Shown here piece by piece: positions 1 to 64,000 of a stretch of 64,000 nt of DNA. Location of the stretch: NCBI GenBank assembly GCA_035548655.1, contig DASZSN010000019.1, forward strand, positions 15,245-79,244, read 5' to 3'. Source of the DNA: Minisyncoccota bacterium (lineage in GTDB: Bacteria > Patescibacteriota > Minisyncoccia > Phycocordibacterales > UBA9973). A program made the translations under genes and the position numbers. Numbering within the stretch: position 1 is the stretch's first letter; each line of letters begins with the position of its first letter. The notes under the pieces were generated by a model. That model was not told the origin of the DNA and searched no databases. It saw nothing but the letters and a program-made list of their open reading frames with translations.

Positions 1-497
1 GATGCCCCCGATACCGGCTCACCGTTTGCATCGATTGCTTTGATGACGATGGCACCGTTGCCATTTTCCGTTTCGAGCGATTTCGGCGCGACCAAACTGG
101 TGTATTCGACCGACACCGGTGTTTGACATGACGTGCAGGCGACATCTACCGCAACGAGTTTGTTGTCCGCAGGGGAGAGGTCGTTCGGTGTCCCACCAAG
201 CGTTCCGTCAGCAGGTTGATCGATGTTGCGTATCGTCACGCCGACCGAAAACGTCATATTGTTGCGTGTTACCGTCTGCGAAGGCGCGATGACGCCGGTG
301 GGAATCCCCCCGACAGTGCCGACATCGTAGTATTGGAGATTTCGGATTGTTTCAAACTGTTCATTTGCGATTTCGGTCGCCACTGTTCGGACTCTTACTG
401 TATTTGAAAATGAAATCACTCGCGCATAGAGCTGATAGATCGCAACCGAAAACACGAGAAACACGGCGGTTGCAACAAGTGTCTCAATGAGCGTCAT
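1..497 (-). CDS. Type IV pilin-like protein, partial (gene continues past window start); N-terminus G/MTLIETLVATAVFLVF prepilin-type motif
   Basis: Minus-strand translation from the ATG at 497 gives MTLIETLVATAVFLVFSVAIYQLY followed by a Thr/Gly-rich region with no stops to the window edge. It lies directly downstream of pilC in the same orientation. Not in the ORF track because it has no stop inside the window. Confidence 0.55.
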   Translation of the reverse strand, partial: MTLIETLVATAVFLVFSVAIYQLYARVISFSNTVRVRTVATEIANEQFETIRNLQYYDVGTVGGIPTGVIAPSQTVTRNNMTFSVGVTIRNIDQPADGTLGGTPNDLSPADNKLVAVDVACTSCQTPVSVEYTSLVAPKSLETENGNGAIVIKAIDANGEPVSGA

Positions 498-550
498 CCC
501 TGATGATGGATTGCTTCTTTTTTTATGAACATAAAAAAAACGGCCCATGG

Positions 551-1780
551 TTATTTGATCGAATCCATGATGGAATACATCGGTGAGAGCATCGAAACGG
601 CAAAAAATCCGACTCCGGCACCAACGAAAATCATCATCACCGGTTCAATGATGGTGGAGAGGTTTTTTGTCCGTGCATCCACTTCTTCCTCATAAAATGT
701 CGCGATATCAGAGAGCATGCTGGTGATTTTCCCCGTTTCTTCGCCGACCTCGATCATTTCTCCGACCATCACCGGGTAGAGCTCGCTGTGTTTTTTGAAT
801 ACTTCCGATATCGGCTCCCCTTTTTGCACCGATTGTCCTGCTTCATCGAGTACTTTTTTGTAGTAATAATTTTGTAACACGTCCTTGGTAATGGCGATTG
901 ATCGACTGATATCGACACCGGAGGCGATAAGCGATGAGAGTGTGCGAGTTGTGCGCGCGGTATTTACTTCTTGAACCAATCCGCCAACAACGGGAATCCT
1001 CGTCGAAAGAAAGTCAAACCATCGTTTTGTGGTTGGCAATCGAGACGCGACATAGAACAATGCCACGATCACAAGAAGTCCGAGAACAAGGAGCAAGAGA
1101 TGGTTGGACACGAGATCGCTGATCGCGATGATGATCTTTGTCGAGGTGGGAAGCTGTGCATTGAGCTCTTTGAACGTGGAGACCAGTGTCGGCACGACGT
1201 AGATAAACATAAGGATACCGATGATGACAATGGCGCAGACGATGATCATCGGGTACATGAGCGCGCCTTTTATTTTTCGTCGCAATGTGTAGGTTTTTTC
1301 CAAGTTCGAACATACTTCGACAAGCGCCTGCGGCAATCCTCCGGATTCTTCTCCTGATCGCACCATCGCGACAAACAGTGTCGAGAAAATACGGGGATAT
1401 TTTGTAAGTCCTTCCGAGAGCGTCCCGCCTTTTGCGACGGTATCAAGGAGGGTCGTTATGATTGATTTGAAATATACGTTCTTTGTCTGACGGTGGAGCA
1501 CTTCAAGCGCGCGAGAAAGCGATAGCCCCGCCTTGAGCATCCCGGAGAGATTTTTTGCAAAAAGGATTCGTTCTGAAAGTTTGACTCGTCCAAAAAATGC
1601 GTTCCCAAAGGAGAGGTGGATCGTTCTCTTTTCATTGATGACGAGCGGTACGACACCGCTATCGCGCACTAGCGATGCCGCTTCCGCGCGATCTTTCGCG
1701 GTGATGGTACCGGAAGTAATCCCGCCCGCTTTATCTCTTCCTTTGAAGGTGAACAAGATTCCTTTTTGTGCAGACTGCAT
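551..1780 (-). CDS. pilC: Type IV pilus assembly platform protein PilC (GspF family)
   Basis: 409 aa with three hydrophobic segments and the typical GspF-family repeat architecture, adjacent to pilB. Confidence 0.85.
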   Translation of the reverse strand: MQSAQKGILFTFKGRDKAGGITSGTITAKDRAEAASLVRDSGVVPLVINEKRTIHLSFGNAFFGRVKLSERILFAKNLSGMLKAGLSLSRALEVLHRQTKNVYFKSIITTLLDTVAKGGTLSEGLTKYPRIFSTLFVAMVRSGEESGGLPQALVEVCSNLEKTYTLRRKIKGALMYPMIIVCAIVIIGILMFIYVVPTLVSTFKELNAQLPTSTKIIIAISDLVSNHLLLLVLGLLVIVALFYVASRLPTTKRWFDFLSTRIPVVGGLVQEVNTARTTRTLSSLIASGVDISRSIAITKDVLQNYYYKKVLDEAGQSVQKGEPISEVFKKHSELYPVMVGEMIEVGEETGKITSMLSDIATFYEEEVDARTKNLSTIIEPVMMIFVGAGVGFFAVSMLSPMYSIMDSIK

Positions 1781-1800
1781 CTTCTAAGTATACCTGCTTT

Positions 1801-3549
1801 TTACTCACTCACCACACGAAGCACTTCGTCGATCGCCGTTTTTCCCTGCGCGGCTTGAAAAATACCGTCTTCGAGCATCGTCATCATTCCCTCTTTTTTC
1901 GCTTGCGTCTCCACTTCATCCGAGCTTCCGCCGCGCAAGATAATTTCTTTAATGGTCGGGGAAACTTTCATCACTTCGTGGATACCGATACGTCCTTTGT
2001 AGCCGTCGGGAGATTCGGCGCTTTTTTTCGGCCGATAGAAAGGAATCTTTTTCCACTCGGTCCCTTTTTTGATCACTCCTTCTTTTTCCAAAATGTCCCG
2101 CATCCGTGCGGTATCAATGAGTTTTTCGATGGCGGCAAGCTCCCCGGCACTTAGAAAATATTCTTCCTTTTCGTTCGTGAGGCGACGGACGAGACGTTGA
2201 GCGACGATCACCTTCGCGGTCGAAACGATCAAAAACGGCTCCACCCCCATATCGATGAGGCGCGGAATCGCCCCCGCAGAAGAGTTGGTGTGGATCGTCG
2301 AGAGCACTAAGTGCCCAGTAAGCGCGGCGTTCACCGCGAGCGAAGCGGTCTCGCCATCGCGGATCTCCCCCACCATGATGATGTTCGGGTCCTGACGAAG
2401 GAGCGCACGAAGTCCATTGGCAAACGTCATTCCGATTTCGCTTTTCACCTGCGTTTGATTGACGCGCGGCATTTGGTATTCAATCGGATCCTCAACAGTA
2501 GAGATATTGACCTCCGGCGTATTTAAAATATCGAGGATGGTATAGAGTGTCGTCGTTTTTCCCGAACCGGTCGGTCCCGAACAGAGAATGATCCCCGAGT
2601 GTTGTTTCATCCCCTCGTGAATGCGTTCAAGCGACTCTCCATGAAAACCGAGTCCTTCGAGGGTAAAGCCCTGTGATGATTCGCGCAGGATACGAATGAC
2701 TGTCTTTTCTCCAAAGTATGTCGGGAGCGTCGAGACACGAAATGACACCGGCTGATCATCGAGCACGATTTTGAATCGGCCGTCTTGTGGGAGGCGCTTC
2801 TCATCGAGCTTAAGGTTCGAGAGTACTTTGATGCGAGCGGTGATCGCCGGCGCAGTTTCTTTCGGAAGCGTCATGGCATCATGCAGAATGCCGTCGATGC
2901 GATAGCGGACGATGAGCTCCCCTTCTCCCGGTTCGATATGGATATCAGACGCCCCCTGGAGAATGGCGTGTGATATGAGCGAGTCGACGATCTTTACCAC
3001 CGGAAGGTCTTCGGCAAGTTCTTTGAGATCTTTTTCGGGCATCTCTTCCCCTTTGTCATCGACGCGTTGGATGTTGCCGACTTCTTGTTTGATGATCGAA
3101 TCAAACTCCGCCTGCAGACTCTTTTTGTACTGCAACAATACCGCCTTGATGGATTCTGAATCCGTCATGCGCGGCAAGATGCGAAGCCCCGTCTTTTTTT
3201 TGATGAAGTCAATCGCCGCGAGGTTGTCGATATCGATGGTCGCGACTTCAAGATCCTTCTCGTGCATGCGATACGCAACGATGTTGTACTTTCGAGCGAT
3301 GGCTTCCGGAATGAGCATCAGCACCGAGGGCTCTATCTTTTCTTTTGCAAGTCCGATAAAGGGGATGCCGAGCACGTACGCTTCGAGCCGTTTCAATTCA
3401 CTCTCTTTTACTTTTGCATTTTGGAGCAGATAGTCGGAGAGACTAATGTCTTTTTGTTTTTTTACTTTATCAAACGCCTCAAGGTCGCCCGGAGTGGCGA
3501 TGTTGGCATCGAGGACAAGATTGCGAAGCTTCGCTTCATCAACGATCAT
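1801..3549 (-). CDS. pilB: Type IV pilus assembly ATPase PilB (GspE family)
   Basis: Walker A GPTGSGKTTT, Asp-box and His-box motifs (IIMVGEIRD, LVLSTIHTNSS). The likely start is the MIVDEAK Met at 3549; the track ORF extends to 3567. Confidence 0.9.
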   Translation of the reverse strand: MIVDEAKLRNLVLDANIATPGDLEAFDKVKKQKDISLSDYLLQNAKVKESELKRLEAYVLGIPFIGLAKEKIEPSVLMLIPEAIARKYNIVAYRMHEKDLEVATIDIDNLAAIDFIKKKTGLRILPRMTDSESIKAVLLQYKKSLQAEFDSIIKQEVGNIQRVDDKGEEMPEKDLKELAEDLPVVKIVDSLISHAILQGASDIHIEPGEGELIVRYRIDGILHDAMTLPKETAPAITARIKVLSNLKLDEKRLPQDGRFKIVLDDQPVSFRVSTLPTYFGEKTVIRILRESSQGFTLEGLGFHGESLERIHEGMKQHSGIILCSGPTGSGKTTTLYTILDILNTPEVNISTVEDPIEYQMPRVNQTQVKSEIGMTFANGLRALLRQDPNIIMVGEIRDGETASLAVNAALTGHLVLSTIHTNSSAGAIPRLIDMGVEPFLIVSTAKVIVAQRLVRRLTNEKEEYFLSAGELAAIEKLIDTARMRDILEKEGVIKKGTEWKKIPFYRPKKSAESPDGYKGRIGIHEVMKVSPTIKEIILRGGSSDEVETQAKKEGMMTMLEDGIFQAAQGKTAIDEVLRVVSE

Positions 3550-3579
3550 GCACCAAGTATACCGCACGCTTCTCTGTAA

Positions 3580-3628
3580 TAAAAAAGATATACAAACAAC
3601 ACCATCCGCCGAGGAGGCGGATGGTGTT
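3580..3628 (-). terminator. Rho-independent terminator (13-bp stem AACACCATCCGCC/GGCGGATGGTGTT) serving the minus-strand gene 3641-4666
   Basis: A perfect hairpin at 3598-3628 followed on the minus strand by a T-rich run. Confidence 0.6.
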
Positions 3629-3640
3629 GTTTGTAATTGT

Positions 3641-4666
3641 TTAAAACTCGATAAAGGTCGGTTTGCGCGTCACTGTCACCGTAACTGGTGAGCTCAACGT
3701 TCCTCCACAGTTGGCGGTATAGGTGGTCGTGACAAAGAGCGCACCCGAAGATTTTGATCCATTCCACACGCCACTGCCGCCGGACATGGTGACAGAGCCG
3801 AGGTTGCCTCCATGATCATCGGTGATGGTACATGACGGCACGGTAGCAAAGTTGCTTGCGGTCACCGATAACGTCGATGCGTCCCCGGAATAAATGGAAG
3901 TCGGGGCGGCGGAGAGTGTGACAGTGGCAACAGAGTTTGCGACACACGAGCTTCCAACCCATGAACTGCCCGATGCGCATGACGCCGTCACCGACTTGCT
4001 ATCAAGCACAGTCGAACCATCCCTGAGATAGAACGTGACGGAAGGATAGGTTACTGATGATCCGACCGGGAATGCACTCGGCTGATTAGCCGCGTTGGAG
4101 AGAATGGCCGTTCCGTTGTAGAGGTTTGGCGAGGTTGCGTTGGTTGTCGTCCATGTCGCGTTTACTGAGCCGGAAGTACAGGTACTTGCATTCAATGGAA
4201 TAGTGCATGAGCTTGGGGTGACGGTGAGTGCTCCGGTGACGCCCCCAGGGGTTGGATTTACCGTGACAACCATATCATCCGATCCGGTGAGTCCGGGACT
4301 TCCGTTGTCGGTAACGGTCAAACGAAATGTGTATGTTCCTTGTGCAAGACCACTGATCGTTGTCGTTGCGGATGACGGAGACACGATTGTTGCCGCGCCA
4401 CCAGAAACTTTTGTCCATGCGTATGAGGTTATCGTACCGTCAGGATCAGACCCCGAACCAACGACTGAGACTGAGTTTGTCGGCAATGTGATGACTTTAT
4501 CCGGTCCGGCATTCGCCGTTGGAGGTTGGTTTCCAACCGGGTTGACGATATATGGAATCGAGAACGTGCTATACGTCCATACCGCATGCGCGGACGAAGC
4601 AGTTATGGAAATGATTGCAAGCGCGACTGTCAGAGTTCCGAGAAATGTGGTGAGATATTTTTTCAT
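3641..4666 (-). CDS. Secreted protein with PKD-like repeat
   Basis: Signal peptide MKKYLTTFLGTLTVALAIISITASSAHA; PKD-like segment NAGPDKVITLPTNSVSVVGSGSDPDGTITSYAWTKVSGG; Thr/Ser-rich. The start is taken at the internal Met to avoid overlap with the neighbouring gene. Confidence 0.5.
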   Translation of the reverse strand: MKKYLTTFLGTLTVALAIISITASSAHAVWTYSTFSIPYIVNPVGNQPPTANAGPDKVITLPTNSVSVVGSGSDPDGTITSYAWTKVSGGAATIVSPSSATTTISGLAQGTYTFRLTVTDNGSPGLTGSDDMVVTVNPTPGGVTGALTVTPSSCTIPLNASTCTSGSVNATWTTTNATSPNLYNGTAILSNAANQPSAFPVGSSVTYPSVTFYLRDGSTVLDSKSVTASCASGSSWVGSSCVANSVATVTLSAAPTSIYSGDASTLSVTASNFATVPSCTITDDHGGNLGSVTMSGGSGVWNGSKSSGALFVTTTYTANCGGTLSSPVTVTVTRKPTFIEF

Positions 4667-4676
4667 ATGTTGTGAA

Positions 4677-7082
4677 TTATTGCTGGCAAATCTCATACCC
4701 AGTATGACTCGGGTCTGGAACACATGCGCCTAAGCACCCCTGCGATATTCCCGGCCACTCATTACACATACCTCCTGACGGCGGTGGTGGTGAACCAAGA
4801 TCAGTGAGTGTGACGGAGTCAGTGTTACTGCCGGCAAGGTTGGTGCATGTTAGAGAGTAGGTAGTGGTTGCTGATGGGGTAACGGTTGCATATCCAGAAG
4901 TATTGCCTGATGTCGAGAAACCGCTCCCTGTGCAAGAGTTTGCATACTGCGAACTCCAGGAGACCGTCACCGATGTGCCGTCATAGAAATATTGCGGGTT
5001 TGCGGATATGTTAGTCGTGGGAATCGGCGGGAGGATGATGTAGGGAACCGTAAGATCAGAGCCGTCCAATAAAGCATAAGTAACTTGTTCAGAAGCTGTG
5101 CCGTTACTTACCACTCCTGAAAACGCCTCCTGATCACAGGAAGATGAACCCCAGTGAAGTGTGTAGTCCATGTAATAACTGTTTGCCCCCAAGTAAGAAT
5201 ACGATGTGCCAGAATTGACTGCCGTCATAGACGGTGACCCAAAAGGAGAAGGGGGTGGGTATCCAAAACCATTGTCACTTGGAATATCGTAATATTGTAG
5301 TTTTAATTTTAAACCAAGACCAGATACATCGAGCGGAGTCGTTGCAGTAGGGTCACTGAAGAAACTCACAGTTTCAGTGACGTTGTAATAGTTGTAATGA
5401 TTAGTCCAACCAACATCAGCCCTACCATCACCACCAGGGCAAGATGATTCCGTTGGAAGATTTCTGTATCCATCATCGTCGGTATCAGCAACCTTCACAT
5501 AAATCGGTCCGTTAACTCCCGCAGTAAAATCAACGGTGTAGTTACCAGTAGACGGAGCGTTAAATTGTTTTGTATTATCAATGACATTTTGTCCTGGAGC
5601 GAGTGTTACAGATCCACCAAATAACTGAACTGAGGAGTTGTTCACTGTAACCGCCGAAAGGCTAATCGGATATGTTGTTGTGCCAGACGAGTTGCTCACC
5701 TGAGCATTTACCTTTATATGGTCTCCTTGATTATAAACAGTTGAGTCAATGCCCAAATTTAACATCACATCACTATTAAGAAAGAACGTCGTTGCGTGCG
5801 CATGTACAAACGGTGTAAGTCCGACAACAACAAAGAGTGCAAGTGCACTTATCGTTTTGCGGCCAAGCCGTTTCTTTATTGCCATGAGCACAACAACAGC
5901 AACAATGAGAATCACCAAGAGAAGGAGGCCGCCCCACGCACTTGAAAAGAGTTTCAAAGGAGAAGAGGGCACCGCGACAGATTTTTGCGCAAGTGCAGTA
6001 CCATCTGCTCCAGCAAGCGCAACGGTGATCTGCGGATTCACGCATGCTGAAGTAATCGGCACCATGACGTCCTGCATGCCCGGACCGGTTGCCTGCATCG
6101 TAGCTGTGCCGCATGAGCCACCTGAAACATTGGTAATCGTTGCGGTAATCATTGGAGTAAAGACACCGGAACCGTTCCAGAGAACGGAGAGTTTCGCCGT
6201 TTCCCCTTTGTGATAGCGATCCTTGTCAGGAGAGATATTTACCACCGTCGCAGAGATGCCGTTTCTGCTGTAGGCAAACGGAATCGTGTTTGATTTGTCG
6301 GTACCGACGACGAGCGAGAAAAATCCTTTGTACAATCCCGCATCAGCCGCAACCGGCACCGCAATTGTGACGGATTTTTTTGCACCGGCGGCAAGGGTGG
6401 TGGCGCTCGTATCGGGAGCGCTTGTTTTTGCGAGTGCACCGTATGCGCCGCGAGATTTGATGACAAATGACGGAGTCACCGTGATGGACGAGGTGCTTGT
6501 ATTGGTGATCGTACATGAAAGATAGAGAGATTGACCGCTACCGACAACAATACCCGAGGCAGTGGTTGCAGTACCGGGAGACTGTTTGCTGGTATTTAAA
6601 CGACATGTTTCAGGAGCAATGGCGACCCCGGAAGTTCCCGACAACGTCACATTGTCGATAGAGGCGATACCGAGCGGAAAACCACTGTCGTTGCCGCCTA
6701 CTATATAGAGCACGTATGCTCCCGAAAGTGCTGCAGGTGCTTCGTATACGATATCGCGGTTTGTTGTCGAATTTTCGGCAAGTACAAGTGTCTCGTCATA
6801 ATCCTTTTCATCTGCGACCGTTTGCGGTGATGAGGCAGGGACAAGTTGCACACTGTAATGCACTCCCGCCTGTACCCCCTTCCCATTCGTAAGGGAAAAA
6901 GAGAGATGAAATGTATTTCCTTCCTGAGAGGCAATGTGAGCATTTTGGATGTTGACTTCTGCAACAGCCAAAGGTTTCGTGGGAGTAGAAAGAGTATTCT
7001 GGGCCACTGCTATAGGAGCAGTAAGCAAAAAGAAAGTGAATATTGTTATGATCACTTTTTTAAATGATGGTGGCTGGTTCAT
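4677..7082 (-). CDS. Large Thr/Ser-rich surface protein (801 aa) with N-terminal signal peptide, internal hydrophobic anchor and Cys-rich C-terminus
   Basis: The N-terminus MNQPPSFKKVIITIFTFFLLTAPIAVAQ is signal-like. Mid-protein GGLLLLVILIVAVVVLMAIKKRLGRK is followed by the signal-like TISALALFVVVGLTPFVHAHA. Confidence 0.5.
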   Translation of the reverse strand: MNQPPSFKKVIITIFTFFLLTAPIAVAQNTLSTPTKPLAVAEVNIQNAHIASQEGNTFHLSFSLTNGKGVQAGVHYSVQLVPASSPQTVADEKDYDETLVLAENSTTNRDIVYEAPAALSGAYVLYIVGGNDSGFPLGIASIDNVTLSGTSGVAIAPETCRLNTSKQSPGTATTASGIVVGSGQSLYLSCTITNTSTSSITVTPSFVIKSRGAYGALAKTSAPDTSATTLAAGAKKSVTIAVPVAADAGLYKGFFSLVVGTDKSNTIPFAYSRNGISATVVNISPDKDRYHKGETAKLSVLWNGSGVFTPMITATITNVSGGSCGTATMQATGPGMQDVMVPITSACVNPQITVALAGADGTALAQKSVAVPSSPLKLFSSAWGGLLLLVILIVAVVVLMAIKKRLGRKTISALALFVVVGLTPFVHAHATTFFLNSDVMLNLGIDSTVYNQGDHIKVNAQVSNSSGTTTYPISLSAVTVNNSSVQLFGGSVTLAPGQNVIDNTKQFNAPSTGNYTVDFTAGVNGPIYVKVADTDDDGYRNLPTESSCPGGDGRADVGWTNHYNYYNVTETVSFFSDPTATTPLDVSGLGLKLKLQYYDIPSDNGFGYPPPSPFGSPSMTAVNSGTSYSYLGANSYYMDYTLHWGSSSCDQEAFSGVVSNGTASEQVTYALLDGSDLTVPYIILPPIPTTNISANPQYFYDGTSVTVSWSSQYANSCTGSGFSTSGNTSGYATVTPSATTTYSLTCTNLAGSNTDSVTLTDLGSPPPPSGGMCNEWPGISQGCLGACVPDPSHTGYEICQQ

Positions 7083-7194
7083 TGATGAAAAGAAATACTT
7101 GATTAATTACTATACAGAAAGTATAGCATCTATTACTTTGTCAATAAAAAAACCTTACCTTGTTAAAGGTGAGGTTCACTACTGGCTTTTTTCT

Positions 7195-7875
7195 TTAATG
7201 CCGAAGGTATGTGAATACAATCGAATCTCCTGAGGGGTAGCCGATGTTTGATATTTTCAACGTATCTTTATTCACAGTCCTAACATCCCACAACCGTTGA
7301 TCAGGAGATTGTGCAAGCATAATTTTCCTGTAGTTTGAGGCAAAATACCATTCGCCATATCCATCAGAAAGTCCGTTATTGCACCGTGAGTTGAGTATAC
7401 TCACCGTACTGTCGACATGAAAAACAAAATTTTCACATGTCGGGACGATCGAGTGCCACGTACCACCAAAATATTCCTCATCGAAGGTCAATGCCCACGT
7501 GCCGGGATATTGGCACACTGCGCTAACCTGTTCTGGACGCACATACACTTTTACTTCTTCAGTTCTCTGTAGAGCGCCAGTCGCAATAAACGTAAGAGTT
7601 GTATCACGTACCAGGTCTTCTAAAGAAATTGTTCCCTGCAAAGCAACTGTATGTCCATTGACTGACAACGAGGTTGCATTTTTTACATTGTATCCGATGA
7701 GAGTATCGGATTTATACCATTGCGGTCCTTGTGGAACCGCAGTGAATGTAATTTGGGGTGATGTTGGTGGTGGCGTTACTCCGCCCCCTGGAGAAGATCC
7801 CGGGGTACAGCCAAAACCTATAAAAAAACAGAAAAGTACTAACTTCCCTGTTTTGACGAAAGTTAAACTTTTCAT
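7195..7875 (-). CDS. Putative lipoprotein
   Basis: N-terminal MKSLTFVKTGKLVLFCFFIGFGC contains a lipobox-like FGC, followed by a Pro/Gly-rich linker. Confidence 0.4.
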   Translation of the reverse strand: MKSLTFVKTGKLVLFCFFIGFGCTPGSSPGGGVTPPPTSPQITFTAVPQGPQWYKSDTLIGYNVKNATSLSVNGHTVALQGTISLEDLVRDTTLTFIATGALQRTEEVKVYVRPEQVSAVCQYPGTWALTFDEEYFGGTWHSIVPTCENFVFHVDSTVSILNSRCNNGLSDGYGEWYFASNYRKIMLAQSPDQRLWDVRTVNKDTLKISNIGYPSGDSIVFTYLRH

Positions 7876-7990
7876 ATTTCCTCCTTTTTAGATGTATAGA
7901 GCAATAATCACTCTTTATGCCAATACTAATCAAAATGTGCATTTTGTCAATACCTCTTCGAGGGGAAAACAGGTGGAAAACCGATTTGCA

Positions 7991-8019
7991 TTGCAAACAA
8001 ACGGTTCCTGTGCTACAGT
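7991..8019 (+). promoter_or_regulatory. Sigma70-like promoter upstream of nusA (-35 TTGCAA, 17-bp spacer, -10 TACAGT with TG extension)
   Basis: TTGCAA at 7991-7996 and TACAGT at 8014-8019, preceded by TGC. Confidence 0.4.
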
Positions 8020-8029
8020 GTATCTGTTG

Positions 8030-8061
8030 ATGTCCGTCCCGAAAGGTCGGACATTTCGTTT
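8030..8061 (+). promoter_or_regulatory. Leader hairpin plus U-tract (attenuator-like) in the nusA 5' UTR
   Basis: ATGTCCG..CGGACAT stem with a CGAAA loop, followed by TTTCGTTT, about 25 nt upstream of the nusA ATG. Confidence 0.3.
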
Positions 8062-8084
8062 AAAAGTACCCTCATTTAATTATC

Positions 8085-9344
8085 ATGTTAGACATCAAAG
8101 CACTAAAACTAGCCATCGAACAGCTTGAAAGCGAGCGAAGAATCGCCCGTGAAAAGCTTATCGACGCCATCGAACAAGCATTTGCCGCCGCGTACAAAAA
8201 AGAGTACGGCCACAAAGGTCAAGTGATCCGCGCACGTATCGATCTCGACGCGGGCACTGTTTCATTTGAACAGGTGAAAACTGTTGTCGACGAGACAACG
8301 GTGCGCTTTGACGTCCCCGAAGAAGGAACCGAGGGCACTCCGATGGAAACGATGGCGAGTGAAACGGGCGAAGTTGACGAGCGTGAGCATTACAACGAAG
8401 AGAAGCACTTGCTCCTCGCTGACGCGCGCATCATGAAAAGTGACGCGCAGGTGGGAGACGAAATCGTCTTTCCGCTCGAACCAAAAGAGGATTTTGGTCG
8501 CATTGCCGCACAAACCGCAAAACAGGTCATCATGCAACGCATCCGTGAAGCGGAGCGCTCCAGTATCATGGAAGAGTTTGGCGGCAAAGAAGGCGATATC
8601 GTCTCCGGCTATATTCAAAAAGTCGATCGCGGCACGGTCTTTGTCGACTTCAACCGCGCAACGGGCATGCTCCCGCCGAACGAACAAATCCCGGGCGAGC
8701 ACTACACTCGTGGCTCACGCATCCGTGGCTATCTCTACAACGTTGAGGAGAGTCCGCGCGGCATCACGCTTCGCATCTCCCGCACACACCCGAAGTTTTT
8801 GGAAAAACTCTTCGCGTATGAATCGCCGGAAGTGGCAAGCGGTGTCGTACAGATCAAATCAATCGCCCGTGAACCGGGAAGCCGTTCAAAGATCGCCGTG
8901 TGGACCGATGACGCGAACATCGATCCGGTGGGAAGTTGTGTCGGTCAAAAGGGTGTGCGCGTCGGCACTGTCATGAACGAACTCGGCGGAGAAAAGATCG
9001 ATATCATCGAGTGGTCACCAGATCCGGAAGAGTTTGTCCGCAAGGCGCTCTCCCCGGCTCGCGTGCTCGATCTGACGCTCGATGAGACGGAGCACAAAGC
9101 GACAATCGAAGTCACTCCCGACCAACTCTCTCTTGCCATCGGCAAAGGCGGACAGAACGTGCGCCTCGCCGCGAAACTTACCGGCTGGAAGATTGATATT
9201 AAAGGAAGTGAATTGCAGGCGACGCCGGAAGCGGTCGCTGATGGACTTCCAAGTGAGGGCGACGACTTTGTTCCGCTCGAAAAACTCGCCGCTAAAGAAG
9301 AAACAGAAAAACCAATCAAAGAAACAACCGTCGACGAAGCATAG
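8085..9344 (+). CDS. nusA: Transcription termination/antitermination factor NusA
   Basis: N-terminal NusA domain, an S1-like region and KH motifs (GQKGVRVGTVMNELGGEKIDII; IGKGGQNVRLAAKLTGWKIDI). Confidence 0.9.
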   Translation: MLDIKALKLAIEQLESERRIAREKLIDAIEQAFAAAYKKEYGHKGQVIRARIDLDAGTVSFEQVKTVVDETTVRFDVPEEGTEGTPMETMASETGEVDEREHYNEEKHLLLADARIMKSDAQVGDEIVFPLEPKEDFGRIAAQTAKQVIMQRIREAERSSIMEEFGGKEGDIVSGYIQKVDRGTVFVDFNRATGMLPPNEQIPGEHYTRGSRIRGYLYNVEESPRGITLRISRTHPKFLEKLFAYESPEVASGVVQIKSIAREPGSRSKIAVWTDDANIDPVGSCVGQKGVRVGTVMNELGGEKIDIIEWSPDPEEFVRKALSPARVLDLTLDETEHKATIEVTPDQLSLAIGKGGQNVRLAAKLTGWKIDIKGSELQATPEAVADGLPSEGDDFVPLEKLAAKEETEKPIKETTVDEA

Positions 9345-9382
9345 TTTGTTCTCCTCCTTATCATTAACTACGCACTACTCAT

Positions 9383-9928
9383 ATGAATCTCTATCACGAC
9401 ATCTCCCTCGGAGACAATGCACCACAAGAATTTAACTGCGTTGTCGAAATCCCAAAGGGCTCTCACAACAAATACGAAATCGACAAGGCGACCGGACTCA
9501 TCGCACTTGATCGCGCAAACTACAACGCGGCGCCGTACCCATTTGATTATGCGTTTGCACCGCAAACGCTTTGGGATGATGGTGATGCGCTTGATGTCGT
9601 CATTCTCTCCACATGGCCACTGGCGGTTGGTGTGATGGTAACTGTGCGTCCGGTAGCGATTATCAATATGGTAGACGCGGGAGAAAGCGATGCAAAAATC
9701 ATCGCGGTTCCCGTAGGTGACCGACGCTTTGAACATATCCACGACCTCGCAGATCTCAACAAACACAACATAAAAGAGTTCACGCACTTTTTTGAAACCT
9801 ACAAACTCCTCAAATCCGACGACCCGCACAAATACCCGGTCGTTATCAACGGTGTGGACGGCAAAGAAAAAGCCATCGAGGCGATAAAAAAATCAATCAC
9901 GCTCTATCAACAAAAGTTCGGGAAATAG
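9383..9928 (+). CDS. ppa: Inorganic pyrophosphatase
   Basis: Classic family I PPase motifs: EIPKGSHNKYE and DGDALDVVIL. Confidence 0.9.
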   Translation: MNLYHDISLGDNAPQEFNCVVEIPKGSHNKYEIDKATGLIALDRANYNAAPYPFDYAFAPQTLWDDGDALDVVILSTWPLAVGVMVTVRPVAIINMVDAGESDAKIIAVPVGDRRFEHIHDLADLNKHNIKEFTHFFETYKLLKSDDPHKYPVVINGVDGKEKAIEAIKKSITLYQQKFGK

Positions 9929-9986
9929 ATCTTTTTTCGGTCATTTCTTGTAATGGAGAAGGGTGACAATCGTCTCTTTTTATGCT

Positions 9987-10520
9987 AGAATGCGCAAACG
10001 TATGAAAAATATCTTGAAATATATGTTTATTTTGACCGTTGCCGCCAGCGTGCCGTTTTTTGGCGTCCACGCTCAAGACGACCTCGCCACCAACCCGGCG
10101 ACCCCGGCAGTTGAAGGAGCGACCACCACGAACGAGGACATCAATCTCCAGGATCTCAAAAACCAGCCGCTTGAGGTTCGCCGCCAGGTAATCTCACAGG
10201 AGCTTTCCGATATTCTCACTCGCCTCAATGTCATTTATGACAAAACAAAAGCGGCGCTCGATCGCCTCACACAAAACGGTATCGACACCAGCGGCGCTCA
10301 AAAAGAGCTCCTCGTCGCCGCCGACGCGCTCACTACCGCGCAGACAAACATCAACGTTTTTTCCGACACGAGTGTTTCGTTTGAACCGACGGAAAAAACT
10401 CCAACGCCACTTCGTGATGCGGTCATCCAGGTAGAAGCGAATCTTCGTGACGCACGAGAGGCGATTTTGCAGACACTCCTTTCTCTCAAAACCGCGATCG
10501 ACGCATCCGCGCAACAGTAA
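9987..10520 (+). CDS. Secreted hypothetical protein
   Basis: Signal peptide MKNILKYMFILTVAASVPFFGVHA; the mature part is helical, Ala/Thr-rich and acidic. Confidence 0.4.
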   Translation, partial: RMRKRMKNILKYMFILTVAASVPFFGVHAQDDLATNPATPAVEGATTTNEDINLQDLKNQPLEVRRQVISQELSDILTRLNVIYDKTKAALDRLTQNGIDTSGAQKELLVAADALTTAQTNINVFSDTSVSFEPTEKTPTPLRDAVIQVEANLRDAREAILQTLLSLKTAIDASAQQ

Positions 10521-10528
10521 GCACCACT

Positions 10529-10765
10529 ATGGGCAATCGCGCTACATCCACCAATCACACTCCTTGGATAGTGATTGGTGTTTTGATTGTTGTTATCCTC
10601 GCCGGATTTCTCTGGATGAACGAGCGAAAGCAAAGTACACACACCGTCGACTCTTCACTCGGCGCCGCGCCATCATTGAACAATGAGACAACCACCGATG
10701 ACATTACCGCACTCGAAGCAAGTGCAGTAAACATCGCGATTCCCTCTTTTGAAAAAGCACTGTAA
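10529..10765 (+). CDS. Small single-pass membrane protein (78 aa)
   Basis: One TM segment, WIVIGVLIVVILAGFLW. Confidence 0.3.
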   Translation: MGNRATSTNHTPWIVIGVLIVVILAGFLWMNERKQSTHTVDSSLGAAPSLNNETTTDDITALEASAVNIAIPSFEKAL

Positions 10766-10817
10766 TCAAAAAATGGCATCATCGCTCACTGTGTGTTAGA
10801 CTGCGCCCACTACACAT

Positions 10818-11852
10818 ATGGCAAAAGACTACACTGTAACTGTAACGCCACTCCCCGATCAAGGGGCAGTTGAAATCAAAGGAGAAATTCCTTGGGATAT
10901 TTTTTTGGCATTTGAGAAAAAATCATTCGATCGCCTCGCCGCACATCTCGAACTTGACGGTTTTCGCAAAGGGCATGTTCCGGAGGACATCGCAAAGAAA
11001 CACCTCGGCGACGAACTCATCCTCTCCGATATGGCAGAGCTCGCGATCCAAGAGCTGTATCCAACAATCCTCGAAGATGAAAAAATAGACGCGATCGGCC
11101 GTCCGTTTCTCTCCATTACCAAGCTCGCTCGCGGCAACGCACTCGGATTTAGCATAAAAACCGACGTTCTCCCCGCAATCACACTCCCCGACTACCGAAA
11201 GATCGCCGTCGCAGTTCCAAACGAACCGGTAAAAGAAGTGACGGAAGCCGATGTCGACAAAGTGATTGAAGATTTGCGACAGCTTCGCGCCTACGGACAC
11301 GTCCACGGAGAACATGACGAACATCAACACACCGAACCGCTCCCTGAAGTGACGGACGAATTCGCACAATCATTTGGTGAATTCAAAACGGTCGCCGAGT
11401 TGCGAGCAAAAGTCATCGAAAACCTTTCAAAAGAAAATGAGCGCTCGGCAAAAGACAAGCGTCGTGTCGCTATTCTCGAAGCGATTATGGAAAAAACGCC
11501 AATCACCGTTCCCGCAATCATCATCGCTTCAGAGCAAGACAAAATCATCGCGCAGGTGGAGGCAGATCTCGCTCGAAGCGGACTCTCTTTTGATGAATAT
11601 CTTACCCACGCAAAGAAAACTCGCGAAGAACTTCGTGATGAAACGAAACCGGAGGCCGAAAAGCGCGCAAAAACACAACTTCTCATCAATGCAATCGCCA
11701 AGCATGCCGGCATTCACGCAACCGACCAGGAAGTCTCTGTTGAGACGGAGACCATTATGAAATCATTTCCGGATGCCGACAAAGCACGAACCGAAGCGTA
11801 TGCCGATATGATTATCACGAACGAAAAAGTACTTTCGATGCTTGAGAAATAA
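10818..11852 (+). CDS. tig: Trigger factor, short form (344 aa, apparently lacking the PPIase domain)
   Basis: N-terminal ribosome-binding signature GFRKGHVP. It is about 90 aa shorter than canonical trigger factors. Confidence 0.65.
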   Translation: MAKDYTVTVTPLPDQGAVEIKGEIPWDIFLAFEKKSFDRLAAHLELDGFRKGHVPEDIAKKHLGDELILSDMAELAIQELYPTILEDEKIDAIGRPFLSITKLARGNALGFSIKTDVLPAITLPDYRKIAVAVPNEPVKEVTEADVDKVIEDLRQLRAYGHVHGEHDEHQHTEPLPEVTDEFAQSFGEFKTVAELRAKVIENLSKENERSAKDKRRVAILEAIMEKTPITVPAIIIASEQDKIIAQVEADLARSGLSFDEYLTHAKKTREELRDETKPEAEKRAKTQLLINAIAKHAGIHATDQEVSVETETIMKSFPDADKARTEAYADMIITNEKVLSMLEK

Positions 11853-11865
11853 ACCTCCTATCTAA

Positions 11866-11893
11866 CAAAAAACGCCCTTCCGGGCGTTTTTTG
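11866..11893. terminator. Bidirectional Rho-independent terminator between tig and the convergent DksA-like gene
   Basis: AAAAAACGCCCTTCCGGGCGTTTTTT, with A and T runs on both sides. Confidence 0.7.
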
Positions 11894-11900
11894 TTAGATA

Positions 11901-12299
11901 CTACTTCTCTTCCATGTGTTTCTTGCACGTTCGCGCGGCAGGATTTGCGACAAGTCGTTCTTTCTCTATGGGGTGTGTCGGAGCGACCTCACAGGTGCCG
12001 TACGTACCCTGTTTTATCTTCTCAAGCGCGGTTTCGATATCGCTGAGGCGTTCTTGGAGTGTTGCTGTCATACTCGTACGTTCTTCAAAGTCTTCAAATC
12101 GGTCGGCGGCATCGTTATCATCGATTTCACCGACAAGATCCTGGTCGGGGATCGCCTCCCAGAGATTGGTATTTGTATTAAAACGCGCCATACCTGAAAG
12201 TTCCTCTTCGAGCAACTTTTTTTCCGCACTGAGCTTTTCTTCAAATGGTTTTGTATCAATCATTGCAGGTAATACTAGCATGACGAACAAAAAGCACAA
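11901..12299 (-). CDS. DksA/TraR-family C4 zinc-finger protein
   Basis: C-terminal GTYGTCEVAPTHPIEKERLVANPAARTCKKH carries a CxxC..CxxC finger typical of DksA/TraR. The true start is probably an internal Met (MLVLPAM or MIDTKPF). Confidence 0.5.
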   Translation of the reverse strand: MCFLFVMLVLPAMIDTKPFEEKLSAEKKLLEEELSGMARFNTNTNLWEAIPDQDLVGEIDDNDAADRFEDFEERTSMTATLQERLSDIETALEKIKQGTYGTCEVAPTHPIEKERLVANPAARTCKKHMEEK

Positions 12300-12319
12300 C
12301 CCTTTCTACACCCCATTTA

Positions 12320-13294
12320 TTATTGGCGAATGATTGCGTCGTAGATAGCCTTCAAAACGGATGGATCAGTCGTAATCACAATGATATTTTGCGAGACTTG
12401 GCCATAGAGAATAACCGGTGTTTGAGCCCCGGTGGCCGAATCTTCTTGGTTCAAGATCCGAACCGGGATGTTGTAGAGGTACTTTCCTTCAAAGCCGCCG
12501 CCGACTTGTGCTTGGTACGCCGCAAGGTCGATATTGAGCGCCTTATAAAAGAGCTGTACCATGGTCGGTTCCGCGATGAGAAATTCTTTCGACGCCGTTT
12601 CGATGTCTGGTACCGCAGTGATTATAAACGGTACGATCGATGTCCCGGTGTTCATCGCTCCCAGACGCATCGCTTCCATCACTCCTTCAAACGGCTCGCT
12701 CGGATTTGCCTCAATAAAATTGAAAAAGTCCGATGTCGAAAGTGGTGTGAGCGTCTGATTGTCAGTGACGATTGGGATGAGTACCGGCTTCCCTTCGGGA
12801 AGGGTCGTATCGGTTGTGAGCGTCTGTATAGTCGTTCGAATATCGGTGGTATGTACCACAACCGGATCCAAATTTTGAAACACTCCGACCGAGAGCGCTT
12901 TCTCCGCGGGAACCGTGAGTCCGCGATAGTACCAATACCCGTACGCGATGGCGCTGGTGGCAAGGATGACGAGGAGAATGGAAAAAATGCTAAGCCATTT
13001 GCGTTCACGTCGCTCTTTGCCGACTTCTTTTGCAATCATTTCTTTTTCACGCGCTGTTTCAAGAAGCTCTTGCACAACAGAAGCATCCGTCGCGTTCATC
13101 GCGAGTGAAAAGTCGTCCTCGAATGTGTGTGATCGATGTGGCGGAACGGGAGGCGTTTGTGATGGAGATGGCGGAGGTGTCGACGGAGCCGGTGATGGAG
13201 GCACCGGAGTGGCTTGAGGTTCGGATGACAACGGGGTGGTGGGGGTCGGTACCGCTGACGGAGGTATTGTATTTTCTTTTTTTTCTTCTTCCAT
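12320..13294 (-). CDS. Pro-rich single-pass membrane protein
   Basis: N-terminal PTPTTPLSSEPQATPVPPSPAPSTPPPSPSQTPPVPP, then TM LSIFSILLVILATSAIAYGYW and an extracytoplasmic domain. Confidence 0.4.
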   Translation of the reverse strand: MEEEKKENTIPPSAVPTPTTPLSSEPQATPVPPSPAPSTPPPSPSQTPPVPPHRSHTFEDDFSLAMNATDASVVQELLETAREKEMIAKEVGKERRERKWLSIFSILLVILATSAIAYGYWYYRGLTVPAEKALSVGVFQNLDPVVVHTTDIRTTIQTLTTDTTLPEGKPVLIPIVTDNQTLTPLSTSDFFNFIEANPSEPFEGVMEAMRLGAMNTGTSIVPFIITAVPDIETASKEFLIAEPTMVQLFYKALNIDLAAYQAQVGGGFEGKYLYNIPVRILNQEDSATGAQTPVILYGQVSQNIIVITTDPSVLKAIYDAIIRQ

Positions 13295-13427
13295 CCCGTT
13301 AGCGACAGGATACGTTCGGGTACCCGTTGACTACCTTCTTTGTAAAAAGTTTTCCAATCATGTTCACTTCGGTAAGTATACCTTTTTGTGAAACAAAATC
13401 GCTACCGAGATCGATCGTTGATGGTGA

Positions 13428-13934
13428 TTAGTATCCCAAAAGATATTTTTTCGGTGTCGTTGAGAGGTCAAAAAAATCGTCCGCCACTTCCTTGAGCGCC
13501 ATGGATGCCGATTTGCCGAACGTGGCAACTTCGACTTGCACACCGTGATGGTATTTCAAAAATTCGCACAACGGTACAAAATCGCCGTCGCCGCTGATGA
13601 TGATGATTGCATCGAGCTTCGGTGCCATAGAAACGGCATCGATCGCAAGTCCGATGTCCCAGTCTGCTTTTTTACTGCCATCAAAAAATATTTGCAGATC
13701 TTTGACTTTGGTTTCGATGCCACCCTTGGTGAGCGCGCCCAAAAATGCTTTTTCGTCTTCGCTCTCCGTTGTAATCGCATAGGCAATCGCGCGGATGAGC
13801 TTGCGCCCCGCGAGGGTGTCTTTGACGACGTTCGCGAAGTTCACTTTTCGTTTATAAAGATTTTTTGCCGTGTGATAGAGGTTTTGCGTGTCGATAAAAA
13901 TGCCGACGCGCTGGTCTTTTTGTTTGATAATCAT
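13428..13934 (-). CDS. NYN/LabA-like (PIN-fold) domain protein
   Basis: VGIFIDTQNLY near the N-terminus and an IIISGDGDF acidic motif, consistent with the NYN/LabA family. Confidence 0.65.
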   Translation of the reverse strand: MIIKQKDQRVGIFIDTQNLYHTAKNLYKRKVNFANVVKDTLAGRKLIRAIAYAITTESEDEKAFLGALTKGGIETKVKDLQIFFDGSKKADWDIGLAIDAVSMAPKLDAIIIISGDGDFVPLCEFLKYHHGVQVEVATFGKSASMALKEVADDFFDLSTTPKKYLLGY

Positions 13935-14028
13935 AGGGGTAAGTATACCGCAGAGCGTTGTTTAGAAAAATACGCGGTGAGGTGGTATGAAAAAACAAAT
14001 CTCCGCTAAGAGCGGGACTTGCAATTGG

Positions 14029-14289
14029 TTATTCTTTGATAATTTTGAGGGCTTCTTTGTGCTGTGTCGGATTTTTCTTTTCGAGCACTTTGAGGTGACC
14101 TCGGCGATGCGCCACCATTTTGATCAATCCCCGGCGCGAGTGGTTGTCCTTTTTGTGGTGTTTCAAATGGTCAGCAAGACGATCAATCTGCTCGGTGAGC
14201 ATGGCAACCTGCAACTTCTGCGAGCCGGTGTCGGTCGGATGCATTTGGTATTTCTTGATGATAGTCTGCTTTTTCTTGGTGGTAAGCAT
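14029..14289 (-). CDS. rpsO: 30S ribosomal protein S15
   Basis: TGSQKLQVAMLTEQIDRLADHLKHHKKDNHSRRGLIKMVAHRR matches conserved S15 helices. The start is taken at the MLTTKKK Met at 14289; the track ORF extends upstream. Confidence 0.8.
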   Translation of the reverse strand: MLTTKKKQTIIKKYQMHPTDTGSQKLQVAMLTEQIDRLADHLKHHKKDNHSRRGLIKMVAHRRGHLKVLEKKNPTQHKEALKIIKE

Positions 14290-14452
14290 GAGCGCATTGT
14301 AATACATGTTGGAGAAAAAAGCAAGTCCGCATACATATCGCGTTGTTGATAGCATCATGAAATCATTTGTTTCAAATGCGTGACGCGCAGACAAATACGC
14401 GGGCGACATTCGAACGTCGCACAATATTTTTTACGGTATATACTTATTCCCG

Positions 14453-15367
14453 ATGACCGTAACCGACGCCAAGCGACAATTCCTCGAATACATGGAAATC
14501 GAAAAAGGACGCAGTCTGCGCACCATCGAAAACTACGACCACTACCTCACTCGTTTTATGAACGAGATGAATATAAAAAACACCGGCGACATCGACGAGA
14601 ATGCAATTCGAGAGTTTCGCCTCAAACTCAACCGCTCCTCCGGCGTCTTTGTCAAAGGCCAGTCGCGCGCAACGATGAAAAAGAATACGCAAAATTATTA
14701 TATGATTGCGATCCGATCGTTTCTCAAATATCTGCGCAAGCGCAACATCGAGGCGCTCACGCCGGATGCCATCGAGCTTGCAAAAGTCGGCGCACGCGAC
14801 CTCACCCTCATCTCGATTGATGAACTCAAACGCCTTCTCGAAGCACCAAGCGGCGACGAGCAAAAGTCGCTTCGCGACCGCGCGATCCTCGAGCTTTTTT
14901 TCTCGACCGGACTTCGCCTCTCCGAACTCTGCTCACTCAATCGCGACCTCGATCTTTCAAAGGATGAATTTTCCATCCGCGGCAAAGGCGAAAAAGTACG
15001 CGTCGTGTTTCTCTCCCCCGATGCAAAGGCCGCAATAAAAAAATATTTGGACAAGCGCGCGGATATGGATGAAGCGCTCTTTATCGACATCGCAAAAAAT
15101 GGCACTACCCGCGACTCCCGCCGACTCACTCCCCGCTCGATCGAACGCATCGTCAAACACTACGCGACGAAAGCCGGCATTTCAAAAAAGGTGACCCCGC
15201 ATGTTCTTCGCCACTCGTTTGCCACCGACCTTCTCTCAAACGGCGCCGATATCCGCAGTGTCCAAATGATGCTCGGGCATGCCAACATCGCCACCACACA
15301 GGTATACACCCACGTCACCGACCGCCAACTCCGCGAAATCCATAAGAAATATCACTCGAAAAAATAA
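14453..15367 (+). CDS. Tyrosine recombinase, XerC/XerD family
   Basis: Catalytic-domain motifs LRHSFATDLL and HANIATTQVYTHV, plus an N-terminal core-binding domain. Confidence 0.85.
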   Translation: MTVTDAKRQFLEYMEIEKGRSLRTIENYDHYLTRFMNEMNIKNTGDIDENAIREFRLKLNRSSGVFVKGQSRATMKKNTQNYYMIAIRSFLKYLRKRNIEALTPDAIELAKVGARDLTLISIDELKRLLEAPSGDEQKSLRDRAILELFFSTGLRLSELCSLNRDLDLSKDEFSIRGKGEKVRVVFLSPDAKAAIKKYLDKRADMDEALFIDIAKNGTTRDSRRLTPRSIERIVKHYATKAGISKKVTPHVLRHSFATDLLSNGADIRSVQMMLGHANIATTQVYTHVTDRQLREIHKKYHSKK

Positions 15368-15371
15368 AGCG

Positions 15372-15644
15372 TTAGACTAACTCAGCCTCGCCTGTAATGA
15401 TCTTGCGACATTCATCAATGCTCTTGTTTTGACACTGTGAAATAGTTTCTGGCTTTTCCCTCTGAAACTGCGCAAATGCATTTTTTGCATCCTGAACTTC
15501 ATCTGGAGAAATGACAAGCGCATCAGGGTTGTCCAAAAATGCCATCCATAATGGCTGACCATTCGCCATTACTGTTTCATCTACAGATTCCGGACGATCT
15601 TCTGCCTGTGGACCGACTATATTTTCCAAATCATTATTATCCAT
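15372..15644 (-). CDS. Hypothetical acidic protein (90 aa)
   Basis: ORF only. Confidence 0.3.
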   Translation of the reverse strand: MDNNDLENIVGPQAEDRPESVDETVMANGQPLWMAFLDNPDALVISPDEVQDAKNAFAQFQREKPETISQCQNKSIDECRKIITGEAELV

Positions 15645-15684
15645 ATGCAGTATTGAAGCACATGTGGAATTATTATGCTAGTTA

Positions 15685-15716
15685 AAAATAAAAACCGCCT
15701 TTTGAGAGGCGGAATT
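15685..15716 (-). terminator. Rho-independent terminator for lipoprotein gene 15733-16482
   Basis: CCGCCT..AGGCGG hairpin, followed on the minus strand by TTTTTATTTTT. Confidence 0.55.
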
Positions 15717-15732
15717 TTAGTGAAAGATCTTT

Positions 15733-16482
15733 TTATTTTTTTGCATACGTGACGGCGCCATTGTGTGTATACGTCATATTTCCAAGATCAAAATGATCTC
15801 CTTCATTTACCCTTACGGTAACCTGGACATTATCCAGATTGTTTTCCATTTCTCTTGCTTCTTTTGGAGTAACCGACGGTCCACTCCACCCCTGACCCTT
15901 GTACAGAGGAATGTCGAAACATTCGGCTAACCAAATTGCGGTTTGGTAATCGACGTAATAATTGATCCCTTTGTTTTTTTCAATCGTGAAAGATGGATAG
16001 TACGTTCCTATGACGTCATTGTTCTTTCCTTTAAGGGAAAAAACTCCATTAAAACATTGAACAAACGCTACGACACTGTCGCCAAAGCATTTTCCACCCT
16101 TAACAACTGCGTACAACTGATCTTCATAGGTGCCGTCATACTTTTCACCATCGCCAGATGAAACACCTTTTGCAGTACCAGAACCAAACATGTAGGTGAT
16201 TGATTTTATTTCACAATCAAGACCGTTTTCACGAAGCGTTGATACCAAAGATGCGTTGAGGTGTGGGAGCACATCATCAATTCTTTGCCGACGTTGTTCT
16301 GGTGTCAGCGGTTTAAGAGAGGCAATAAATTCTTTCCTCCATGTAATGTCATGGACATCGAATGGCTGAACACCATTCACGACATCCACCTTGTTGGCGT
16401 CGGCATTCGAACAGGATGAAAAATGAAAGCTCATGGTTAATGCTGTAATCAGCACCAAGCAGAAAAAAGATAACTTTTTCAT
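15733..16482 (-). CDS. Putative lipoprotein (249 aa)
   Basis: Signal peptide MKKLSFFCLVLITALTMSFHFSSC with a lipobox Cys. Confidence 0.45.
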   Translation of the reverse strand: MKKLSFFCLVLITALTMSFHFSSCSNADANKVDVVNGVQPFDVHDITWRKEFIASLKPLTPEQRRQRIDDVLPHLNASLVSTLRENGLDCEIKSITYMFGSGTAKGVSSGDGEKYDGTYEDQLYAVVKGGKCFGDSVVAFVQCFNGVFSLKGKNNDVIGTYYPSFTIEKNKGINYYVDYQTAIWLAECFDIPLYKGQGWSGPSVTPKEAREMENNLDNVQVTVRVNEGDHFDLGNMTYTHNGAVTYAKK

Positions 16483-16556
16483 TATTATGTGGTTTTTAAA
16501 TTTGCCCTTATATTACATAGCTTTATTTATATGTCAATATCTCCTACGAGGAGGGA

Positions 16557-16585
16557 TTGACAAGTTAATCTTAATATGCTACAAT
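16557..16585 (+). promoter_or_regulatory. Consensus sigma70 promoter (TTGACA - 17 bp - TACAAT)
   Basis: TTGACA at 16557-16562 and TACAAT at 16580-16585, upstream of gene 16659. Confidence 0.55.
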
Positions 16586-16658
16586 ACATCTAGTAAGGTC
16601 AATTCTGCTCGTACCTGCACACTGCGAAATCGAGCAAGTTCATTTAAATAAAATTAAA

Positions 16659-17249
16659 GTGAAAAAAATATTATACGCGGCTATTGCCGTTATCATCGTT
16701 GTTTTCTCATCATGCTCACACAGAAGTTCTAATATTGTTGTACCGGTATCATTCGATACGGCTATCAATGTAACAAAAGTAACAGTAAGAACATCCCCCC
16801 GATACGCCTGCGCAACGGGAAAAAGGTTGCCGCAAGATCGCCTTGATGGAGTTGACTCTACAACGATACAGCAACAAATTCACTCAAACAAAAATGTTTT
16901 AGTGAGCTCTTCTGATAATGCAAGAAATGCTATCGGAAGTGATTGTGGTTGCTATGTATGCGGATTACCTTGGTGGCTTGCTTCACTGATTGGACTGATC
17001 TTGTTAGTGCTTCTAATCGGGTTAATTGCAAAATTAATTAACGATAGTAAACATCATCGCACTTACAGTAACCATAGTTCATCTACTGTGACCCAGTACA
17101 ACAATGGGTCTCGCATCAGCGAACTCACTGAATTGGTAAACGCAATGGGAATCCATAGTGCGAACAAAAATTCATATCTGCGCTACAGAACGCAAGAGAT
17201 GAAATTGAAAATTGCACTTGGAGATGAATCGGTTGCAAAGGTAAACTAA
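16659..17249 (+). CDS. Lipoprotein/membrane protein (196 aa); GTG start
   Basis: MKKILYAAIAVIIVVFSSCS lipobox and an internal TM, WWLASLIGLILLVLLIGLIAKLI. Confidence 0.4.
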   Translation: MKKILYAAIAVIIVVFSSCSHRSSNIVVPVSFDTAINVTKVTVRTSPRYACATGKRLPQDRLDGVDSTTIQQQIHSNKNVLVSSSDNARNAIGSDCGCYVCGLPWWLASLIGLILLVLLIGLIAKLINDSKHHRTYSNHSSSTVTQYNNGSRISELTELVNAMGIHSANKNSYLRYRTQEMKLKIALGDESVAKVN

Positions 17250-17271
17250 TTTCACTTTAATCCGTACTGCA

Positions 17272-17299
17272 AGAGCTCCGTTTCCGGGGCTCTTTTTTA
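17272..17299 (+). terminator. Rho-independent terminator after 16659-17249
   Basis: GAGCTCCG..CGGGGCTC hairpin followed by TTTTTT. Confidence 0.5.
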
Positions 17300-17300
17300 T

Positions 17301-17328
17301 TTGACAAAAGTGCTCAGTTTGACATAAT
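17301..17328 (+). promoter_or_regulatory. Sigma70-like promoter (TTGACA - 16 bp - CATAAT)
   Basis: TTGACA at 17301-17306 and CATAAT at 17323-17328. A second, similar ATTTGACAAAAG element lies at 17611-17642 upstream of the next small gene. Confidence 0.45.
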
Positions 17329-17356
17329 CGAAACCTAAACACTTCAATCGTTCTTT

Positions 17357-17563
17357 ATGAAAATCATTAAAGATAATATTTCACTTTCGGGGCTACTTAT
17401 GGCCGTTTTGTTTATTTTTTTATTTGGATTGCAGATAAATCCGTCCGACGCAACAGATGACTACTTCGATAATACTCCGTTAAAAAAAGTATCGAGGGGA
17501 AAAATAAAAGACGACAGTGATACCCTGAACGTGCCGCTTCAAAAAGTGGTAGAAAAGAGATGA
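17357..17563 (+). CDS. Small secreted/membrane peptide (68 aa)
   Basis: Hydrophobic N-terminus LSGLLMAVLFIFLFGL with a dedicated promoter and terminator. Confidence 0.3.
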   Translation: MKIIKDNISLSGLLMAVLFIFLFGLQINPSDATDDYFDNTPLKKVSRGKIKDDSDTLNVPLQKVVEKR

Positions 17564-17572
17564 TATCAAAAG

Positions 17573-17594
17573 GAGCTTCGGCTCTTTTTTATTT
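17573..17594 (+). terminator. Rho-independent terminator (GAGC TTCG GCTC + T6)
   Basis: Hairpin and T-run immediately after the stop of the 68-aa ORF. Confidence 0.6.
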
Positions 17595-17659
17595 TCCTGA
17601 CATCATAAAAATTTGACAAAAGAATATTTTTCTGTTTAAATAAAGAAAATCAACACAAC

Positions 17660-17962
17660 ATGTTTTATTTAGAAAACTTGCATAAAAAGTCCCCTAACAA
17701 GAGACTTCTGAACTGGACTTACTTTGCAACATTTGTGACAAAGCAGGACATGGCAAAGATCCATTGTAACGCAGGTTCTATAAAGCAACTTGCGGATCAA
17801 ATAACCGAGGAGTGTAGGAAAAAGGGAATTTCCCCCGCAGAATTCAAGGCAGATCTTCCGGAAAAAGGAAGTATCGATACGAGCAACCACTCATACCCTG
17901 TCACACGAGGTCTCTCTGAAGGAGATATTCGGCAGTTGCTCATGTTTTTGTGCGGCATGTAA
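17660..17962 (+). CDS. Hypothetical protein (100 aa)
   Basis: ORF only, in an AT-rich region. Confidence 0.25.
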   Translation: MFYLENLHKKSPNKRLLNWTYFATFVTKQDMAKIHCNAGSIKQLADQITEECRKKGISPAEFKADLPEKGSIDTSNHSYPVTRGLSEGDIRQLLMFLCGM

Positions 17963-18033
17963 AATTTTTTTCGGTATCCCCGTTGTGGTGATGCCGATTT
18001 TTTATTTATCGATTTGATTGCTATTATGATGCC

Positions 18034-18834
18034 ATGCGTATCATCTCTTGGAACGTCAATGGCATTCGCGCAGTCCATAAAAAAGGGCTTTTGGTTCCGT
18101 TTGTCAAAAAGTACGCCCCCGATATTGTATGCCTCCAAGAAACCAAAGCCGAACAGCACCAAAGCGAAGTTGATCTGCCACAGTACGAGGAATATTGGAA
18201 TGCATCGACCACCCGCAAGGGTTACAGCGGCACCGCCATTTTTACAAAACAAACACCCCTCGCCGTTACGAACAACCTCCCTCACGACATCGCAAAAAAA
18301 TACAAACTCGAAGGCGACGGCTATGGCAACCCAAACGCCGAGGGACGCGTCATCGCCGCAGAATTTACATCATGTTTCGTCGTCACGGTGTACACGCCGA
18401 ACGCAAAAGACGACCTCACCCGTCTCGGTCTGCGCCATGCGCACTGGGACCCGGCGTTTTTGGAATACATGAAGCGACTCGCAGAAAAAAAGCCGGTCAT
18501 TTTTTGCGGCGACTTAAATGTTGCACACACGCCGGATGATCTCGCCCATCCCAAACAAAACGAGGGAAAGAAAGGATTTACCGATGAAGAGCGTGAGGGA
18601 ATCGACAGGATCGTCGGCGCGGGCTTTGTCGACACGTTTCGCCTCTTCACCAAAGGAAACGGGCACTATACCTGGTGGAGCCATTTCGCCAATGCTCGTG
18701 CGCGCAACGTCGGTTGGCGCATCGACTATATTTTCGTCAGCAAGAAACTCGCGTCAAACATCACCGCCGCAAAAATCTTGCCCGACGTGATGGGAAGCGA
18801 TCACTGTCCGGTAATGATTGAGATCAAAAATTGA
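18034..18834 (+). CDS. xth: Exodeoxyribonuclease III (AP endonuclease)
   Basis: ISWNVNGIRA N-terminus, the QETK motif and the C-terminal GSDHCPV motif of the ExoIII/APE1 family. Confidence 0.9.
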   Translation: MRIISWNVNGIRAVHKKGLLVPFVKKYAPDIVCLQETKAEQHQSEVDLPQYEEYWNASTTRKGYSGTAIFTKQTPLAVTNNLPHDIAKKYKLEGDGYGNPNAEGRVIAAEFTSCFVVTVYTPNAKDDLTRLGLRHAHWDPAFLEYMKRLAEKKPVIFCGDLNVAHTPDDLAHPKQNEGKKGFTDEEREGIDRIVGAGFVDTFRLFTKGNGHYTWWSHFANARARNVGWRIDYIFVSKKLASNITAAKILPDVMGSDHCPVMIEIKN

Positions 18835-18844
18835 AAAATAAAAA

Positions 18845-19453
18845 TTGCCGAGTATAATCGAAAAAACTGTATGCAGTATGTACAATATCGTTCGGATCAA
18901 GCCGGGAAACGCATATTGGGTTTGTAATTTTCAACTTGTGTTGGATAACCAATACAAACAAAGAACTCATCGAAGCCTCAATGAGAAACCACTCATAAGA
19001 TTACGAGCTGAGATCTACAGGTATGCGGCAGGACTTAAACTTTTGTTTGGAGCATTTGTACCAAGCAGTAATGAACTGATCGGTTATATCATCGGGTACC
19101 CTCCCAGTCTCGCTCTTGAGTATCGATATCGAGTGATTACAAGAGCAACATTGCCATCCCAAAAGAAATTTAAGGAAACCTACATCAATTTTCTTGAACT
19201 CTTGAGGGAAGATTATTTTTTGACAGTGAATGCATCATTCAAGGAGGGGGTGAACCAAAAAGATATAATGACGAATCTGTTGAAGAAATTAACTGAAGAA
19301 GCTAACAGGCAACAATTTACTGGCATCTTGTTTACAGCACAACGCCACGGAATGAAAACATTTTTGCCGGTTGTTAATTTCAATCTGATTGATACGGTAC
19401 AGTTCAAGACAAGCGAACCATTCACCAATATTTATTACAAATGTCTCTCTTAA
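18845..19453 (+). CDS. Hypothetical protein (202 aa), low-GC
   Basis: ORF only. Confidence 0.3.
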   Translation: MPSIIEKTVCSMYNIVRIKPGNAYWVCNFQLVLDNQYKQRTHRSLNEKPLIRLRAEIYRYAAGLKLLFGAFVPSSNELIGYIIGYPPSLALEYRYRVITRATLPSQKKFKETYINFLELLREDYFLTVNASFKEGVNQKDIMTNLLKKLTEEANRQQFTGILFTAQRHGMKTFLPVVNFNLIDTVQFKTSEPFTNIYYKCLS

Positions 19454-19467
19454 ATTCTCCACAAAAC

Positions 19468-19491
19468 CTCCGCATTTTTGCGGAGTTTTTT
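19468..19491 (+). terminator. Rho-independent terminator (CTCCGCA..TGCGGAG + T6)
   Basis: Seen directly after the stop of gene 18845-19453. Confidence 0.65.
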
Positions 19492-19499
19492 AATTAAAA

Positions 19500-19525
19500 C
19501 ATCACCGGCTGTTGTGCCGGTGATG
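19500..19525 (-). terminator. Hairpin terminator for the convergent CCA enzyme gene (10-bp stem CATCACCGGC/GCCGGTGATG)
   Basis: A perfect stem. Its minus-strand downstream side is moderately T-rich. Confidence 0.45.
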
Positions 19526-19682
19526 TTATTGGGAGCTCTCGTTTACAGCGATTCACTATTAATAATGTTGCCGCCAACAAGAGCATGACTATCAAAAAAG
19601 TTGGGAAGGACTTTGCTTTTTCATTATTTGGCACGATAAAAGTTTTTAGAAATACTATCCCCTACAACAGTAGATGTAAAGG

Positions 19683-21260
19683 CTATTTCTTCACTCCATG
19701 CTTTTCGTGCAATTTTTCTATCTCTTGTCCCTCCAATTCCTCCTTTTTCTCTTTTCCCCTCTCGCCGAGGGCTTTCAGTGCCCCATCAGGCAGACTGTCG
19801 AGTGTTTTGGCGAGTTCGGAGAGGTGTTCGGCAGTGTTTTTCGTCGGATCATTCAGTACCTCCTCAAGAAGCGCGTGCAGGATCCAGCCCATTCGTGGTC
19901 CCGGTTTCATGTGTAACTCCCCTATCAGATATGCGCCGTCGATTGCGAGCTGTCCCACAGAAATAGGATCTCGGAGCGCCTCTTCGATCATCGCGTGATA
20001 TTTTCGAAGTCGATATGGTGCTTCTTTTTTCTTCATTCCCACCCGATCGCATTCCCGAACTTCCATAAGTTCCCATATATGCTCGGGACCGACATTTCGA
20101 ATAATCCGACGCACTGCCGAGAGGGTGATTTTCTCGGTGTCGGAGAAAAACATATGGTTTCTGACAAGTGTTGTTACACGTGTAACCGTTTCACGTGAAA
20201 ATTTAAGCCTTTCGAGGATTGACTTTGCCATTTTTGCTCCGACTACCTCGTGACCAAAAAATGTATATTTATCCTTTGATCTGTCATACCGACGGGTCTT
20301 CGGTTTGCCAATGTCATGGAAAAGCGCCGAAAGTCGAACTTCAAGCGAATACCCCTTGTCGGCCGCATGCTGGAGCGCGTGCACAATGTGTTCAAACACG
20401 TCGTAGATATGGGCGCCTTTTTGCTCACACCCGACCCCCTCCAGAAGCTCTGGAATGACATATTCCAAAAGACCAGTCTTTTGCATCAGACCAAGACCGA
20501 TGCCGGGATTCTTCGAATCAATGATTTTTATAAATTCATCTCGAATTCGCTCCTTCGAAATTTCGTTGAGAAGCTCTTTGTTATCCATAATCGCCCCTAG
20601 TGTTTCATGTGAAATAGCAAAACCAAGTTGTGTGGAAAACCGCACTGCTCGCATCATACGGAGCGCATCCTCTTTGAAGCGATCTGCCGGATTAAGGACA
20701 CTCTGTATAACCTTGTCTTTTATGTCCTTTAAACCGCCAAAAATGTCCTTTATGGCATCTTTTACCGGATCATAGGCGATAGCATTCATCGTAAAGTCCC
20801 TTCTCTCAAGGTCTTTTTCTATGTTTGTTTCATATGAAACCTCGTCGGGATGGCGAAAATCAGTATATTTTCCCTCTGATCGATAGGTTGTTACTTGAGT
20901 TTCTTCAAATGTTTCACCTGAAACGTTTTCATGTGAAACAGGTCTATTAAGCACAGTAACTGTTCCAAATGTGTTTTCATATACAGTCCTTAGATCTTTA
21001 AAGACTTCTTGAACTTGTTCCGGCCTGGCATTTGTTGCTATGTCCCAGTCTTTTGGCACCCTCTCCATTATGAGATCTCTGACACATCCTCCAACCAGCC
21101 ACGCCTCAAAACCGGCGTCTTGAAGGCGCTTTGTTACATGTGAAACAAACGAAGGGATTTTCTTTCTATCAATCACTATGAAGCAATAATAGCATTGTTT
21201 TTCAATTGCAAATAGAAAAAACACCGTATACAATGTATGTACCAATATATGAGTGTTCAA
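19683..21260 (-). CDS. cca: CCA-adding tRNA nucleotidyltransferase with HD domain
   Basis: Pol-beta-type head motifs (GGCVRDLI, DWDIAT), an RxxRxxRF tail motif and the HD motif LFHDIGKPKT. The 5' end of the track ORF is probably too long, since it overlaps the divergent gene 21237-21920. Confidence 0.8.
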   Translation of the reverse strand: MNTHILVHTLYTVFFLFAIEKQCYYCFIVIDRKKIPSFVSHVTKRLQDAGFEAWLVGGCVRDLIMERVPKDWDIATNARPEQVQEVFKDLRTVYENTFGTVTVLNRPVSHENVSGETFEETQVTTYRSEGKYTDFRHPDEVSYETNIEKDLERRDFTMNAIAYDPVKDAIKDIFGGLKDIKDKVIQSVLNPADRFKEDALRMMRAVRFSTQLGFAISHETLGAIMDNKELLNEISKERIRDEFIKIIDSKNPGIGLGLMQKTGLLEYVIPELLEGVGCEQKGAHIYDVFEHIVHALQHAADKGYSLEVRLSALFHDIGKPKTRRYDRSKDKYTFFGHEVVGAKMAKSILERLKFSRETVTRVTTLVRNHMFFSDTEKITLSAVRRIIRNVGPEHIWELMEVRECDRVGMKKKEAPYRLRKYHAMIEEALRDPISVGQLAIDGAYLIGELHMKPGPRMGWILHALLEEVLNDPTKNTAEHLSELAKTLDSLPDGALKALGERGKEKKEELEGQEIEKLHEKHGVKK

Positions 21261-21920
21261 AATAAATTGAGAGCAATAGCGCTTAGAATGGAGGGGTATT
21301 CGTATAGTGAGATAATGAATCAGCTTCCTGTGTCAAAAAGCACCCTTTCCGGGTGGCTTAAGCACATACAACTGACCTCACAACAAGAAGATCTATTGCG
21401 TCAAAAAATCACCGCTCGATCAACCCTAGGCAGAGCGCATGCCGCGACAACAAACCGGAGAAAGCGAGCAGAGAGGGAGGCTATGGTTCTAAAGAGAGCA
21501 AGAGATGTCTTTGATTTGCAACAAAATGACCCGTTTTTCTGTTTTGGGATTTCAATGTATTGGGCGGAAGGCGGAAAGAAGAGTTCCATGTTCCAATTCA
21601 TGAATTCTGATCCGAGAATAATAAAGCTGATGATCCGATGGATCGAAACGTACATGAACGCGTCGAAAGAAAAAGACTTGTTTTTTCGTCTTTATATTCA
21701 CGACGCATACGCCCATGAAAACCGTGAAGAGTTTTGGGCAAAATACCTTGATATTTCAATGGGAAGATTCAAAAAAACGATATATAAACCGACTTCTCAT
21801 TTGGTTAAAAGAGGTCCCGAATATATGGGCTGTATGAGAATTGAGGCCTACAACATAAACTTTTTTTATATGGTACGAGAGTGGCAAAATATGTTGGCAA
21901 ATAAGCTTTCTATGCGGTAG
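21237..21920 (+). CDS. HTH-domain protein of unknown function (227 aa)
   Basis: N-terminal resolvase/sigma-like HTH YSYSEIMNQLPVSKSTLSGWLK. The C-terminal domain is unrecognised. Confidence 0.4.
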   Translation: MYQYMSVQNKLRAIALRMEGYSYSEIMNQLPVSKSTLSGWLKHIQLTSQQEDLLRQKITARSTLGRAHAATTNRRKRAEREAMVLKRARDVFDLQQNDPFFCFGISMYWAEGGKKSSMFQFMNSDPRIIKLMIRWIETYMNASKEKDLFFRLYIHDAYAHENREEFWAKYLDISMGRFKKTIYKPTSHLVKRGPEYMGCMRIEAYNINFFYMVREWQNMLANKLSMR

Positions 21921-21932
21921 TATTACTGGTAC

Positions 21933-22004
21933 GCACCTGTGGTGAAATGGATATCATAAACGACTTCGGATCGTTTGTTGTGGGTTCGAGTCCTGCCAGG
22001 TGCG
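21933..22004 (+). tRNA. tRNA-Arg (anticodon TCG)
   Basis: Manual fold: acceptor GCACCTG/CAGGTGC, D-stem GTGA/TCAT, anticodon stem AACGA/TCGTT with loop CTTCGGA, T-loop TTCGAGT. No encoded CCA. Confidence 0.6.
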
Positions 22005-22045
22005 CATTGGAACTTTTGTACTTAATCTGTATAATTGTTCCACTT

Positions 22046-22116
22046 GCGGTCATAGTTTAGTGGCAGAACGCCTCGTTGCCAACGAGAAGGCTGGATTTCG
22101 ATTATCCATGGCCGCA
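22046..22116 (+). tRNA. tRNA-Gly (anticodon GCC)
   Basis: Manual fold: acceptor GCGGTCA/TGGCCGC, anticodon loop TTGCCAA, T-arm TGGAT TTCGATT ATCCA. No encoded CCA. Confidence 0.7.
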
Positions 22117-22291
22117 CAGAAATGTCTTTTTTGGAAATCCTTTGTTTTCAATAGTTTATTTGGAAACTGTGGATAAACGTGTGTGTAAGTCGGATAAAGG
22201 ACATGACTTTTATGACTGTCTTATTAAAAACGTTATAAAATAAGGATTTTTAAAAGTCATCTTTATTTAGTTTTCACGTGAAACGTCTAGA

Positions 22292-22654
22292 ATGATACGG
22301 ATTTTTACATCAAAAAAACAAGTCCTTGGTCAGTCAGGCGAAAAAGAAGCAGTGCGATTTCTCAAAAAAGAAGGGTTTTCGATCATCGGGCGGAACATTG
22401 CCAACAAATTTGGTGAGATCGACATCGTCGCAAGAAAAAAAGGGGTTACGTACTTTTTTGAAGTAAAAACAGGAAAAGAGGGGAGTTCGATCAGCCCCGC
22501 AGAAAATCTCACAAAACAAAAACTCCGGAAGTTTTTTATTTCCGTTCAACATTATTGTCTGGTCCATGAAGTGAACAATTGCCGGATGCAAGGGATACTC
22601 ATTTTACAAAAGCCGGAAGGCACGTATACTGTCGAGACAATCGAATTATCATAA
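22292..22654 (+). CDS. YraN-family (UPF0102) endonuclease-like protein
   Basis: GEKEAVRFLKKEGFSIIGRN...GEIDIVARK...FFEVKT matches the YraN/UPF0102 pattern. The stop codon directly abuts tRNA-Pro. Confidence 0.65.
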   Translation: MIRIFTSKKQVLGQSGEKEAVRFLKKEGFSIIGRNIANKFGEIDIVARKKGVTYFFEVKTGKEGSSISPAENLTKQKLRKFFISVQHYCLVHEVNNCRMQGILILQKPEGTYTVETIELS

Positions 22655-22728
22655 CGGGCTGTAGTACACCGGTAGTATTCACGATTCGGGTTCGTGAGAA
22701 CTGGGTTCGATTCCCAGCAGCCCGACCA
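22655..22728 (+). tRNA. tRNA-Pro (anticodon CGG), with encoded CCA
   Basis: Acceptor CGGGCTG/CAGCCCG, anticodon loop TTCGGGT, T-arm CTGGG TTCGATT CCCAG, discriminator A plus CCA. Confidence 0.8.
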
Positions 22729-22770
22729 AAAAGACCCTTTTCTCAATCAACTTCTTTATCCTGTAAACAA

Positions 22771-22806
22771 AAGACGCTGACGATGTGTCAGCGTCTTTTG
22801 TCTTTG
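22771..22806. terminator. Bidirectional terminator between convergent tRNA-Pro(CGG) and tRNA-Gly(CCC)
   Basis: A perfect 10-bp stem, AAGACGCTGA/TCAGCGTCTT, followed by TTGTCTTTGTG. Confidence 0.6.
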
Positions 22807-22877
22807 TGCGGGATACGAGAATCGAACTCGTGCCTACTGCTTGGGAAGCAGTCATTCTGCCACTAAACTAATCCCGC
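22807..22877 (-). tRNA. tRNA-Gly (anticodon CCC)
   Basis: Minus-strand fold: acceptor GCGGGAT/ATCCCGC, anticodon loop TTCCCAA, T-arm ACGAG TTCGATT CTCGT. Confidence 0.75.
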
Positions 22878-22961
22878 TTGTGCTCATATCCTAACAGATG
22901 GACAGGCGACGCTCAATTGACTTTCTCCGATAAACGCGTAGTCTGTATGAAAAACAAGTAA

Positions 22962-23324
22962 ATGAAAAAAATTCTTTTGATCTCCATCGACGATGGGATT
23001 TCTAAACAAGGAGTATTTGATGAAATGGACATTGCGGGAATAGATACAAAAATGGTGAAACTTATTTTTGTAGATAATGATATAGAAAATGCAAAGAAGA
23101 AAATCCCCGTATTCATCGCAAAAGGCACCCCTGATCTAATCTGCATAAATGGTGCAATTCCAATCACGGATCTTGAGAAATTACTTCAAAAGATATCAGA
23201 GGTGAAAGAAAAAGACGGCCTTAATTTCCAACTGTATTCCTTGGGTGAACGTCCCGAGAAGAGAAATCTTCTCTTTAAGAACCATTTGCGAGGCTACCCA
23301 GATCTTGCTCTGGTCCAGAGATAG
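22962..23324 (+). CDS. Hypothetical protein (120 aa)
   Basis: An ORF with its own terminator. Confidence 0.35.
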   Translation: MKKILLISIDDGISKQGVFDEMDIAGIDTKMVKLIFVDNDIENAKKKIPVFIAKGTPDLICINGAIPITDLEKLLQKISEVKEKDGLNFQLYSLGERPEKRNLLFKNHLRGYPDLALVQR

Positions 23325-23347
23325 CCCTTTTCAAGAGGGCTTTTTTT
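23322..23347 (+). terminator. Rho-independent terminator (AGCCCT..AGGGCT + T7)
   Basis: Seen at the stop of gene 22962-23324. Confidence 0.65.
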
Positions 23348-23404
23348 ATTTTTCCTTTATAAAAAAAATCTTTTCTGCTACGATACCCAGTACTCCAACA
23401 AGAT

Positions 23405-23475
23405 CGGGCTGTAGTACAGCGGTAGTATGCGCCCATGGGGTGGGTGTGACCCGAGTTCGACTCTCGGCAGCCCGA
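23405..23475 (+). tRNA. tRNA-Pro (anticodon GGG)
   Basis: Acceptor CGGGCTG/CAGCCCG, identical to the Pro(CGG) acceptor; anticodon loop ATGGGGT; T-arm CCGAG TTCGACT CTCGG. Confidence 0.7.
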
Positions 23476-23492
23476 CATCAAAATAATATCTT

Positions 23493-23525
23493 CGGGCTGT
23501 GGTATAACGGCTAACGTGCGTGGTG
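23493..23525 (+). pseudogene. Degenerate 5' tRNA-Pro fragment (acceptor plus D-arm copy without a 3' half)
   Basis: CGGGCTGTGGTATAACGGCTAACGTGCGTGG repeats the acceptor and D-arm of the neighbouring tRNA-Pro genes, but no matching 3' half follows. Confidence 0.35.
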
Positions 23526-23526
23526 G

Positions 23527-23628
23527 GGTTGAATATAAAGTCGGGACGTGGTGTAACGGCTAACATACGTGTTTTGGGTACACGTGACTCCGGGTTCGAA
23601 TCCCGGCGTCCCGACTTTATATTCAACC
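23527..23628. repeat. Perfect 22-bp inverted repeat (GGTTGAATATAAAGTCGGGACG / CGTCCCGACTTTATATTCAACC) enclosing tRNA-Pro(TGG)
   Basis: Left arm 23527-23548, right arm 23607-23628. The inner 7 bp of each arm are the tRNA acceptor stem. Confidence 0.8.
23542..23614 (+). tRNA. tRNA-Pro (anticodon TGG)
   Basis: Acceptor CGGGACG/CGTCCCG, D-arm GTGT AACGGCTA ACAT, anticodon stem CGTGT/ACACG with loop TTTGGGT, T-arm CCGGG TTCGAAT CCCGG. Confidence 0.8.
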
Positions 23629-23658
23629 AGTAGCATGGATATGCTACTGCGACGCAAG

Positions 23659-23692
23659 GCGCGACTCCGGGTTCAAATCACAGAGACCGGCA
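23659..23692 (+). pseudogene. Degenerate 3' tRNA fragment (T-arm-like GACTCCGGGTTCAAATCACAG)
   Basis: Near-copy of the T-arm region of tRNA-Pro(TGG), without a pairing 3' stem or acceptor. Confidence 0.3.
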
Positions 23693-23743
23693 ATCTGCCT
23701 TTTCAAGCGCAGATTTTGATAAAATAACAACAGCTACAAAAAA

Positions 23744-23814
23744 GCGGGATTAGTTTATCGGTAAAATAACAGTTTTCCAAACTGTGGTGAAGGGTTCGAC
23801 TCCCTTATCCCGCA
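23744..23814 (+). tRNA. tRNA-Gly (anticodon TCC)
   Basis: Acceptor GCGGGAT/ATCCCGC, anticodon stem ACAGT/ACTGT with loop TTTCCAA, T-arm AAGGG TTCGACT CCCTT. Confidence 0.8.
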
Positions 23815-23824
23815 CAAAAACAAG

Positions 23825-23862
23825 AGAGTTGGACGCATCGTGTCCGGCTCTTTTGTTTTTTG
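23825..23862. terminator. Bidirectional terminator after tRNA-Gly(TCC)
   Basis: AGAGTTGGACGCATCGTGTCCGGCTCT imperfect hairpin followed by TTTGTTTTTT. The reverse strand also ends in a T-run. Confidence 0.5.
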
Positions 23863-23864
23863 AC

Positions 23865-24008
23865 GGAGGAAGAGAGGCGAACGACGGAGGCGGTATACAA
23901 GATGAGTCCGACAGCTGGCGGACGAATGCTTGTGGCCGAGTCGGGGTCGCGACCTCGCCATAGGCGAGAGTAGTGACCGACTCCCGTATTCCCGCACTCG
24001 AGCATAAA
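23865..24008. ncRNA. Structured intergenic segment, candidate small RNA of undetermined family and strand
   Basis: No credible ORF. It contains nested hairpins (GTCCG ACAGCTGG CGGAC; GAGTCGG ... CTCGCC ATA GGCGAG ... CCGACTC) and is bounded by terminators on both sides. Confidence 0.2.
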
Positions 24009-24031
24009 AATAACCCCTTTTATAAGGGGTT
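24003..24031 (-). terminator. Terminator for minus-strand gene 24049-24393 (AACCCCTT TTAT AAGGGGTT)
   Basis: Perfect 8-bp stem, followed on the minus strand by ATTTTTATG. Confidence 0.55.
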
Positions 24032-24048
24032 GGGATCAATGTAATGGA

Positions 24049-24393
24049 TCATACAAATAAAGTTTTTTTTACTTCTCCATGATCTTTTATCGCCTCGGTT
24101 CCAGTTATGATTTGCTCCGGCGAGACGTGAATGAAGCGAGAGCTCCCGTTCATTATTTTTTTCACCTCAGTCATCGTGGAAGTAATGCGGAGAGCGGGGA
24201 CTTTCTCCTCAAATATGACTGCAACTGGCTTCTTTTCCTTCGCTTTCTCCCTGATAGTTTTTGGAGTTGCATCGTCGTGCATAAAGGTAAGACATGGTCT
24301 TTTGTTTGGGCCATCAAAATAGATTCTTTTGACGTTTTTTTCAAAACCCCTTGCCTCAGCGGGGGAGCAGCTGGTAACAAACAGTAACTTCAT
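24049..24393 (-). CDS. Hypothetical protein (114 aa)
   Basis: ORF only. Confidence 0.35.
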   Translation of the reverse strand: MKLLFVTSCSPAEARGFEKNVKRIYFDGPNKRPCLTFMHDDATPKTIREKAKEKKPVAVIFEEKVPALRITSTMTEVKKIMNGSSRFIHVSPEQIITGTEAIKDHGEVKKTLFV

Positions 24394-24451
24394 AATTTAA
24401 AGAATTTCCGACCATCATAGCGTACTATTGAAAAAAGGCAACTGGTACAAC

Positions 24452-24477
24452 GTAAAAACCCGCCGAAGGGGCGGGTT
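24452..24477 (-). terminator. Terminator for hup (AACCCGCC GAAG GGCGGGTT)
   Basis: Hairpin with a minus-strand T-run. Confidence 0.65.
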
Positions 24478-24498
24478 GTTACGAAGTGGGTGAAAAAA

Positions 24499-24771
24499 TT
24501 ATTTCACGGCGTCCTTGAGTGCCTTCGCGGCGCGGAAGCGCGGTACGCGAGTTGCCGGCACTTTGACCTGCTCACCAGTCTTTGGGTTGCGGGCCATGCG
24601 GGCTGCGCGCGTCTTTACCGAAAAGATACCGAGACCGGCGATGGAAACTTCGCTACCGCTCTTCAAGGTCTTGGTGATTTCTGCGATGATACTCTCCACG
24701 ACCTCCTCAGCTTGCACCTTGGTGCCGCCGATTTTTCCGTGAATCATTTCAACGAGTGCTTGTTTATTCAT
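24499..24771 (-). CDS. hup: DNA-binding protein HU
   Basis: 90 aa, with the GLGIFSV and RNPKTGE motifs characteristic of the HU/IHF family. Confidence 0.9.
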   Translation of the reverse strand: MNKQALVEMIHGKIGGTKVQAEEVVESIIAEITKTLKSGSEVSIAGLGIFSVKTRAARMARNPKTGEQVKVPATRVPRFRAAKALKDAVK

Positions 24772-24885
24772 ATGAAACGAATGGGGGAATCCCCGAATAG
24801 AGCTAATTGATAATGCTCGTCAATGCGCCGGAAGCTACTGCTTTGGGCAAATTCATTATATACCAAGGGTTTTTCGGTGCAAAAT

Positions 24886-24914
24886 TGACAAAAAGCAGTT
24901 TTTGAGTTAGTATA
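24886..24914 (+). promoter_or_regulatory. Sigma70-like promoter (TTGACA - 17 bp - TAGTAT)
   Basis: Upstream of the small ORF 24937-25077. Confidence 0.45.
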
Positions 24915-24936
24915 TTTTCAAATAAAATCCGTTTTA

Positions 24937-25077
24937 TGAAAAAAGTAGCGTACCTTTTGATTGGTTTTTTGACGGTGGGAATCTTTATCGCAATTATTGA
25001 AGCGGTAAAGATTGGGAAGCTGGCAAAAAAACTGAAGAAAGAAATTTCCCTTTGGGAAGAAGCCGCTCGATTATGAG
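24937..25077 (+). CDS. Small membrane peptide (46 aa), below the ORF-track size cutoff
   Basis: MKKVAYLLIGFLTVGIFIAIIEAVKIGKLAKKLKKEISLWEEAARL: one TM segment plus a basic tail, flanked by a promoter and a strong terminator. Confidence 0.3.
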
Positions 25078-25096
25078 CGGCTTTTGTGTTTTTCTA
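25061..25096 (+). terminator. Rho-independent terminator (AAGCCGCTC..AGCGGCTT + T-run)
   Basis: Overlaps the stop codon of the 46-aa ORF. Confidence 0.6.
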
Positions 25097-26077
25097 TTTT
25101 GTCTTTGCGAAACCGGATTCGTACTGGGCAGCGGTCACTTTTCGATAGAAGATATAGCCATAGTCATCTTCGCTGTAGCTGATCCCCTGATCCGCTTCAA
25201 AACGATTTGGACCGATCGGAGTACGCGTCGGAAAGACTGCGTGCTCAGGAATGACGTTTTCGATCTTTTCTTCCCCATTCTCTTCTGAGACATATGTGTA
25301 TCCTTCGTTTGCTCGGGTGTCATTTTGATCACTTTTAGGAACCAGTGACATCACCCACGGCATCTTTTTACTGAAGTTTGGATTTTCTGTCGCAACGGCA
25401 GTGAGTATATCCTCTGATGCCGGTTGCCACCCGCCTTCTTTTTGCATGGCATTGATGATTGCCCCCGCTTTGTTATTATCGTTCTCATTCCCAGAAACCT
25501 TCACGACGCAAACCTCAACCGTCTTGTCGTGGTAGGGAATGAGATAGCGACTCTCGATAGTGACGTTGCCGACTTTTTTTCCTTCCTGAATAGCGGTAAT
25601 TGTTTTGACTCCACCAGCGATTTTTGCTTGCAGTGAATCTGTCGGATCGTTTTTCATTGCCACGACTTTTGCGTCTTTGTGCGAAAGTGAATCTTCGAGA
25701 GTTTTTGCATCCGCCTTGTGTGGTATAGCCATTGCACCGGCAATACCAAACATTGCCGCGACCCTAAGGTACCACGGTTTTTTTCTCTCTTCTTTTGGTC
25801 GTTCGTCTACCCACGATTCGTCCCCCATGCTCTTTTTTTCTTGTGCCGTATCAATAGCATGCTCAACACTGATGCTTTTTTTAATTTGTTTTATCTTTTC
25901 CTGATCAAGGGTGCTCGGTTTTTTATCCGGACGAGACTGCGCCGCGTTTTCAAATATTTCTTCTATTTTTTGCTGTTTTATCTGCTGTTCTTGTGGAGGC
26001 AATTCGCGGTCATCTTCAAATGGTTCCAATTGTTCGTTGGTGGGATTCTCGTATTTCATACGCCCATCATACCACAA
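25094..26077 (-). CDS. Hypothetical single-pass membrane protein (327 aa)
   Basis: Acidic, Lys-rich N-terminus, then TM WYLRVAAMFGIAGAMAI and an extracytoplasmic domain. Sits downstream of, and likely co-transcribed with, the ATPase gene. Confidence 0.4.
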   Translation of the reverse strand: MWYDGRMKYENPTNEQLEPFEDDRELPPQEQQIKQQKIEEIFENAAQSRPDKKPSTLDQEKIKQIKKSISVEHAIDTAQEKKSMGDESWVDERPKEERKKPWYLRVAAMFGIAGAMAIPHKADAKTLEDSLSHKDAKVVAMKNDPTDSLQAKIAGGVKTITAIQEGKKVGNVTIESRYLIPYHDKTVEVCVVKVSGNENDNNKAGAIINAMQKEGGWQPASEDILTAVATENPNFSKKMPWVMSLVPKSDQNDTRANEGYTYVSEENGEEKIENVIPEHAVFPTRTPIGPNRFEADQGISYSEDDYGYIFYRKVTAAQYESGFAKTK

Positions 26078-26101
26078 TCAAAACACCGGCTTGCGTCGGT
26101 G

Positions 26102-28843
26102 TTATTGATATCGTTTCATGATTTCCGCCTCGACTTCTTCACGGGGGCGGCCATAGGTGAGGTACGAGAGCTCTTTTATCTTGTCCGCGATTTCGTTGTT
26201 GCCTTTTGGTGGGGGTGGAATGCGCAGGTTGAACGGCTTTGACGGAACACCGGCGACTAGGATCTTCGCATAGGCATTGAAATTTTCGAGTTTGGTGATG
26301 TCGCTTGCGGTAAAGGTAGGGGCGAGTTGCTTTTCGAACACGTCAGCGTTTTCGGGCGAGACACGATAGATAATCATGTTGCCGACGTTGCCAAACACCG
26401 CATCGCGAATGTTCTCTTGGAGCTGTTCGATGTATTGGTGCGCGACAGTAAGTGAGAGGCGATATTTGCGCGCCTCGGAGAGAATGGTGGCGATAGAATC
26501 AGTCGTGACGTTTTGAAATTCATCGATGTAGAGATAAAAGTCATTGACCTCACCCTTGCCGATGATGTCAACGCGAGAAAGCGCCGCCATCGTGAGCTTG
26601 CCGACAAGTACGAGCCCGATGAGCGCGGAGTTGATATCCCCGAGACGGCCTTTTGAAAGGTTGACGAGCAAAATTTTTCGATTGTCCATGATGTCGCGAA
26701 AGTTGAGCACGCTCTCCTGCTGTGCAATGACCGGACGCATGATCTCGTTTGAGATAAAGACGTCGAACTTGTTGGTGATATAGGGGACAAAGTTTGCAAG
26801 CGACTGTTCACCGGTGGTTTTCTCCGCGTTGCGCCAAAACTGGACGATCACCGGATTTTTGCATTTTGATAGTTTCATTTCGCGAAATGCTTTGTCGGAG
26901 AGGACGCGCCCGATCTCGAGGAGTGTGGAGCCGCTTTCGGGGTCTTCCATCACGAGTCCGGCGGAATTTCGAAAATATTGTTCAAACGCGGGACCGCCGG
27001 CGACTTTCATGTCAAAGAGTTTGTTGAAAATGGCGAGAAGTTCGTTGATGACAAATGTTTTTTGCTCGGGATAGTTCTGATTGTATTCGAGCATGTTCAG
27101 TCCCATCGGTCGCGCGGTGTAGGCGGGATCAAAATAAATGACATCATCGAGTCGCTCCGAGGGGATGTTGGCAAGAATGTCGTCGAGGTCGCTACCGTGC
27201 GGGTCGATAAAGCATACGCCGCGACCGGATTTGATGTCTTGGATCGCCATGTTTTTCATGATCGTCGTTTTGCCGGTACCGGTCTGTCCAATCACATAGC
27301 AGTGACGAACACGATCTTCTTTGCCCAGATAGACATCGGTCGTTTCTCCGCGATGCGTATTGGTGCCGAGAAAGATGCCTTCTTTTGCTTGTTCGATGAG
27401 CGTCTGACCAACCGAGCGCGGTGCGGGAGCGGTAGCGGCAGGAGACTCTTTGAGCTCCGGCGCAACAGTGAGTCCGATGGGGAAATGAAACATGGTGGCA
27501 AGCTCGGCGATGGTGAGCGGGAGTTGTTCGCTTTTGGTGATGGTACGAAAACTAAAGTCATGCGCGAGATCGTTGATACGAGAGGTTTTTACATCGTCCC
27601 ATGCAAGCGCGTTTGATCCGACGAGAGCAAACTGGTTGAAGGAGGATTTGATCGTCGAGAGGATACTCTGCGCGCGCGTGAGTGTCGCGGCGGTCGTGAT
27701 AATGCGAATCCCCGCGGAAAGTGTCGGGCTCTGATGTTTCTTTTTTGCAAGCTCGATACCACGGGTGTCCATTTTCTTCTTTTTTTCTTCTTCGGTTTCT
27801 TCTTTTTCCGATTTGAACAATGAGAGCAGTCCTTTGCCAAAACCTTTGAGAACCCCTTCTACCGCGTCTTCGTAGAGCTCTTTTATCGGACGACCGGTTT
27901 TTTCCGCCGCCTCGATGACCGAGAGGATGAGCTTGTTGCTGTTATCGATATCTCCGCTGATGGTGATTTGAATCGCCGCACCTTCGCCGGCGTGTTCGAG
28001 CTTTGAAAGAGAACCAATGAGTGCCACAAGGGGGTCGTGTTCAAATGTCTCGTCGGTTTGCAATGGAAAAATCGCCGGTTCGGAGAGCTTTGCAACACTC
28101 CCCGAAATGCCGCCGCCATCGGAGGAAAAAATGTTGTAATCATCTGTCGCTTCTTCGATGGTGGCGCCGGGGTAGTACGAGCGGACGAGCTTTTCAAACG
28201 TATCGACGTGCATTCTCGGCACTGATGCAAAAAGATTGATGTCACGACCTTGATTTTGGACCGCAAGTTCGAGTGTGTAGTACATACCCTCCTGCCATCC
28301 GGCCGTCGATGTCATTCCCATATAAAACTGCTTCATCGCTTGAATGAAGCGTTTGAATTCACTCGCTTCGTTTTGATCTTTTGAAAGCGGCGGAAGTGTC
28401 ACCGTAAAGAGTGAGTGATCAAGTTCGCGACCGAGCGGACTTTCTTGCTTGAGACCGGGAATCGCACCAATAGTGTGTAAATACTGGACGAGAAAGCGAT
28501 GAAAATCATCTTCGAGGTGCGGACTGCCGAGCTGGGAGGCGATGTCGAGTGCATTTTTGACGCCCTTTTCGAGCATGATGCCAAAGAGTTCTTCGATTTT
28601 TTTGTCGTGCGCTTCAGGTTTGAGACGAAGCACAATACGCTCGGCTTCGTGAGCGGGAAGTACTGCGGTGTCGTGGAGAAAATCCGCGGCTTCGGCTTTC
28701 GCATACTGATCGACTGCCTCACGAGCGGCTTGCGCCTGCGTCGTGTTTGGTCGTTCTTGAAGAATGTATCTCTTCTGCGCTTCTTTTGAGAGATGCGACA
28801 GTTCTTGCGATGGAGTAGAAAATTTTTCTCCTGGGGGGAGCAT
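26102..28843 (-). CDS. TrwB/TraD/VirD4-like (AAA_10/DUF87-type) P-loop NTPase, 913 aa, no predicted TM
   Basis: Walker A CYVIGQTGTGKTT, CFIDPHGSD and Walker B LYIDEFQNV, with SLTVAHQ downstream. A roughly 450-aa N-terminal extension is unrecognised. Confidence 0.55.
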   Translation of the reverse strand: MLPPGEKFSTPSQELSHLSKEAQKRYILQERPNTTQAQAAREAVDQYAKAEAADFLHDTAVLPAHEAERIVLRLKPEAHDKKIEELFGIMLEKGVKNALDIASQLGSPHLEDDFHRFLVQYLHTIGAIPGLKQESPLGRELDHSLFTVTLPPLSKDQNEASEFKRFIQAMKQFYMGMTSTAGWQEGMYYTLELAVQNQGRDINLFASVPRMHVDTFEKLVRSYYPGATIEEATDDYNIFSSDGGGISGSVAKLSEPAIFPLQTDETFEHDPLVALIGSLSKLEHAGEGAAIQITISGDIDNSNKLILSVIEAAEKTGRPIKELYEDAVEGVLKGFGKGLLSLFKSEKEETEEEKKKKMDTRGIELAKKKHQSPTLSAGIRIITTAATLTRAQSILSTIKSSFNQFALVGSNALAWDDVKTSRINDLAHDFSFRTITKSEQLPLTIAELATMFHFPIGLTVAPELKESPAATAPAPRSVGQTLIEQAKEGIFLGTNTHRGETTDVYLGKEDRVRHCYVIGQTGTGKTTIMKNMAIQDIKSGRGVCFIDPHGSDLDDILANIPSERLDDVIYFDPAYTARPMGLNMLEYNQNYPEQKTFVINELLAIFNKLFDMKVAGGPAFEQYFRNSAGLVMEDPESGSTLLEIGRVLSDKAFREMKLSKCKNPVIVQFWRNAEKTTGEQSLANFVPYITNKFDVFISNEIMRPVIAQQESVLNFRDIMDNRKILLVNLSKGRLGDINSALIGLVLVGKLTMAALSRVDIIGKGEVNDFYLYIDEFQNVTTDSIATILSEARKYRLSLTVAHQYIEQLQENIRDAVFGNVGNMIIYRVSPENADVFEKQLAPTFTASDITKLENFNAYAKILVAGVPSKPFNLRIPPPPKGNNEIADKIKELSYLTYGRPREEVEAEIMKRYQ

Positions 28844-28912
28844 TGGCTAATTATACTGTAGAAAATAAGATTGGGCTTGATTTAATGACTTTATTTAGGT
28901 AAAAGTAATGAT

Positions 28913-29434
28913 ATGTTAGGAAAACTTGTTGAACAGGAACTGCTTGGAAAAGTGAAGAAGGAGATTATGGAGTTTAATGGACTCCATGAAATCAAGACGT
29001 ACCAACCATACAAAACCGCCCTTCAATATGTAAAAAATCACCAGTACGGTGATCCAGAGAAACCGCATCGTTTTTTTCCGAAAAGTTTAATTGGAAAAAT
29101 AAAAGAAAATAAAGAACTTTTTTCAGGAAATGGGGAAGAAAAAATTGCATTTTATACCGCGATTGATTCAATCCTGGACCTCAAACATGGAGTTGACGCA
29201 TTTTTTGAATACAGAAAAAATGCAAAAGAGCCGGTGGTGCGGGTAACATTTGATGTCACGACAAATCCTAGTAAAGATCAGTACAAAGCCGAGGTTATTT
29301 TACTAATTCCATCTGAGGGACTTGATCCATCTGATACGGATTATGAAGATAGGATAGGGGACTACAGTCACCAAATAATTAGTGAGTTATTGACAAAGTT
29401 AGAAAAAAATGCAGAATATAGAAAAATTGACTAA
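28913..29434 (+). CDS. Hypothetical protein (173 aa)
   Basis: ORF only. Confidence 0.35.
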   Translation: MLGKLVEQELLGKVKKEIMEFNGLHEIKTYQPYKTALQYVKNHQYGDPEKPHRFFPKSLIGKIKENKELFSGNGEEKIAFYTAIDSILDLKHGVDAFFEYRKNAKEPVVRVTFDVTTNPSKDQYKAEVILLIPSEGLDPSDTDYEDRIGDYSHQIISELLTKLEKNAEYRKID

Positions 29435-29436
29435 TC

Positions 29437-29721
29437 ATGAAAACAGTAACAAAAAATGAACTTCTGGGGACAGTGGTGACCGATAGTAAGACTGATCACG
29501 TACCCGATCTCGAACTGCTTAAAGAAAAGGAAAGTGAGACCGCTGTAATAAGTGCATTTTGCACGGAGTGCGGCACATATCATGAACTCGCCTTTCCAGA
29601 GGCAGAAAAAATATTTACCGAACTTCAACAACCGTTGGATTTTGAGAATAAATATCTTTTGTTTGGGTCCTGCTCAAATTGCAAAGGACCGAATACATCC
29701 ATTGAGCTGAAAGCTTTTTGA
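29437..29721 (+). CDS. Small zinc-ribbon-like protein (94 aa)
   Basis: Two Cys pairs, CTECG...CSNCKGP. Confidence 0.35.
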   Translation: MKTVTKNELLGTVVTDSKTDHVPDLELLKEKESETAVISAFCTECGTYHELAFPEAEKIFTELQQPLDFENKYLLFGSCSNCKGPNTSIELKAF

Positions 29722-29727
29722 TTTATC

Positions 29728-29752
29728 CCGCCATTCGGCGGGGTTTTGTTAT
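29728..29752 (+). terminator. Rho-independent terminator (CCCGCC ATTC GGCGGG + GTTTTGTT)
   Basis: Seen after the stop at 29721. Confidence 0.6.
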
Positions 29753-29812
29753 TCATTGCGAATGAATCATAAAGTTGCTACCCTATCAGTATTACCATAG
29801 CGCCATATCATT

Positions 29813-30889
29813 ATGATTCTGGAAGACTATAAAAAGAAGATTGAAGACGCAGAGGACGCAACAAAGCCGGCACCACAGCCGACACTCAAAGAGGTTCTTG
29901 CAAATAAGGACAAAAGTGTCTTGTTTGGCGATCTGTTGAAACGAGAAGGGGACACCGACCTTGCCGAGCGAGTCGCAAAAGGAGAACTCAAAGAAGACGA
30001 CATCGCGGCACTTGAAGAGAAGCGCGGCATGTTTGGCAAAGCGATGCAAGAAGCCGAGGTGGTAAAGAGCCTCACCACTCCCGAAGCAGTCAAAGACTTT
30101 GCTCGAAACAACCCCGAATTTGAAAAAATCCTCAACCTCGTCGGACCGGAATCCGCTTCAAAAATCTTTCAAAAGAAAATCGAAGAGATTTCTATCAACG
30201 ATCCTGATCGATTTATGGACCTCTCGAACAGGATGAAAGCAATGCAAAGCTTCAAGAACGGTCAGTTTGCCGATCTCAACAATGAGGTCAGGGATCTCTG
30301 TCTAAAACGAGGTATTGGTGAGAAGCGTTATGCCGCCGCACTTGCAATCGAGGATCCGCGCGAACGAATGAAGGCGATTCACAAAGTGGTCACAGAAAAC
30401 TGGAGCGGTTGGAAAAAAGCGGCAGATTTCTTTACTCTTGGTAGTTGGTCAAGAAAACGCGCCCGCTTCATGGAAATGAAAAAAGACGATATCGATGCGA
30501 CACTTGTACAACTACGACTTCATCAAAACAACGTGGGGGCGATGCTCGCGGGTACGGTTGACGGGAACGAGGAGATGAGAAAGATGTTTGCCGCAGAACT
30601 CACCGCAGGCAAAATCAAAGGGGAACCGAAACTTAGCTTTAAGGACATGAAACAGGAGTTGGAATCACCGGAGAATTACACTGACTTGTGGACAAAACAC
30701 AAGAAAGACAAACTTAAAAATTGGGATACTCTTTCTGATGATAACAAACAAAAAGCTGTCGACAAGTTTATCGGAGAGGCGATTCAAAAATTACTCCAAA
30801 AGTATAAAGGAAAAGAGGGTTCATGGGCACAGTTAATGAAAATAATGATGATGGCCATGATAAAAGGCAATAGAAATAAGTATAATTAA
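29813..30889 (+). CDS. Hypothetical coiled-coil protein (358 aa)
   Basis: ORF only; Lys/Glu-rich. Confidence 0.4.
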   Translation: MILEDYKKKIEDAEDATKPAPQPTLKEVLANKDKSVLFGDLLKREGDTDLAERVAKGELKEDDIAALEEKRGMFGKAMQEAEVVKSLTTPEAVKDFARNNPEFEKILNLVGPESASKIFQKKIEEISINDPDRFMDLSNRMKAMQSFKNGQFADLNNEVRDLCLKRGIGEKRYAAALAIEDPRERMKAIHKVVTENWSGWKKAADFFTLGSWSRKRARFMEMKKDDIDATLVQLRLHQNNVGAMLAGTVDGNEEMRKMFAAELTAGKIKGEPKLSFKDMKQELESPENYTDLWTKHKKDKLKNWDTLSDDNKQKAVDKFIGEAIQKLLQKYKGKEGSWAQLMKIMMMAMIKGNRNKYN

Positions 30890-30894
30890 CCCAT

Positions 30895-31179
30895 ATGACA
30901 GCAACTGAACTATACAATCAATTTAAAGCGTTCGTCGATGCAGGGGATGAGAAAGGGGCGCGAGCGTTTCTCGCTGAACATATCAATGAATTTCCGGAGG
31001 ATATCCGCGACAACATCGCGTTTGCATTTTTTGAAGAGGCGGTACAAAACGATACTGAAGGAATCGTCGAAAACGCTCAGATACAACAAGAAGGCGCACA
31101 CTTACTCGAAGAGCTCGACAAAGTGGAAGCGATGCTCGAGGATGCCAAGAAGGCCACAGAAATAAAAGATACTATGTAA
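30895..31179 (+). CDS. Hypothetical acidic protein (94 aa)
   Basis: ORF with its own terminator. Confidence 0.35.
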   Translation: MTATELYNQFKAFVDAGDEKGARAFLAEHINEFPEDIRDNIAFAFFEEAVQNDTEGIVENAQIQQEGAHLLEELDKVEAMLEDAKKATEIKDTM

Positions 31180-31183
31180 TCAA

Positions 31184-31212
31184 AACCCCCGCGTGCGGGG
31201 GTTTTGCTATAC
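31184..31212 (+). terminator. Rho-independent terminator (AAACCCCCG CGTG CGGGGGTTT)
   Basis: Seen after the stop at 31179. Confidence 0.65.
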
Positions 31213-31220
31213 TTTTTCAT

Positions 31221-31571
31221 ATGGAAAACGAACCGGCAACAACAAAACAGGAAGTGGATGTGGAGACGACTGATTCGAGAGAACACATGACGGTATCACC
31301 TCAAGGAACGTTGGTGGTAGAAAAAGAGAACCGAACCGCTCTCATGGCGCAATATAGGGATATTAAAAAAGACATCGAAGCAATAAAAAAAGTGCAACTT
31401 ATGAAAAACCACTACGGGGTTCGAAAAGACAGTCTCCCTGTTGAACTTTCGAAGTATGCAGATATCCCCCTTGAAGAAAAGATGGACCAAGAGAGAATAA
31501 TCAAAAAGAAGTTGAAACATATTCCAAAAAGGAATCTCTTGAAACGACTGGCGCTCTTTTTGCATCTCTAA
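31221..31571 (+). CDS. Hypothetical protein (116 aa)
   Basis: ORF only. Confidence 0.3.
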   Translation: MENEPATTKQEVDVETTDSREHMTVSPQGTLVVEKENRTALMAQYRDIKKDIEAIKKVQLMKNHYGVRKDSLPVELSKYADIPLEEKMDQERIIKKKLKHIPKRNLLKRLALFLHL

Positions 31572-33089
31572 TTAGCGGGCGTAATCGGTGATACGAGTTT
31601 CTCGGATGATCGTCACTTTTATTTGTCCGGGGTAGCGGAGTTCTTGTTCGATGTTTATCGCGATGTTGCGCGCAAGAGTGCGTGCTTCAAAGTCGGAAAT
31701 CGCTTCCGGCTGAACAAAGATGCGGATCTCGCGACCGGCTTGGAGCGCGTACGCTTTTTCAACGCCGGAAAATCGTCCCGCGAGTCCTTCGAGTTCTTTG
31801 AGTCGTTTGAGATACGCTTCCGCGGTGTCGCGGCGCGCGCCGGGGCGCGCGCCGCTTATCATGTCCGCAGTTTGCACAATCACCGCTTCGAGGGATTCGT
31901 GCGGGCAGTCGTCGTGGTGGCTTTTCATCGCGGTGATGACGCGCTCGTCAGTGCCAAATCGTCGGAGAACTTTGACGCCGATGTCGATGTGCGTTCCTTC
32001 AAACTCGTGGTCAAGCGCTTTGCCGATGTCGTGAACGAGCGCTCCCGCTTTTGCAATGTAGCTGTCCGCGCCAACTTCATCTGCAATCATGCCGGCGAGA
32101 TGCGCCATCTCGATTGAATGTTGCAAGACGTTTTGTCCATAGCTCGTGCGGAAGTGAAGTCGTCCGAGGATGCTGATGAGCTTCGGATCAAAGGTAAAGA
32201 TGCCGCATTCGTAGACCGCCGCGGCGCCTTTTTCTTTGATGATTTCGTTAATCGCCTCGCGCGCTTTCTCTATTTCTTCTTCGATTTTTGCCGGTTGGAT
32301 GCGACCGTCTTTGATGAGCGCTTCGAGCGCATGCACCGCGATCGCACGACGCACCGGATCAAAACATGACACGACGATCGCACCGGGCGTCTCATCGATG
32401 AGCAGTTCGACACCGGCGAGCCGCTCAAAAGTGCGGATATTGCGCCCTTCTTTCCCGATGATTTTCCCTTTGACATCATCCTCGATGGAGACCGTCGCGG
32501 TGGTGAGCTCGTTTGCGGTGGGCACCGAGAGTCGTTGGATGACGGACGTGATGATGTCTTTTGCGCGATCATGAAGTGTCTCTTCAAGTTGGGTATCGAG
32601 CTTGTAGCGACGCACTTGGAGATCCTGTGCATATGCTTCTTCGGCCATTTTTATGAGCGCGGCGCGCGCGTCCTGGAGGTCATATCCGGATATTTCTTCG
32701 AGAAGCGCTTGCCGTTTGAGGAGGAGATCCTCGGCTTCTTTTTGATCACTGAGGAGCTTTTCCGTTTTTTCATCGAGGACACTCGCTCGCTCATCGAGTT
32801 CGCGACCGCGCTCGAGGGTGAGCTCTTCGCGTTTGAGGATGCGCTCCTCGAGTGATTTGAAATTTTCTTCTTTTTCCTTTTCTGCAGTGCGCATGTCCGC
32901 GATGAGCTGTTCGGATTTTTCGTTTGCTTCGTCGATAATCTTCTGCGCCTGCTGTTTCGCGTGCATCAACCGCTCGGCAACGGTCTGTTCGAGGTTGTTC
33001 TTGCGCAAGATGAAAAGCACCGCTCGGATGCTATAGCCCAAGAGCGCGCCGCCGACCAGCATGGCAAAGGCGACAAATGTCTGCGACAT
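31572..33089 (-). CDS. rny: Ribonuclease Y
   Basis: N-terminal TM, a coiled coil, KH domain (GKIIGKEGRNIRTFE) and HD domain (LVHDIGKA). Confidence 0.9.
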   Translation of the reverse strand: MSQTFVAFAMLVGGALLGYSIRAVLFILRKNNLEQTVAERLMHAKQQAQKIIDEANEKSEQLIADMRTAEKEKEENFKSLEERILKREELTLERGRELDERASVLDEKTEKLLSDQKEAEDLLLKRQALLEEISGYDLQDARAALIKMAEEAYAQDLQVRRYKLDTQLEETLHDRAKDIITSVIQRLSVPTANELTTATVSIEDDVKGKIIGKEGRNIRTFERLAGVELLIDETPGAIVVSCFDPVRRAIAVHALEALIKDGRIQPAKIEEEIEKAREAINEIIKEKGAAAVYECGIFTFDPKLISILGRLHFRTSYGQNVLQHSIEMAHLAGMIADEVGADSYIAKAGALVHDIGKALDHEFEGTHIDIGVKVLRRFGTDERVITAMKSHHDDCPHESLEAVIVQTADMISGARPGARRDTAEAYLKRLKELEGLAGRFSGVEKAYALQAGREIRIFVQPEAISDFEARTLARNIAINIEQELRYPGQIKVTIIRETRITDYAR

Positions 33090-33092
33090 TTT

Positions 33093-33689
33093 TTAACTCG
33101 TTGAAACTGGTTTGGTAATGATCGCGTCGATGATGCCGTACTTCTTTGCTTCGTCTGCACTCATAAAGAAATCTCGTTCGACGTCTGCCTCGATTTGTGA
33201 AAGTTTTTGTCCGGTATTTTTTGCAAGCAGTTCGTTGAGGCGCTGACGAATCTTGAGGATATGTTTTGCGGTGATTTCGATATCGGTTGCCTGCCCTTCA
33301 ACGCCGCCGCTTGGCTGGTGAATCATCACTTCTGAATTGGGAAGCGTGTATCGTTTTCCTTTCGTACCGCCGGAGAGCAGGAACGCCCCCATCGACGCGG
33401 CCACGCCGACACAAATCGTCTGCACGTCCGGTTTTACAAACTGCATCGTGTCATAGATCGCAAGCCCCGCGGTCACTGATCCGCCGGGGGAGTTGATGTA
33501 GAGCTGAATATCTTTTTTCGGATCTTCGTTGGCGAGGAAGAGCAACTGCGCGATGACGATATTTGCAACGTGATCGTCGATTACTCCGCCGAGAAAGATG
33601 ATGCGCTCTTTTAAGAGGCGCGAATAAATATCATAGGCGCGTTCGCCCATGTTCGTTTTTTCAATAACAGTGGGAATCAATATAGACAT
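33093..33689 (-). CDS. clpP: ATP-dependent Clp protease proteolytic subunit
   Basis: [11 protein letters not shown], the active-site region [11 protein letters not shown] and the MIHQPSGG motif. Confidence 0.9.
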
Positions 33690-33917
33690 AGATGGTTAAT
33701 CACCGATAATCAAACTCTCCCGCCCGCGTTGCAATGCATCGCGGATAAGTAGCAATCACGTGGAGAGGGATCAGGGTTCAAAAATTAAATCAAATAAAAA
33801 AGGGGAAGGCGGATGTGACAGTCATTCAGTACTAGACAACTATACGATGAAACTGTGGAAAAGTAAAAATACTTTGACTTAATTGGAAAATATTGTATAG
33901 TCAGAAAAAATACCGTT

Positions 33918-34217
33918 ATGTACTATTATATTTCAACCAAAAACGTTTATGAGCAGGCATCCATTCCTGAACGGATCAAAAGGGCGTTATTAAAGGATGG
34001 GATAAACAGGGTGCTCGTACACGCAAAAAAGTTGGGGAGTGGTGATGTAGTTTTTTCCGCAGAAGATATACTGCGGAGCATCTCATTGTTGTTTGTGCCG
34101 CTTTCACGAAAGAAGATTTTTTCTGAATTGTTGCAAATAAACAAAGACAAGGAGGTGCGCTTTTCGGAAGGAACAACCTGCACCCCCGCTTTCCCGTGCG
34201 AAGATCTTATTGATTAA
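33918..34217 (+). CDS. Hypothetical protein (99 aa)
   Basis: ORF only. Confidence 0.25.
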   Translation: MYYYISTKNVYEQASIPERIKRALLKDGINRVLVHAKKLGSGDVVFSAEDILRSISLLFVPLSRKKIFSELLQINKDKEVRFSEGTTCTPAFPCEDLID

Positions 34218-34224
34218 CTGAGTT

Positions 34225-34261
34225 GCTATTTCAGAAATGAAATAGCAATTTTCTTTTTTTA
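34225..34261 (+). terminator. Strong Rho-independent terminator (TTGCTATTTCA GAAA TGAAATAGCAA + T-run)
   Basis: 11-bp perfect stem followed by TTTTCTTTTTTT. Confidence 0.7.
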
Positions 34262-34290
34262 TTTTATTTTTTTCGTTATACTTTTTTTGC

Positions 34291-35805
34291 ATGTCATTTT
34301 CTCGAATACAAAGCGCGCAACAGACCGGTCTTCACGCGACCGGTGTTTTAGTTGAAACGGATATCTCACGCGGGTTGTATATGTTTCAAATCGTCGGACT
34401 TCCCGACAAAGCGGTCGAGGAATCTCGCGAACGCGTAGTGAGTGCACTGCGCAATTCGCTTGGAAAAAATCCAAAAAGTGAAAATCAAAAAGTCATCGTG
34501 TCGCTCTCGCCCGCGGAACTCAAAAAAGAGGGTGCGTACTTTGATCTCGCGATTGCGATCGGATACCTTGTCGCTACCGAAACGCTCAAAGATATCGATC
34601 TCTCTGGCAAAGCGTTTGTGGGGGAGCTTGCGTTAAACGGCGAGGTGCGTCCGGTGCGCGGACTTCTCTCAATCGCTGGGTGGGCGCGGGAAGCGGGCAT
34701 TCGGGAGCTCTATATCCCGAAGGGAAACGCGACCGAGGCATCGCTCATCGATGGGATCACATGTTATCTGGTGCCGACACTTACTGACCTCGTTTCACAT
34801 TTGAACGGAGCGGAAGAACACGACATCACGCGTGCGCAGTACCAATCCGCGCGACATGAACAACAAAGGACCGACAGCGATTTTGGTGATGTCCGCGGAC
34901 AAGAAAACGCCAAGCGTGCCCTTCTCATTGCCGCGGCGGGAGGACACAACATCGCGCTTGTTGGACCGCCCGGAACCGGAAAAACGATGCTTGCAAAAGC
35001 GTTTCACTCCGTACTTCCCGAACTCTCCAACGATCAGTTTCTCGAAGTGGCGACAATTTACTCTTCGATCGGCCTTGTCGATGATGTGTTGCATGGACGT
35101 GCACCGCTTCGCGCTCCGCACCACAGCGCATCCCACGTCGCCATCATCGGCGGCGGACAAACCATCCGCCCGGGTGATATCACGCTCGCGCATCATGGCG
35201 TACTTTATATGGATGAATTTCCGGAATTCGATCGGCGCGTCATCGAAGCACTTCGCGAACCACTCGAGGAGGGGAGTATCACGGTTGCACGCGCCAAAGG
35301 CTCTGCGCGCTTTCCCGCGCGATTCATCCTGCTTGCCGCGATGAATCCATGTCCGTGCGGTTACTACAACACGACTGTCCGCGCATGCACGTGCACGGCC
35401 GCCGATATCGCACGCTACAAGAAAAAGCTCTCCGGACCCATCATCGATCGCATCGATCTGTGGATTCCGGTCGCGCACGTCGAGTACGAAACGTTGCATG
35501 GAAAAAACAACGAAACAGAAAGTGGACGGATGAGAGAGATGATTTCAGCGACGCGCGCCGTCCAACAACATCGTTTCAAAAAGTTAAACAGCATGCTGTC
35601 ATCAAATGAAGTGCAGGAGCATAGTGGCATCACCGCTGATGCGAAGACGCATCTGCAAACGTATGCGGAAAAGTTGCGCCTCTCTCCACGATCATATCTG
35701 CGCACCATCAAAGTCGGCCGCACGATCGCCGATCTTGAAGGAAGTGAGACAATAGAAGTGCCGCACATTCTCGAAGCGCTTCAATATCGACCGAGAGTTG
35801 ACTAA
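34291..35805 (+). CDS. comM: YifB/ComM-family Mg-chelatase-like AAA+ ATPase
   Basis: N-terminal Lon-like domain; Walker A GPPGTGKTM; sensor motifs; C-terminal ChlI-like region (LSGPIIDRIDL). Confidence 0.85.
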   Translation: MSFSRIQSAQQTGLHATGVLVETDISRGLYMFQIVGLPDKAVEESRERVVSALRNSLGKNPKSENQKVIVSLSPAELKKEGAYFDLAIAIGYLVATETLKDIDLSGKAFVGELALNGEVRPVRGLLSIAGWAREAGIRELYIPKGNATEASLIDGITCYLVPTLTDLVSHLNGAEEHDITRAQYQSARHEQQRTDSDFGDVRGQENAKRALLIAAAGGHNIALVGPPGTGKTMLAKAFHSVLPELSNDQFLEVATIYSSIGLVDDVLHGRAPLRAPHHSASHVAIIGGGQTIRPGDITLAHHGVLYMDEFPEFDRRVIEALREPLEEGSITVARAKGSARFPARFILLAAMNPCPCGYYNTTVRACTCTAADIARYKKKLSGPIIDRIDLWIPVAHVEYETLHGKNNETESGRMREMISATRAVQQHRFKKLNSMLSSNEVQEHSGITADAKTHLQTYAEKLRLSPRSYLRTIKVGRTIADLEGSETIEVPHILEALQYRPRVD

Positions 35806-35991
35806 AAACTAAAATTTCAAAACTAACTATCAGGCAAGAAAAAGATGGCTTGAAAAAAGTTTCACAAGAGCGAGATTTAAAACTGGTGCTTCATGTGAAG
35901 ACATTGAGTGAGTACGAGAGGAGAAGGAATATGATCGTGGAACGACCAGGAATGTCTAAGGCCAGTGAATTGTGATAAAATGAGAGTACGG

Positions 35992-36027
35992 CTCGCCACA
36001 ATTGGGTGGCGGGTCTTCTTTTAATTA
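35992..36027. terminator. Hairpin plus T-rich tract between comM and the convergent DUF3800 gene
   Basis: GCTCGCCAC AATTGG GTGGCGGGTC followed by TTCTTTTAATT. Confidence 0.4.
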
Positions 36028-46263: not shown

Positions 46264-47121
46264 ATGCGTCGAATTTTTTCCATCATCATCACCATCCTCG
46301 TCATCATCGGCATCATTTTGCTCGGATCCTGGCTTTTGGCGCGCCACACTGCGGTAAAAAACGGGGGTGTTGCCCCAACATTTCGAGAATTTTTAACTCT
46401 GGGAACCAATCAGGCGGTCGCACCGACACCGCAGACAGGCGGAACACTCTCTCCTGATGTTACACAAAACGGCGAAGTGCCTTCTTCTCCAAACACTCCA
46501 TCAACTCCAAGTGCTCCATCGGATCACGTTGCCGTGAGTCAGTTCACCGGCGCTCCTACAACGCCCGCTGAGAACAATACAACCCGATCGGGGAGCGCAA
46601 ATGTCGCAACAACGCAAACATTCCCCACGTCGACTGTCGTTACCTCTACGGGAACGACGTCAGCACCAAGCGCCCCTGTCACACCTGCGGTTGCCGGCCC
46701 CGCCTGCAACGACGCTGATCTTGCCATTGATTTCACTCCCGACGAGATCACTCGTCTAAACGCGTTGCAAAATCGTTTTTATGCCATTTCTGAGAACCTT
46801 CACACCGACGCTGAAGCGGAAGCCGAGCTTGCAAACTACAACACATTCAAATCAAAAGCTGATGAGGCAACAGAGCTCTATAACTACTGCCTTGCGGAAA
46901 GCCCGCTTATCACTGCTCCTCTCTATAAAACTCGAGTAAACACACCGTTTTGGAGAGACTCCACGCGTGACAGCGCGGGATATATTAGTGGTGCGACCAG
47001 TACGCGTAACACCTTGGCTCAAAATCTCTTAAACAGTGGAGATTGGCGTGTAGTCAATCCGGAAAACCAAGACGCCGCAAAAAGAACGCTGGAACGAGTT
47101 TTTCAACTCAATCTGTGGTAA
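46264..47121 (+). CDS. Membrane-anchored Thr/Pro-rich protein (285 aa)
   Basis: N-terminal TM FSIIITILVIIGIILLGSWLL and a low-complexity linker. Confidence 0.4.
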   Translation: MRRIFSIIITILVIIGIILLGSWLLARHTAVKNGGVAPTFREFLTLGTNQAVAPTPQTGGTLSPDVTQNGEVPSSPNTPSTPSAPSDHVAVSQFTGAPTTPAENNTTRSGSANVATTQTFPTSTVVTSTGTTSAPSAPVTPAVAGPACNDADLAIDFTPDEITRLNALQNRFYAISENLHTDAEAEAELANYNTFKSKADEATELYNYCLAESPLITAPLYKTRVNTPFWRDSTRDSAGYISGATSTRNTLAQNLLNSGDWRVVNPENQDAAKRTLERVFQLNLW

Positions 47122-47190
47122 CTGGTCAGAAAGCTTAGAAAAAGTGGGTTTTCATTAGTACGCCGTATGACTTCTTGATATACTAGTGTT

Positions 47191-50100
47191 GTGTTTTCAC
47201 GGCTATTTCGACGTAGAAAGATGAAAAAAGAACGCTGGGTCGCAATGCGTACCTCAAAAACAGTGTTGTTGTCAGTACTGCTTTTCTTTACATTATTTTC
47301 CAATGTTGCCCCGGTCTTCGCTGATGATAACTATGACTTTTTCAAAAATCTTTTCGCCGATCAAGTACAGAGCCAAAAAGATGGTGTCCCGTCAACGAGC
47401 GGTTTCCACCAAGATAGTAATGAAGTATTGGCGGCCGACCCTAGCGCCAACACCAGCGGAATAAAAACATTCAAGGCAGGACCGTGGCTTGTTATAAACG
47501 GCAATAAAAATAAAGACAGTTCAGGTAATGTCGTCGACCTTTTTTGGCATATTGTTAAAAATACCGGCGGGCAACGAGATACTACCGGGGGGACTCCTGA
47601 TGTTGCTTCTTTTGTTGTTCGCCTTGGATATAAAGATGCTACCGGGAAACAAATCTATGCGGTACAGACGATTCCTGATCGATACACACTTCCACTCGAT
47701 GGGCAGGGGAATGTTATTGACAGTCTGATCGAGAATAGCAAAAAGGAGCTCTCGTCGATACTCTTCTACATCGATGCCGCAAACAAAGATGTTTCGAGTT
47801 GGTGGGCAAAAATCGGTGCGGGATTGGGAGCACTCACCTGCGCCGCGGGAGCGGTGGGAACAGCGGGTGCAACAACTCTTGGTATCGGTGCGTGTGCGGT
47901 AGTGGGGGGAACTATCGTGAAGAATGTCGGAGGAATTTTTACCAACAGCCAAAGTTGGATGCTCGTGACCCACCAACAGCCAACTGCACTGGTAACTTTT
48001 AAAGATCCTGTTCCGTACAATACCCCAATGACCGCTGATTTTTGGTACTGCGCCGGAAACAGCGACAACGTTCCTCAAAAAGACTCCGCGGGCAATCCGA
48101 CAAACTACGCAAAGGATGGAAGTCGTGCGCCACGAGGTCCTGGGGTCGAGTATTTTACTGAGGATGGAACATGGACCGATATCAACGGAGACCACACCGG
48201 CGGCCAAGCATATGACGTTGCACAAGGTCAACGGCCTTGTGCGGATAGAACTACCATAGTTGCTTCAGCTGGGTATGGCACACAGAGTGGTACTTCGCAA
48301 ATTGCCAGTACATGGAGCAAAGATGTCACTGCCGCATTTCAAATCGGACAAACTATTACTTTCATGAGTCCGGGGAGCCTCACTGACGCAACACAACAAA
48401 ACACTCAAACCCTGGCAGGCGCGGTTCAAGGAACATCAGACCAGCGCAAAAATGCTACCGATGCCGATTTGCCGGGGTGCAATATTTTAAACGGAGTACA
48501 GATTCCCCTCATAAGTAGCGGCGAAGGATCTTTTCTTGGTTGCGTCGCACAGCTTTTTTACTATGGTATTTACTCTCCGATACAGTGGTTTGCGGGAATC
48601 ATGGGAAAGGTGTTTGACTTTTTTCTTGGATACTCGTTGAGCGACAGTGCGTATCGGGCGGACTTTGTGGTATCGGCGTGGCGCGTGATACGAGATATTT
48701 CTAACATCTTCTTTATTATCATTTTGGTATGGACCGGACTTTCGGCGATATTTGGATTTGAAAAGTTTTCGATGAAAAAGGTGGTGCCGAACCTCATCAT
48801 CAATGCACTCATCATCAATTTCAGTCTCTTCATAACACAGCTCGCCATCGACACGTCAAACATTTTTGCGCGGGTATTTTACAACGCCATCACCGTACAG
48901 CAGACAGATCCCACAACGGGACAGCTCGTGGCATCTCCTCCCGGACCGGGTGGGTACAAACAGCTTTCGGTAAAAATGGTTTCAATATTCAACCCTCAAA
49001 CGATAGTGTCCACAGCAGACACTTCGGTGGACTCGCTTCCATCGGCAATTAGTAGAAACGCTCAACTACAAGACCACAACAAGAGTGATTATGCCGCATA
49101 TTTCATTTTGTTAAGCGCAATCAGCGCGTTCATCATGTTTGGCGTAGCAATGATGTTTTGGAAAACGGCATTCTTTTTTCTCGGGAGAGTGGTCGGTCTG
49201 TACATAACGATGATCTTTTCACCGTTCGCGTTTTTGACGAGAGGCGGCATCCCGCTACTTGGGGATATCAAAAGACTTCGATGGAATGATTGGGCTTCGG
49301 ACCTTACTAACTACGCACTTCTTGCACCCATCTTCGTGTTCTTTCTCTATGTCGTCTACTTCATTGCGAACTCTCCTTTTTTGAAATCGATACGGACAGA
49401 GATTTTTGCAAACGGAGACCTCATTCCGAGAATTTTATCCATAGTGATACCGATGCTTATCCTCTACTTCTTTATTAAGTCCGGTGTTGATATAGCAAAA
49501 AAATATTCAGGGTTTGTTGGTGACATGGTACAGGAAAGCATTCAAAAAATAACTGGCGGTATCGGTGGTGTTGTCGGAACGGGGGTTGGACTTGCGGCGG
49601 GAGGGGCCGCGGTGGTGACTCGCGGTGTTGCAAGTGTGGGAGGAAAAGCGGCAAATGCCGTTGGACTCACAGGGTGGGCGGCTGCAAATGCGGATAGTAA
49701 CAACATCGCAAAGTACACCAACAAGTTTCTCCGATGGTCACAAACTTCCAGTATGGATGCTCGAAATTTGGAAATGAAGGTTGGCGGCAAAGAATTTACG
49801 TTGGGTGGAACAATCAGTAAGGGGGTCGGGACATTGAGTGGGGGGAAAGAGAAATATACCGACAAACTTTCAGATGCCCTTGGTATCGGACAAAAGCAGT
49901 ATCTTGGTGGAAACGTAAAAATACGAAAAAATCGCGACGAGCGTTTGACAAAACAAAGAAAAGAACTGATGAGCTTCGATCACCTCACAAAAGAAGAGGC
50001 TGTTGACGTGTGGAACAAGCACGTGCAGTCGCGAGCCCAGAAGAACGCAAGGACTGCAGCTGAGGAAGCGTTTGCAAATTCGGCAAACCCCGAATATGCC

Positions 50101-51108
50101 GCCTTGAGTGAGGCTCTCAGAGCAAAGAATGCCGAACTCGAAGCAAAAGCAGGGGAGATGAATCGTCTCCATGAACAGATGCGCGCCCCGGGAGTAACTA
50201 CTGCAGAGAAGAACTCTTTGCAAGCGGAGCTTAACGACAAGGAACCCGAGTTTCGAGAGCTTCGAACGGAAGTAATCAACATGGAGAACCAGAGACAAAC
50301 CATGCTTGCAAATACACTCAACCAAAACAAAGGGTACAAACAATCCGATGCATACACTGCGGTTGTTAATACTGAGAAAAAGAAGCTTGACGACAAGTAC
50401 GGTGAGATCAAGGATGTAAAGGCGCTTACCGCCGCGATGCGTGCGGAATACGGAGAAGAAATCTTGCGCCAATCGCTCTGGCTTAAGAACGGCAACCTTC
50501 GTAAGCTTCCACCATATGTCGGCGGCATTCCTGCGTCCGGCGCAGGTGGATATGTTTCTGCCGCAGTCACGTCACTTTCGACCGCACTTGATGCGGCACT
50601 TGGAGGAACTGTTGGTGTCTTGGTTGATAACTACATCAAAGAAATTCAAGGCTCGAGCAAGCGAAGCGCTGAAAGCCTCATAACTGAATTTAAAAAGAGT
50701 CAAGGAAAGGGAAGTAAGGTGACAAAACTCAAGGAAAAGATAAAAAATGCAAACAAAGAAATTAAGGAGGCTCTGGAACTTCATCCGGAAAAAGAAAATG
50801 ATCGCTTTAAAGGGAAAGTTGAAGAAATGAATGATTCAATAGTTGAAGAGATAATCGGCGAAGCGGTTGCGCAACACCAAGCAGATGTTGACGATCTTGA
50901 TGAAAAAATCAGACGGGAAACAAACGCCGAGGAAAAACGACGCCTTGAAATTAACCGCGCGAAACTAAACAACAAGATAAAGAAGTTGAACAAAGTGCTT
51001 GAGGATCGAGACCGCGCTCAAAACGAACTTGAGAAGTACGAATCAGAGCAGAAGAAAAAAGAGGAAGGGAAGGGAGGAGGTGGAAAAGAAGATAAAAAAG
51101 GTGAATGA
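47191..51108 (+). CDS. Giant polytopic membrane protein (1305 aa), VirB6/TrbL-like architecture
   Basis: Signal peptide; roughly 450-aa ectodomain; five to six TM helices (including IFFIIILVWTGLSAIFGF and AAYFILLSAISAFIMFGVAMMFW); a Gly-rich segment; and a long Lys/Glu-rich coiled-coil tail. Confidence 0.4.
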   Translation: MFSRLFRRRKMKKERWVAMRTSKTVLLSVLLFFTLFSNVAPVFADDNYDFFKNLFADQVQSQKDGVPSTSGFHQDSNEVLAADPSANTSGIKTFKAGPWLVINGNKNKDSSGNVVDLFWHIVKNTGGQRDTTGGTPDVASFVVRLGYKDATGKQIYAVQTIPDRYTLPLDGQGNVIDSLIENSKKELSSILFYIDAANKDVSSWWAKIGAGLGALTCAAGAVGTAGATTLGIGACAVVGGTIVKNVGGIFTNSQSWMLVTHQQPTALVTFKDPVPYNTPMTADFWYCAGNSDNVPQKDSAGNPTNYAKDGSRAPRGPGVEYFTEDGTWTDINGDHTGGQAYDVAQGQRPCADRTTIVASAGYGTQSGTSQIASTWSKDVTAAFQIGQTITFMSPGSLTDATQQNTQTLAGAVQGTSDQRKNATDADLPGCNILNGVQIPLISSGEGSFLGCVAQLFYYGIYSPIQWFAGIMGKVFDFFLGYSLSDSAYRADFVVSAWRVIRDISNIFFIIILVWTGLSAIFGFEKFSMKKVVPNLIINALIINFSLFITQLAIDTSNIFARVFYNAITVQQTDPTTGQLVASPPGPGGYKQLSVKMVSIFNPQTIVSTADTSVDSLPSAISRNAQLQDHNKSDYAAYFILLSAISAFIMFGVAMMFWKTAFFFLGRVVGLYITMIFSPFAFLTRGGIPLLGDIKRLRWNDWASDLTNYALLAPIFVFFLYVVYFIANSPFLKSIRTEIFANGDLIPRILSIVIPMLILYFFIKSGVDIAKKYSGFVGDMVQESIQKITGGIGGVVGTGVGLAAGGAAVVTRGVASVGGKAANAVGLTGWAAANADSNNIAKYTNKFLRWSQTSSMDARNLEMKVGGKEFTLGGTISKGVGTLSGGKEKYTDKLSDALGIGQKQYLGGNVKIRKNRDERLTKQRKELMSFDHLTKEEAVDVWNKHVQSRAQKNARTAAEEAFANSANPEYAALSEALRAKNAELEAKAGEMNRLHEQMRAPGVTTAEKNSLQAELNDKEPEFRELRTEVINMENQRQTMLANTLNQNKGYKQSDAYTAVVNTEKKKLDDKYGEIKDVKALTAAMRAEYGEEILRQSLWLKNGNLRKLPPYVGGIPASGAGGYVSAAVTSLSTALDAALGGTVGVLVDNYIKEIQGSSKRSAESLITEFKKSQGKGSKVTKLKEKIKNANKEIKEALELHPEKENDRFKGKVEEMNDSIVEEIIGEAVAQHQADVDDLDEKIRRETNAEEKRRLEINRAKLNNKIKKLNKVLEDRDRAQNELEKYESEQKKKEEGKGGGGKEDKKGE

Positions 51109-51635
51109 AAATAACCATGGATATCACTAATACACAACAGAACGATTTCGACGATTCGCTCATCAACGTCCCTGAGGAAGTACAGGACTTTATGTTCAGC
51201 GACGATTTTGATGTCATCTTTCTCGCGATACAACGTGCGTGCTCGCTTACCGACTCTGAACGAGAGTTCGTAAAAAGTCTTACCTATAGCTTACTCGTTG
51301 AGGATATCGATATGGATGAGTTGACGCAAAAACTGGTGGGAACAGGAATGAAAACGGAAACAGTCGCAAACGTCGTCGTCGCGATCAATGAAGAAATACT
51401 CACTCGGGTACAACATATTACCGAGTTTTATTCAGGAGATGAGGAGACAGACACAGTATCAGATGCACCAAGCCCCGCGGACGTCATCGAAACGATCAAA
51501 CGTCGTCTCACTCAGCCGCAAGCGATTGCGCCAACCGCGCGCAGGCTCGATATCAGCAAAACTCCCGAGCTTCCCGCGCCACCAAAACCGACGCCCCGAC
51601 AAGGTGACGATCCATATAGAGAAAAGCCTCTCTAG
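51105..51635 (+). CDS. Acidic cytoplasmic hypothetical protein (176 aa)
   Basis: ORF whose ATG overlaps the upstream stop (ATGA). Confidence 0.35.
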   Translation: MKITMDITNTQQNDFDDSLINVPEEVQDFMFSDDFDVIFLAIQRACSLTDSEREFVKSLTYSLLVEDIDMDELTQKLVGTGMKTETVANVVVAINEEILTRVQHITEFYSGDEETDTVSDAPSPADVIETIKRRLTQPQAIAPTARRLDISKTPELPAPPKPTPRQGDDPYREKPL

Positions 51636-51713
51636 TGGTGGATGCAACCACCACAAGTGAATGTAACACTCCCTATATCTGTCTAAAAGGCGAGGGTACG
51701 GTATACTTACGTT

Positions 51714-52124
51714 ATGCAGTTCAAGGTTCCGCAGTTTATTGATGTTGAGGATAAAGTAATCGGTCCGTTGACGTTCAAACAATTTGCATACCTCGCCGGA
51801 GGGGGAGGACTTGTGTATCTTGCATTCAGATTGCTTCCGACACTTGTCGCATTTCCGGTCGCGGCCGCATTTGCCGCACTCGCACTTGCACTCGCATTCT
51901 TTAAATACAACGAAAAACCCTTTTCGTATCTTCTGGAGTCCTTTGTTCGATTTCATCTCCGCTCCCGCCTCTACCTCTGGCACAAACAACCACACATCAA
52001 AGAGAAGGAGCCGGCGGAAAAGGTCGAGAAACGAAGCTTTTTTGATCGTTCGGCACTCACTGAAAGCAAACTCAAGACACTTTCATGGTCGCTTGATGTG
52101 ATTGATCCGAAGAGTAGTGAATAA
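51714..52124 (+). CDS. PrgI/VirB3-like small membrane protein of conjugative/T4SS systems
   Basis: FKVPQFIDVEDKVIGPLTFKQFAYLAGGG followed by two hydrophobic helices, resembling the PrgI family. Confidence 0.45.
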   Translation: MQFKVPQFIDVEDKVIGPLTFKQFAYLAGGGGLVYLAFRLLPTLVAFPVAAAFAALALALAFFKYNEKPFSYLLESFVRFHLRSRLYLWHKQPHIKEKEPAEKVEKRSFFDRSALTESKLKTLSWSLDVIDPKSSE

Positions 52125-52125
52125 T

Positions 52126-52764
52126 ATGGCAACGCTTGGTGCTCCGGCACAACAATTCGTCCCTGTCAAAGAAGTCCGCGATGGTATCATCGTGCTCAAA
52201 GACGGCACACTCTGCGCGGTGCTCCTCGTCTCGTCGATCAACCTCACCCTTAAAGCATATGATGAACAGCGAGCGGTGCTGTTGCAGTTTCAAGGATTTC
52301 TCAATACGCTTGATTTTCCAATTCAGATTGTGATCCAATCGCGCCGCTATGACATCCGACCCTATATTTTGACGCTTGAAAATCGCCTTAAAAGCATCAA
52401 CGAACAGCTATTGCAGATACAAACGAGAGAGTACATCGAATTCATCCAATCTTTCACCGATCAGGTGAACATTATGAAGAAGTCATTTTTTATTGTCATC
52501 CCCTATGTACCTGCGATCCTCAAACAAGAAAAAGGAGTGGGGAAACTTCTTTCATTTTTCAAAAAGCCTCCGAGCGCACAGGTCGCTGTGTCGGACTTTG
52601 AAGAAGAGCGTTCACAACTTGAAGAACGAATGAGTGTCGTTGAACAGGGACTTACCGGCCTCGGACTTCGGCTGGTGCAGTTAGGCACACAGGAGGCAAT
52701 CGAGCTTCTCTACAAGACGTTCAATCCCGGCGACACCGCTTCGGAAGCAAAACCGACGAAGTAA
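52126..52764 (+). CDS. VirB4/TraE-type ATPase, N-terminal fragment (212 aa)
   Basis: Length and position match the N-domain of Gram-positive VirB4 homologues. It is followed after a cassette by the ATPase portion. The ATG lies immediately after the PrgI-like stop. Confidence 0.5.
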   Translation: MATLGAPAQQFVPVKEVRDGIIVLKDGTLCAVLLVSSINLTLKAYDEQRAVLLQFQGFLNTLDFPIQIVIQSRRYDIRPYILTLENRLKSINEQLLQIQTREYIEFIQSFTDQVNIMKKSFFIVIPYVPAILKQEKGVGKLLSFFKKPPSAQVAVSDFEEERSQLEERMSVVEQGLTGLGLRLVQLGTQEAIELLYKTFNPGDTASEAKPTK

Positions 52765-53198
52765 AAAGTTCGTCAAGTTGTCAGGTTATCAAGTGGTGAA
52801 CACATGAGGCACTTTGAAGACATACAAGCATGGCAAAAAGCAAAAGCATTGACTGTTCTTATTTACGAAGATTTTTCCACCTGTAAGGATTTTTCGTTTA
52901 AAAATCAGATTGAACGAGCGAGTGTTTCAATCATGAACAACATTGCTGAGGGGTTTGAACGACAGACAAACAAAGAGTTTAGAAACTTTCTCTATATCGC
53001 GAAAGGATCCTGTGGGGAGGTGCGGTCAATGCTCTCTGTCGCGAAAGACCTTCACTACATCCATGAGAAAAAGTTTGAGGTTGTAACAAATCTATCTCTT
53101 GAAGTGATAAAAATGATTTCTGGATTGATCAAAAAGCTCTAACTTGACAAGCTTGATAACTTTATAAACTTTATAACTCGCGGTATACTTACCGCCGT
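52765..53198. mobile_element. Low-GC insertion cassette splitting the VirB4-like gene, bracketed by short inverted repeats
   Basis: GTCAAGTT (52772-52779) pairs with AACTTGAC (53141-53148). GTTATCAAG (52785-52793) pairs with CTTGATAAC (53152-53160). The cassette is visibly AT-richer than its flanks. Confidence 0.4.
52804..53142 (+). CDS. Four-helix-bundle protein (23S rRNA intervening-sequence protein / Avd-like family)
   Basis: 112 aa. FEDIQAWQKA...SIMNNIAEGFER...FLYIAKGSCGEVRS matches the conserved pattern of the IVS/four-helix-bundle family. Confidence 0.6.
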   Translation: MRHFEDIQAWQKAKALTVLIYEDFSTCKDFSFKNQIERASVSIMNNIAEGFERQTNKEFRNFLYIAKGSCGEVRSMLSVAKDLHYIHEKKFEVVTNLSLEVIKMISGLIKKL

Positions 53199-55013
53199 AT
53201 GGCACTTTTTTCTAAAAAGGAACGCGACGAGAAACAACATTCTCTCACTCCGATTCCCATGGAGGATGTCTACGAGTGGGCGACCATGGAGCTTGCGGAC
53301 AAAATCGCTCCGTCGGCAATCGAAATCACTCCTCGAAGCATGCGCATCGGAGACAAAATCGTCCGAAGCTTTTTCGTGATTGCTTACCCACGATTTCTCA
53401 CTGACAACTGGCTCACTCCAATCATCAACCTCGACAAAGTGTTCGATATCGCGATGTATATCAGCCCGATTGAAACCGCGGAGCTTCTGCGTCATTTCCA
53501 AAAAAAGATTGCTGAGGTCGAAAGCCAAATCATCACTCGTCAACAGCGCGGGCTCGTACGGGACCCTCGGCTTGATACCGCCTATCAAGATCTAGAGGGA
53601 TTGCGCGACAATCTCACTCAGGCACAAGAAAAAATGTTCGATGTCGGATTTTATATCACTATCTATGCCGACAATGAGAACGACTTGTTTCGAACAGAAA
53701 GTGAGCTTCGATCCTTGTTTGAATCAAAGATGATTTACATCAAACCGACACTTTTTCAAGAAGAGGATGGGTTCAAAACAGTCGTGCCGCTTGGGACCGA
53801 TCGCCTCAGTGTGACACAGAAGCTCAATTCGGAGCCGATTTCGAGTATGTTTCCATTCGTTTCGTTCGATCTCACCTCGGACACCGGCATCCTCTATGGC
53901 GTCAATCGACACAATTCATCGCTCATCATTTTTGACCGCTTCTCGCTCGAAAACTACAATTCCATCATTTTTGCAAAAGCGGGCGCGGGGAAAAGCTACG
54001 CTACCAAGCTCGAAATTATCCGCACCCTTATGTTCGATACCGAAGTACTCGTTATCGACCCGGAGCGTGAGTATGAGTACTTGGCGGAAGCGGTTGGGGG
54101 ACGATACTTTAACATCTCACTTTCTTCTGATCACCATATCAATCCATTCGATCTGCCGATACCGCGAGAAGATGAGGCGCCGGCGGATGTACTGCGAAGC
54201 AATGTCATCAACTTGGTCGGATTGTTCCGAATCATGCTCGGCGGACTCTCTCCTGAAGAAGATTCGCTCGTTGACCGGGCAATCACTGAGACGTACGCGC
54301 TCAAAGACATCAGCGCGGAGTCAGACTTTTCAAAGGTCGAGCCGCCGCTTCTTTCAGATTTTGAAATGGTGCTCCAGGGAATGGAGGGAACTGAGTCGCT
54401 TCTCCAGCGCCTTACCAAGTTCACTCACGGCTCGTGGGCAAACTTCATCAACCAACCAACAAACGTCGATATCAACAAAAAATTCGTTGTGTTCTCGGTA
54501 CGTGATATGGAAGACGATCTCAAACCGGCGGCAATGTATATCGTGACGCATTTTATCTGGAACGCGATTCGCAAAGAACTCAAAAAGCGTCTCCTTGTCG
54601 TGGATGAAGCGTGGTGGATGATGAAAAGCGACGATACTGCCTCGTTCCTTTATTCGATCGCCAAGCGCGGCCGCAAATACTATCTGGGCCTTGCGACCAT
54701 CACTCAAGACGTTGGGGACTTCATGAAGAGCCCGTACGGAGTGCCGATTGTCACGAACTCCTCCATTCAACTGCTCCTCAAACAATCTCCCGCTACCATC
54801 GACATCCTAAAACAGACATTTAACCTCACTGATGAGGAGAAGTATTTGTTGCTTGAGTCCGGTGTTGGGGAGGGGATTTTCTTTGCCGGGCTCAAACATG
54901 TGGCGATCAAGATCATTGCCTCGTATACCGAAGATCAGATCATCACATCCGACCCGTCACAAATCATCTCGATCCGGCAGGCACAAAAGGAATTTCGAGA
55001 GCAACACGCATAG
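53199..55013 (+). CDS. VirB4/TraC/PrgJ-type conjugative ATPase, C-terminal major portion (604 aa)
   Basis: Walker A FAKAGAGKSY, VLVIDPEREY, Walker B LLVVDEAWWMM and the C-terminal YYLGLATITQDVGDF, typical of VirB4-family ATPases. Confidence 0.8.
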   Translation: MALFSKKERDEKQHSLTPIPMEDVYEWATMELADKIAPSAIEITPRSMRIGDKIVRSFFVIAYPRFLTDNWLTPIINLDKVFDIAMYISPIETAELLRHFQKKIAEVESQIITRQQRGLVRDPRLDTAYQDLEGLRDNLTQAQEKMFDVGFYITIYADNENDLFRTESELRSLFESKMIYIKPTLFQEEDGFKTVVPLGTDRLSVTQKLNSEPISSMFPFVSFDLTSDTGILYGVNRHNSSLIIFDRFSLENYNSIIFAKAGAGKSYATKLEIIRTLMFDTEVLVIDPEREYEYLAEAVGGRYFNISLSSDHHINPFDLPIPREDEAPADVLRSNVINLVGLFRIMLGGLSPEEDSLVDRAITETYALKDISAESDFSKVEPPLLSDFEMVLQGMEGTESLLQRLTKFTHGSWANFINQPTNVDINKKFVVFSVRDMEDDLKPAAMYIVTHFIWNAIRKELKKRLLVVDEAWWMMKSDDTASFLYSIAKRGRKYYLGLATITQDVGDFMKSPYGVPIVTNSSIQLLLKQSPATIDILKQTFNLTDEEKYLLLESGVGEGIFFAGLKHVAIKIIASYTEDQIITSDPSQIISIRQAQKEFREQHA

Positions 55014-55038
55014 GACAGGTAAATGTTATACTTTCTCT

Positions 55039-55992
55039 ATGTATATGGTGCGCCTTTTTATACTCTTCGGTTTGATTTTTTCCTCTGCTTTAGTCGCCAA
55101 CGCGCAATTTCAACAACAGCAGTCGGTTGATCTCTCCATCAACATAATCCCCACCGATCCGGCTCCTCTGCAAACGGTGTCGCTTGAAGCGGAAAGCTTT
55201 GCCGTCAATCTCGATCAGGCGAATCTCTCCTGGACCTATGGGGGAAAAACGATTGCAAACGGCGTCGGACAAAAGAGGGTTTCCATTACGGCCCCCGCGG
55301 CGGGAAATGTCGCGACAGTTACTGTCACCGTCTCTGGCCTCGGACTTACCCCACTGTCCGCAAGCGTCACTTTGAATCCGGGCAGTATCGATGTGTTGTG
55401 GGAAGGGGCGGACGCATATACACCCCCGTTTTATAAAGGGAGAGCGCTTCCTGCGCCAAACGGAGTGATTCGCGCGGTCGCCATTCCTTCGACTGCGGCA
55501 CCGAGCCAGGTCAGTTATAACTGGACGAACAATGACTCCGCGATGGCGAACATCTCAGGCGTCGGTCGATCGAGTGTGCTTATATCGAATGATTTGTTTG
55601 ATAGGAGTGAAAACATCTCAGTCACCGTTGCCGGAGGGCTTTTTCAGGGAAACGGAAAGGTGAGTGTCACTCCACAAACACCAACGATCGTCGGGTATCA
55701 AAAAAGTGAAGGGTTTATTGATTATGCGAACGGTTCCACTGGCAACGTTGGGATCGCCGACGGAGGAGCGATCATCCATTTTGAACCGTTCTTTTTCTCA
55801 ACGCCGCGCGACCTCTCCGGACTCTCGTTTGAAATGAAAAATGGGGATACGGATATTTTCAATGTTCCTAAAAACGAGCTTCGTATATCGCGCCCAAGTG
55901 ATGACGGAACAAGCAACATTTCTGTCGGCGTATCGACGAACGTCTACACCCTACAGAATATAACAAAAGACTTCACCTTTACGTTCCAATGA
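55039..55992 (+). CDS. Secreted hypothetical protein (317 aa)
   Basis: Signal peptide MYMVRLFILFGLIFSSALVANA. The start is taken at the internal ATG of the track ORF. Confidence 0.4.
   Translation: MYMVRLFILFGLIFSSALVANAQFQQQQSVDLSINIIPTDPAPLQTVSLEAESFAVNLDQANLSWTYGGKTIANGVGQKRVSITAPAAGNVATVTVTVSGLGLTPLSASVTLNPGSIDVLWEGADAYTPPFYKGRALPAPNGVIRAVAIPSTAAPSQVSYNWTNNDSAMANISGVGRSSVLISNDLFDRSENISVTVAGGLFQGNGKVSVTPQTPTIVGYQKSEGFIDYANGSTGNVGIADGGAIIHFEPFFFSTPRDLSGLSFEMKNGDTDIFNVPKNELRISRPSDDGTSNISVGVSTNVYTLQNITKDFTFTFQ

Positions 55993-64000: not shown

Follow-up and report, generated by a model that had tools for sequence, protein, structure and literature searches.

A decayed member of a recurrent nested tRNA-Pro(UGG) duplication in Paceibacteria-like CPR bacteria

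In a contig of a Minisyncoccota bacterium (DASZSN010000019.1), a tRNA-Pro(UGG) gene stands between two fragments that resemble parts of a tRNA, and its acceptor stem runs on into a long helix. The locus raises the question of whether one tRNA gene was inserted or duplicated into another copy or whether the arrangement is an unusual processing structure of the precursor, both of which were suggested in a first-pass annotation. The window, i.e., the whole stretch of DNA that was analysed, comprised 64,000 nucleotides. Comparison at the level of sequence and predicted folding showed that the locus is a decayed member of a recurrent nested tRNA-Pro(UGG) duplication in Paceibacteria-like CPR bacteria. 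The preferred reading, to which we give a probability of about 0.5 as a whole, is that the ancestral tRNA-Pro gene contains the duplication in its anticodon loop, that the inner gene would be the working one, that the long helix would make it a separate folding and processing unit, and that the left half would have arisen by template switching.

Organization of the nested tRNA-Pro locus

The features of the locus are listed in Table 1. The inner gene was called by ARAGORN as tRNA-Pro(tgg), a check that the first-pass annotation had proposed, and it matched the Rfam tRNA model over positions 1-71 of 71 with 61.3 bits (gathering threshold 29), so that with its full cloverleaf it passes as a canonical bacterial tRNA gene. 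The sequences on its two sides were found to be the halves of an outer tRNA-Pro split after position 37, with the complete gene between them, which bears out the earlier idea that one copy of a tRNA gene had been inserted or duplicated into another. The outer 5' half consisted of the acceptor strand CGGGCTG, the D-arm, and the 5' strand of the anticodon stem, with GGGG as the last bases, and a direct-repeat search aligned 23492-23522 with the 5' part of the inner tRNA at 84% identity, in agreement with the tRNA fragment annotated directly upstream. This fragment had been described as a duplicate of the neighbouring tRNA-Pro genes; that held for the acceptor strand, which is the one of tRNA-Pro(CGG) and tRNA-Pro(GGG), but not for the D-arm GTATAACGGCTAAC, which is of the sequence type of the inner tRNA. 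The outer 3' half, annotated before as a degenerate T-arm copy and indeed matching the variable-loop and T-arm part of the inner gene, kept the variable loop, the 5' strand of the T-stem, and the T-loop, while the 3' strand of the T-stem and the acceptor strand were gone. With both of these 3' strands lost and positions 38-40 absent, the outer copy of the window does not qualify as a canonical tRNA, and no tRNA was called there by ARAGORN, intron mode included. The insert measured ~135 nt, and the intact gene was separated from the outer fragments by 13 nt and 45 nt, with no ORF between. Since tRNA finders report the inner gene only, such fragments can be mistaken for integration scars.

Table 1. 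Coordinates of the nested tRNA-Pro locus and adjoining features in the window
Feature	Position	Strand	Description	Evidence
tRNA-Pro(GGG)	23405-23475	+	17 nt upstream of the nested unit	ARAGORN; Rfam, 53.3 bits
Outer 5' half	23493-23528	+	decayed tRNA-Pro positions 1-37 plus an extra G38	30/38 identical to inner tRNA
Helix 1, 5' arm	23527-23548	+	GG (outer positions 37-38), 13-nt leader TTGAATATAAAGT, inner 5' acceptor strand CGGGACG	
Inner tRNA-Pro(UGG)	23542-23614	+	73 nt, intact; G37, A73; CCA not encoded	ARAGORN and Rfam
Helix 1, 3' arm	23607-23628	+	inner 3' acceptor strand, A73, 12-nt trailer CTTTATATTCAA, CC	
hp2	23628-23649	+	9-bp hairpin CAGTAGCAT-GGAT-ATGCTACTG, loop GGAT, beginning right at the foot of helix 1	
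hp3	23653-23661	+	3-bp hairpin CGC-AAG-GCG, preceded by GCGA (GTGG in other loci)	
Outer 3' half	23660-23688	+	decayed tRNA-Pro positions about 42-70	23/29 (79%) identical to inner copy
Hairpin AATCTGC...GCAGATT plus TT	23692-23717	+	possible weak terminator of the nested unit	read from sequence

The perfect 22-bp helix annotated as a continuation of the acceptor stem (helix 1) and the 9-bp hairpin behind it (hp2) were both recovered at their annotated places. The arms of helix 1, 22 nt each, were 100% complementary and 58 nt apart in an inverted-repeat search. The helix is composed of the 7-bp acceptor stem and 15 more pairs, -1:73 and -2:+1 among them, and its foot is closed by the outer G37-G38 pairing with CC. 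Folding, which the first-pass annotation had recommended, gave for the 214-nt stretch considered there a free energy of -94.7 kcal/mol and a z-score of -6.5 (200 shuffles). A leader-trailer helix of at least ~20 bp around a mature RNA characterizes the processing stalks of RNase III, and the helix of the window, with 22 perfect pairs, has this form. Perfect flank repeats longer than 10 nt were present in 2 of 244 tRNAs of relatives, namely the window copy and the nested tRNA-Pro of locus L006 (25 bp), and among 295 tRNAs strong leader-trailer duplexes abutting the acceptor stem were confined to the nested tRNA-Pro copies.

Nested loci in other CPR bacteria and conservation of their structures

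The nested layout was common to at least 12 other distinct loci in CPR bacteria (L006, L016, L041, L085, L086, L089, L096, L097, L098, L099, L100, and L106), giving 13 with the window. A simple arrangement in the orthologous clusters, without a conserved stem, would have spoken against the first-pass annotation; most related clusters did contain a plain tRNA-Pro(UGG), but these 12 loci were nested and had the extended stem. The order of the elements was tRNA positions 1-37 plus G, leader, complete tRNA-Pro(UGG), trailer plus CC, hp2, GTGG, hp3, and tRNA positions 41-73, everything from the G to hp3 being the insert, with a size of ~135-190 nt, or ~60-100 nt without the tRNA. The 5' junction was constant, after position 37 with one extra G, and the surviving 3' halves began at position 41.

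The outer copies ranged from identical with the inner copy (37/37 and 33/33 in L089) to decayed as in the window (Table 1). Members of the L089 group occurred in six samples. The 5' segment was identical at 36-37 of 37 positions in L085, L086, L089, L099, and L106, and the 3' segment at 33 of 33 in L089 and L041; L089 and L100 had an outer copy intact save for the anticodon arm. In most loci the outer copy was broken: in the window, L006, L016, L041 (5' half), and L085, L086, L099, and L106 (3' half). A promoter-like box lay ~22 nt before the outer 5' half of L016 and in the same place before the plain tRNA of L015, and this matching spacing indicates that the outer copy is the ancestral gene. 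As judged from a hand reading of the inner and outer alignments, the outer copy of L100 differed from the inner one by compensated changes in the acceptor stem (CGGAGTG/CACTCCG) and the T stem (CAGGG/CCCTG), and the outer T stem of L101 (CCGAG/CTCGG) was likewise compensated. L101 is a second, unrelated nested variant with its junction at 35/36 and neither hp2 nor hp3, and the outer T stem of L098 was chimeric. In both L100 and the window, the inner and outer acceptor stems differed, each being internally compensated, which points to the import of alleles and not to a purely local duplication.

On the host tree the nested loci were scattered among plain ones, with type A and type B genes intermixed, and this scatter counts against the preferred reading. 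The inner tRNA was always of the host's own sequence type. The hp2 sequences were nearly identical across the distant hosts L016, L041, and L106; in L016, a type-A nested locus, hp2 was nearly as in type-B loci, yet both tRNA copies were type A, and this mismatch likewise counts against the preferred reading. Other partial tRNA copies were common in these genomes. The nested pattern had no match in 2.9 million viral contigs, and in 1.3 Mb of sequence from related loci no nested element was found anywhere but at tRNA-Pro. No intron-containing tRNA-Pro was detected by the intron mode of ARAGORN in any of the loci, and Rfam searches at permissive E-values of the window and of the clean example L089 returned the tRNA itself and noise. 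Literature searches yielded no published description of a tRNA nested in a tRNA, and no Rfam family matched the layout.

Helix 1 was present in all 13 nested loci and extended 13-45 bp beyond the 7-bp acceptor stem, while the leader arms of different loci had a median identity of 45%, i.e., were unrelated sequences. The CC facing the outer GG was kept, with TC and GA in their place in two loci. Mismatches of helix 1, counted on the sense strand, were G.T in 17 cases versus A.C in 4; strong transcription of the gene, with a bias for C-to-T changes on the sense strand, could account for this excess. The hp2 of the window was homologous to that of the other nested loci, with 7 of 9 pairs changed on both sides, and the stems seen for hp3 were CGC/GCG, CCC/GGG, TCC/GGG, TTC/GAA, and AAATTT/AAATTT. 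For hp2 and hp3 together, 91.6% of cells were paired, both sides were changed in 10 of 12 pairs, and 0 of 500 shuffles were as good. The helix of the window was perfect despite a divergence of 21% in the outer halves; by our own arithmetic, the probability that 30 free sites would all stay paired at this divergence is ~0.001. When the leader was shuffled in silico, the inner acceptor stem formed with a probability of 0.19 instead of 1.0 in L089, and of 0.85 instead of 0.99 in L100. The covariation is no proof of selection, since template switching can also repair the arms of a hairpin.

Relation to known systems and probable origin

Williams, in 2002, reportedly listed the anticodon loop among the sublocations of integration in tRNA genes. 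Integrating elements leave partial copies of tRNA genes, as in att duplications, the archaeal tRNA gene disruption model (PMC3293823), and tRNA gene fragments (PMC9897764). Like att duplications, the nested loci have an intact tRNA gene flanked by its own fragments, a break in the anticodon loop, and a function rescued by the duplicated sequence. Unlike them, they hold a whole tRNA in a short insert with no integrase or other gene, and they have both 5' and 3' fragments, a conserved helix, and two conserved hairpins. An integrative element at the tRNA gene was rejected on the grounds that no integrase-encoding element lies between the repeats and that the fragments are so close to the gene, without an ORF.

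The bulge-helix-bulge introns of archaeal and eukaryal tRNAs have their canonical site at 37/38. In Patescibacteria, group I introns occur in the anticodon loops of tRNAs (PMC13011429), and the same paper makes no mention of tRNA-Pro or of fragments. The nested loci resemble 37/38 introns in that a structured insert breaks the outer gene one nucleotide downstream of the anticodon, and their host phylum is known for interrupted tRNA genes. They differ in that Rfam gave no hit to a group I core and the predicted fold of the insert shows no bulge-helix-bulge, in that the joined outer halves would be without positions 38-40, and in that the functional gene sits in the insert. A group I intron was discarded: neither Intron_gpI nor any other intron family was found at E-values up to 1-5 in window positions 21500-24500 and in L089, and the insert without the tRNA is small. 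An archaeal-type spliced intron was also discarded, as the predicted folds, by inspection only, consist of a single unbroken helix plus two hairpins and lack a bulge-helix-bulge, and the exons, with the outer 3' half beginning at position 41, are not joinable into a complete tRNA.

In rRNA operons, leader and trailer form processing stalks that are cut by RNase III. The nested loci share with them a double helix of at least 20 bp between the sequences before and after a stable RNA, which encloses this RNA in the precursor; they depart from them in that the helix follows on directly from the acceptor stem, leaving no nucleotide unpaired at the mature ends, and is found only with nested tRNA-Pro copies; its cleavage is putative. 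Another RNA within a tRNA gene is the box C/D RNA encoded in the archaeal tRNA-Trp intron. As in that case, a second functional RNA lies within an anticodon-loop insert, but here this RNA is itself a copy of the host tRNA, and, so far as can be judged from the sequence, the halves of the host gene are not rejoined by splicing. A MITE or TIR transposon was rejected as well, for the terminal inverted repeats, as seen in the leader arms, are not conserved in sequence, no junction duplication exists (positions 38-40 were lost instead), and the element was restricted to the tRNA-Pro locus in the related loci searched.

Replication template switching, which is documented to produce perfect stems (PMC8794818, PMC5453318, PMC10710096), is the probable origin of the left half of the nested layout, and a single switch would suffice. 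The growing strand would come off its template where the proline anticodon loop reads GGG and resume on the opposite strand, at the CC that lies at the base of hp2. From there it would copy the trailer in reverse, followed by the discriminator and the 3' acceptor strand, until it returned to its template at the 5' acceptor strand. The product would contain tRNA positions 1-37, then the trailer in inverted form, and then the gene in full. Up to the GG:CC, leader and trailer are reverse complements, and the helix is continuous with the acceptor stem. Template switching would explain why the helix is unbroken, why GG:CC stands at the junction, and why the layout is restricted to a tRNA whose loop contains GGG. 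The loci would share with template-switch hairpins the perfect stem from an inverted adjacent copy, the GG:CC microhomology, and arms that can be re-homogenized; they would be unlike them in that the event would be coupled to a 37-nt direct duplication, with the return at the acceptor stem, and in that the stem encloses a whole functional gene. Later recombination between the copies and with imported alleles may have held some outer halves identical while others decayed. The template-switch model leaves hp2-GTGG-hp3 and the outer 3' half unexplained, and no pre-duplication ancestral state was found among the loci compared. The general claim that leader and trailer are copies of the outer gene's own flanks was abandoned, as the comparisons were mostly no better than shuffles of AT-rich sequence (69-626 of 2000 shuffles scored as high for L041, L085, L086, L089 (R2), and L106); the trailer comparison of L089 alone was significant (0 of 2000 shuffles), this being the only trailer clearly homologous to a native one.

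Function of the inner gene and competing explanations

In the preferred reading, the inner tRNA would be the gene in use. The outer copy would give no normal tRNA, since positions 38-40 are missing and it has decayed besides in this genome. Helix 1 would isolate the inner tRNA as a folding domain of its own, away from the competing half copies in the transcript. Because -1 is paired with 73, RNase P and RNase Z would be able to complete the ends only after the helix had been opened or cut, most plausibly by a double-strand RNase, e.g., RNase III. Its continuity with the acceptor stem makes helix 1 look more like a by-product of the duplication than a purpose-built stalk, and we infer the roles of helix 1, hp2, and hp3 from sequence. 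If the inner gene is the cell's tRNA-Pro(UGG), the reader of CCA codons, its precursor has -1 and 73 locked in a long helix, a case outside the standard schemes of RNase P and RNase Z. The series of intact to decayed outer copies presents a stepwise interruption of a tRNA gene at the canonical intron position with no splicing machinery, and bears on the origin of interrupted and split tRNA genes. If the template-switch origin is true, one replication error made a stem of 20-45 bp around a functional RNA.

An assembly chimera or a chance palindrome has nothing in its favour beyond the source being a metagenome-assembled genome, and is already refuted. Over 23380-23815 the NCBI MAG contig matched three Logan assemblies of separate runs letter for letter, so that four independent assemblies agree and the nested unit is not an assembly artefact; the odds of a perfect 15-bp extension are ~4^-15 (about 1e-9, our own arithmetic), so helix 1 is not due to chance; and homologous layouts recur at the 12 other loci. 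Scars of integrase-mediated att recombination, or a tandem duplication followed by deletions, with the inverted repeat a coincidence, would make a very improbable origin and are already disfavoured. Partial copies beside tRNA genes are a known signature of integration (PMC9897764, PMC3293823), the anticodon loop is a known sublocation, and partial tRNA copies are common in these genomes; integration, however, moves the 3' (or 5') part of the gene to the distal end of an integrase-encoding element, whereas here both halves flank a gene-free 135-nt insert. Nor does tandem duplication with deletion predict a complementary leader and trailer, yet these were found in every nested locus and only there. 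It is also unlikely that a small non-autonomous mobile insertion entered the anticodon loop of tRNA-Pro with a spare tRNA-Pro by which the host survived. Such an insertion would spread between lineages through a trans-acting nuclease or recombinase, or else by DNA uptake and homologous recombination through the outer halves. The differing inner and outer alleles of L100 and the window, the chimeric T stem of L098, the scattered nested loci with intermixed types, the near-identical hp2 in distant hosts, and the second variant L101 would all fit it. Against it stand the lack of a nuclease, integrase, or transposase in or beside the insert of the window, the invariable location at the orthologous tRNA-Pro locus, terminal repeats without sequence conservation or target-site duplication, the absence from viral contigs, and an inner tRNA that always matches its host.

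It is conceivable, if doubtful, that the whole is a selected composite precursor, a tRNA in a tRNA, in which the outer shell, helix 1, hp2, and hp3 form an RNA device kept by selection that might recruit or order processing enzymes, or leave a two-piece tRNA-like RNA with its own role. The conservation of the helix and both hairpins in structure and not in sequence over 13 loci, the excess of G.T over A.C, the intact outer copies of L100 and L101 with compensated differences, the 100% identity of some outer halves to the inner copy while leader and trailer had diverged, and the clean double cloverleaf of the predicted fold argue for it. On the other hand, most loci have a broken outer copy, the lack of positions 38-40 leaves the shell without an anticodon arm, a plain gene suffices for most relatives, and gene conversion with template switching could give the same patterns without selection. 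We would propose only tentatively that CPR bacteria possess a selected device in which a double-strand cut, made in a helix of 20-45 bp that continues the acceptor stem, allows a tRNA to mature from inside a shell of tRNA shape; with similar reserve, shell, helix, and hairpins may then control the supply of tRNA-Pro(UGG) or persist as a functional two-piece tRNA-like RNA. If true, this would add a new route to those of tRNA biogenesis in bacteria and offer a living example of a tRNA gene becoming interrupted at 37/38.

The organism of the window occurs in the samples SRR12170511, SRR12170516, SRR12170517, and JGI 3300056388. As for the surroundings of the locus, the ORF directly upstream was an orphan, and the nearest YraN was 67% identical to that of the window organism, with no closer orthologous cluster available for comparison. 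The terminator scan placed a terminator at 23323-23341, upstream of tRNA-Pro(GGG), and none between this gene and the nested unit; tRNA-Pro(GGG) is probably the first gene of the transcript that carries the nested unit. The same scan made no call for the hairpin at 23692-23717, which may possibly act as a weak terminator behind the outer 3' half.

Anatomy and recurrence of the nested tRNA-Pro(UGG) unit

The tRNA-Pro(UGG) unit of the window, which lies among seven tRNA genes within 21933-23815, is a duplication of the nested kind, with one helix and two hairpins conserved in structure and an outer copy in decay. A complete inner gene is flanked by two halves of an outer tRNA-Pro copy, so the earlier suggestion in the first-pass annotation that a tRNA had been duplicated into another tRNA copy was correct. 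Outward from the 7-bp acceptor stem of the inner gene, 15 further perfect pairs were formed between leader and trailer (helix 1), in which the discriminator A73 is the partner of position -1, and the trailer's first base that of -2. Two hairpins, hp2 and hp3, lie between the trailer and the outer 3' half. The tRNA, 22-bp helix, 5' fragment, 9-bp hairpin and T-arm copy listed in that annotation were all present at the positions given there, and the predicted fold of the 214-nt stretch was well below the shuffles (z = -6.5). The outer 5' half begins 17 nt after tRNA-Pro(GGG), with which the unit is probably co-transcribed, because the sole upstream terminator found by the terminator scan is located at 23323-23341. 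Since 23380-23815 was identical in the MAG contig CAZMBW010000012.1 (GCA_964564945.1) and in three assemblies from separate sequencing runs, the nested unit is no artefact.

Features of the nested unit and its surroundings (window coordinates unless a comparison locus is named)
Feature	Location	Strand	Remark
Inner tRNA-Pro(UGG)	23542-23614		61.3 bits, Rfam tRNA model
Helix 1, 22-bp inverted repeat	23527-23548 / 23607-23628		repeat search
Outer 5' half, copy of tRNA positions 1-37	23493-23528		30/38 identical to inner gene
hp2, 9-bp hairpin immediately 3' of helix 1	23628-23649
hp3, 3-bp hairpin CGC-AAG-GCG	23653-23661
Outer 3' half, copy of positions ~42-70	23660-23688		23/29 identical
CCA-adding enzyme gene	19683-21176	minus
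HerA/TraG-like ATPase, 913 aa	26102-28843	minus	weak DUF87, T4SS-DNA_transf, TraG-D_C matches
tRNA-tail element copies	L005 776-892; L064 8797-8917; L089 7772-7888 / 7915-8031 / 9077-9194; L074 (4 copies); others

With every tRNA scanned against its own flanks for self-copies and the sequences inspected, the same arrangement was found in three comparison loci (L006, L016 and L041). In metagenomes, a scan for pairs of type-B D-arms (type B being one of two tRNA-Pro(UGG) sequence types) separated by 36-66 nt returned 23 contigs, nine of which were further distinct nested loci (L085, L086, L089, L096, L097, L098, L099, L100 and L106); the others included one different nested variant (L101), one 5' fragment only (L094, tRNA-Pro(CGG)) and three chance matches. 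The shared order consists of outer positions 1-37 plus an extra G, leader x, the complete inner tRNA, trailer y ending in CC, hp2, GTGG, hp3 and outer positions 41-73, with hp3 and/or the 3' half absent in L006, L086 and L096. Both outer halves were identical to the inner gene in L089 (37/37 and 33/33), as were the 5' half in L085, L086 and L106 (37/37) and the 3' half in L041 (33/33). Each outer half of the window was ~79% identical, against up to full identity in other nested loci, and the window locus is therefore a decayed member of a nested family.

The variant L101 (=L102; 948-1100) is an independent nested tRNA-Pro(UGG) from a GC-richer lineage, with an intact outer copy, a compensated outer T stem (CCGAG/CTCGG) and a helix from distal flank parts only; hp2 and hp3 were absent from it. 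Its outer gene is split at 35/36, which in Patescibacteria is reported as the unusual insertion site of group I introns.

Conserved pairing and the condition of the outer copy

By folding of the flanks, helix 1 was recovered in 13 of 13 nested loci, with 13-45 bp added to the acceptor stem; hp2 was recovered in most of them. The leader arms of different loci had a median identity of ~45%. Matching the leaders against the reverse-complemented trailers of the same loci gave 247 Watson-Crick positions, and the transition-type mismatches on the sense strand were 17 G.T versus 4 A.C. In a ten-locus alignment of the hp2-hp3 module, 91.6% of cells were paired and both sides had changed in 10 of 12 pairs; this pairing was matched by 0 of 500 shuffles and fell to 33-56% when the partner was shifted by 1-3 columns. 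Among 295 tRNAs, strong leader-trailer duplexes abutting the acceptor stem occurred only in nested tRNA-Pro copies, the remaining pairing following the permuted-control distribution; a perfect flank inverted repeat >10 nt was confined to two of the 244 tRNAs with flanks, namely the window gene and the tRNA-Pro of L006 (25 bp). Helix 1 of the window was perfect despite 21% divergence of the outer halves; by arithmetic, p is ~0.001 for 30 unconstrained sites to have all stayed paired at this divergence, with the reservation that the divergence may partly pre-date nesting. Since hairpin arms can also be copied anew by template switching, the covariation fits selection and mutation-driven maintenance alike.

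The outer copies ran from fully foldable to broken. Those of L089 and L100 were foldable, the acceptor stem (CGGAGTG/CACTCCG) and T stem (CAGGG/CCCTG) of L100 both being compensated relative to its inner gene. Those of several other loci were broken: the window retained the T-loop and lost the 3' strands, L016 had a deleted D-arm and a 3' half cut in the T stem, L006 and L041 carried an insertion after the 5' acceptor strand, L106 had a mutated T-loop, and L086 had no 3' half. In L099 (1100-1240, minus strand), the T-loop of the outer 3' half holds a ~50-nt insertion, a second level of interruption. Positions 38-40 have given way to the 3' strand of hp3 in every locus, so joined halves would not restore the anticodon arm, and for this reason the outer copy would be dispensable as a tRNA.

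A promoter-like box, TAGCTATAGTATAGT, was present ~22 nt upstream of the outer 5' half in L016 and ~25 nt upstream of the plain tRNA in L015, and a TGnTAnnAT-like box precedes the outer half in the clean metagenome loci. Because this box precedes the outer half as it does the plain gene, the outer copy occupies the original gene's place, with the remainder lying inside its anticodon loop.

Proposed working, origin and spread

The inner tRNA would be the working gene, and helix 1 may set it apart as a folding domain amid the competing half copies in the transcript. When the leader was shuffled in silico, the inner acceptor stem of L089, whose two copies are identical, formed with a probability of 0.19 instead of 1.0; in L100 the value went from 0.99 to 0.85. 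The role of an RNase III-like processing stalk, put forward in the first-pass annotation, is plausible for helix 1. Pairing of -1 with 73 disturbs RNase P site choice, as in the case of tRNA-His, and on this account the continuous 22-bp helix probably needs a double-strand RNase cut or unwinding before RNase P and RNase Z.

Group I introns are a known interruption of Patescibacteria tRNA genes (PMC13011429). The insert was rejected as such an intron because only the tRNA family matched in Rfam, both in the window region and in the clean L089 locus. The bulge-helix-bulge intron motif was absent from the predicted folds. The insert contained no ORF, neither an integrase nor a transposase lay alongside, and a transposon-like insert was rejected on the basis of unconserved terminal repeats and absent target duplication. 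The viral contigs searched gave no match to the nested pattern. The unit belongs to a known kind, in which a rescued gene is surrounded by fragments and duplicates of a tRNA gene, and has an unusual, conserved RNA architecture; no description of a tRNA nested within a tRNA was found in the literature searched.

Replication template switching of the kind proposed here has been documented (PMC5453318, PMC8794818). In a single switch, the growing sense strand would exit the template at the anticodon-loop GGG, pair with the CC where hp2 begins, copy the trailer in reverse, past position 73 and along the 3' acceptor strand, and return to the template at the 5' acceptor strand, yielding tRNA 1-37, G, inverted trailer and complete gene. 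Such a switch would account for the fixed junction, the extra G, the GG:CC helix base, the continuity of helix and acceptor stem, and the restriction to tRNA-Pro, but it leaves hp2-GTGG-hp3 and the outer 3' half unexplained.

Spread of the insert between lineages, for example by uptake of DNA that then recombines within the outer halves, is a live alternative. In L100 the inner and outer copies are different alleles; the window shows this less clearly (inner CGGGACG/CGTCCCG versus outer CGGGCTG), and L098 has a chimeric outer T stem. The tRNA-Pro(UGG) sequences fall into type A (72 nt) and type B (74 nt by ARAGORN, 73 nt to the discriminator), which are clearly different yet share one syntenic slot (L005-L084); the inner gene and both fragments of the window are type B. 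Both copies of L016 are type A, yet its hp2 nearly matches that of L106 and L041, two type-B loci. In a neighbour-joining tree built on the CCA enzyme, the nested loci (window, L006, L016 and L041) were dispersed among plain ones and the two types were intermixed, the latter implying repeated allele replacement at the tRNA-Pro(UGG) locus. Against such spread, no mobility gene is linked to the insert.

The surrounding cluster and other partial tRNA copies

The CCA-adding enzyme gene adjoins the cluster of tRNA genes, which lack an encoded CCA, and this linkage was kept in the 80 related loci. Its relatives, 58-74% identical in 80 genomes, carry the labels Paceibacteria, Nomurabacteria, Parcubacteria or 'uncultured Saccharibacteria', all names within the CPR/Patescibacteria; the protein collection searched contained no closer relative of the window organism. 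The conserved order in relatives was CCA enzyme, tRNA-Arg(UCG), tRNA-Gly(GCC), YraN, tRNA-Pro(UGG) and tRNA-Gly(UCC). A simple tandem tRNA-Pro layout in orthologous clusters, without a conserved extended stem, had been named as the outcome that would speak against an unusual structure; this was not the outcome obtained: most relatives have a single plain tRNA-Pro(UGG), but the nested layout with an extended stem recurs in 12 other distinct loci. Relative to nearly all relatives (L005-L084), the window cluster (22655-23476) has an extra tRNA-Pro(CGG), a minus-strand tRNA-Gly(CCC), tRNA-Pro(GGG) and an orphan 120-aa ORF (22962-23324), which had no Pfam family and matched only itself in 5.8 billion proteins. 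A 111-nt inverted repeat, 73% complementary, is formed by tRNA-Gly(CCC) and tRNA-Gly(UCC), each together with an adjoining terminator-like hairpin (arms 22769-22879 and 23742-23852), and brackets tRNA-Pro(GGG) and the nested region.

Partial tRNA copies of other kinds were also present in these CPR genomes. A structured element of ~110-140 nt, located 3' of tRNA-Gly, tRNA-Pro and tRNA-Arg genes, terminates in an exact copy of the last 18-19 nt of the neighbouring tRNA. It comprises a 9-bp hairpin (GCAAGCAAAC...), a closing helix mimicking the T stem of that tRNA, a conserved TCGAAAG and two further hairpins, with compensatory changes in 23 of 29 predicted pairs. It had no Rfam match; a covariance model from 12 copies found 37 in 1.3 Mb, at times in tandem. 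This model missed 23816-23996 of the window, after tRNA-Gly(UCC), a diverged subtype common to L006, L017 and L060. A different partial copy, covering positions 1 to ~45, lies ~40 nt upstream of a real type-A tRNA-Pro(UGG) in L073 (3532-3625), L075, L077, L080 and L048, and a similar one upstream of tRNA-Gly(UCC) in L076. The copy upstream of type A has an enlarged anticodon loop (e.g. CTATTTAGAGA versus TTTGGGA) and the palindrome AGCATTTAAATGCT at its end, and lacks the T arm and flanking helix.

The region 3' of the tRNA cluster (24049-31000) contains small ORFs with no family assignment, an HU-like gene and the HerA/TraG-like ATPase, and may be a mobile or defence island adjoining tRNA-Gly. 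Low-GC segments were observed at 16001-18000 and 36001-38000 (0.39 and 0.355, in that order) versus a window background of ~0.47.

Follow-up and report, generated by a model that had tools for sequence, protein, structure and literature searches.

A soluble coupling-protein-like ATPase of Patescibacteria with a predicted VirB4-like N-terminal domain, tentatively linked to a chromosomal T4SS

Coupling Proteins and Related ATPases

Coupling proteins (T4CPs) of the VirD4/TrwB/TraD type have a Walker A motif, then a helical insert, and then the Walker B and Q motifs; they are held in the membrane by a two-helix N-terminal transmembrane (TM) domain. The 913-aa ATPase described here has the same motif order, with a helical insert predicted at the corresponding place. 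Unlike these T4CPs, it lacks the two-helix TM domain and has a fused helical domain followed by ~315 aa that are predicted to be VirB4-like; its gene is chromosomal and sits in a housekeeping context with neither a relaxase nor T4SS genes as neighbors. No subfamily with such an N-domain appears in the available portion of a review of T4CP subfamilies (PMC7434980), which does include TM-less ones. T4CP-type ATPases with no TM segment of their own, as here, are found in TraJ/TraI of pIP501 and TraG/TraJ of R27. The 913-aa protein differs from these in having no conserved membrane neighbor and in carrying a fused soluble domain in place of the TM helix that was lost.

VirB4 is the other T4SS ATPase to be considered. 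In solved T4SS structures its N-terminal domain docks the protein onto the inner-membrane platform. The N-domain of the 913-aa protein has the fold of VirB4 (TrwK of R388; PDB 7o42 and 8rtd) in the predicted model, but its sequence is not similar, and the ATPase domain is unlike VirB4 in sequence as well. The location also differs, the gene being placed between RNase Y and HU and outside the cluster that holds a TrsD-like and VirB4-like pair.

Orphan T4CP homologs are already known to be near-universal in Patescibacteria. According to the available text of Quinonero-Coronel et al. 2025 (PMC12102498), they occur in 2,918 of 3,035 genomes (96%), compared with 2,417 for VirB4; only 148 of 5,713 lie near virB4, and distant T4CP genes are common in other systems too. 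The 913-aa protein shares with that set its phylum, a VirD4-type profile match, the distance from virB4 and near-universal occurrence, and very probably belongs to it. That text, in the part available, gives no domain architecture and makes no mention of a VirB4-like N-domain, a single TM helix or a split or fused upstream protein.

In Southlakia epibionticum, the one cultured Patescibacterium examined by Tn-seq, epibiotic growth required the T4SS. Published views on the power source of the T4SS are that there is no recognizable coupling protein (Wang et al. 2023, PMC10633639) or that there are scattered T4CP homologs with an unclear role (Quinonero-Coronel et al. 2025).

The ATPase Gene and Its Product

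The window, a stretch of 64,000 nucleotides, comes from a genome of the tiny-celled Patescibacteria (CPR). Its relevant features are collected in Table 1. The ATPase gene has also been called on NCBI contig CAZMBW010000012.1, and more than 1,378 homologs of the protein were found, the top 120 with full-length identities of 64-78%.

Table 1. Features of the ATPase locus and of the T4SS-like cluster in the same window (aa, position in the protein)
Feature	Position	Strand	Basis or remark
T4CP-like ATPase gene, 913 aa, soluble product	26102..28843	minus	ORF; stop codon 26102-26104
Helical N-terminal domain, fused part, homologous to free-standing C6	aa 1-135, 28439..28843	minus	HMM; all-helical in AF2 model
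VirB4 N-terminal-domain-like fold (predicted)	aa ~140-455, 27479..28426	minus	Predicted model; weak precomputed match to Pfam DUF8128
Low-complexity linker, probably disordered	aa 456-488, 27380..27478	minus	pLDDT <50 in both models
T4CP-type nucleotide-binding domain	aa 489-913, 26105..27379	minus	hhalign against TrwB; Pfam and NCBIfam matches
Walker A, GQTGTGKT	aa 519-526, 27266..27289	minus	G519, G522 and K525 unchanged in all 27 diverse members
All-helical insert between Walker A and Walker B, at position of TrwB all-alpha domain	aa ~590-722, 26678..27076	minus	Predicted model
Walker B region, YIDEFQN	aa 772-778, 26510..26530	minus	Aligned to TrwB segment FIDELASL
AHQ motif, conserved, after Walker B	aa 801-803, 26435-26443	minus	Aligned to TrwB GLQ
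Terminator-like hairpin and T-rich run	26082..26103	minus	Immediately after ATPase stop codon
Lineage-specific gene, 321 aa	25094..26059	minus	Charged N-terminus, hydrophobic stretch aa 98-112, ~200-aa C-terminal domain
TrsD-like gene, 220 aa	52102-52764	plus	Candidate partner core (inferred) 52102..55013, matched by TrsD and VirB4 N-terminal-part models
VirB4-like ATPase, 604 aa	53199-55013	plus	P-loop_TraG, 81.6 bits; 24 kb from ATPase

Both ORFs of the initial annotation, that of the ATPase and a second on the same strand (25094-26077), are present, and the Walker A, DPHG (aa 547-550), DEFQ and AHQ motifs lie at the places it had given. Walker A, DPHG, YIDEFQN and AHQ are all invariant among 28 close homologs. 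No TM helix was found in the 913-aa protein. Its sole hydrophobic stretch (aa 736-762) falls inside the conserved ATPase core, in agreement with the earlier statement that the N-terminal TM anchor is missing.

Nucleotide-Binding Domain

Comparisons by hhalign, by a PDB profile search and with T4CP models agree with the initial assignment of the C-terminal half as a TrwB/TraD-type ATPase, and support, at the level of sequence, a T4CP-type (TrwB/TraD/VirD4-like) nucleotide-binding domain. In hhalign, the 27-member family profile matches TrwB with 95.8% probability (E 7e-9, 265 columns), the alignment running from Walker A through Walker B to the Q motif (aa 504-810 against TrwB 115-393); for the VirB4 proteins TrwK, TraC and PrgJ the probability is 6-7% (6.8% for TrwK). 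An HMM of the C-domain gives 35.8 bits with TrwB, 10.6 with TraD and 8.5 with PcfC, compared with at most 2.8 for VirB4 proteins. Against PDB sequences the family profile finds TrwB (6e-7), DotL (6e-5) and HerA (0.013), with VirB4 not listed. On the choice between coupling-protein and HerA/FtsK profiles that the initial annotation had posed, this comparison favors the T4CPs, with TrwB well ahead of HerA.

Pfam and NCBIfam T4CP models match 25-27 of the 27 diverse members, ahead of VirB4 and HerA models, and SXT_TraD of NCBIfam matches every one. For the 913-aa protein itself, T4SS-DNA_transf scores 24.4 (cut-off 20.1) and TraG-D_C 25.0 (cut-off 22). TrwB_AAD_bind reaches 20.3 against a cut-off of 20.5, and 68-72 bits in distant members; in one of these (P0227) profile positions 8-318 are matched. 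The curated NCBIfam T4CP cut-offs are not reached (SXT_TraD 56 vs 366, TOL TraD 35 vs 648 and CD1115 35 vs 250 bits). The VirB4 model TIGR00929 gives 24 bits where 643 is the cut-off, and CagE_TrbE_VirB is not among the Pfam families listed.

The helices of the insert (residues 592-721 in the full-length model) are predicted with moderate to low confidence; hhalign pairs this region with the segment of TrwB between Walker A and Walker B. The domain ends in a conserved C-terminal tail, LSYLxYGRPREEVEAEI.

N-Terminal Region

The 450-aa N-terminus had been regarded as an extension of unknown nature. It can now be divided into a domain homologous to C6 and a domain with a predicted VirB4-like fold. 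C6 is a protein of ~140 aa whose gene, in other Patescibacteria, directly precedes those of the TM-anchored relatives of the ATPase. An HMM of free-standing C6 proteins matches aa 40-123 of the 913-aa protein (30.8 bits, E 5e-9 to 7e-9), and the 18 free-standing copies in related loci are all directly upstream of a TM-type ATPase. These relatives, ~800 aa in length, have one N-terminal TM helix and the separate C6 gene upstream. Among the related loci examined, 39 encode the fused form, 31 the TM form and none both, so that in these relatives the fusion and the TM helix never occur together. In the present lineage the small C6 protein has become part of the ATPase itself, at its N-terminus, and the TM helix has disappeared; the 913-aa protein is therefore soluble. 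In the family at large, about half of 150 representatives have a strongly hydrophobic segment near the N-terminus and then a large additional domain; 80 of the 150 reach a hydropathy of 1.6 or more within the first 120 aa, most of these exceeding 2.

The region of aa ~140-455 is predicted to fold like the VirB4 N-terminal domain and does not resemble the N-terminal barrel of HerA; EccE of type VII secretion is a weaker match. Because no similarity to VirB4 N-domains was detected at the sequence level, this link rests on the predicted model. For the 913-aa protein and most of its homologs there is a precomputed match to DUF8128 (PF26449), classed as 'weak' (E 1e-5 to 1e-3); the family is absent from the output of the local Pfam scan (E up to 1), of which the copy may lack the model. 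A linker beginning APELKESPAATAPAPRS joins this region to the nucleotide-binding domain. The initial annotation had foreseen neither the VirB4-like fold, nor the fusion of a domain from an upstream gene, nor a TM anchor in most relatives. If the VirB4-type docking domain is real, it would provide a concrete and testable route for a T4CP-like ATPase into the T4SS machine and would have a bearing on the evolutionary split between coupling proteins and VirB4.

Such a build could also belong to a second VirB4-type ATPase, which would act next to the split VirB4 (TrsD-like plus 604-aa protein) of the cluster, either in assembling the machine or in extracting pilin. The two-domain architecture is VirB4-like, and relatives have a TM helix ahead of it, as in VirB3-VirB4 fusions. 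We consider this quite improbable, however, as in all sequence comparisons the ATPase domain falls with T4CPs rather than VirB4, and the C-domain of the structural model used for comparison is of low confidence. In addition, VirB4 HMMs find about one VirB4 per Patescibacteria genome in the available text of PMC12102498, so that this family is not picked up by them.

Downstream Gene

The next gene was first described as encoding a single-pass membrane protein of 327 aa. The ORF is present, but gene callers place its start codon, ATG, at 26059 and so obtain 321 aa, and its only hydrophobic stretch, LRVAAMFGIAGAMAI, is marginal, with a Kyte-Doolittle value of 1.82 over 15 residues and 1.15 over 19. 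With this one stretch, a single-pass membrane protein is plausible. The protein matches no Pfam, NCBIfam or PADLOC family. A single homolog, at 41% identity, was found among 5.8 billion proteins, and there two genes lie between it and the ATPase gene. The 321-aa gene is missing from another genome despite an ATPase there of 70% identity, and the check for co-occurrence that the initial annotation had proposed thus comes out against the pair. As a partner of the ATPase, the 321-aa gene is not conserved. Co-transcription of the pair is not assured either, because the terminator-like hairpin and T-rich run lie between them.

The protein had been put forward as a possible anchor in trans, by which a TM-less coupling protein would be tethered as with TraJ/TraI of pIP501. 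There are TM-less T4CPs that rely on a small membrane protein next to them, according to the available portion of PMC7434980, and the two genes here are 42 bp apart on one strand. The lone, non-adjacent homolog, the marginal hydrophobic stretch and the hairpin all count against a tether of this kind, as does an ATPase family that itself has more than 20,000 cluster representatives, and we regard it as highly implausible. Whether or not the ATPase serves the T4SS, the claim of a membrane anchor encoded by the next gene can be dropped.

Family and Gene Neighborhoods

The ATPase family is very large (20,188 cluster representatives at E ≤1e-3) and was found only in Patescibacteria in this analysis. 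The best 80 GTDB loci are all from MAGs, most of them labeled as Patescibacteria lineages. The family appears to be vertically inherited. The gene context is syntenic and the neighbors are housekeeping genes, for example SecY-Adk-Map-ATPase-Ndk elsewhere and ClpP-RNase Y...ATPase...HU in the present genome. Within 10 kb, no VirB4, relaxase, T4SS component or nuclease was seen in 80 related loci, and neither here nor in those loci are defense, methylase, integrase or other mobile-element genes found beside the ATPase. The only recurrent neighbors in related loci are C6 and DUF5663, neither of which has an assigned function.

A separate system of HerA or defense type with a nuclease partner, left as an alternative in the initial annotation, finds no counterpart in these neighborhoods. 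HerA and Mad8 of MADS belong to the same P-loop superfamily as the 913-aa protein, and the PADLOC mad8 model matches aa 503-840 with 59.5 bits. However, the partner genes are absent and there is no mad operon (8 genes, with methylase, kinase and specificity subunits); a PADLOC scan of 8 neighboring genes gave no match to any model. HerA models match only 3-6 of the 27 diverse members, and weakly. DUF87 matches 24 of the 27, but in the 913-aa protein it covers the Walker A end only (model positions 3-68 of 220). A defense ATPase, HerA-like or Mad8-like, is thus very hard to credit, and so is the coupling protein of an integrated conjugative element, given the syntenic housekeeping context and the lack of relaxase, integrase and mobile-element genes here and in the 80 loci.

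Relation to the T4SS

A chromosomal T4SS-like cluster extends over ~42528-59315, next to dnaA. It starts ~13.7 kb from the ATPase gene, much as first noted. The cluster includes a pilin-like segment in a 677-aa protein (55989-58022) and holds no T4CP-like gene; the 913-aa ATPase is the only such gene in the window. A link between the ATPase and this cluster, 14-30 kb away, is plausible, and the ATPase may be the missing coupling protein that the initial annotation had considered. The 913-aa protein would then be the coupling or energizing ATPase of the chromosomal, conjugation-derived T4SS near dnaA. Its C-terminal half would form what is presumed to be a hexameric, ATP-driven translocase, the VirB4-like domain, perhaps aided by the fused adaptor domain, could dock the protein on the T4SS, and ATP hydrolysis would serve to deliver the T4SS substrate, protein or DNA. 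As a whole, this explanation is held tentatively, at somewhat less than even confidence.

Several observations go against a link to the T4SS. Gene neighborhoods in the 80 related loci show no tie to T4SS genes, T4CP scores are far below the cut-off of every named T4CP family, T4CP homologs occur in more Patescibacteria genomes than VirB4, and the Southlakia homolog is non-essential. The ATPase may instead be a T4SS-independent, exapted translocase with a housekeeping process of its own, e.g., membrane DNA or protein handling in division, uptake or turnover. Near-universal distribution, housekeeping neighborhoods and the high conservation of the family are consistent with this; plasmid T4CPs, unlike this family, are fast-evolving. 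The T4SS of Patescibacteria also has no relaxases. In the available text of PMC12102498, T4CP homologs are present in ~500 more genomes than VirB4, the Southlakia homolog is not essential although the T4SS genes are, and the authors raise exaptation. That dataset, however, accepted drafts with an estimated completeness as low as 50%, so that a missing virB4 may reflect an assembly gap. The neighborhoods yield no other partner or pathway, with only C6 and DUF5663 recurring, and outside this family an N-domain of the predicted VirB4-like type is known only from T4SS ATPases, EccE being a weaker match. On balance an exapted translocase seems rather unlikely. If the ATPase did act apart from the T4SS, the family would be a core Patescibacteria motor with no assigned function.

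The explanation as a T4SS coupling ATPase can be extended to the whole family, which would then be a third, Patescibacteria-wide lineage of T4SS motors that combines a VirB4-type docking domain with a coupling-protein motor. Such proteins could be a VirB4/T4CP intermediate or a chimera, and might be the unrecognized coupling ATPase of the T4SS found essential by Tn-seq, with C6 as adaptor. This extension is speculative and, in our estimate, improbable. C6 itself, split in some relatives and fused in others, is a predicted interaction partner of the ATPase.

Class of the ATPase

The two ORFs described in the initial annotation, a 913-aa ATPase and a shorter gene behind it, are largely confirmed (see table). 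In NCBI, the window falls within contig CAZMBW010000012.1 (141 kb, assembly GCA_964564945.1), whose proteins are assigned to Candidatus Paceibacterota. The ATPase motifs lie where they were placed, GQTGTGKT at aa 519-526, DPHG at aa 547-550, YIDEFQN at aa 772-778 and AHQ at aa 801-803, and all four are invariant in 28 close homologues. A hydrophobicity scan agrees with the earlier view that the protein is soluble: there is no transmembrane (TM) helix, and the sole hydrophobic stretch (aa 736-762) falls within the conserved ATPase core.

Features of the window and their coordinates
Feature	Position	Strand	Remarks
PilC gene	551-1780	-	type IV pilus
PilB gene	1801-3567	-	type IV pilus
PKD-domain protein gene	3641-4723	-	
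801-aa protein gene	4677-7082	-	no family match; end of the 551-7082 stretch
tRNA cluster	21933-23815		Arg-TCG, Gly-GCC, Pro-CGG, Gly-CCC (minus strand), Pro-GGG, Pro-TGG, Gly-TCC
ORF downstream of ATPase	25094-26077	-	gene callers' start, ATG at 26059, gives 321 aa
ATPase gene	26102-28843	-	913-aa ORF
Five consecutive genes	28913-31571	+	173, 94, 358, 94 and 116 aa; divergent from ATPase
T4SS-like cluster	~42528-59315	+	directly upstream of dnaA (60847) and dnaN (62387)
VirB4, apparently split	52102-55013		within T4SS-like cluster
23S rRNA intervening sequence protein family gene	52804-53142		120.8 bits

Taken as a single sequence, the window protein gives weak and mixed profile matches: DUF87 (27 bits), TraG-D_C (25), T4SS-DNA_transf (24), TrwB_AAD_bind (20), SXT_TraD (56) and the PADLOC model mad8 (59.5). 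In the MADS preprint, Mad8 domains are described in a figure only. We therefore aligned 27 diverse members of the family (A3; 30-56% identity) and put the same profile question to all of them. Among Pfam models for type IV coupling proteins (T4CPs), TraG-D_C matches 26 of the 27, TrwB_AAD_bind 25 (best 8e-11) and T4SS-DNA_transf 11 (best 3e-12); AAA_10, on the VirB4 side, matches four and HerA_C three. DUF87 is found in 24 members, in the window protein only by its Walker A end (positions 3-68 of 220). The NCBIfam T4CP models behave similarly, with SXT_TraD in 27/27 and the CD1115 VirD4-like and TOL TraD models in 26/27 each, against 16/27 and far weaker matches for VirB4_CagE and 6/27 for HerA. 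Distant family members reach 68-72 bits on TrwB_AAD_bind, and NCBI names for the family are "TraM recognition domain-containing protein" or [quoted passage not shown].

Profile comparisons were also made with individual proteins. Searched against PDB sequences, the A3 profile finds TrwB (6e-7), DotL (6e-5) and HerA (0.013); VirB4 is not among the matches listed. With hhalign, A3 aligns to TrwB at 95.8% (E 7e-9, 265 columns, aa 504-810 to TrwB 115-393). Values for the single sequences of TraD (17.9%), TraC (6.7%), PrgJ (5.8%) and PcfC (2.3%), all within 2-18%, do not discriminate, so that the result is clear for TrwB only; the VirB4 protein TrwK gives 6.8%. An HMM of the C-terminal domain scores the T4CPs TrwB, TraD and PcfC at 35.8, 10.6 and 8.5 bits, and the VirB4 proteins TraC, PrgJ and TrwK at 2.8, 1.0 and -0.5 bits. 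On this profile evidence the ATPase half is classed as T4CP-like, though the window protein falls far below the curated cut-offs of every named T4CP family. The TrwB/TraD-like assignment made at the outset thus holds.

Two Architectures of the Family

The family is very large: clustering at 50% identity leaves 20,188 representatives at E<=1e-3, and 5,141 when the limit is set at E<=1e-30. The best 80 loci among GTDB species genomes all come from MAGs. Informative names are those of Patescibacteria lineages, including Nomura-, Taylor-, Zambryski-, Kaiser-, Adler-, Moran-, Komeili-, Falkow-, Azam-, Vogel- and Niyogibacteria; a few labels are generic or dubious.

Two forms occur. In form (a), of ~790-860 aa, alignment and hydropathy scan place one N-terminal TM helix right before the VirB4-like domain. 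In many Patescibacteria the ATPase gene of this form is immediately preceded, on its own strand, by a gene for a soluble ~140-aa protein (C6), which often follows a DUF5663 gene (~104 aa; loci L046-L085, e.g., L051 9334-9759 and L052 9155-9881). Form (b), of ~900-935 aa, includes the window protein; it has no TM helix and carries an extra helical ~130 aa. The small C6 protein has no match in a Pfam scan. An HMM built on it gives 148 matches among ~290 collected proteins, one of them to aa 40-123 of the window protein (30.8 bits, E 5e-9 to 7e-9). Of the 75 full-length ATPases in the GTDB loci, the TM helix is present in 31 and the fused C6-like domain in 39, and the two never occur together; free-standing C6-like proteins lie directly upstream of a TM-type ATPase in 18 of 18 cases (1.27 Mb of loci). 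Given this match and this mutual exclusion, the window protein is the upstream gene fused to the ATPase, with loss of the TM helix. The exclusivity may arise because a cytoplasmic domain placed ahead of an N-terminal TM helix is hard to reconcile with an ATPase that is itself cytoplasmic. By the logic of fusions, the free-standing protein and the ATPase probably interact.

Other variants are also seen. Five loci have a different ~160-aa protein ("C35") in place of the ~140-aa one, and in three loci the ATPase is followed by a ~950-aa protein and then DUF5663. Some members reach 1,200-2,000 aa through large C-terminal extensions (P0169, P0172-P0174, P0177, P0179, P0180, P0184, P0186 and P0187); those of P0169, P0172 and P0173 contain no Pfam domain that could hint at function by fusion. 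In P0167, a second P-loop is seen near aa 820. Proteins P0216-P0272 (e.g., P0256/P0290), of ~820-950 aa, match the ATPase half only (aa ~485-912, 41-49% identity); the N-terminal TM helix is missing from them, and their N-terminal domains are apparently of other kinds. The source annotation of one cluster member in this set reads "ActR/RegA family two-component response regulator".

The N-terminal Domain

The N-terminal 450 aa, initially considered an extension of no recognizable kind, can be divided into the C6-like segment and a domain at aa ~140-455 with a predicted VirB4-like fold. A usable AF2 model was obtained for aa 1-470 (pLDDT 78.7, pTM 0.72), and its top 14 Foldseek matches are all TrwK chains (E 8.5e-6 to 2e-3). 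As the query excludes the P-loop domain, we infer that the match must be to the N-terminal domain of VirB4. At the sequence level, similarity of aa ~140-455 to the N-domains of TrwK, TraC and PrgJ was not detected. The region corresponds to Pfam DUF8128 by a weak precomputed match, and no mention of DUF8128 was found in the literature searched. Among polar residues, E192, Q292, K369, R433 and E447 are invariant in the 27 diverse members, and R380 and H453 are kept in at least 90% of them. A role in assembly resembling that of VirB4 is a lesser alternative for the protein as a whole, beside the coupling function discussed below.

Gene Neighborhood

In close relatives the genes run ClpP - RNase Y - ... 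- ATPase - ... - HU, and the order SecY-Adk-Map-[ATPase]-Ndk is found in further genomes with form (b). Searches with the window's own genes find almost nothing in the 80 GTDB loci (0-2 loci per gene), so synteny is confined to close relatives. With flanks that are housekeeping and syntenic, a T4CP of a mobile element is rejected as a reading. No VirB4, relaxase, nuclease or defense gene occurs within 10 kb of the ATPase in any of the 80 loci, and no paralogue of the ATPase was found in the window. These neighborhoods, with the profile ranking, speak against a HerA or defense-system ATPase, a reading that is not supported; the HerA/FtsK-like protein with a nuclease partner that had been raised initially is not what is found. 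The stretch from the ATPase to HU and the divergent upstream genes are variable, without Pfam or PADLOC families. The five upstream genes have tblastn matches in 0/80 related loci, and two closer relatives have different genes in their place.

The downstream gene had been proposed to supply a membrane anchor in trans. It is on the same strand as described, and encodes 321 rather than 327 aa; its single-pass membrane character comes down to one marginal hydrophobic stretch (Kyte-Doolittle 1.82 over 15 residues, 1.15 over 19) after a charged N-terminal ~95 aa. Directly after the ATPase stop codon comes a hairpin with a T-rich tail, and a strong hairpin lies 3' of the 321-aa gene. In 5.8 billion proteins the 321-aa protein matches itself and one other (41% identity), which is encoded 1.5 kb downstream of the ATPase of its genome with two genes between; in a genome with a 70%-identical ATPase, HU follows directly. 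An anchor in trans is not supported, given this lack of conservation, and the initial interpretation is thus supported in part, for the T4CP-like call.

[quoted passage not shown]

Besides a TrsD-like protein of 220 aa (52102-52764) and a VirB4-like ATPase of 604 aa (53199-55013), the T4SS-like cluster encodes a polytopic membrane protein of 1305 aa (47191-51108), a protein of 677 aa that has a pilin-like segment, and several others, without a family match, in which one TM helix lies at the N-terminus. No T4CP-like gene was found inside it. The VirB4 appears split in two, the TrsD-like protein matching the N-terminal part of VirB4 models and the 604-aa ATPase following; the 23S rRNA intervening sequence protein family gene lies between them. 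The arrangement is that of the origin-proximal Patescibacteria T4SS reported in Quinonero-Coronel et al. 2025 (PMC12102498), a system derived from MPF-FATA that lies near dnaA and almost always lacks relaxases. The same study counts 5,713 T4CP homologues in 2,918 of 3,035 genomes, only 148 of them near virB4, and VirB4 in 2,417 genomes. Because the Southlakia T4CP homologue is non-essential while the T4SS genes are essential, its authors raise exaptation. Wang et al. 2023 (PMC10633639) did not recognize a coupling protein in the Southlakia T4SS. The window protein very probably belongs to this known class of orphan T4CP homologues.

In the mechanism we tentatively prefer, a possibility rather than a probability, the ATPase would form a hexamer that docks on the T4SS platform via its VirB4-like and adaptor domains and, once docked, feeds or energizes the system. 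Domain content favors such a link. The gene neighborhoods and the published phyletic numbers favor instead the main rival, a housekeeping role independent of the T4SS, which we regard as a somewhat less likely possibility. In the literature searched, the combination of a VirB4-type N-domain with a T4CP-type motor after it appears to be undescribed, as do the single TM helix of most members and the small partner, separate or fused by lineage, with the anchor lost in the fused form.

Elsewhere in the window, the PKD-domain and 801-aa protein genes come after PilB, and the run of seven tRNA genes is interrupted by a UPF0102 (YraN-like) gene and by a small orphan gene.

Follow-up and report, generated by a model that had tools for sequence, protein, structure and literature searches.

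Organization of the trsD–virB4 region

The locus lies within a 64-kb stretch of DNA, hereafter the window, and comprises a T4SS core together with one additional gene, which encodes a four-helix-bundle (4HB) protein and is enclosed by inverted arrays of short repeat units (Table 1). The three ORFs on which the preliminary description was built were all recovered as listed there. The T4SS core adjoins yidC-dnaA-dnaN, with dnaA and dnaN 6-8 kb downstream, and an Rfam search over the whole 64-kb window returned seven tRNAs only and no rRNA. The PrgI gene holds an equal position across the related loci compared, and the TATACT box 6 nt upstream of its start is likely a -10-type start signal for a PrgI-TrsD unit; beyond PrgI, the same hexamer is found 6-9 nt 5' of the start in 9 of the 54 largest non-overlapping ORFs of the window. 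The TrsD ORF measures 212 aa from its ATG, or 220 aa if a TTG at 52102 is used, has a precomputed PF26593 TraC-like assignment with 6946 homologues, and aligns to positions 2-116 of the 752 in the CD1110 VirB4 model and to 105-233 of VirB4_plasma. The VirB4 ORF covers positions 183-733 and 289-893 of the same two models, respectively, and also matches PF19044 (6e-23).

Table 1. Coordinates of the T4SS genes, start signals and cassette parts in the window
Feature	Position	Strand	Evidence or remark
TATACT box, 6 nt 5' of PrgI start	51702..51707	+	
PrgI / VirB3-like T4SS membrane protein, 136 aa	51714..52124	+	PF12666 PrgI, 1.3e-11
TrsD-like protein, 212 aa (earlier 'N-fragment')	52126..52764	+	NCBIfam VirB4 N-terminal and TrsD/TraD model matches
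Whole inserted cassette, 408 nt (5' arm, 4HB ORF, 3' arm)	52765..53172	+	
5' arm, four degenerate 8-10-nt units AAAGTTCGTC / AAGTTGTC / AGGTTATC / AAGTGGTG	52765..52799	+	pairs with 3' arm, 29 bp
4HB protein, 112 aa	52804..53142	+	PF05635 and TIGR02436 matches
3' arm, CTTGAC AAGCTTGATAAC TTTATAAAC TTTATAACT	53138..53172	+	
Native virB4 leader, 6-bp hairpin GCGGTA-TACT-TACCGC	53180..53195	+	holds TATACT 53184-53189
VirB4 ATPase, 604 aa (earlier 'C-fragment')	53199..55013	+	CD1110-family VirB4, 7.1e-111

The collinearity of the two flanking ORFs with single-chain VirB4 models, the resemblance of the 212-aa ORF to a VirB4 N-terminus and the position of the insert exactly between the two had been read in the preliminary description as an ancestral VirB4 of ~820 aa cut in two by a cassette, with both halves still expressible. 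Both similarities are borne out by the model matches; the bisection itself is not. TrsD was described in 2025 as a core component of Patescibacteria T4SSs, and their most abundant one, and it is a standalone protein with remote homology to the VirB4 N-terminal region (PMC12102498), which accounts for the collinearity. In line with this, trsD and virB4 are separate and adjacent in 82/82 related Patescibacteria loci (those in which both genes could be placed), none of which holds an uninterrupted orthologue. The spacer between them measures 1-153 nt and lacks a 4HB gene in 79 of the 82, so that orthologous two-gene loci free of any insert prevail, and it reaches 442-497 nt only in the remaining three, which are exactly those holding a PF05635 ORF. 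Furthermore, the best 120 of the 6946 TrsD homologues are all standalone proteins of 207-219 aa, and in the nearest relatives found, two genomes whose VirB4 is 89% identical, a gap of 31 nt in one and 50 nt in the other separates trsD from virB4. The TATACT element reported before the virB4 ATG is present, 9 nt upstream; it recurs 5' of virB4, 7-12 nt from the ATG, in eleven relatives whose spacer is empty and is thus virB4's native start signal rather than a product of insertion. VirB4 is 71-88% identical over its full length across 80 genomes, and the 604-aa protein is the full-length form in the clade. We therefore reject a disrupted VirB4 gene, to which we assign a vanishingly small probability: the two-gene TrsD/VirB4 state is ancestral and the published norm for Patescibacteria, and the ATPase is unbroken. 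The order PrgI/VirB3, TrsD, VirB4 and the separate small TrsD are shared by the window with both pGO1-type MPF-FATA conjugation systems (TrsD plus TrsE/VirB4) and the Patescibacteria T4SS, whose cluster likewise lies near the replication origin (PMC12102498). The T4SS genes of the window are no different from theirs, and the sole extra is the 4HB cassette in the spacer; a false alarm at this locus, that of a broken secretion ATPase, is thereby removed.

The cassette and its 4HB protein

The edges of the cassette are marked by the 5' arm, which begins immediately past the TrsD stop codon, and by the last paired base of the 3' arm, which precedes the host TATACT hairpin; the corresponding empty site in the sister locus L224 is a 31-nt spacer. 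As first noted, it forms a discrete, AT-richer insert with inverted-repeat borders: GC is 0.382 in the 434-bp spacer vs 0.477 and 0.489 in the flanking N and C ORFs and 0.465 in the whole window. The 5' arm units are variants of the family unit AAGTTATAA, and the canonical unit ACTTTATAA has two copies in the 3' arm and no others in the 64-kb window. The two exact inverted repeat pairs, GTCAAGTT (52772) with AACTTGAC (53141) and GTTATCAAG (52785) with CTTGATAAC (53152), both belong to the imperfect 29-bp stem; they were first listed in the un-nested order A B ... A' B', which arises because the register shifts between repeated units, and the best duplex is nested. Compared with the canonical GTTATAAAG/CTTTATAAC, the pair GTTATCAAG/CTTGATAAC differs in both arms by complementary changes. 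With longer flanks, the arm duplex reaches -43.6 kcal/mol vs -22.5 +/- 3.9 for shuffled arms (best of 1000 shuffles, -38.1 kcal/mol), and the inverted repeats are thus more than chance; the folding of the whole insert gives only z = -1.8 vs shuffles.

The 112-aa protein is a member of the IVS / four-helix-bundle family, as had been predicted, and exceeds the cut-offs of both PF05635 (3.6e-35; 120.8 bits against 33.8; profile positions 1-106 of 106) and TIGR02436 (2.3e-33; 114.7 bits against 24). By sequence comparison it is similar to PDB entries 2GSC (XCC0516, a pentamer-forming four-helix bundle; 6e-10) and 2RLD (5e-6), and its segment NQIERASVSIMNNIAEGFER includes R-x3-S-x3-N-x2-E-G, with Q in place of the leading G of the family motif GxxRxxxSxxxNxxE (PMC3936711). 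The former label 'Avd-like' holds at the level of the fold family, which the window protein shares with DGR Avd, and goes no further. The Avd models give weak matches below their cut-offs (bAvd PF22296, 18.7 of 40 bits, 2.6e-3; NF033474, 18.6 of 80 bits, 1.8e-3), and a scan of 18 neighbouring ORFs (39.8-63.5 kb) yielded no match to a reverse-transcriptase family; an identity as DGR Avd was rejected on these grounds. Within the subfamily, amino-acid-changing substitutions amount to ~0.2 per site and silent ones to 0.62-1.0 per site, with dN/dS ~0.1 where estimable, and these substitution rates indicate a functional protein under purifying selection. PF05635 is a very large family of enigmatic function, known mainly from rRNA IVSs and for the fold it shares with Avd.

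Distribution of the cassette family

An equivalent layout was found in 25 other 4HB genes examined, with a separate unit for each subfamily (AAGTTATAA, CTAGGCA, AATTACGAA, GAATATAGAAT, AGCTTCT, AAGAATTA, AAAAGTAAAA, CTACTAAC) that is mirrored, by eye, on both flanks in every subfamily read. In 22 cassettes the duplex between a cassette's own arms averages -32.7 kcal/mol vs -20.4 +/- 1.65 kcal/mol for permuted partners (0/20000 permutations); in four single cassettes own-arm pairing is no better than cross pairs. Protein identity and arm 6-mer similarity are correlated (Mantel r = 0.72, 0/5000 permutations), and all 26 cassettes run in the direction of both their neighbours. Cassette GC tracks host GC and lies below it in 22/22 cases, on average by 7.4 points, an offset that may reflect protein composition rather than foreign origin.

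Among 80 related loci, 14 hold a 4HB cassette, in four different positions (B|PrgI, PrgI|TrsD, TrsD|VirB4 or upstream of gene A) and from at least seven unrelated subfamilies. Outside this operon, cassettes lie at pheS|pheT, rhodanese|pheS and frr|rseP, and a contig labelled Bacteroidales combines the window cassette's unit with a 4HB protein of 68% identity. Two sisters whose VirB4 is 89% identical to that of the window illustrate the sporadic occurrence: L224 lacks a cassette, and the one in L223 lies between PrgI and TrsD, is built on another arm unit and encodes a 4HB protein only 30% identical. ORF-less mini-arrays occupy cassette slots in five loci. Arrays of the cassette unit are far commoner without a 4HB gene, with a single full cassette among 122 array hits in metagenomes and many arrays just 5' of start codons; the arms may act independently of the cassette. 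Arms and ORF co-evolve as parts of one discrete cassette that occurs sporadically among genomes and slots. In a search of 5.8 billion proteins, the identity of the nearest non-self 4HB protein was 71%, and silent sites are saturated; there being no close copy, movement is ancient or rare. No transposition event was caught in the act.

Origin, expression and relatives of the cassette

Taken together, these results make it probable that the window holds an intact Patescibacteria T4SS core with a 408-bp hairpin cassette from a widespread family in its trsD|virB4 spacer; the original suggestion of a mobile or selfish cassette that spares both neighbours likewise fits the comparative data. The 4HB gene occupies the loop of the 29-bp stem, with inverted arrays of degenerate 8-9-nt units as arms, and cassettes of the family wedge into spacers of expressed operons, always along the direction of transcription. 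Read-through from the PrgI promoter would supply the transcript, in which the arms could pair and be cut by RNase III, by analogy with rRNA IVSs; cutting would release the 4HB mRNA and leave trsD and virB4 unaffected. Spread could proceed via an activity acting in trans, or by recombination involving arm arrays that other spacers already contain. In the early mRNA of phage T7, intercistronic RNase III sites separate messages, and a long stem between cistrons could do so harmlessly; in contrast to those sites, the cassette stem surrounds an entire gene, and the unit can apparently be transferred between operons. The 64-kb window holds no RNase III homologue, which is uninformative on the rest of the genome.

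Two further explanations deserve consideration. The 4HB gene could be immobile, an ordinary accessory or regulator of the T4SS operon that is passed on vertically and has the repeats as its own operator or expression signals, an idea favoured by the strong purifying selection and by the clustering of 14/15 4HB genes in the 80 loci within ~2.2 kb 5' of the virB4 start, with 0/15 in the ~6 kb downstream. A resident gene is, however, hard to reconcile with presence in only 14/80 loci, at four positions and from at least seven unrelated subfamilies, with same-subfamily proteins in pheST, frr|rseP and Bacteroidales contexts, or with sisters of 89% identical VirB4 that differ in presence, slot and subfamily, and we consider it highly unlikely.

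Alternatively, the inverted arrays could be DNA sites, bound by protein or forming hairpins, for the 4HB protein itself or for a transposase or recombinase acting in trans, so that 4HB copies would be 'autonomous' and ORF-less arrays 'non-autonomous', as in RAYT/REPIN or transposon/MITE pairs. The co-variation of subfamily-specific arm units with the protein would suit such a role, as would the vast excess of arrays over ORFs in metagenomes and the same-unit ORF-less minis found beside full cassettes in three loci. Moreover, the arm alignments hold 22 G:U vs 24 A:C mismatches on the sense strand and, as G:U does not outnumber A:C, no specific sign of selection on the sense RNA emerges; the counts would suit a role of the arms at the DNA level just as well. 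A Y1_Tnp (PF01797) gene lies 180 nt 3' of an array on a Bacteroidales contig (L213), a link that is weak because its sister contig L212 has no array of at least three units after the corresponding gene. Against a DNA-level element stand the 4HB fold, for which we know of no catalytic activity, the lack of a transposase in or beside the window cassette, and the 26/26 co-orientation, which a purely DNA-level transposon would not predict. Nor is a direct duplication of the target site seen by eye at the window junctions or the L224 empty site, although old junctions may have decayed. We regard this explanation as possible but doubtful.

The hairpin-cassette model also agrees with what is known of the closest relatives, the ORF-bearing 23S rRNA IVSs of Coxiella burnetii (S23p) and Leptospira. 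The Coxiella IVS is 428 nt long, against 408 nt in the window,; its S23p ORF, preceded by tandem heptamers, is looped out of a stem that RNase III cleaves, and the element has a GC content of 36% vs 42.5% for the genome (PMC4990558). Shared features are the PF05635 / S23p protein in the loop, termini paired into a stem, short tandem repeats just 5' of the ORF, GC below that of the host, and a sporadic distribution, taken for IVSs as horizontal transfer, with host RNA parts that stay functional (PMC4990558; PMC11270868). The window cassette differs in lying between operon protein genes (trsD and virB4) rather than inside an rRNA helix, in having arms built of repeated-unit arrays, with ORF-less minis in operon spacers, and in having an intact ORF that evolves under purifying selection; that of Coxiella is reportedly in decay and probably untranslated. 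With REP/REPIN-RAYT systems and MITEs it shares intergenic palindromic repeats, a coding copy flanked by inverted units and more numerous ORF-less copies; it departs from them in its small helical bundle instead of a Y1/HUH or DDE transposase, in strictly co-transcriptional orientation and in that no target-site duplication is evident by eye. Assignment to REPIN/RAYT was rejected, the gene flanked by repeats being 4HB and not Y1 (PF01797).

Every PF05635 copy examined lies in the loop of a hairpin made of subfamily-specific repeat units. A more tentative extension, which we consider rather improbable, is that intergenic palindromic elements with subfamily-specific 7-11-nt units form a widespread class whose ORF-bearing members are the PF05635 4HB genes; ORF-less arrays and mini-hairpins would be its non-autonomous derivatives, and rRNA IVSs would mark just one of many transcribed spacers in which it lands. 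No description of such a class was found in the literature searched. If the extension is true, the enigmatic 'IVS protein' family would gain a role, along with a mechanism open to testing, and a census upholding the pattern would bring several scattered 4HB observations under one explanation. It would also single out a small kind of element able to insert into operons while leaving them unbroken. The scattered observations come from CRISPR-cas loci, within which 4HB genes have been reported (PMC3936711), from Flavobacterium, where a published list places one between gmk and nadD (PMC5524665), and from CPR bacteria, whose rRNA insertions contain 4HB ORFs (PMC11270868). The tie between protein and unit would perhaps be one of direct binding, and the putative landing sites would comprise T4SS, pheST and frr|rseP, together with gmk|nadD and cmr3|cmr2 from published tables.

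The two-gene TrsD/VirB4 locus

The ORFs on either side of the AT-rich insert had been interpreted in the preliminary description as halves of one essential VirB4-type ATPase, bisected by a novel element. The underlying features, namely the ORFs, the AT-richer spacer and two exact inverted-repeat pairs, all lie where they had been placed, and profile searches bear out the predicted identities. The 112-aa product of the insert is a full-length member of the four-helix-bundle (4HB) family PF05635 (3.6e-35; TIGR02436, 2.3e-33), which Avd models match below their cut-offs only and whose nearest solved relative by sequence is PDB 2GSC (XCC0516). The 212- and 604-aa flanking proteins cover successive parts of single-chain VirB4 models, the former the first ~120-230 positions and the latter the rest (CD1110 family, 7.1e-111). 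The 212-aa protein also matches a TrsD/TraD model weakly, and PADLOC defence models matched nothing among the 4HB and TrsD proteins.

The bisection itself is wrong, as related loci carry two genes without an inserted low-GC segment. The best 120 of 6946 homologues of the 212-aa protein range from 207 to 219 aa, each a standalone protein with a TraC-like domain (PF26593). Furthermore, a one-genome-per-species scan of Paceibacteria, Nomurabacteria and related MAGs reported roughly 600 loci, and in all 80 that were taken up the small gene adjoins the ATPase gene. Precise measurement yields a TrsD-VirB4 spacer of 1-153 nt in 79 of 82 loci and of 442-497 nt only in L031, L069 and L078 (L-numbers denote homologous loci or contigs from other genomes or metagenomes), the three with a PF05635 ORF there. 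In the nearest relatives found, L223 and L224, whose VirB4 is 89% and whose small protein is 81-82% identical to those of the window, the spacer measures 50 and 31 nt, respectively. A 2025 study describes the small protein under the name TrsD: it is remotely homologous to the N-terminus of VirB4, is the most abundant Patescibacteria T4SS component, usually adjoins VirB4 and proved essential in a cultivated Saccharibacterium (PMC12102498). The ATPase gene pair is an ordinary, previously published arrangement. The insert, for its part, genuinely belongs to a family of cassettes. The sole order exception among the 80 loci is L013 (5246-5896), in which the TrsD gene and a neighbouring upstream ORF run opposite to virB4.

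Features of the window and slots of related elements (a slot is the spacer between two named genes; minis are ORF-less versions in which a short loop links the two arms)
Feature	Position or slot	Strand or direction	Remarks
TrsD ORF, 212 aa	52126-52764	same direction as 4HB and VirB4 ORFs	ORF list and raw sequence
4HB ORF, 112 aa	52804-53142	same direction as TrsD and VirB4 ORFs	ORF list and raw sequence
VirB4 ORF, 604 aa	53199-55013	same direction as TrsD and 4HB ORFs	ORF list and raw sequence
Imperfect stem	52765-52799 with 53138-53172		29 bp
TATACT boxes	47179, 51702, 53184, 39759, 34277, 31208, 14439	+	
TATACT boxes	1792, 3561, 13947	-	
4HB relatives outside T4SS	pheS-pheT and rhodanese-pheS		
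4HB relative outside T4SS	frr-rseP		
4HB relative outside T4SS			contig labelled Bacteroidales; 68% protein identity
Mini	TrsD-VirB4		L008, L083, L084, L048
Mini			L005; unit of another subfamily
Mini	VirB4-D		L084
Mini	CYTH-next gene		Bacteroidales contig; one-sided arrays in its other spacers

Anatomy of the cassette and the start of virB4

The insert follows the TrsD stop codon without a gap and stops short of a native TATACT hairpin, and the 434-bp spacer has a GC content of 0.382 as against 0.477 in the TrsD and 0.489 in the VirB4 ORF. Its ends form a stem of 7 G-C, 18 A-U and 4 G-U pairs, and with longer flanks the arm duplex reaches -43.6 kcal/mol versus -22.5 +/- 3.9 in shuffled arms. 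Each arm consists of an array of 8-10-nt units: the canonical unit ACTTTATAA occurs twice in the 3' arm, with no other copy of this 9-mer in the 64 kb, and the 5' arm is a degenerate form of the inverse unit. One exact pair given in the preliminary description, GTTATCAAG/CTTGATAAC, is not the canonical GTTATAAAG/CTTTATAAC; the two arms carry complementary changes, as selection for pairing would predict. Searches of the window with the cassette (tblastn and blastn) revealed no further copies, Rfam at gathering thresholds matched only tRNAs in the window and nothing on the arms, and no target-site duplication was seen by eye at the window junctions or in comparison with L224. The empty TrsD-VirB4 spacer of L224 (4140-4170) opens with a tiny palindrome, ACTTTAC-TAAAAGT, which joins a 3'-type to a 5'-type half-unit and may be a target, a footprint or a coincidence.

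The TATACT preceding virB4 is native to the locus: it lies 7-12 nt 5' of the virB4 start codon in the empty spacers of all close relatives read, and virB4 therefore has its own start signal with or without the cassette. The same motif stands 6-9 nt before the start in 9 of the 54 largest non-overlapping window ORFs, gene A and virB4 among them, and 6 nt upstream of the PrgI start; TrsD, which starts 1 nt past the PrgI stop, has none. The cassette occupies the tail of the PrgI-TrsD unit. TATACT resembles a -10 box positioned for transcripts whose leader is very short or lacking, and is possibly a general start signal in this lineage. A sigma-70 and terminator scan of 51600-53400 was uninformative (3 promoter-like sites versus 2.1 expected), the only + strand sigma-70 site near virB4 being TTTATA inside the 3' arm paired with the host TATACT.

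A family of cassettes and its ORF-less relatives

An HMM scan of the 80 loci identified 15 PF05635 genes, distributed over 14 of them and always encoded on the operon strand. Most occupy the B-PrgI slot; others lie in PrgI-TrsD or TrsD-VirB4, and one precedes gene A. The window's 4HB protein shares only about 70% identity with its nearest relatives, which sit in other slots of the same T4SS operon in related genomes. The same wedge pattern is apparent in published tables, with a 4HB gene between gmk and nadD in Flavobacterium columnare (PMC5524665) and between cmr3 and cmr2 in Pleurocapsa (PMC3936711). In the rhodanese, pheS, pheT string the slot varies by genome, pheS-pheT versus rhodanese-pheS (L088 4001-4345; L218 3001-3348).

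Inverted arrays of a short unit flank every cassette read on both sides, and each of the 26 cassettes examined runs in the same direction as the genes on either side. The arm unit is common to members of a protein subfamily and differs between subfamilies, and arm 6-mer similarity correlates with protein identity (Mantel r = 0.72, 0/5000). A cassette's own 5' and 3' arms average -32.7 kcal/mol, compared with -20.4 +/- 1.65 for permuted partners (0/20000 permutations); in four single cassettes own-arm pairing is no better than that of cross pairs. Among the close relatives, the window carries a cassette of its own 4HB subfamily (A) in TrsD-VirB4, L224 carries none, and L223 carries a 4HB gene of a different subfamily in PrgI-TrsD, differences that constitute the strongest evidence for gains or losses over short evolutionary spans. 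A scan of 18 neighbouring ORFs gave no match to a transposase, reverse transcriptase or integrase. A search of viral contigs retrieved nothing related to the 4HB protein and just 2 exact matches to the array; a phage vector is not indicated. In L038 a 121-nt TrsD-VirB4 spacer (5856-5976) has long inverted-repeat ends, tcccgttagaagccacgatcacaa ... ttgatcgtgatctgcttctaaacggg; these are unrelated to the cassette unit arrays, so the slot also collects other hairpin elements.

Within subfamily A, silent sites are near or at saturation (0.62-1.0 differences per site) and amino-acid-changing differences amount to about 0.2 per site, with dN/dS about 0.1 where estimable, so the 4HB protein is functional and the copies are old. 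Protein identities are star-like (0.55-0.78), whatever the relatedness of the hosts. Low GC as a mark of recent foreign origin was rejected: in every one of 22 cassettes the ORF has a lower GC than its flanks (mean -7.4 points, p = 4.8e-7), and its GC tracks that of the host, so AT-richness is a property of the cassette rather than a sign of recent arrival.

The arrays also occur without the gene. Four of the six minis folded reach z-scores of -2.9 to -4.8, and those of L008 (-0.6) and L048 (-1.6) are no different from shuffles; L083 has a one-sided 3'-type array in its PrgI-TrsD spacer too. In a metagenome scan, a 20-nt stretch from an array of the unit AACTTTATAA matched at least 120 contigs (L092-L211). 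Among the 122 matches listed, only one has a subfamily-A 4HB gene directly upstream, so the repeat arrays are much commoner than the gene. Mini-hairpins account for 17 of these 122, and most are one-sided arrays, many of them 2-20 nt from a start codon; an ORF starts on the array's strand within 60 nt downstream in 46, mostly at 2-20 nt, and in a few examples read by eye the array lies beside a start codon of the opposite strand. Such one-sided arrays may be remnants, a promoter or leader feature, or an independent repeat element. The Bacteroidales-labelled contig L213 (13334-14011), which bears a cassette and several minis, has a Y1_Tnp gene of the IS200/RAYT type that follows a 5'-type array at a distance of 180 nt; a link to Y1 transposases was rejected, since the sister contig L212 (13274-13717) has no array of at least three units after the corresponding gene.

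Relation to rRNA intervening sequences and genomic setting

The closest described counterpart is the ORF-bearing 23S rRNA intervening sequence (IVS). The 428-nt IVS of Coxiella carries an S23p (PF05635) ORF in the loop of an RNase III-cut stem, has tandem heptamers 5' of the ORF and exceeds the Coxiella genome in AT content (PMC4990558), and rRNA insertions of CPR bacteria also carry PF05635 ORFs (PMC11270868). The window cassette likewise has a PF05635 ORF in a stem loop. By analogy, the cassette would be transcribed by read-through, its arms would pair and the stem would be processed, leaving the neighbours unaffected. A tblastn search of the 64-kb window with an E. coli RNase III sequence gave no match. 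Arm mismatches, as a test of RNA versus DNA, show no asymmetry (22 G:U versus 24 A:C) and do not favour RNA; because the two classes are equal, a DNA-level role, in which the arms would serve as binding arrays for the 4HB protein or a trans-acting recombinase, is a live alternative to the IVS-like, RNA-level reading. A full-text literature search of incomplete coverage returned no description of 4HB genes as hairpin-flanked cassettes outside rRNA, which, given that coverage, is not proof of novelty.

Elsewhere in the window, seven tRNA genes lie within 2 kb (21933-23814), six on the + and one on the - strand. 3' of virB4, a 677-aa protein (55989-58022) shows a weak, below-cut-off match to the T4SS pilin domain PF18895 at residues 414-480 and may represent a VirB2-like component joined to a large extracellular portion. 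Finally, the T4SS cluster adjoins a segment (59312-63484) with yidC (- strand), dnaA and dnaN, where the replication origin presumably lies; this agrees with a published remark that Patescibacteria often have their T4SS close to the origin.
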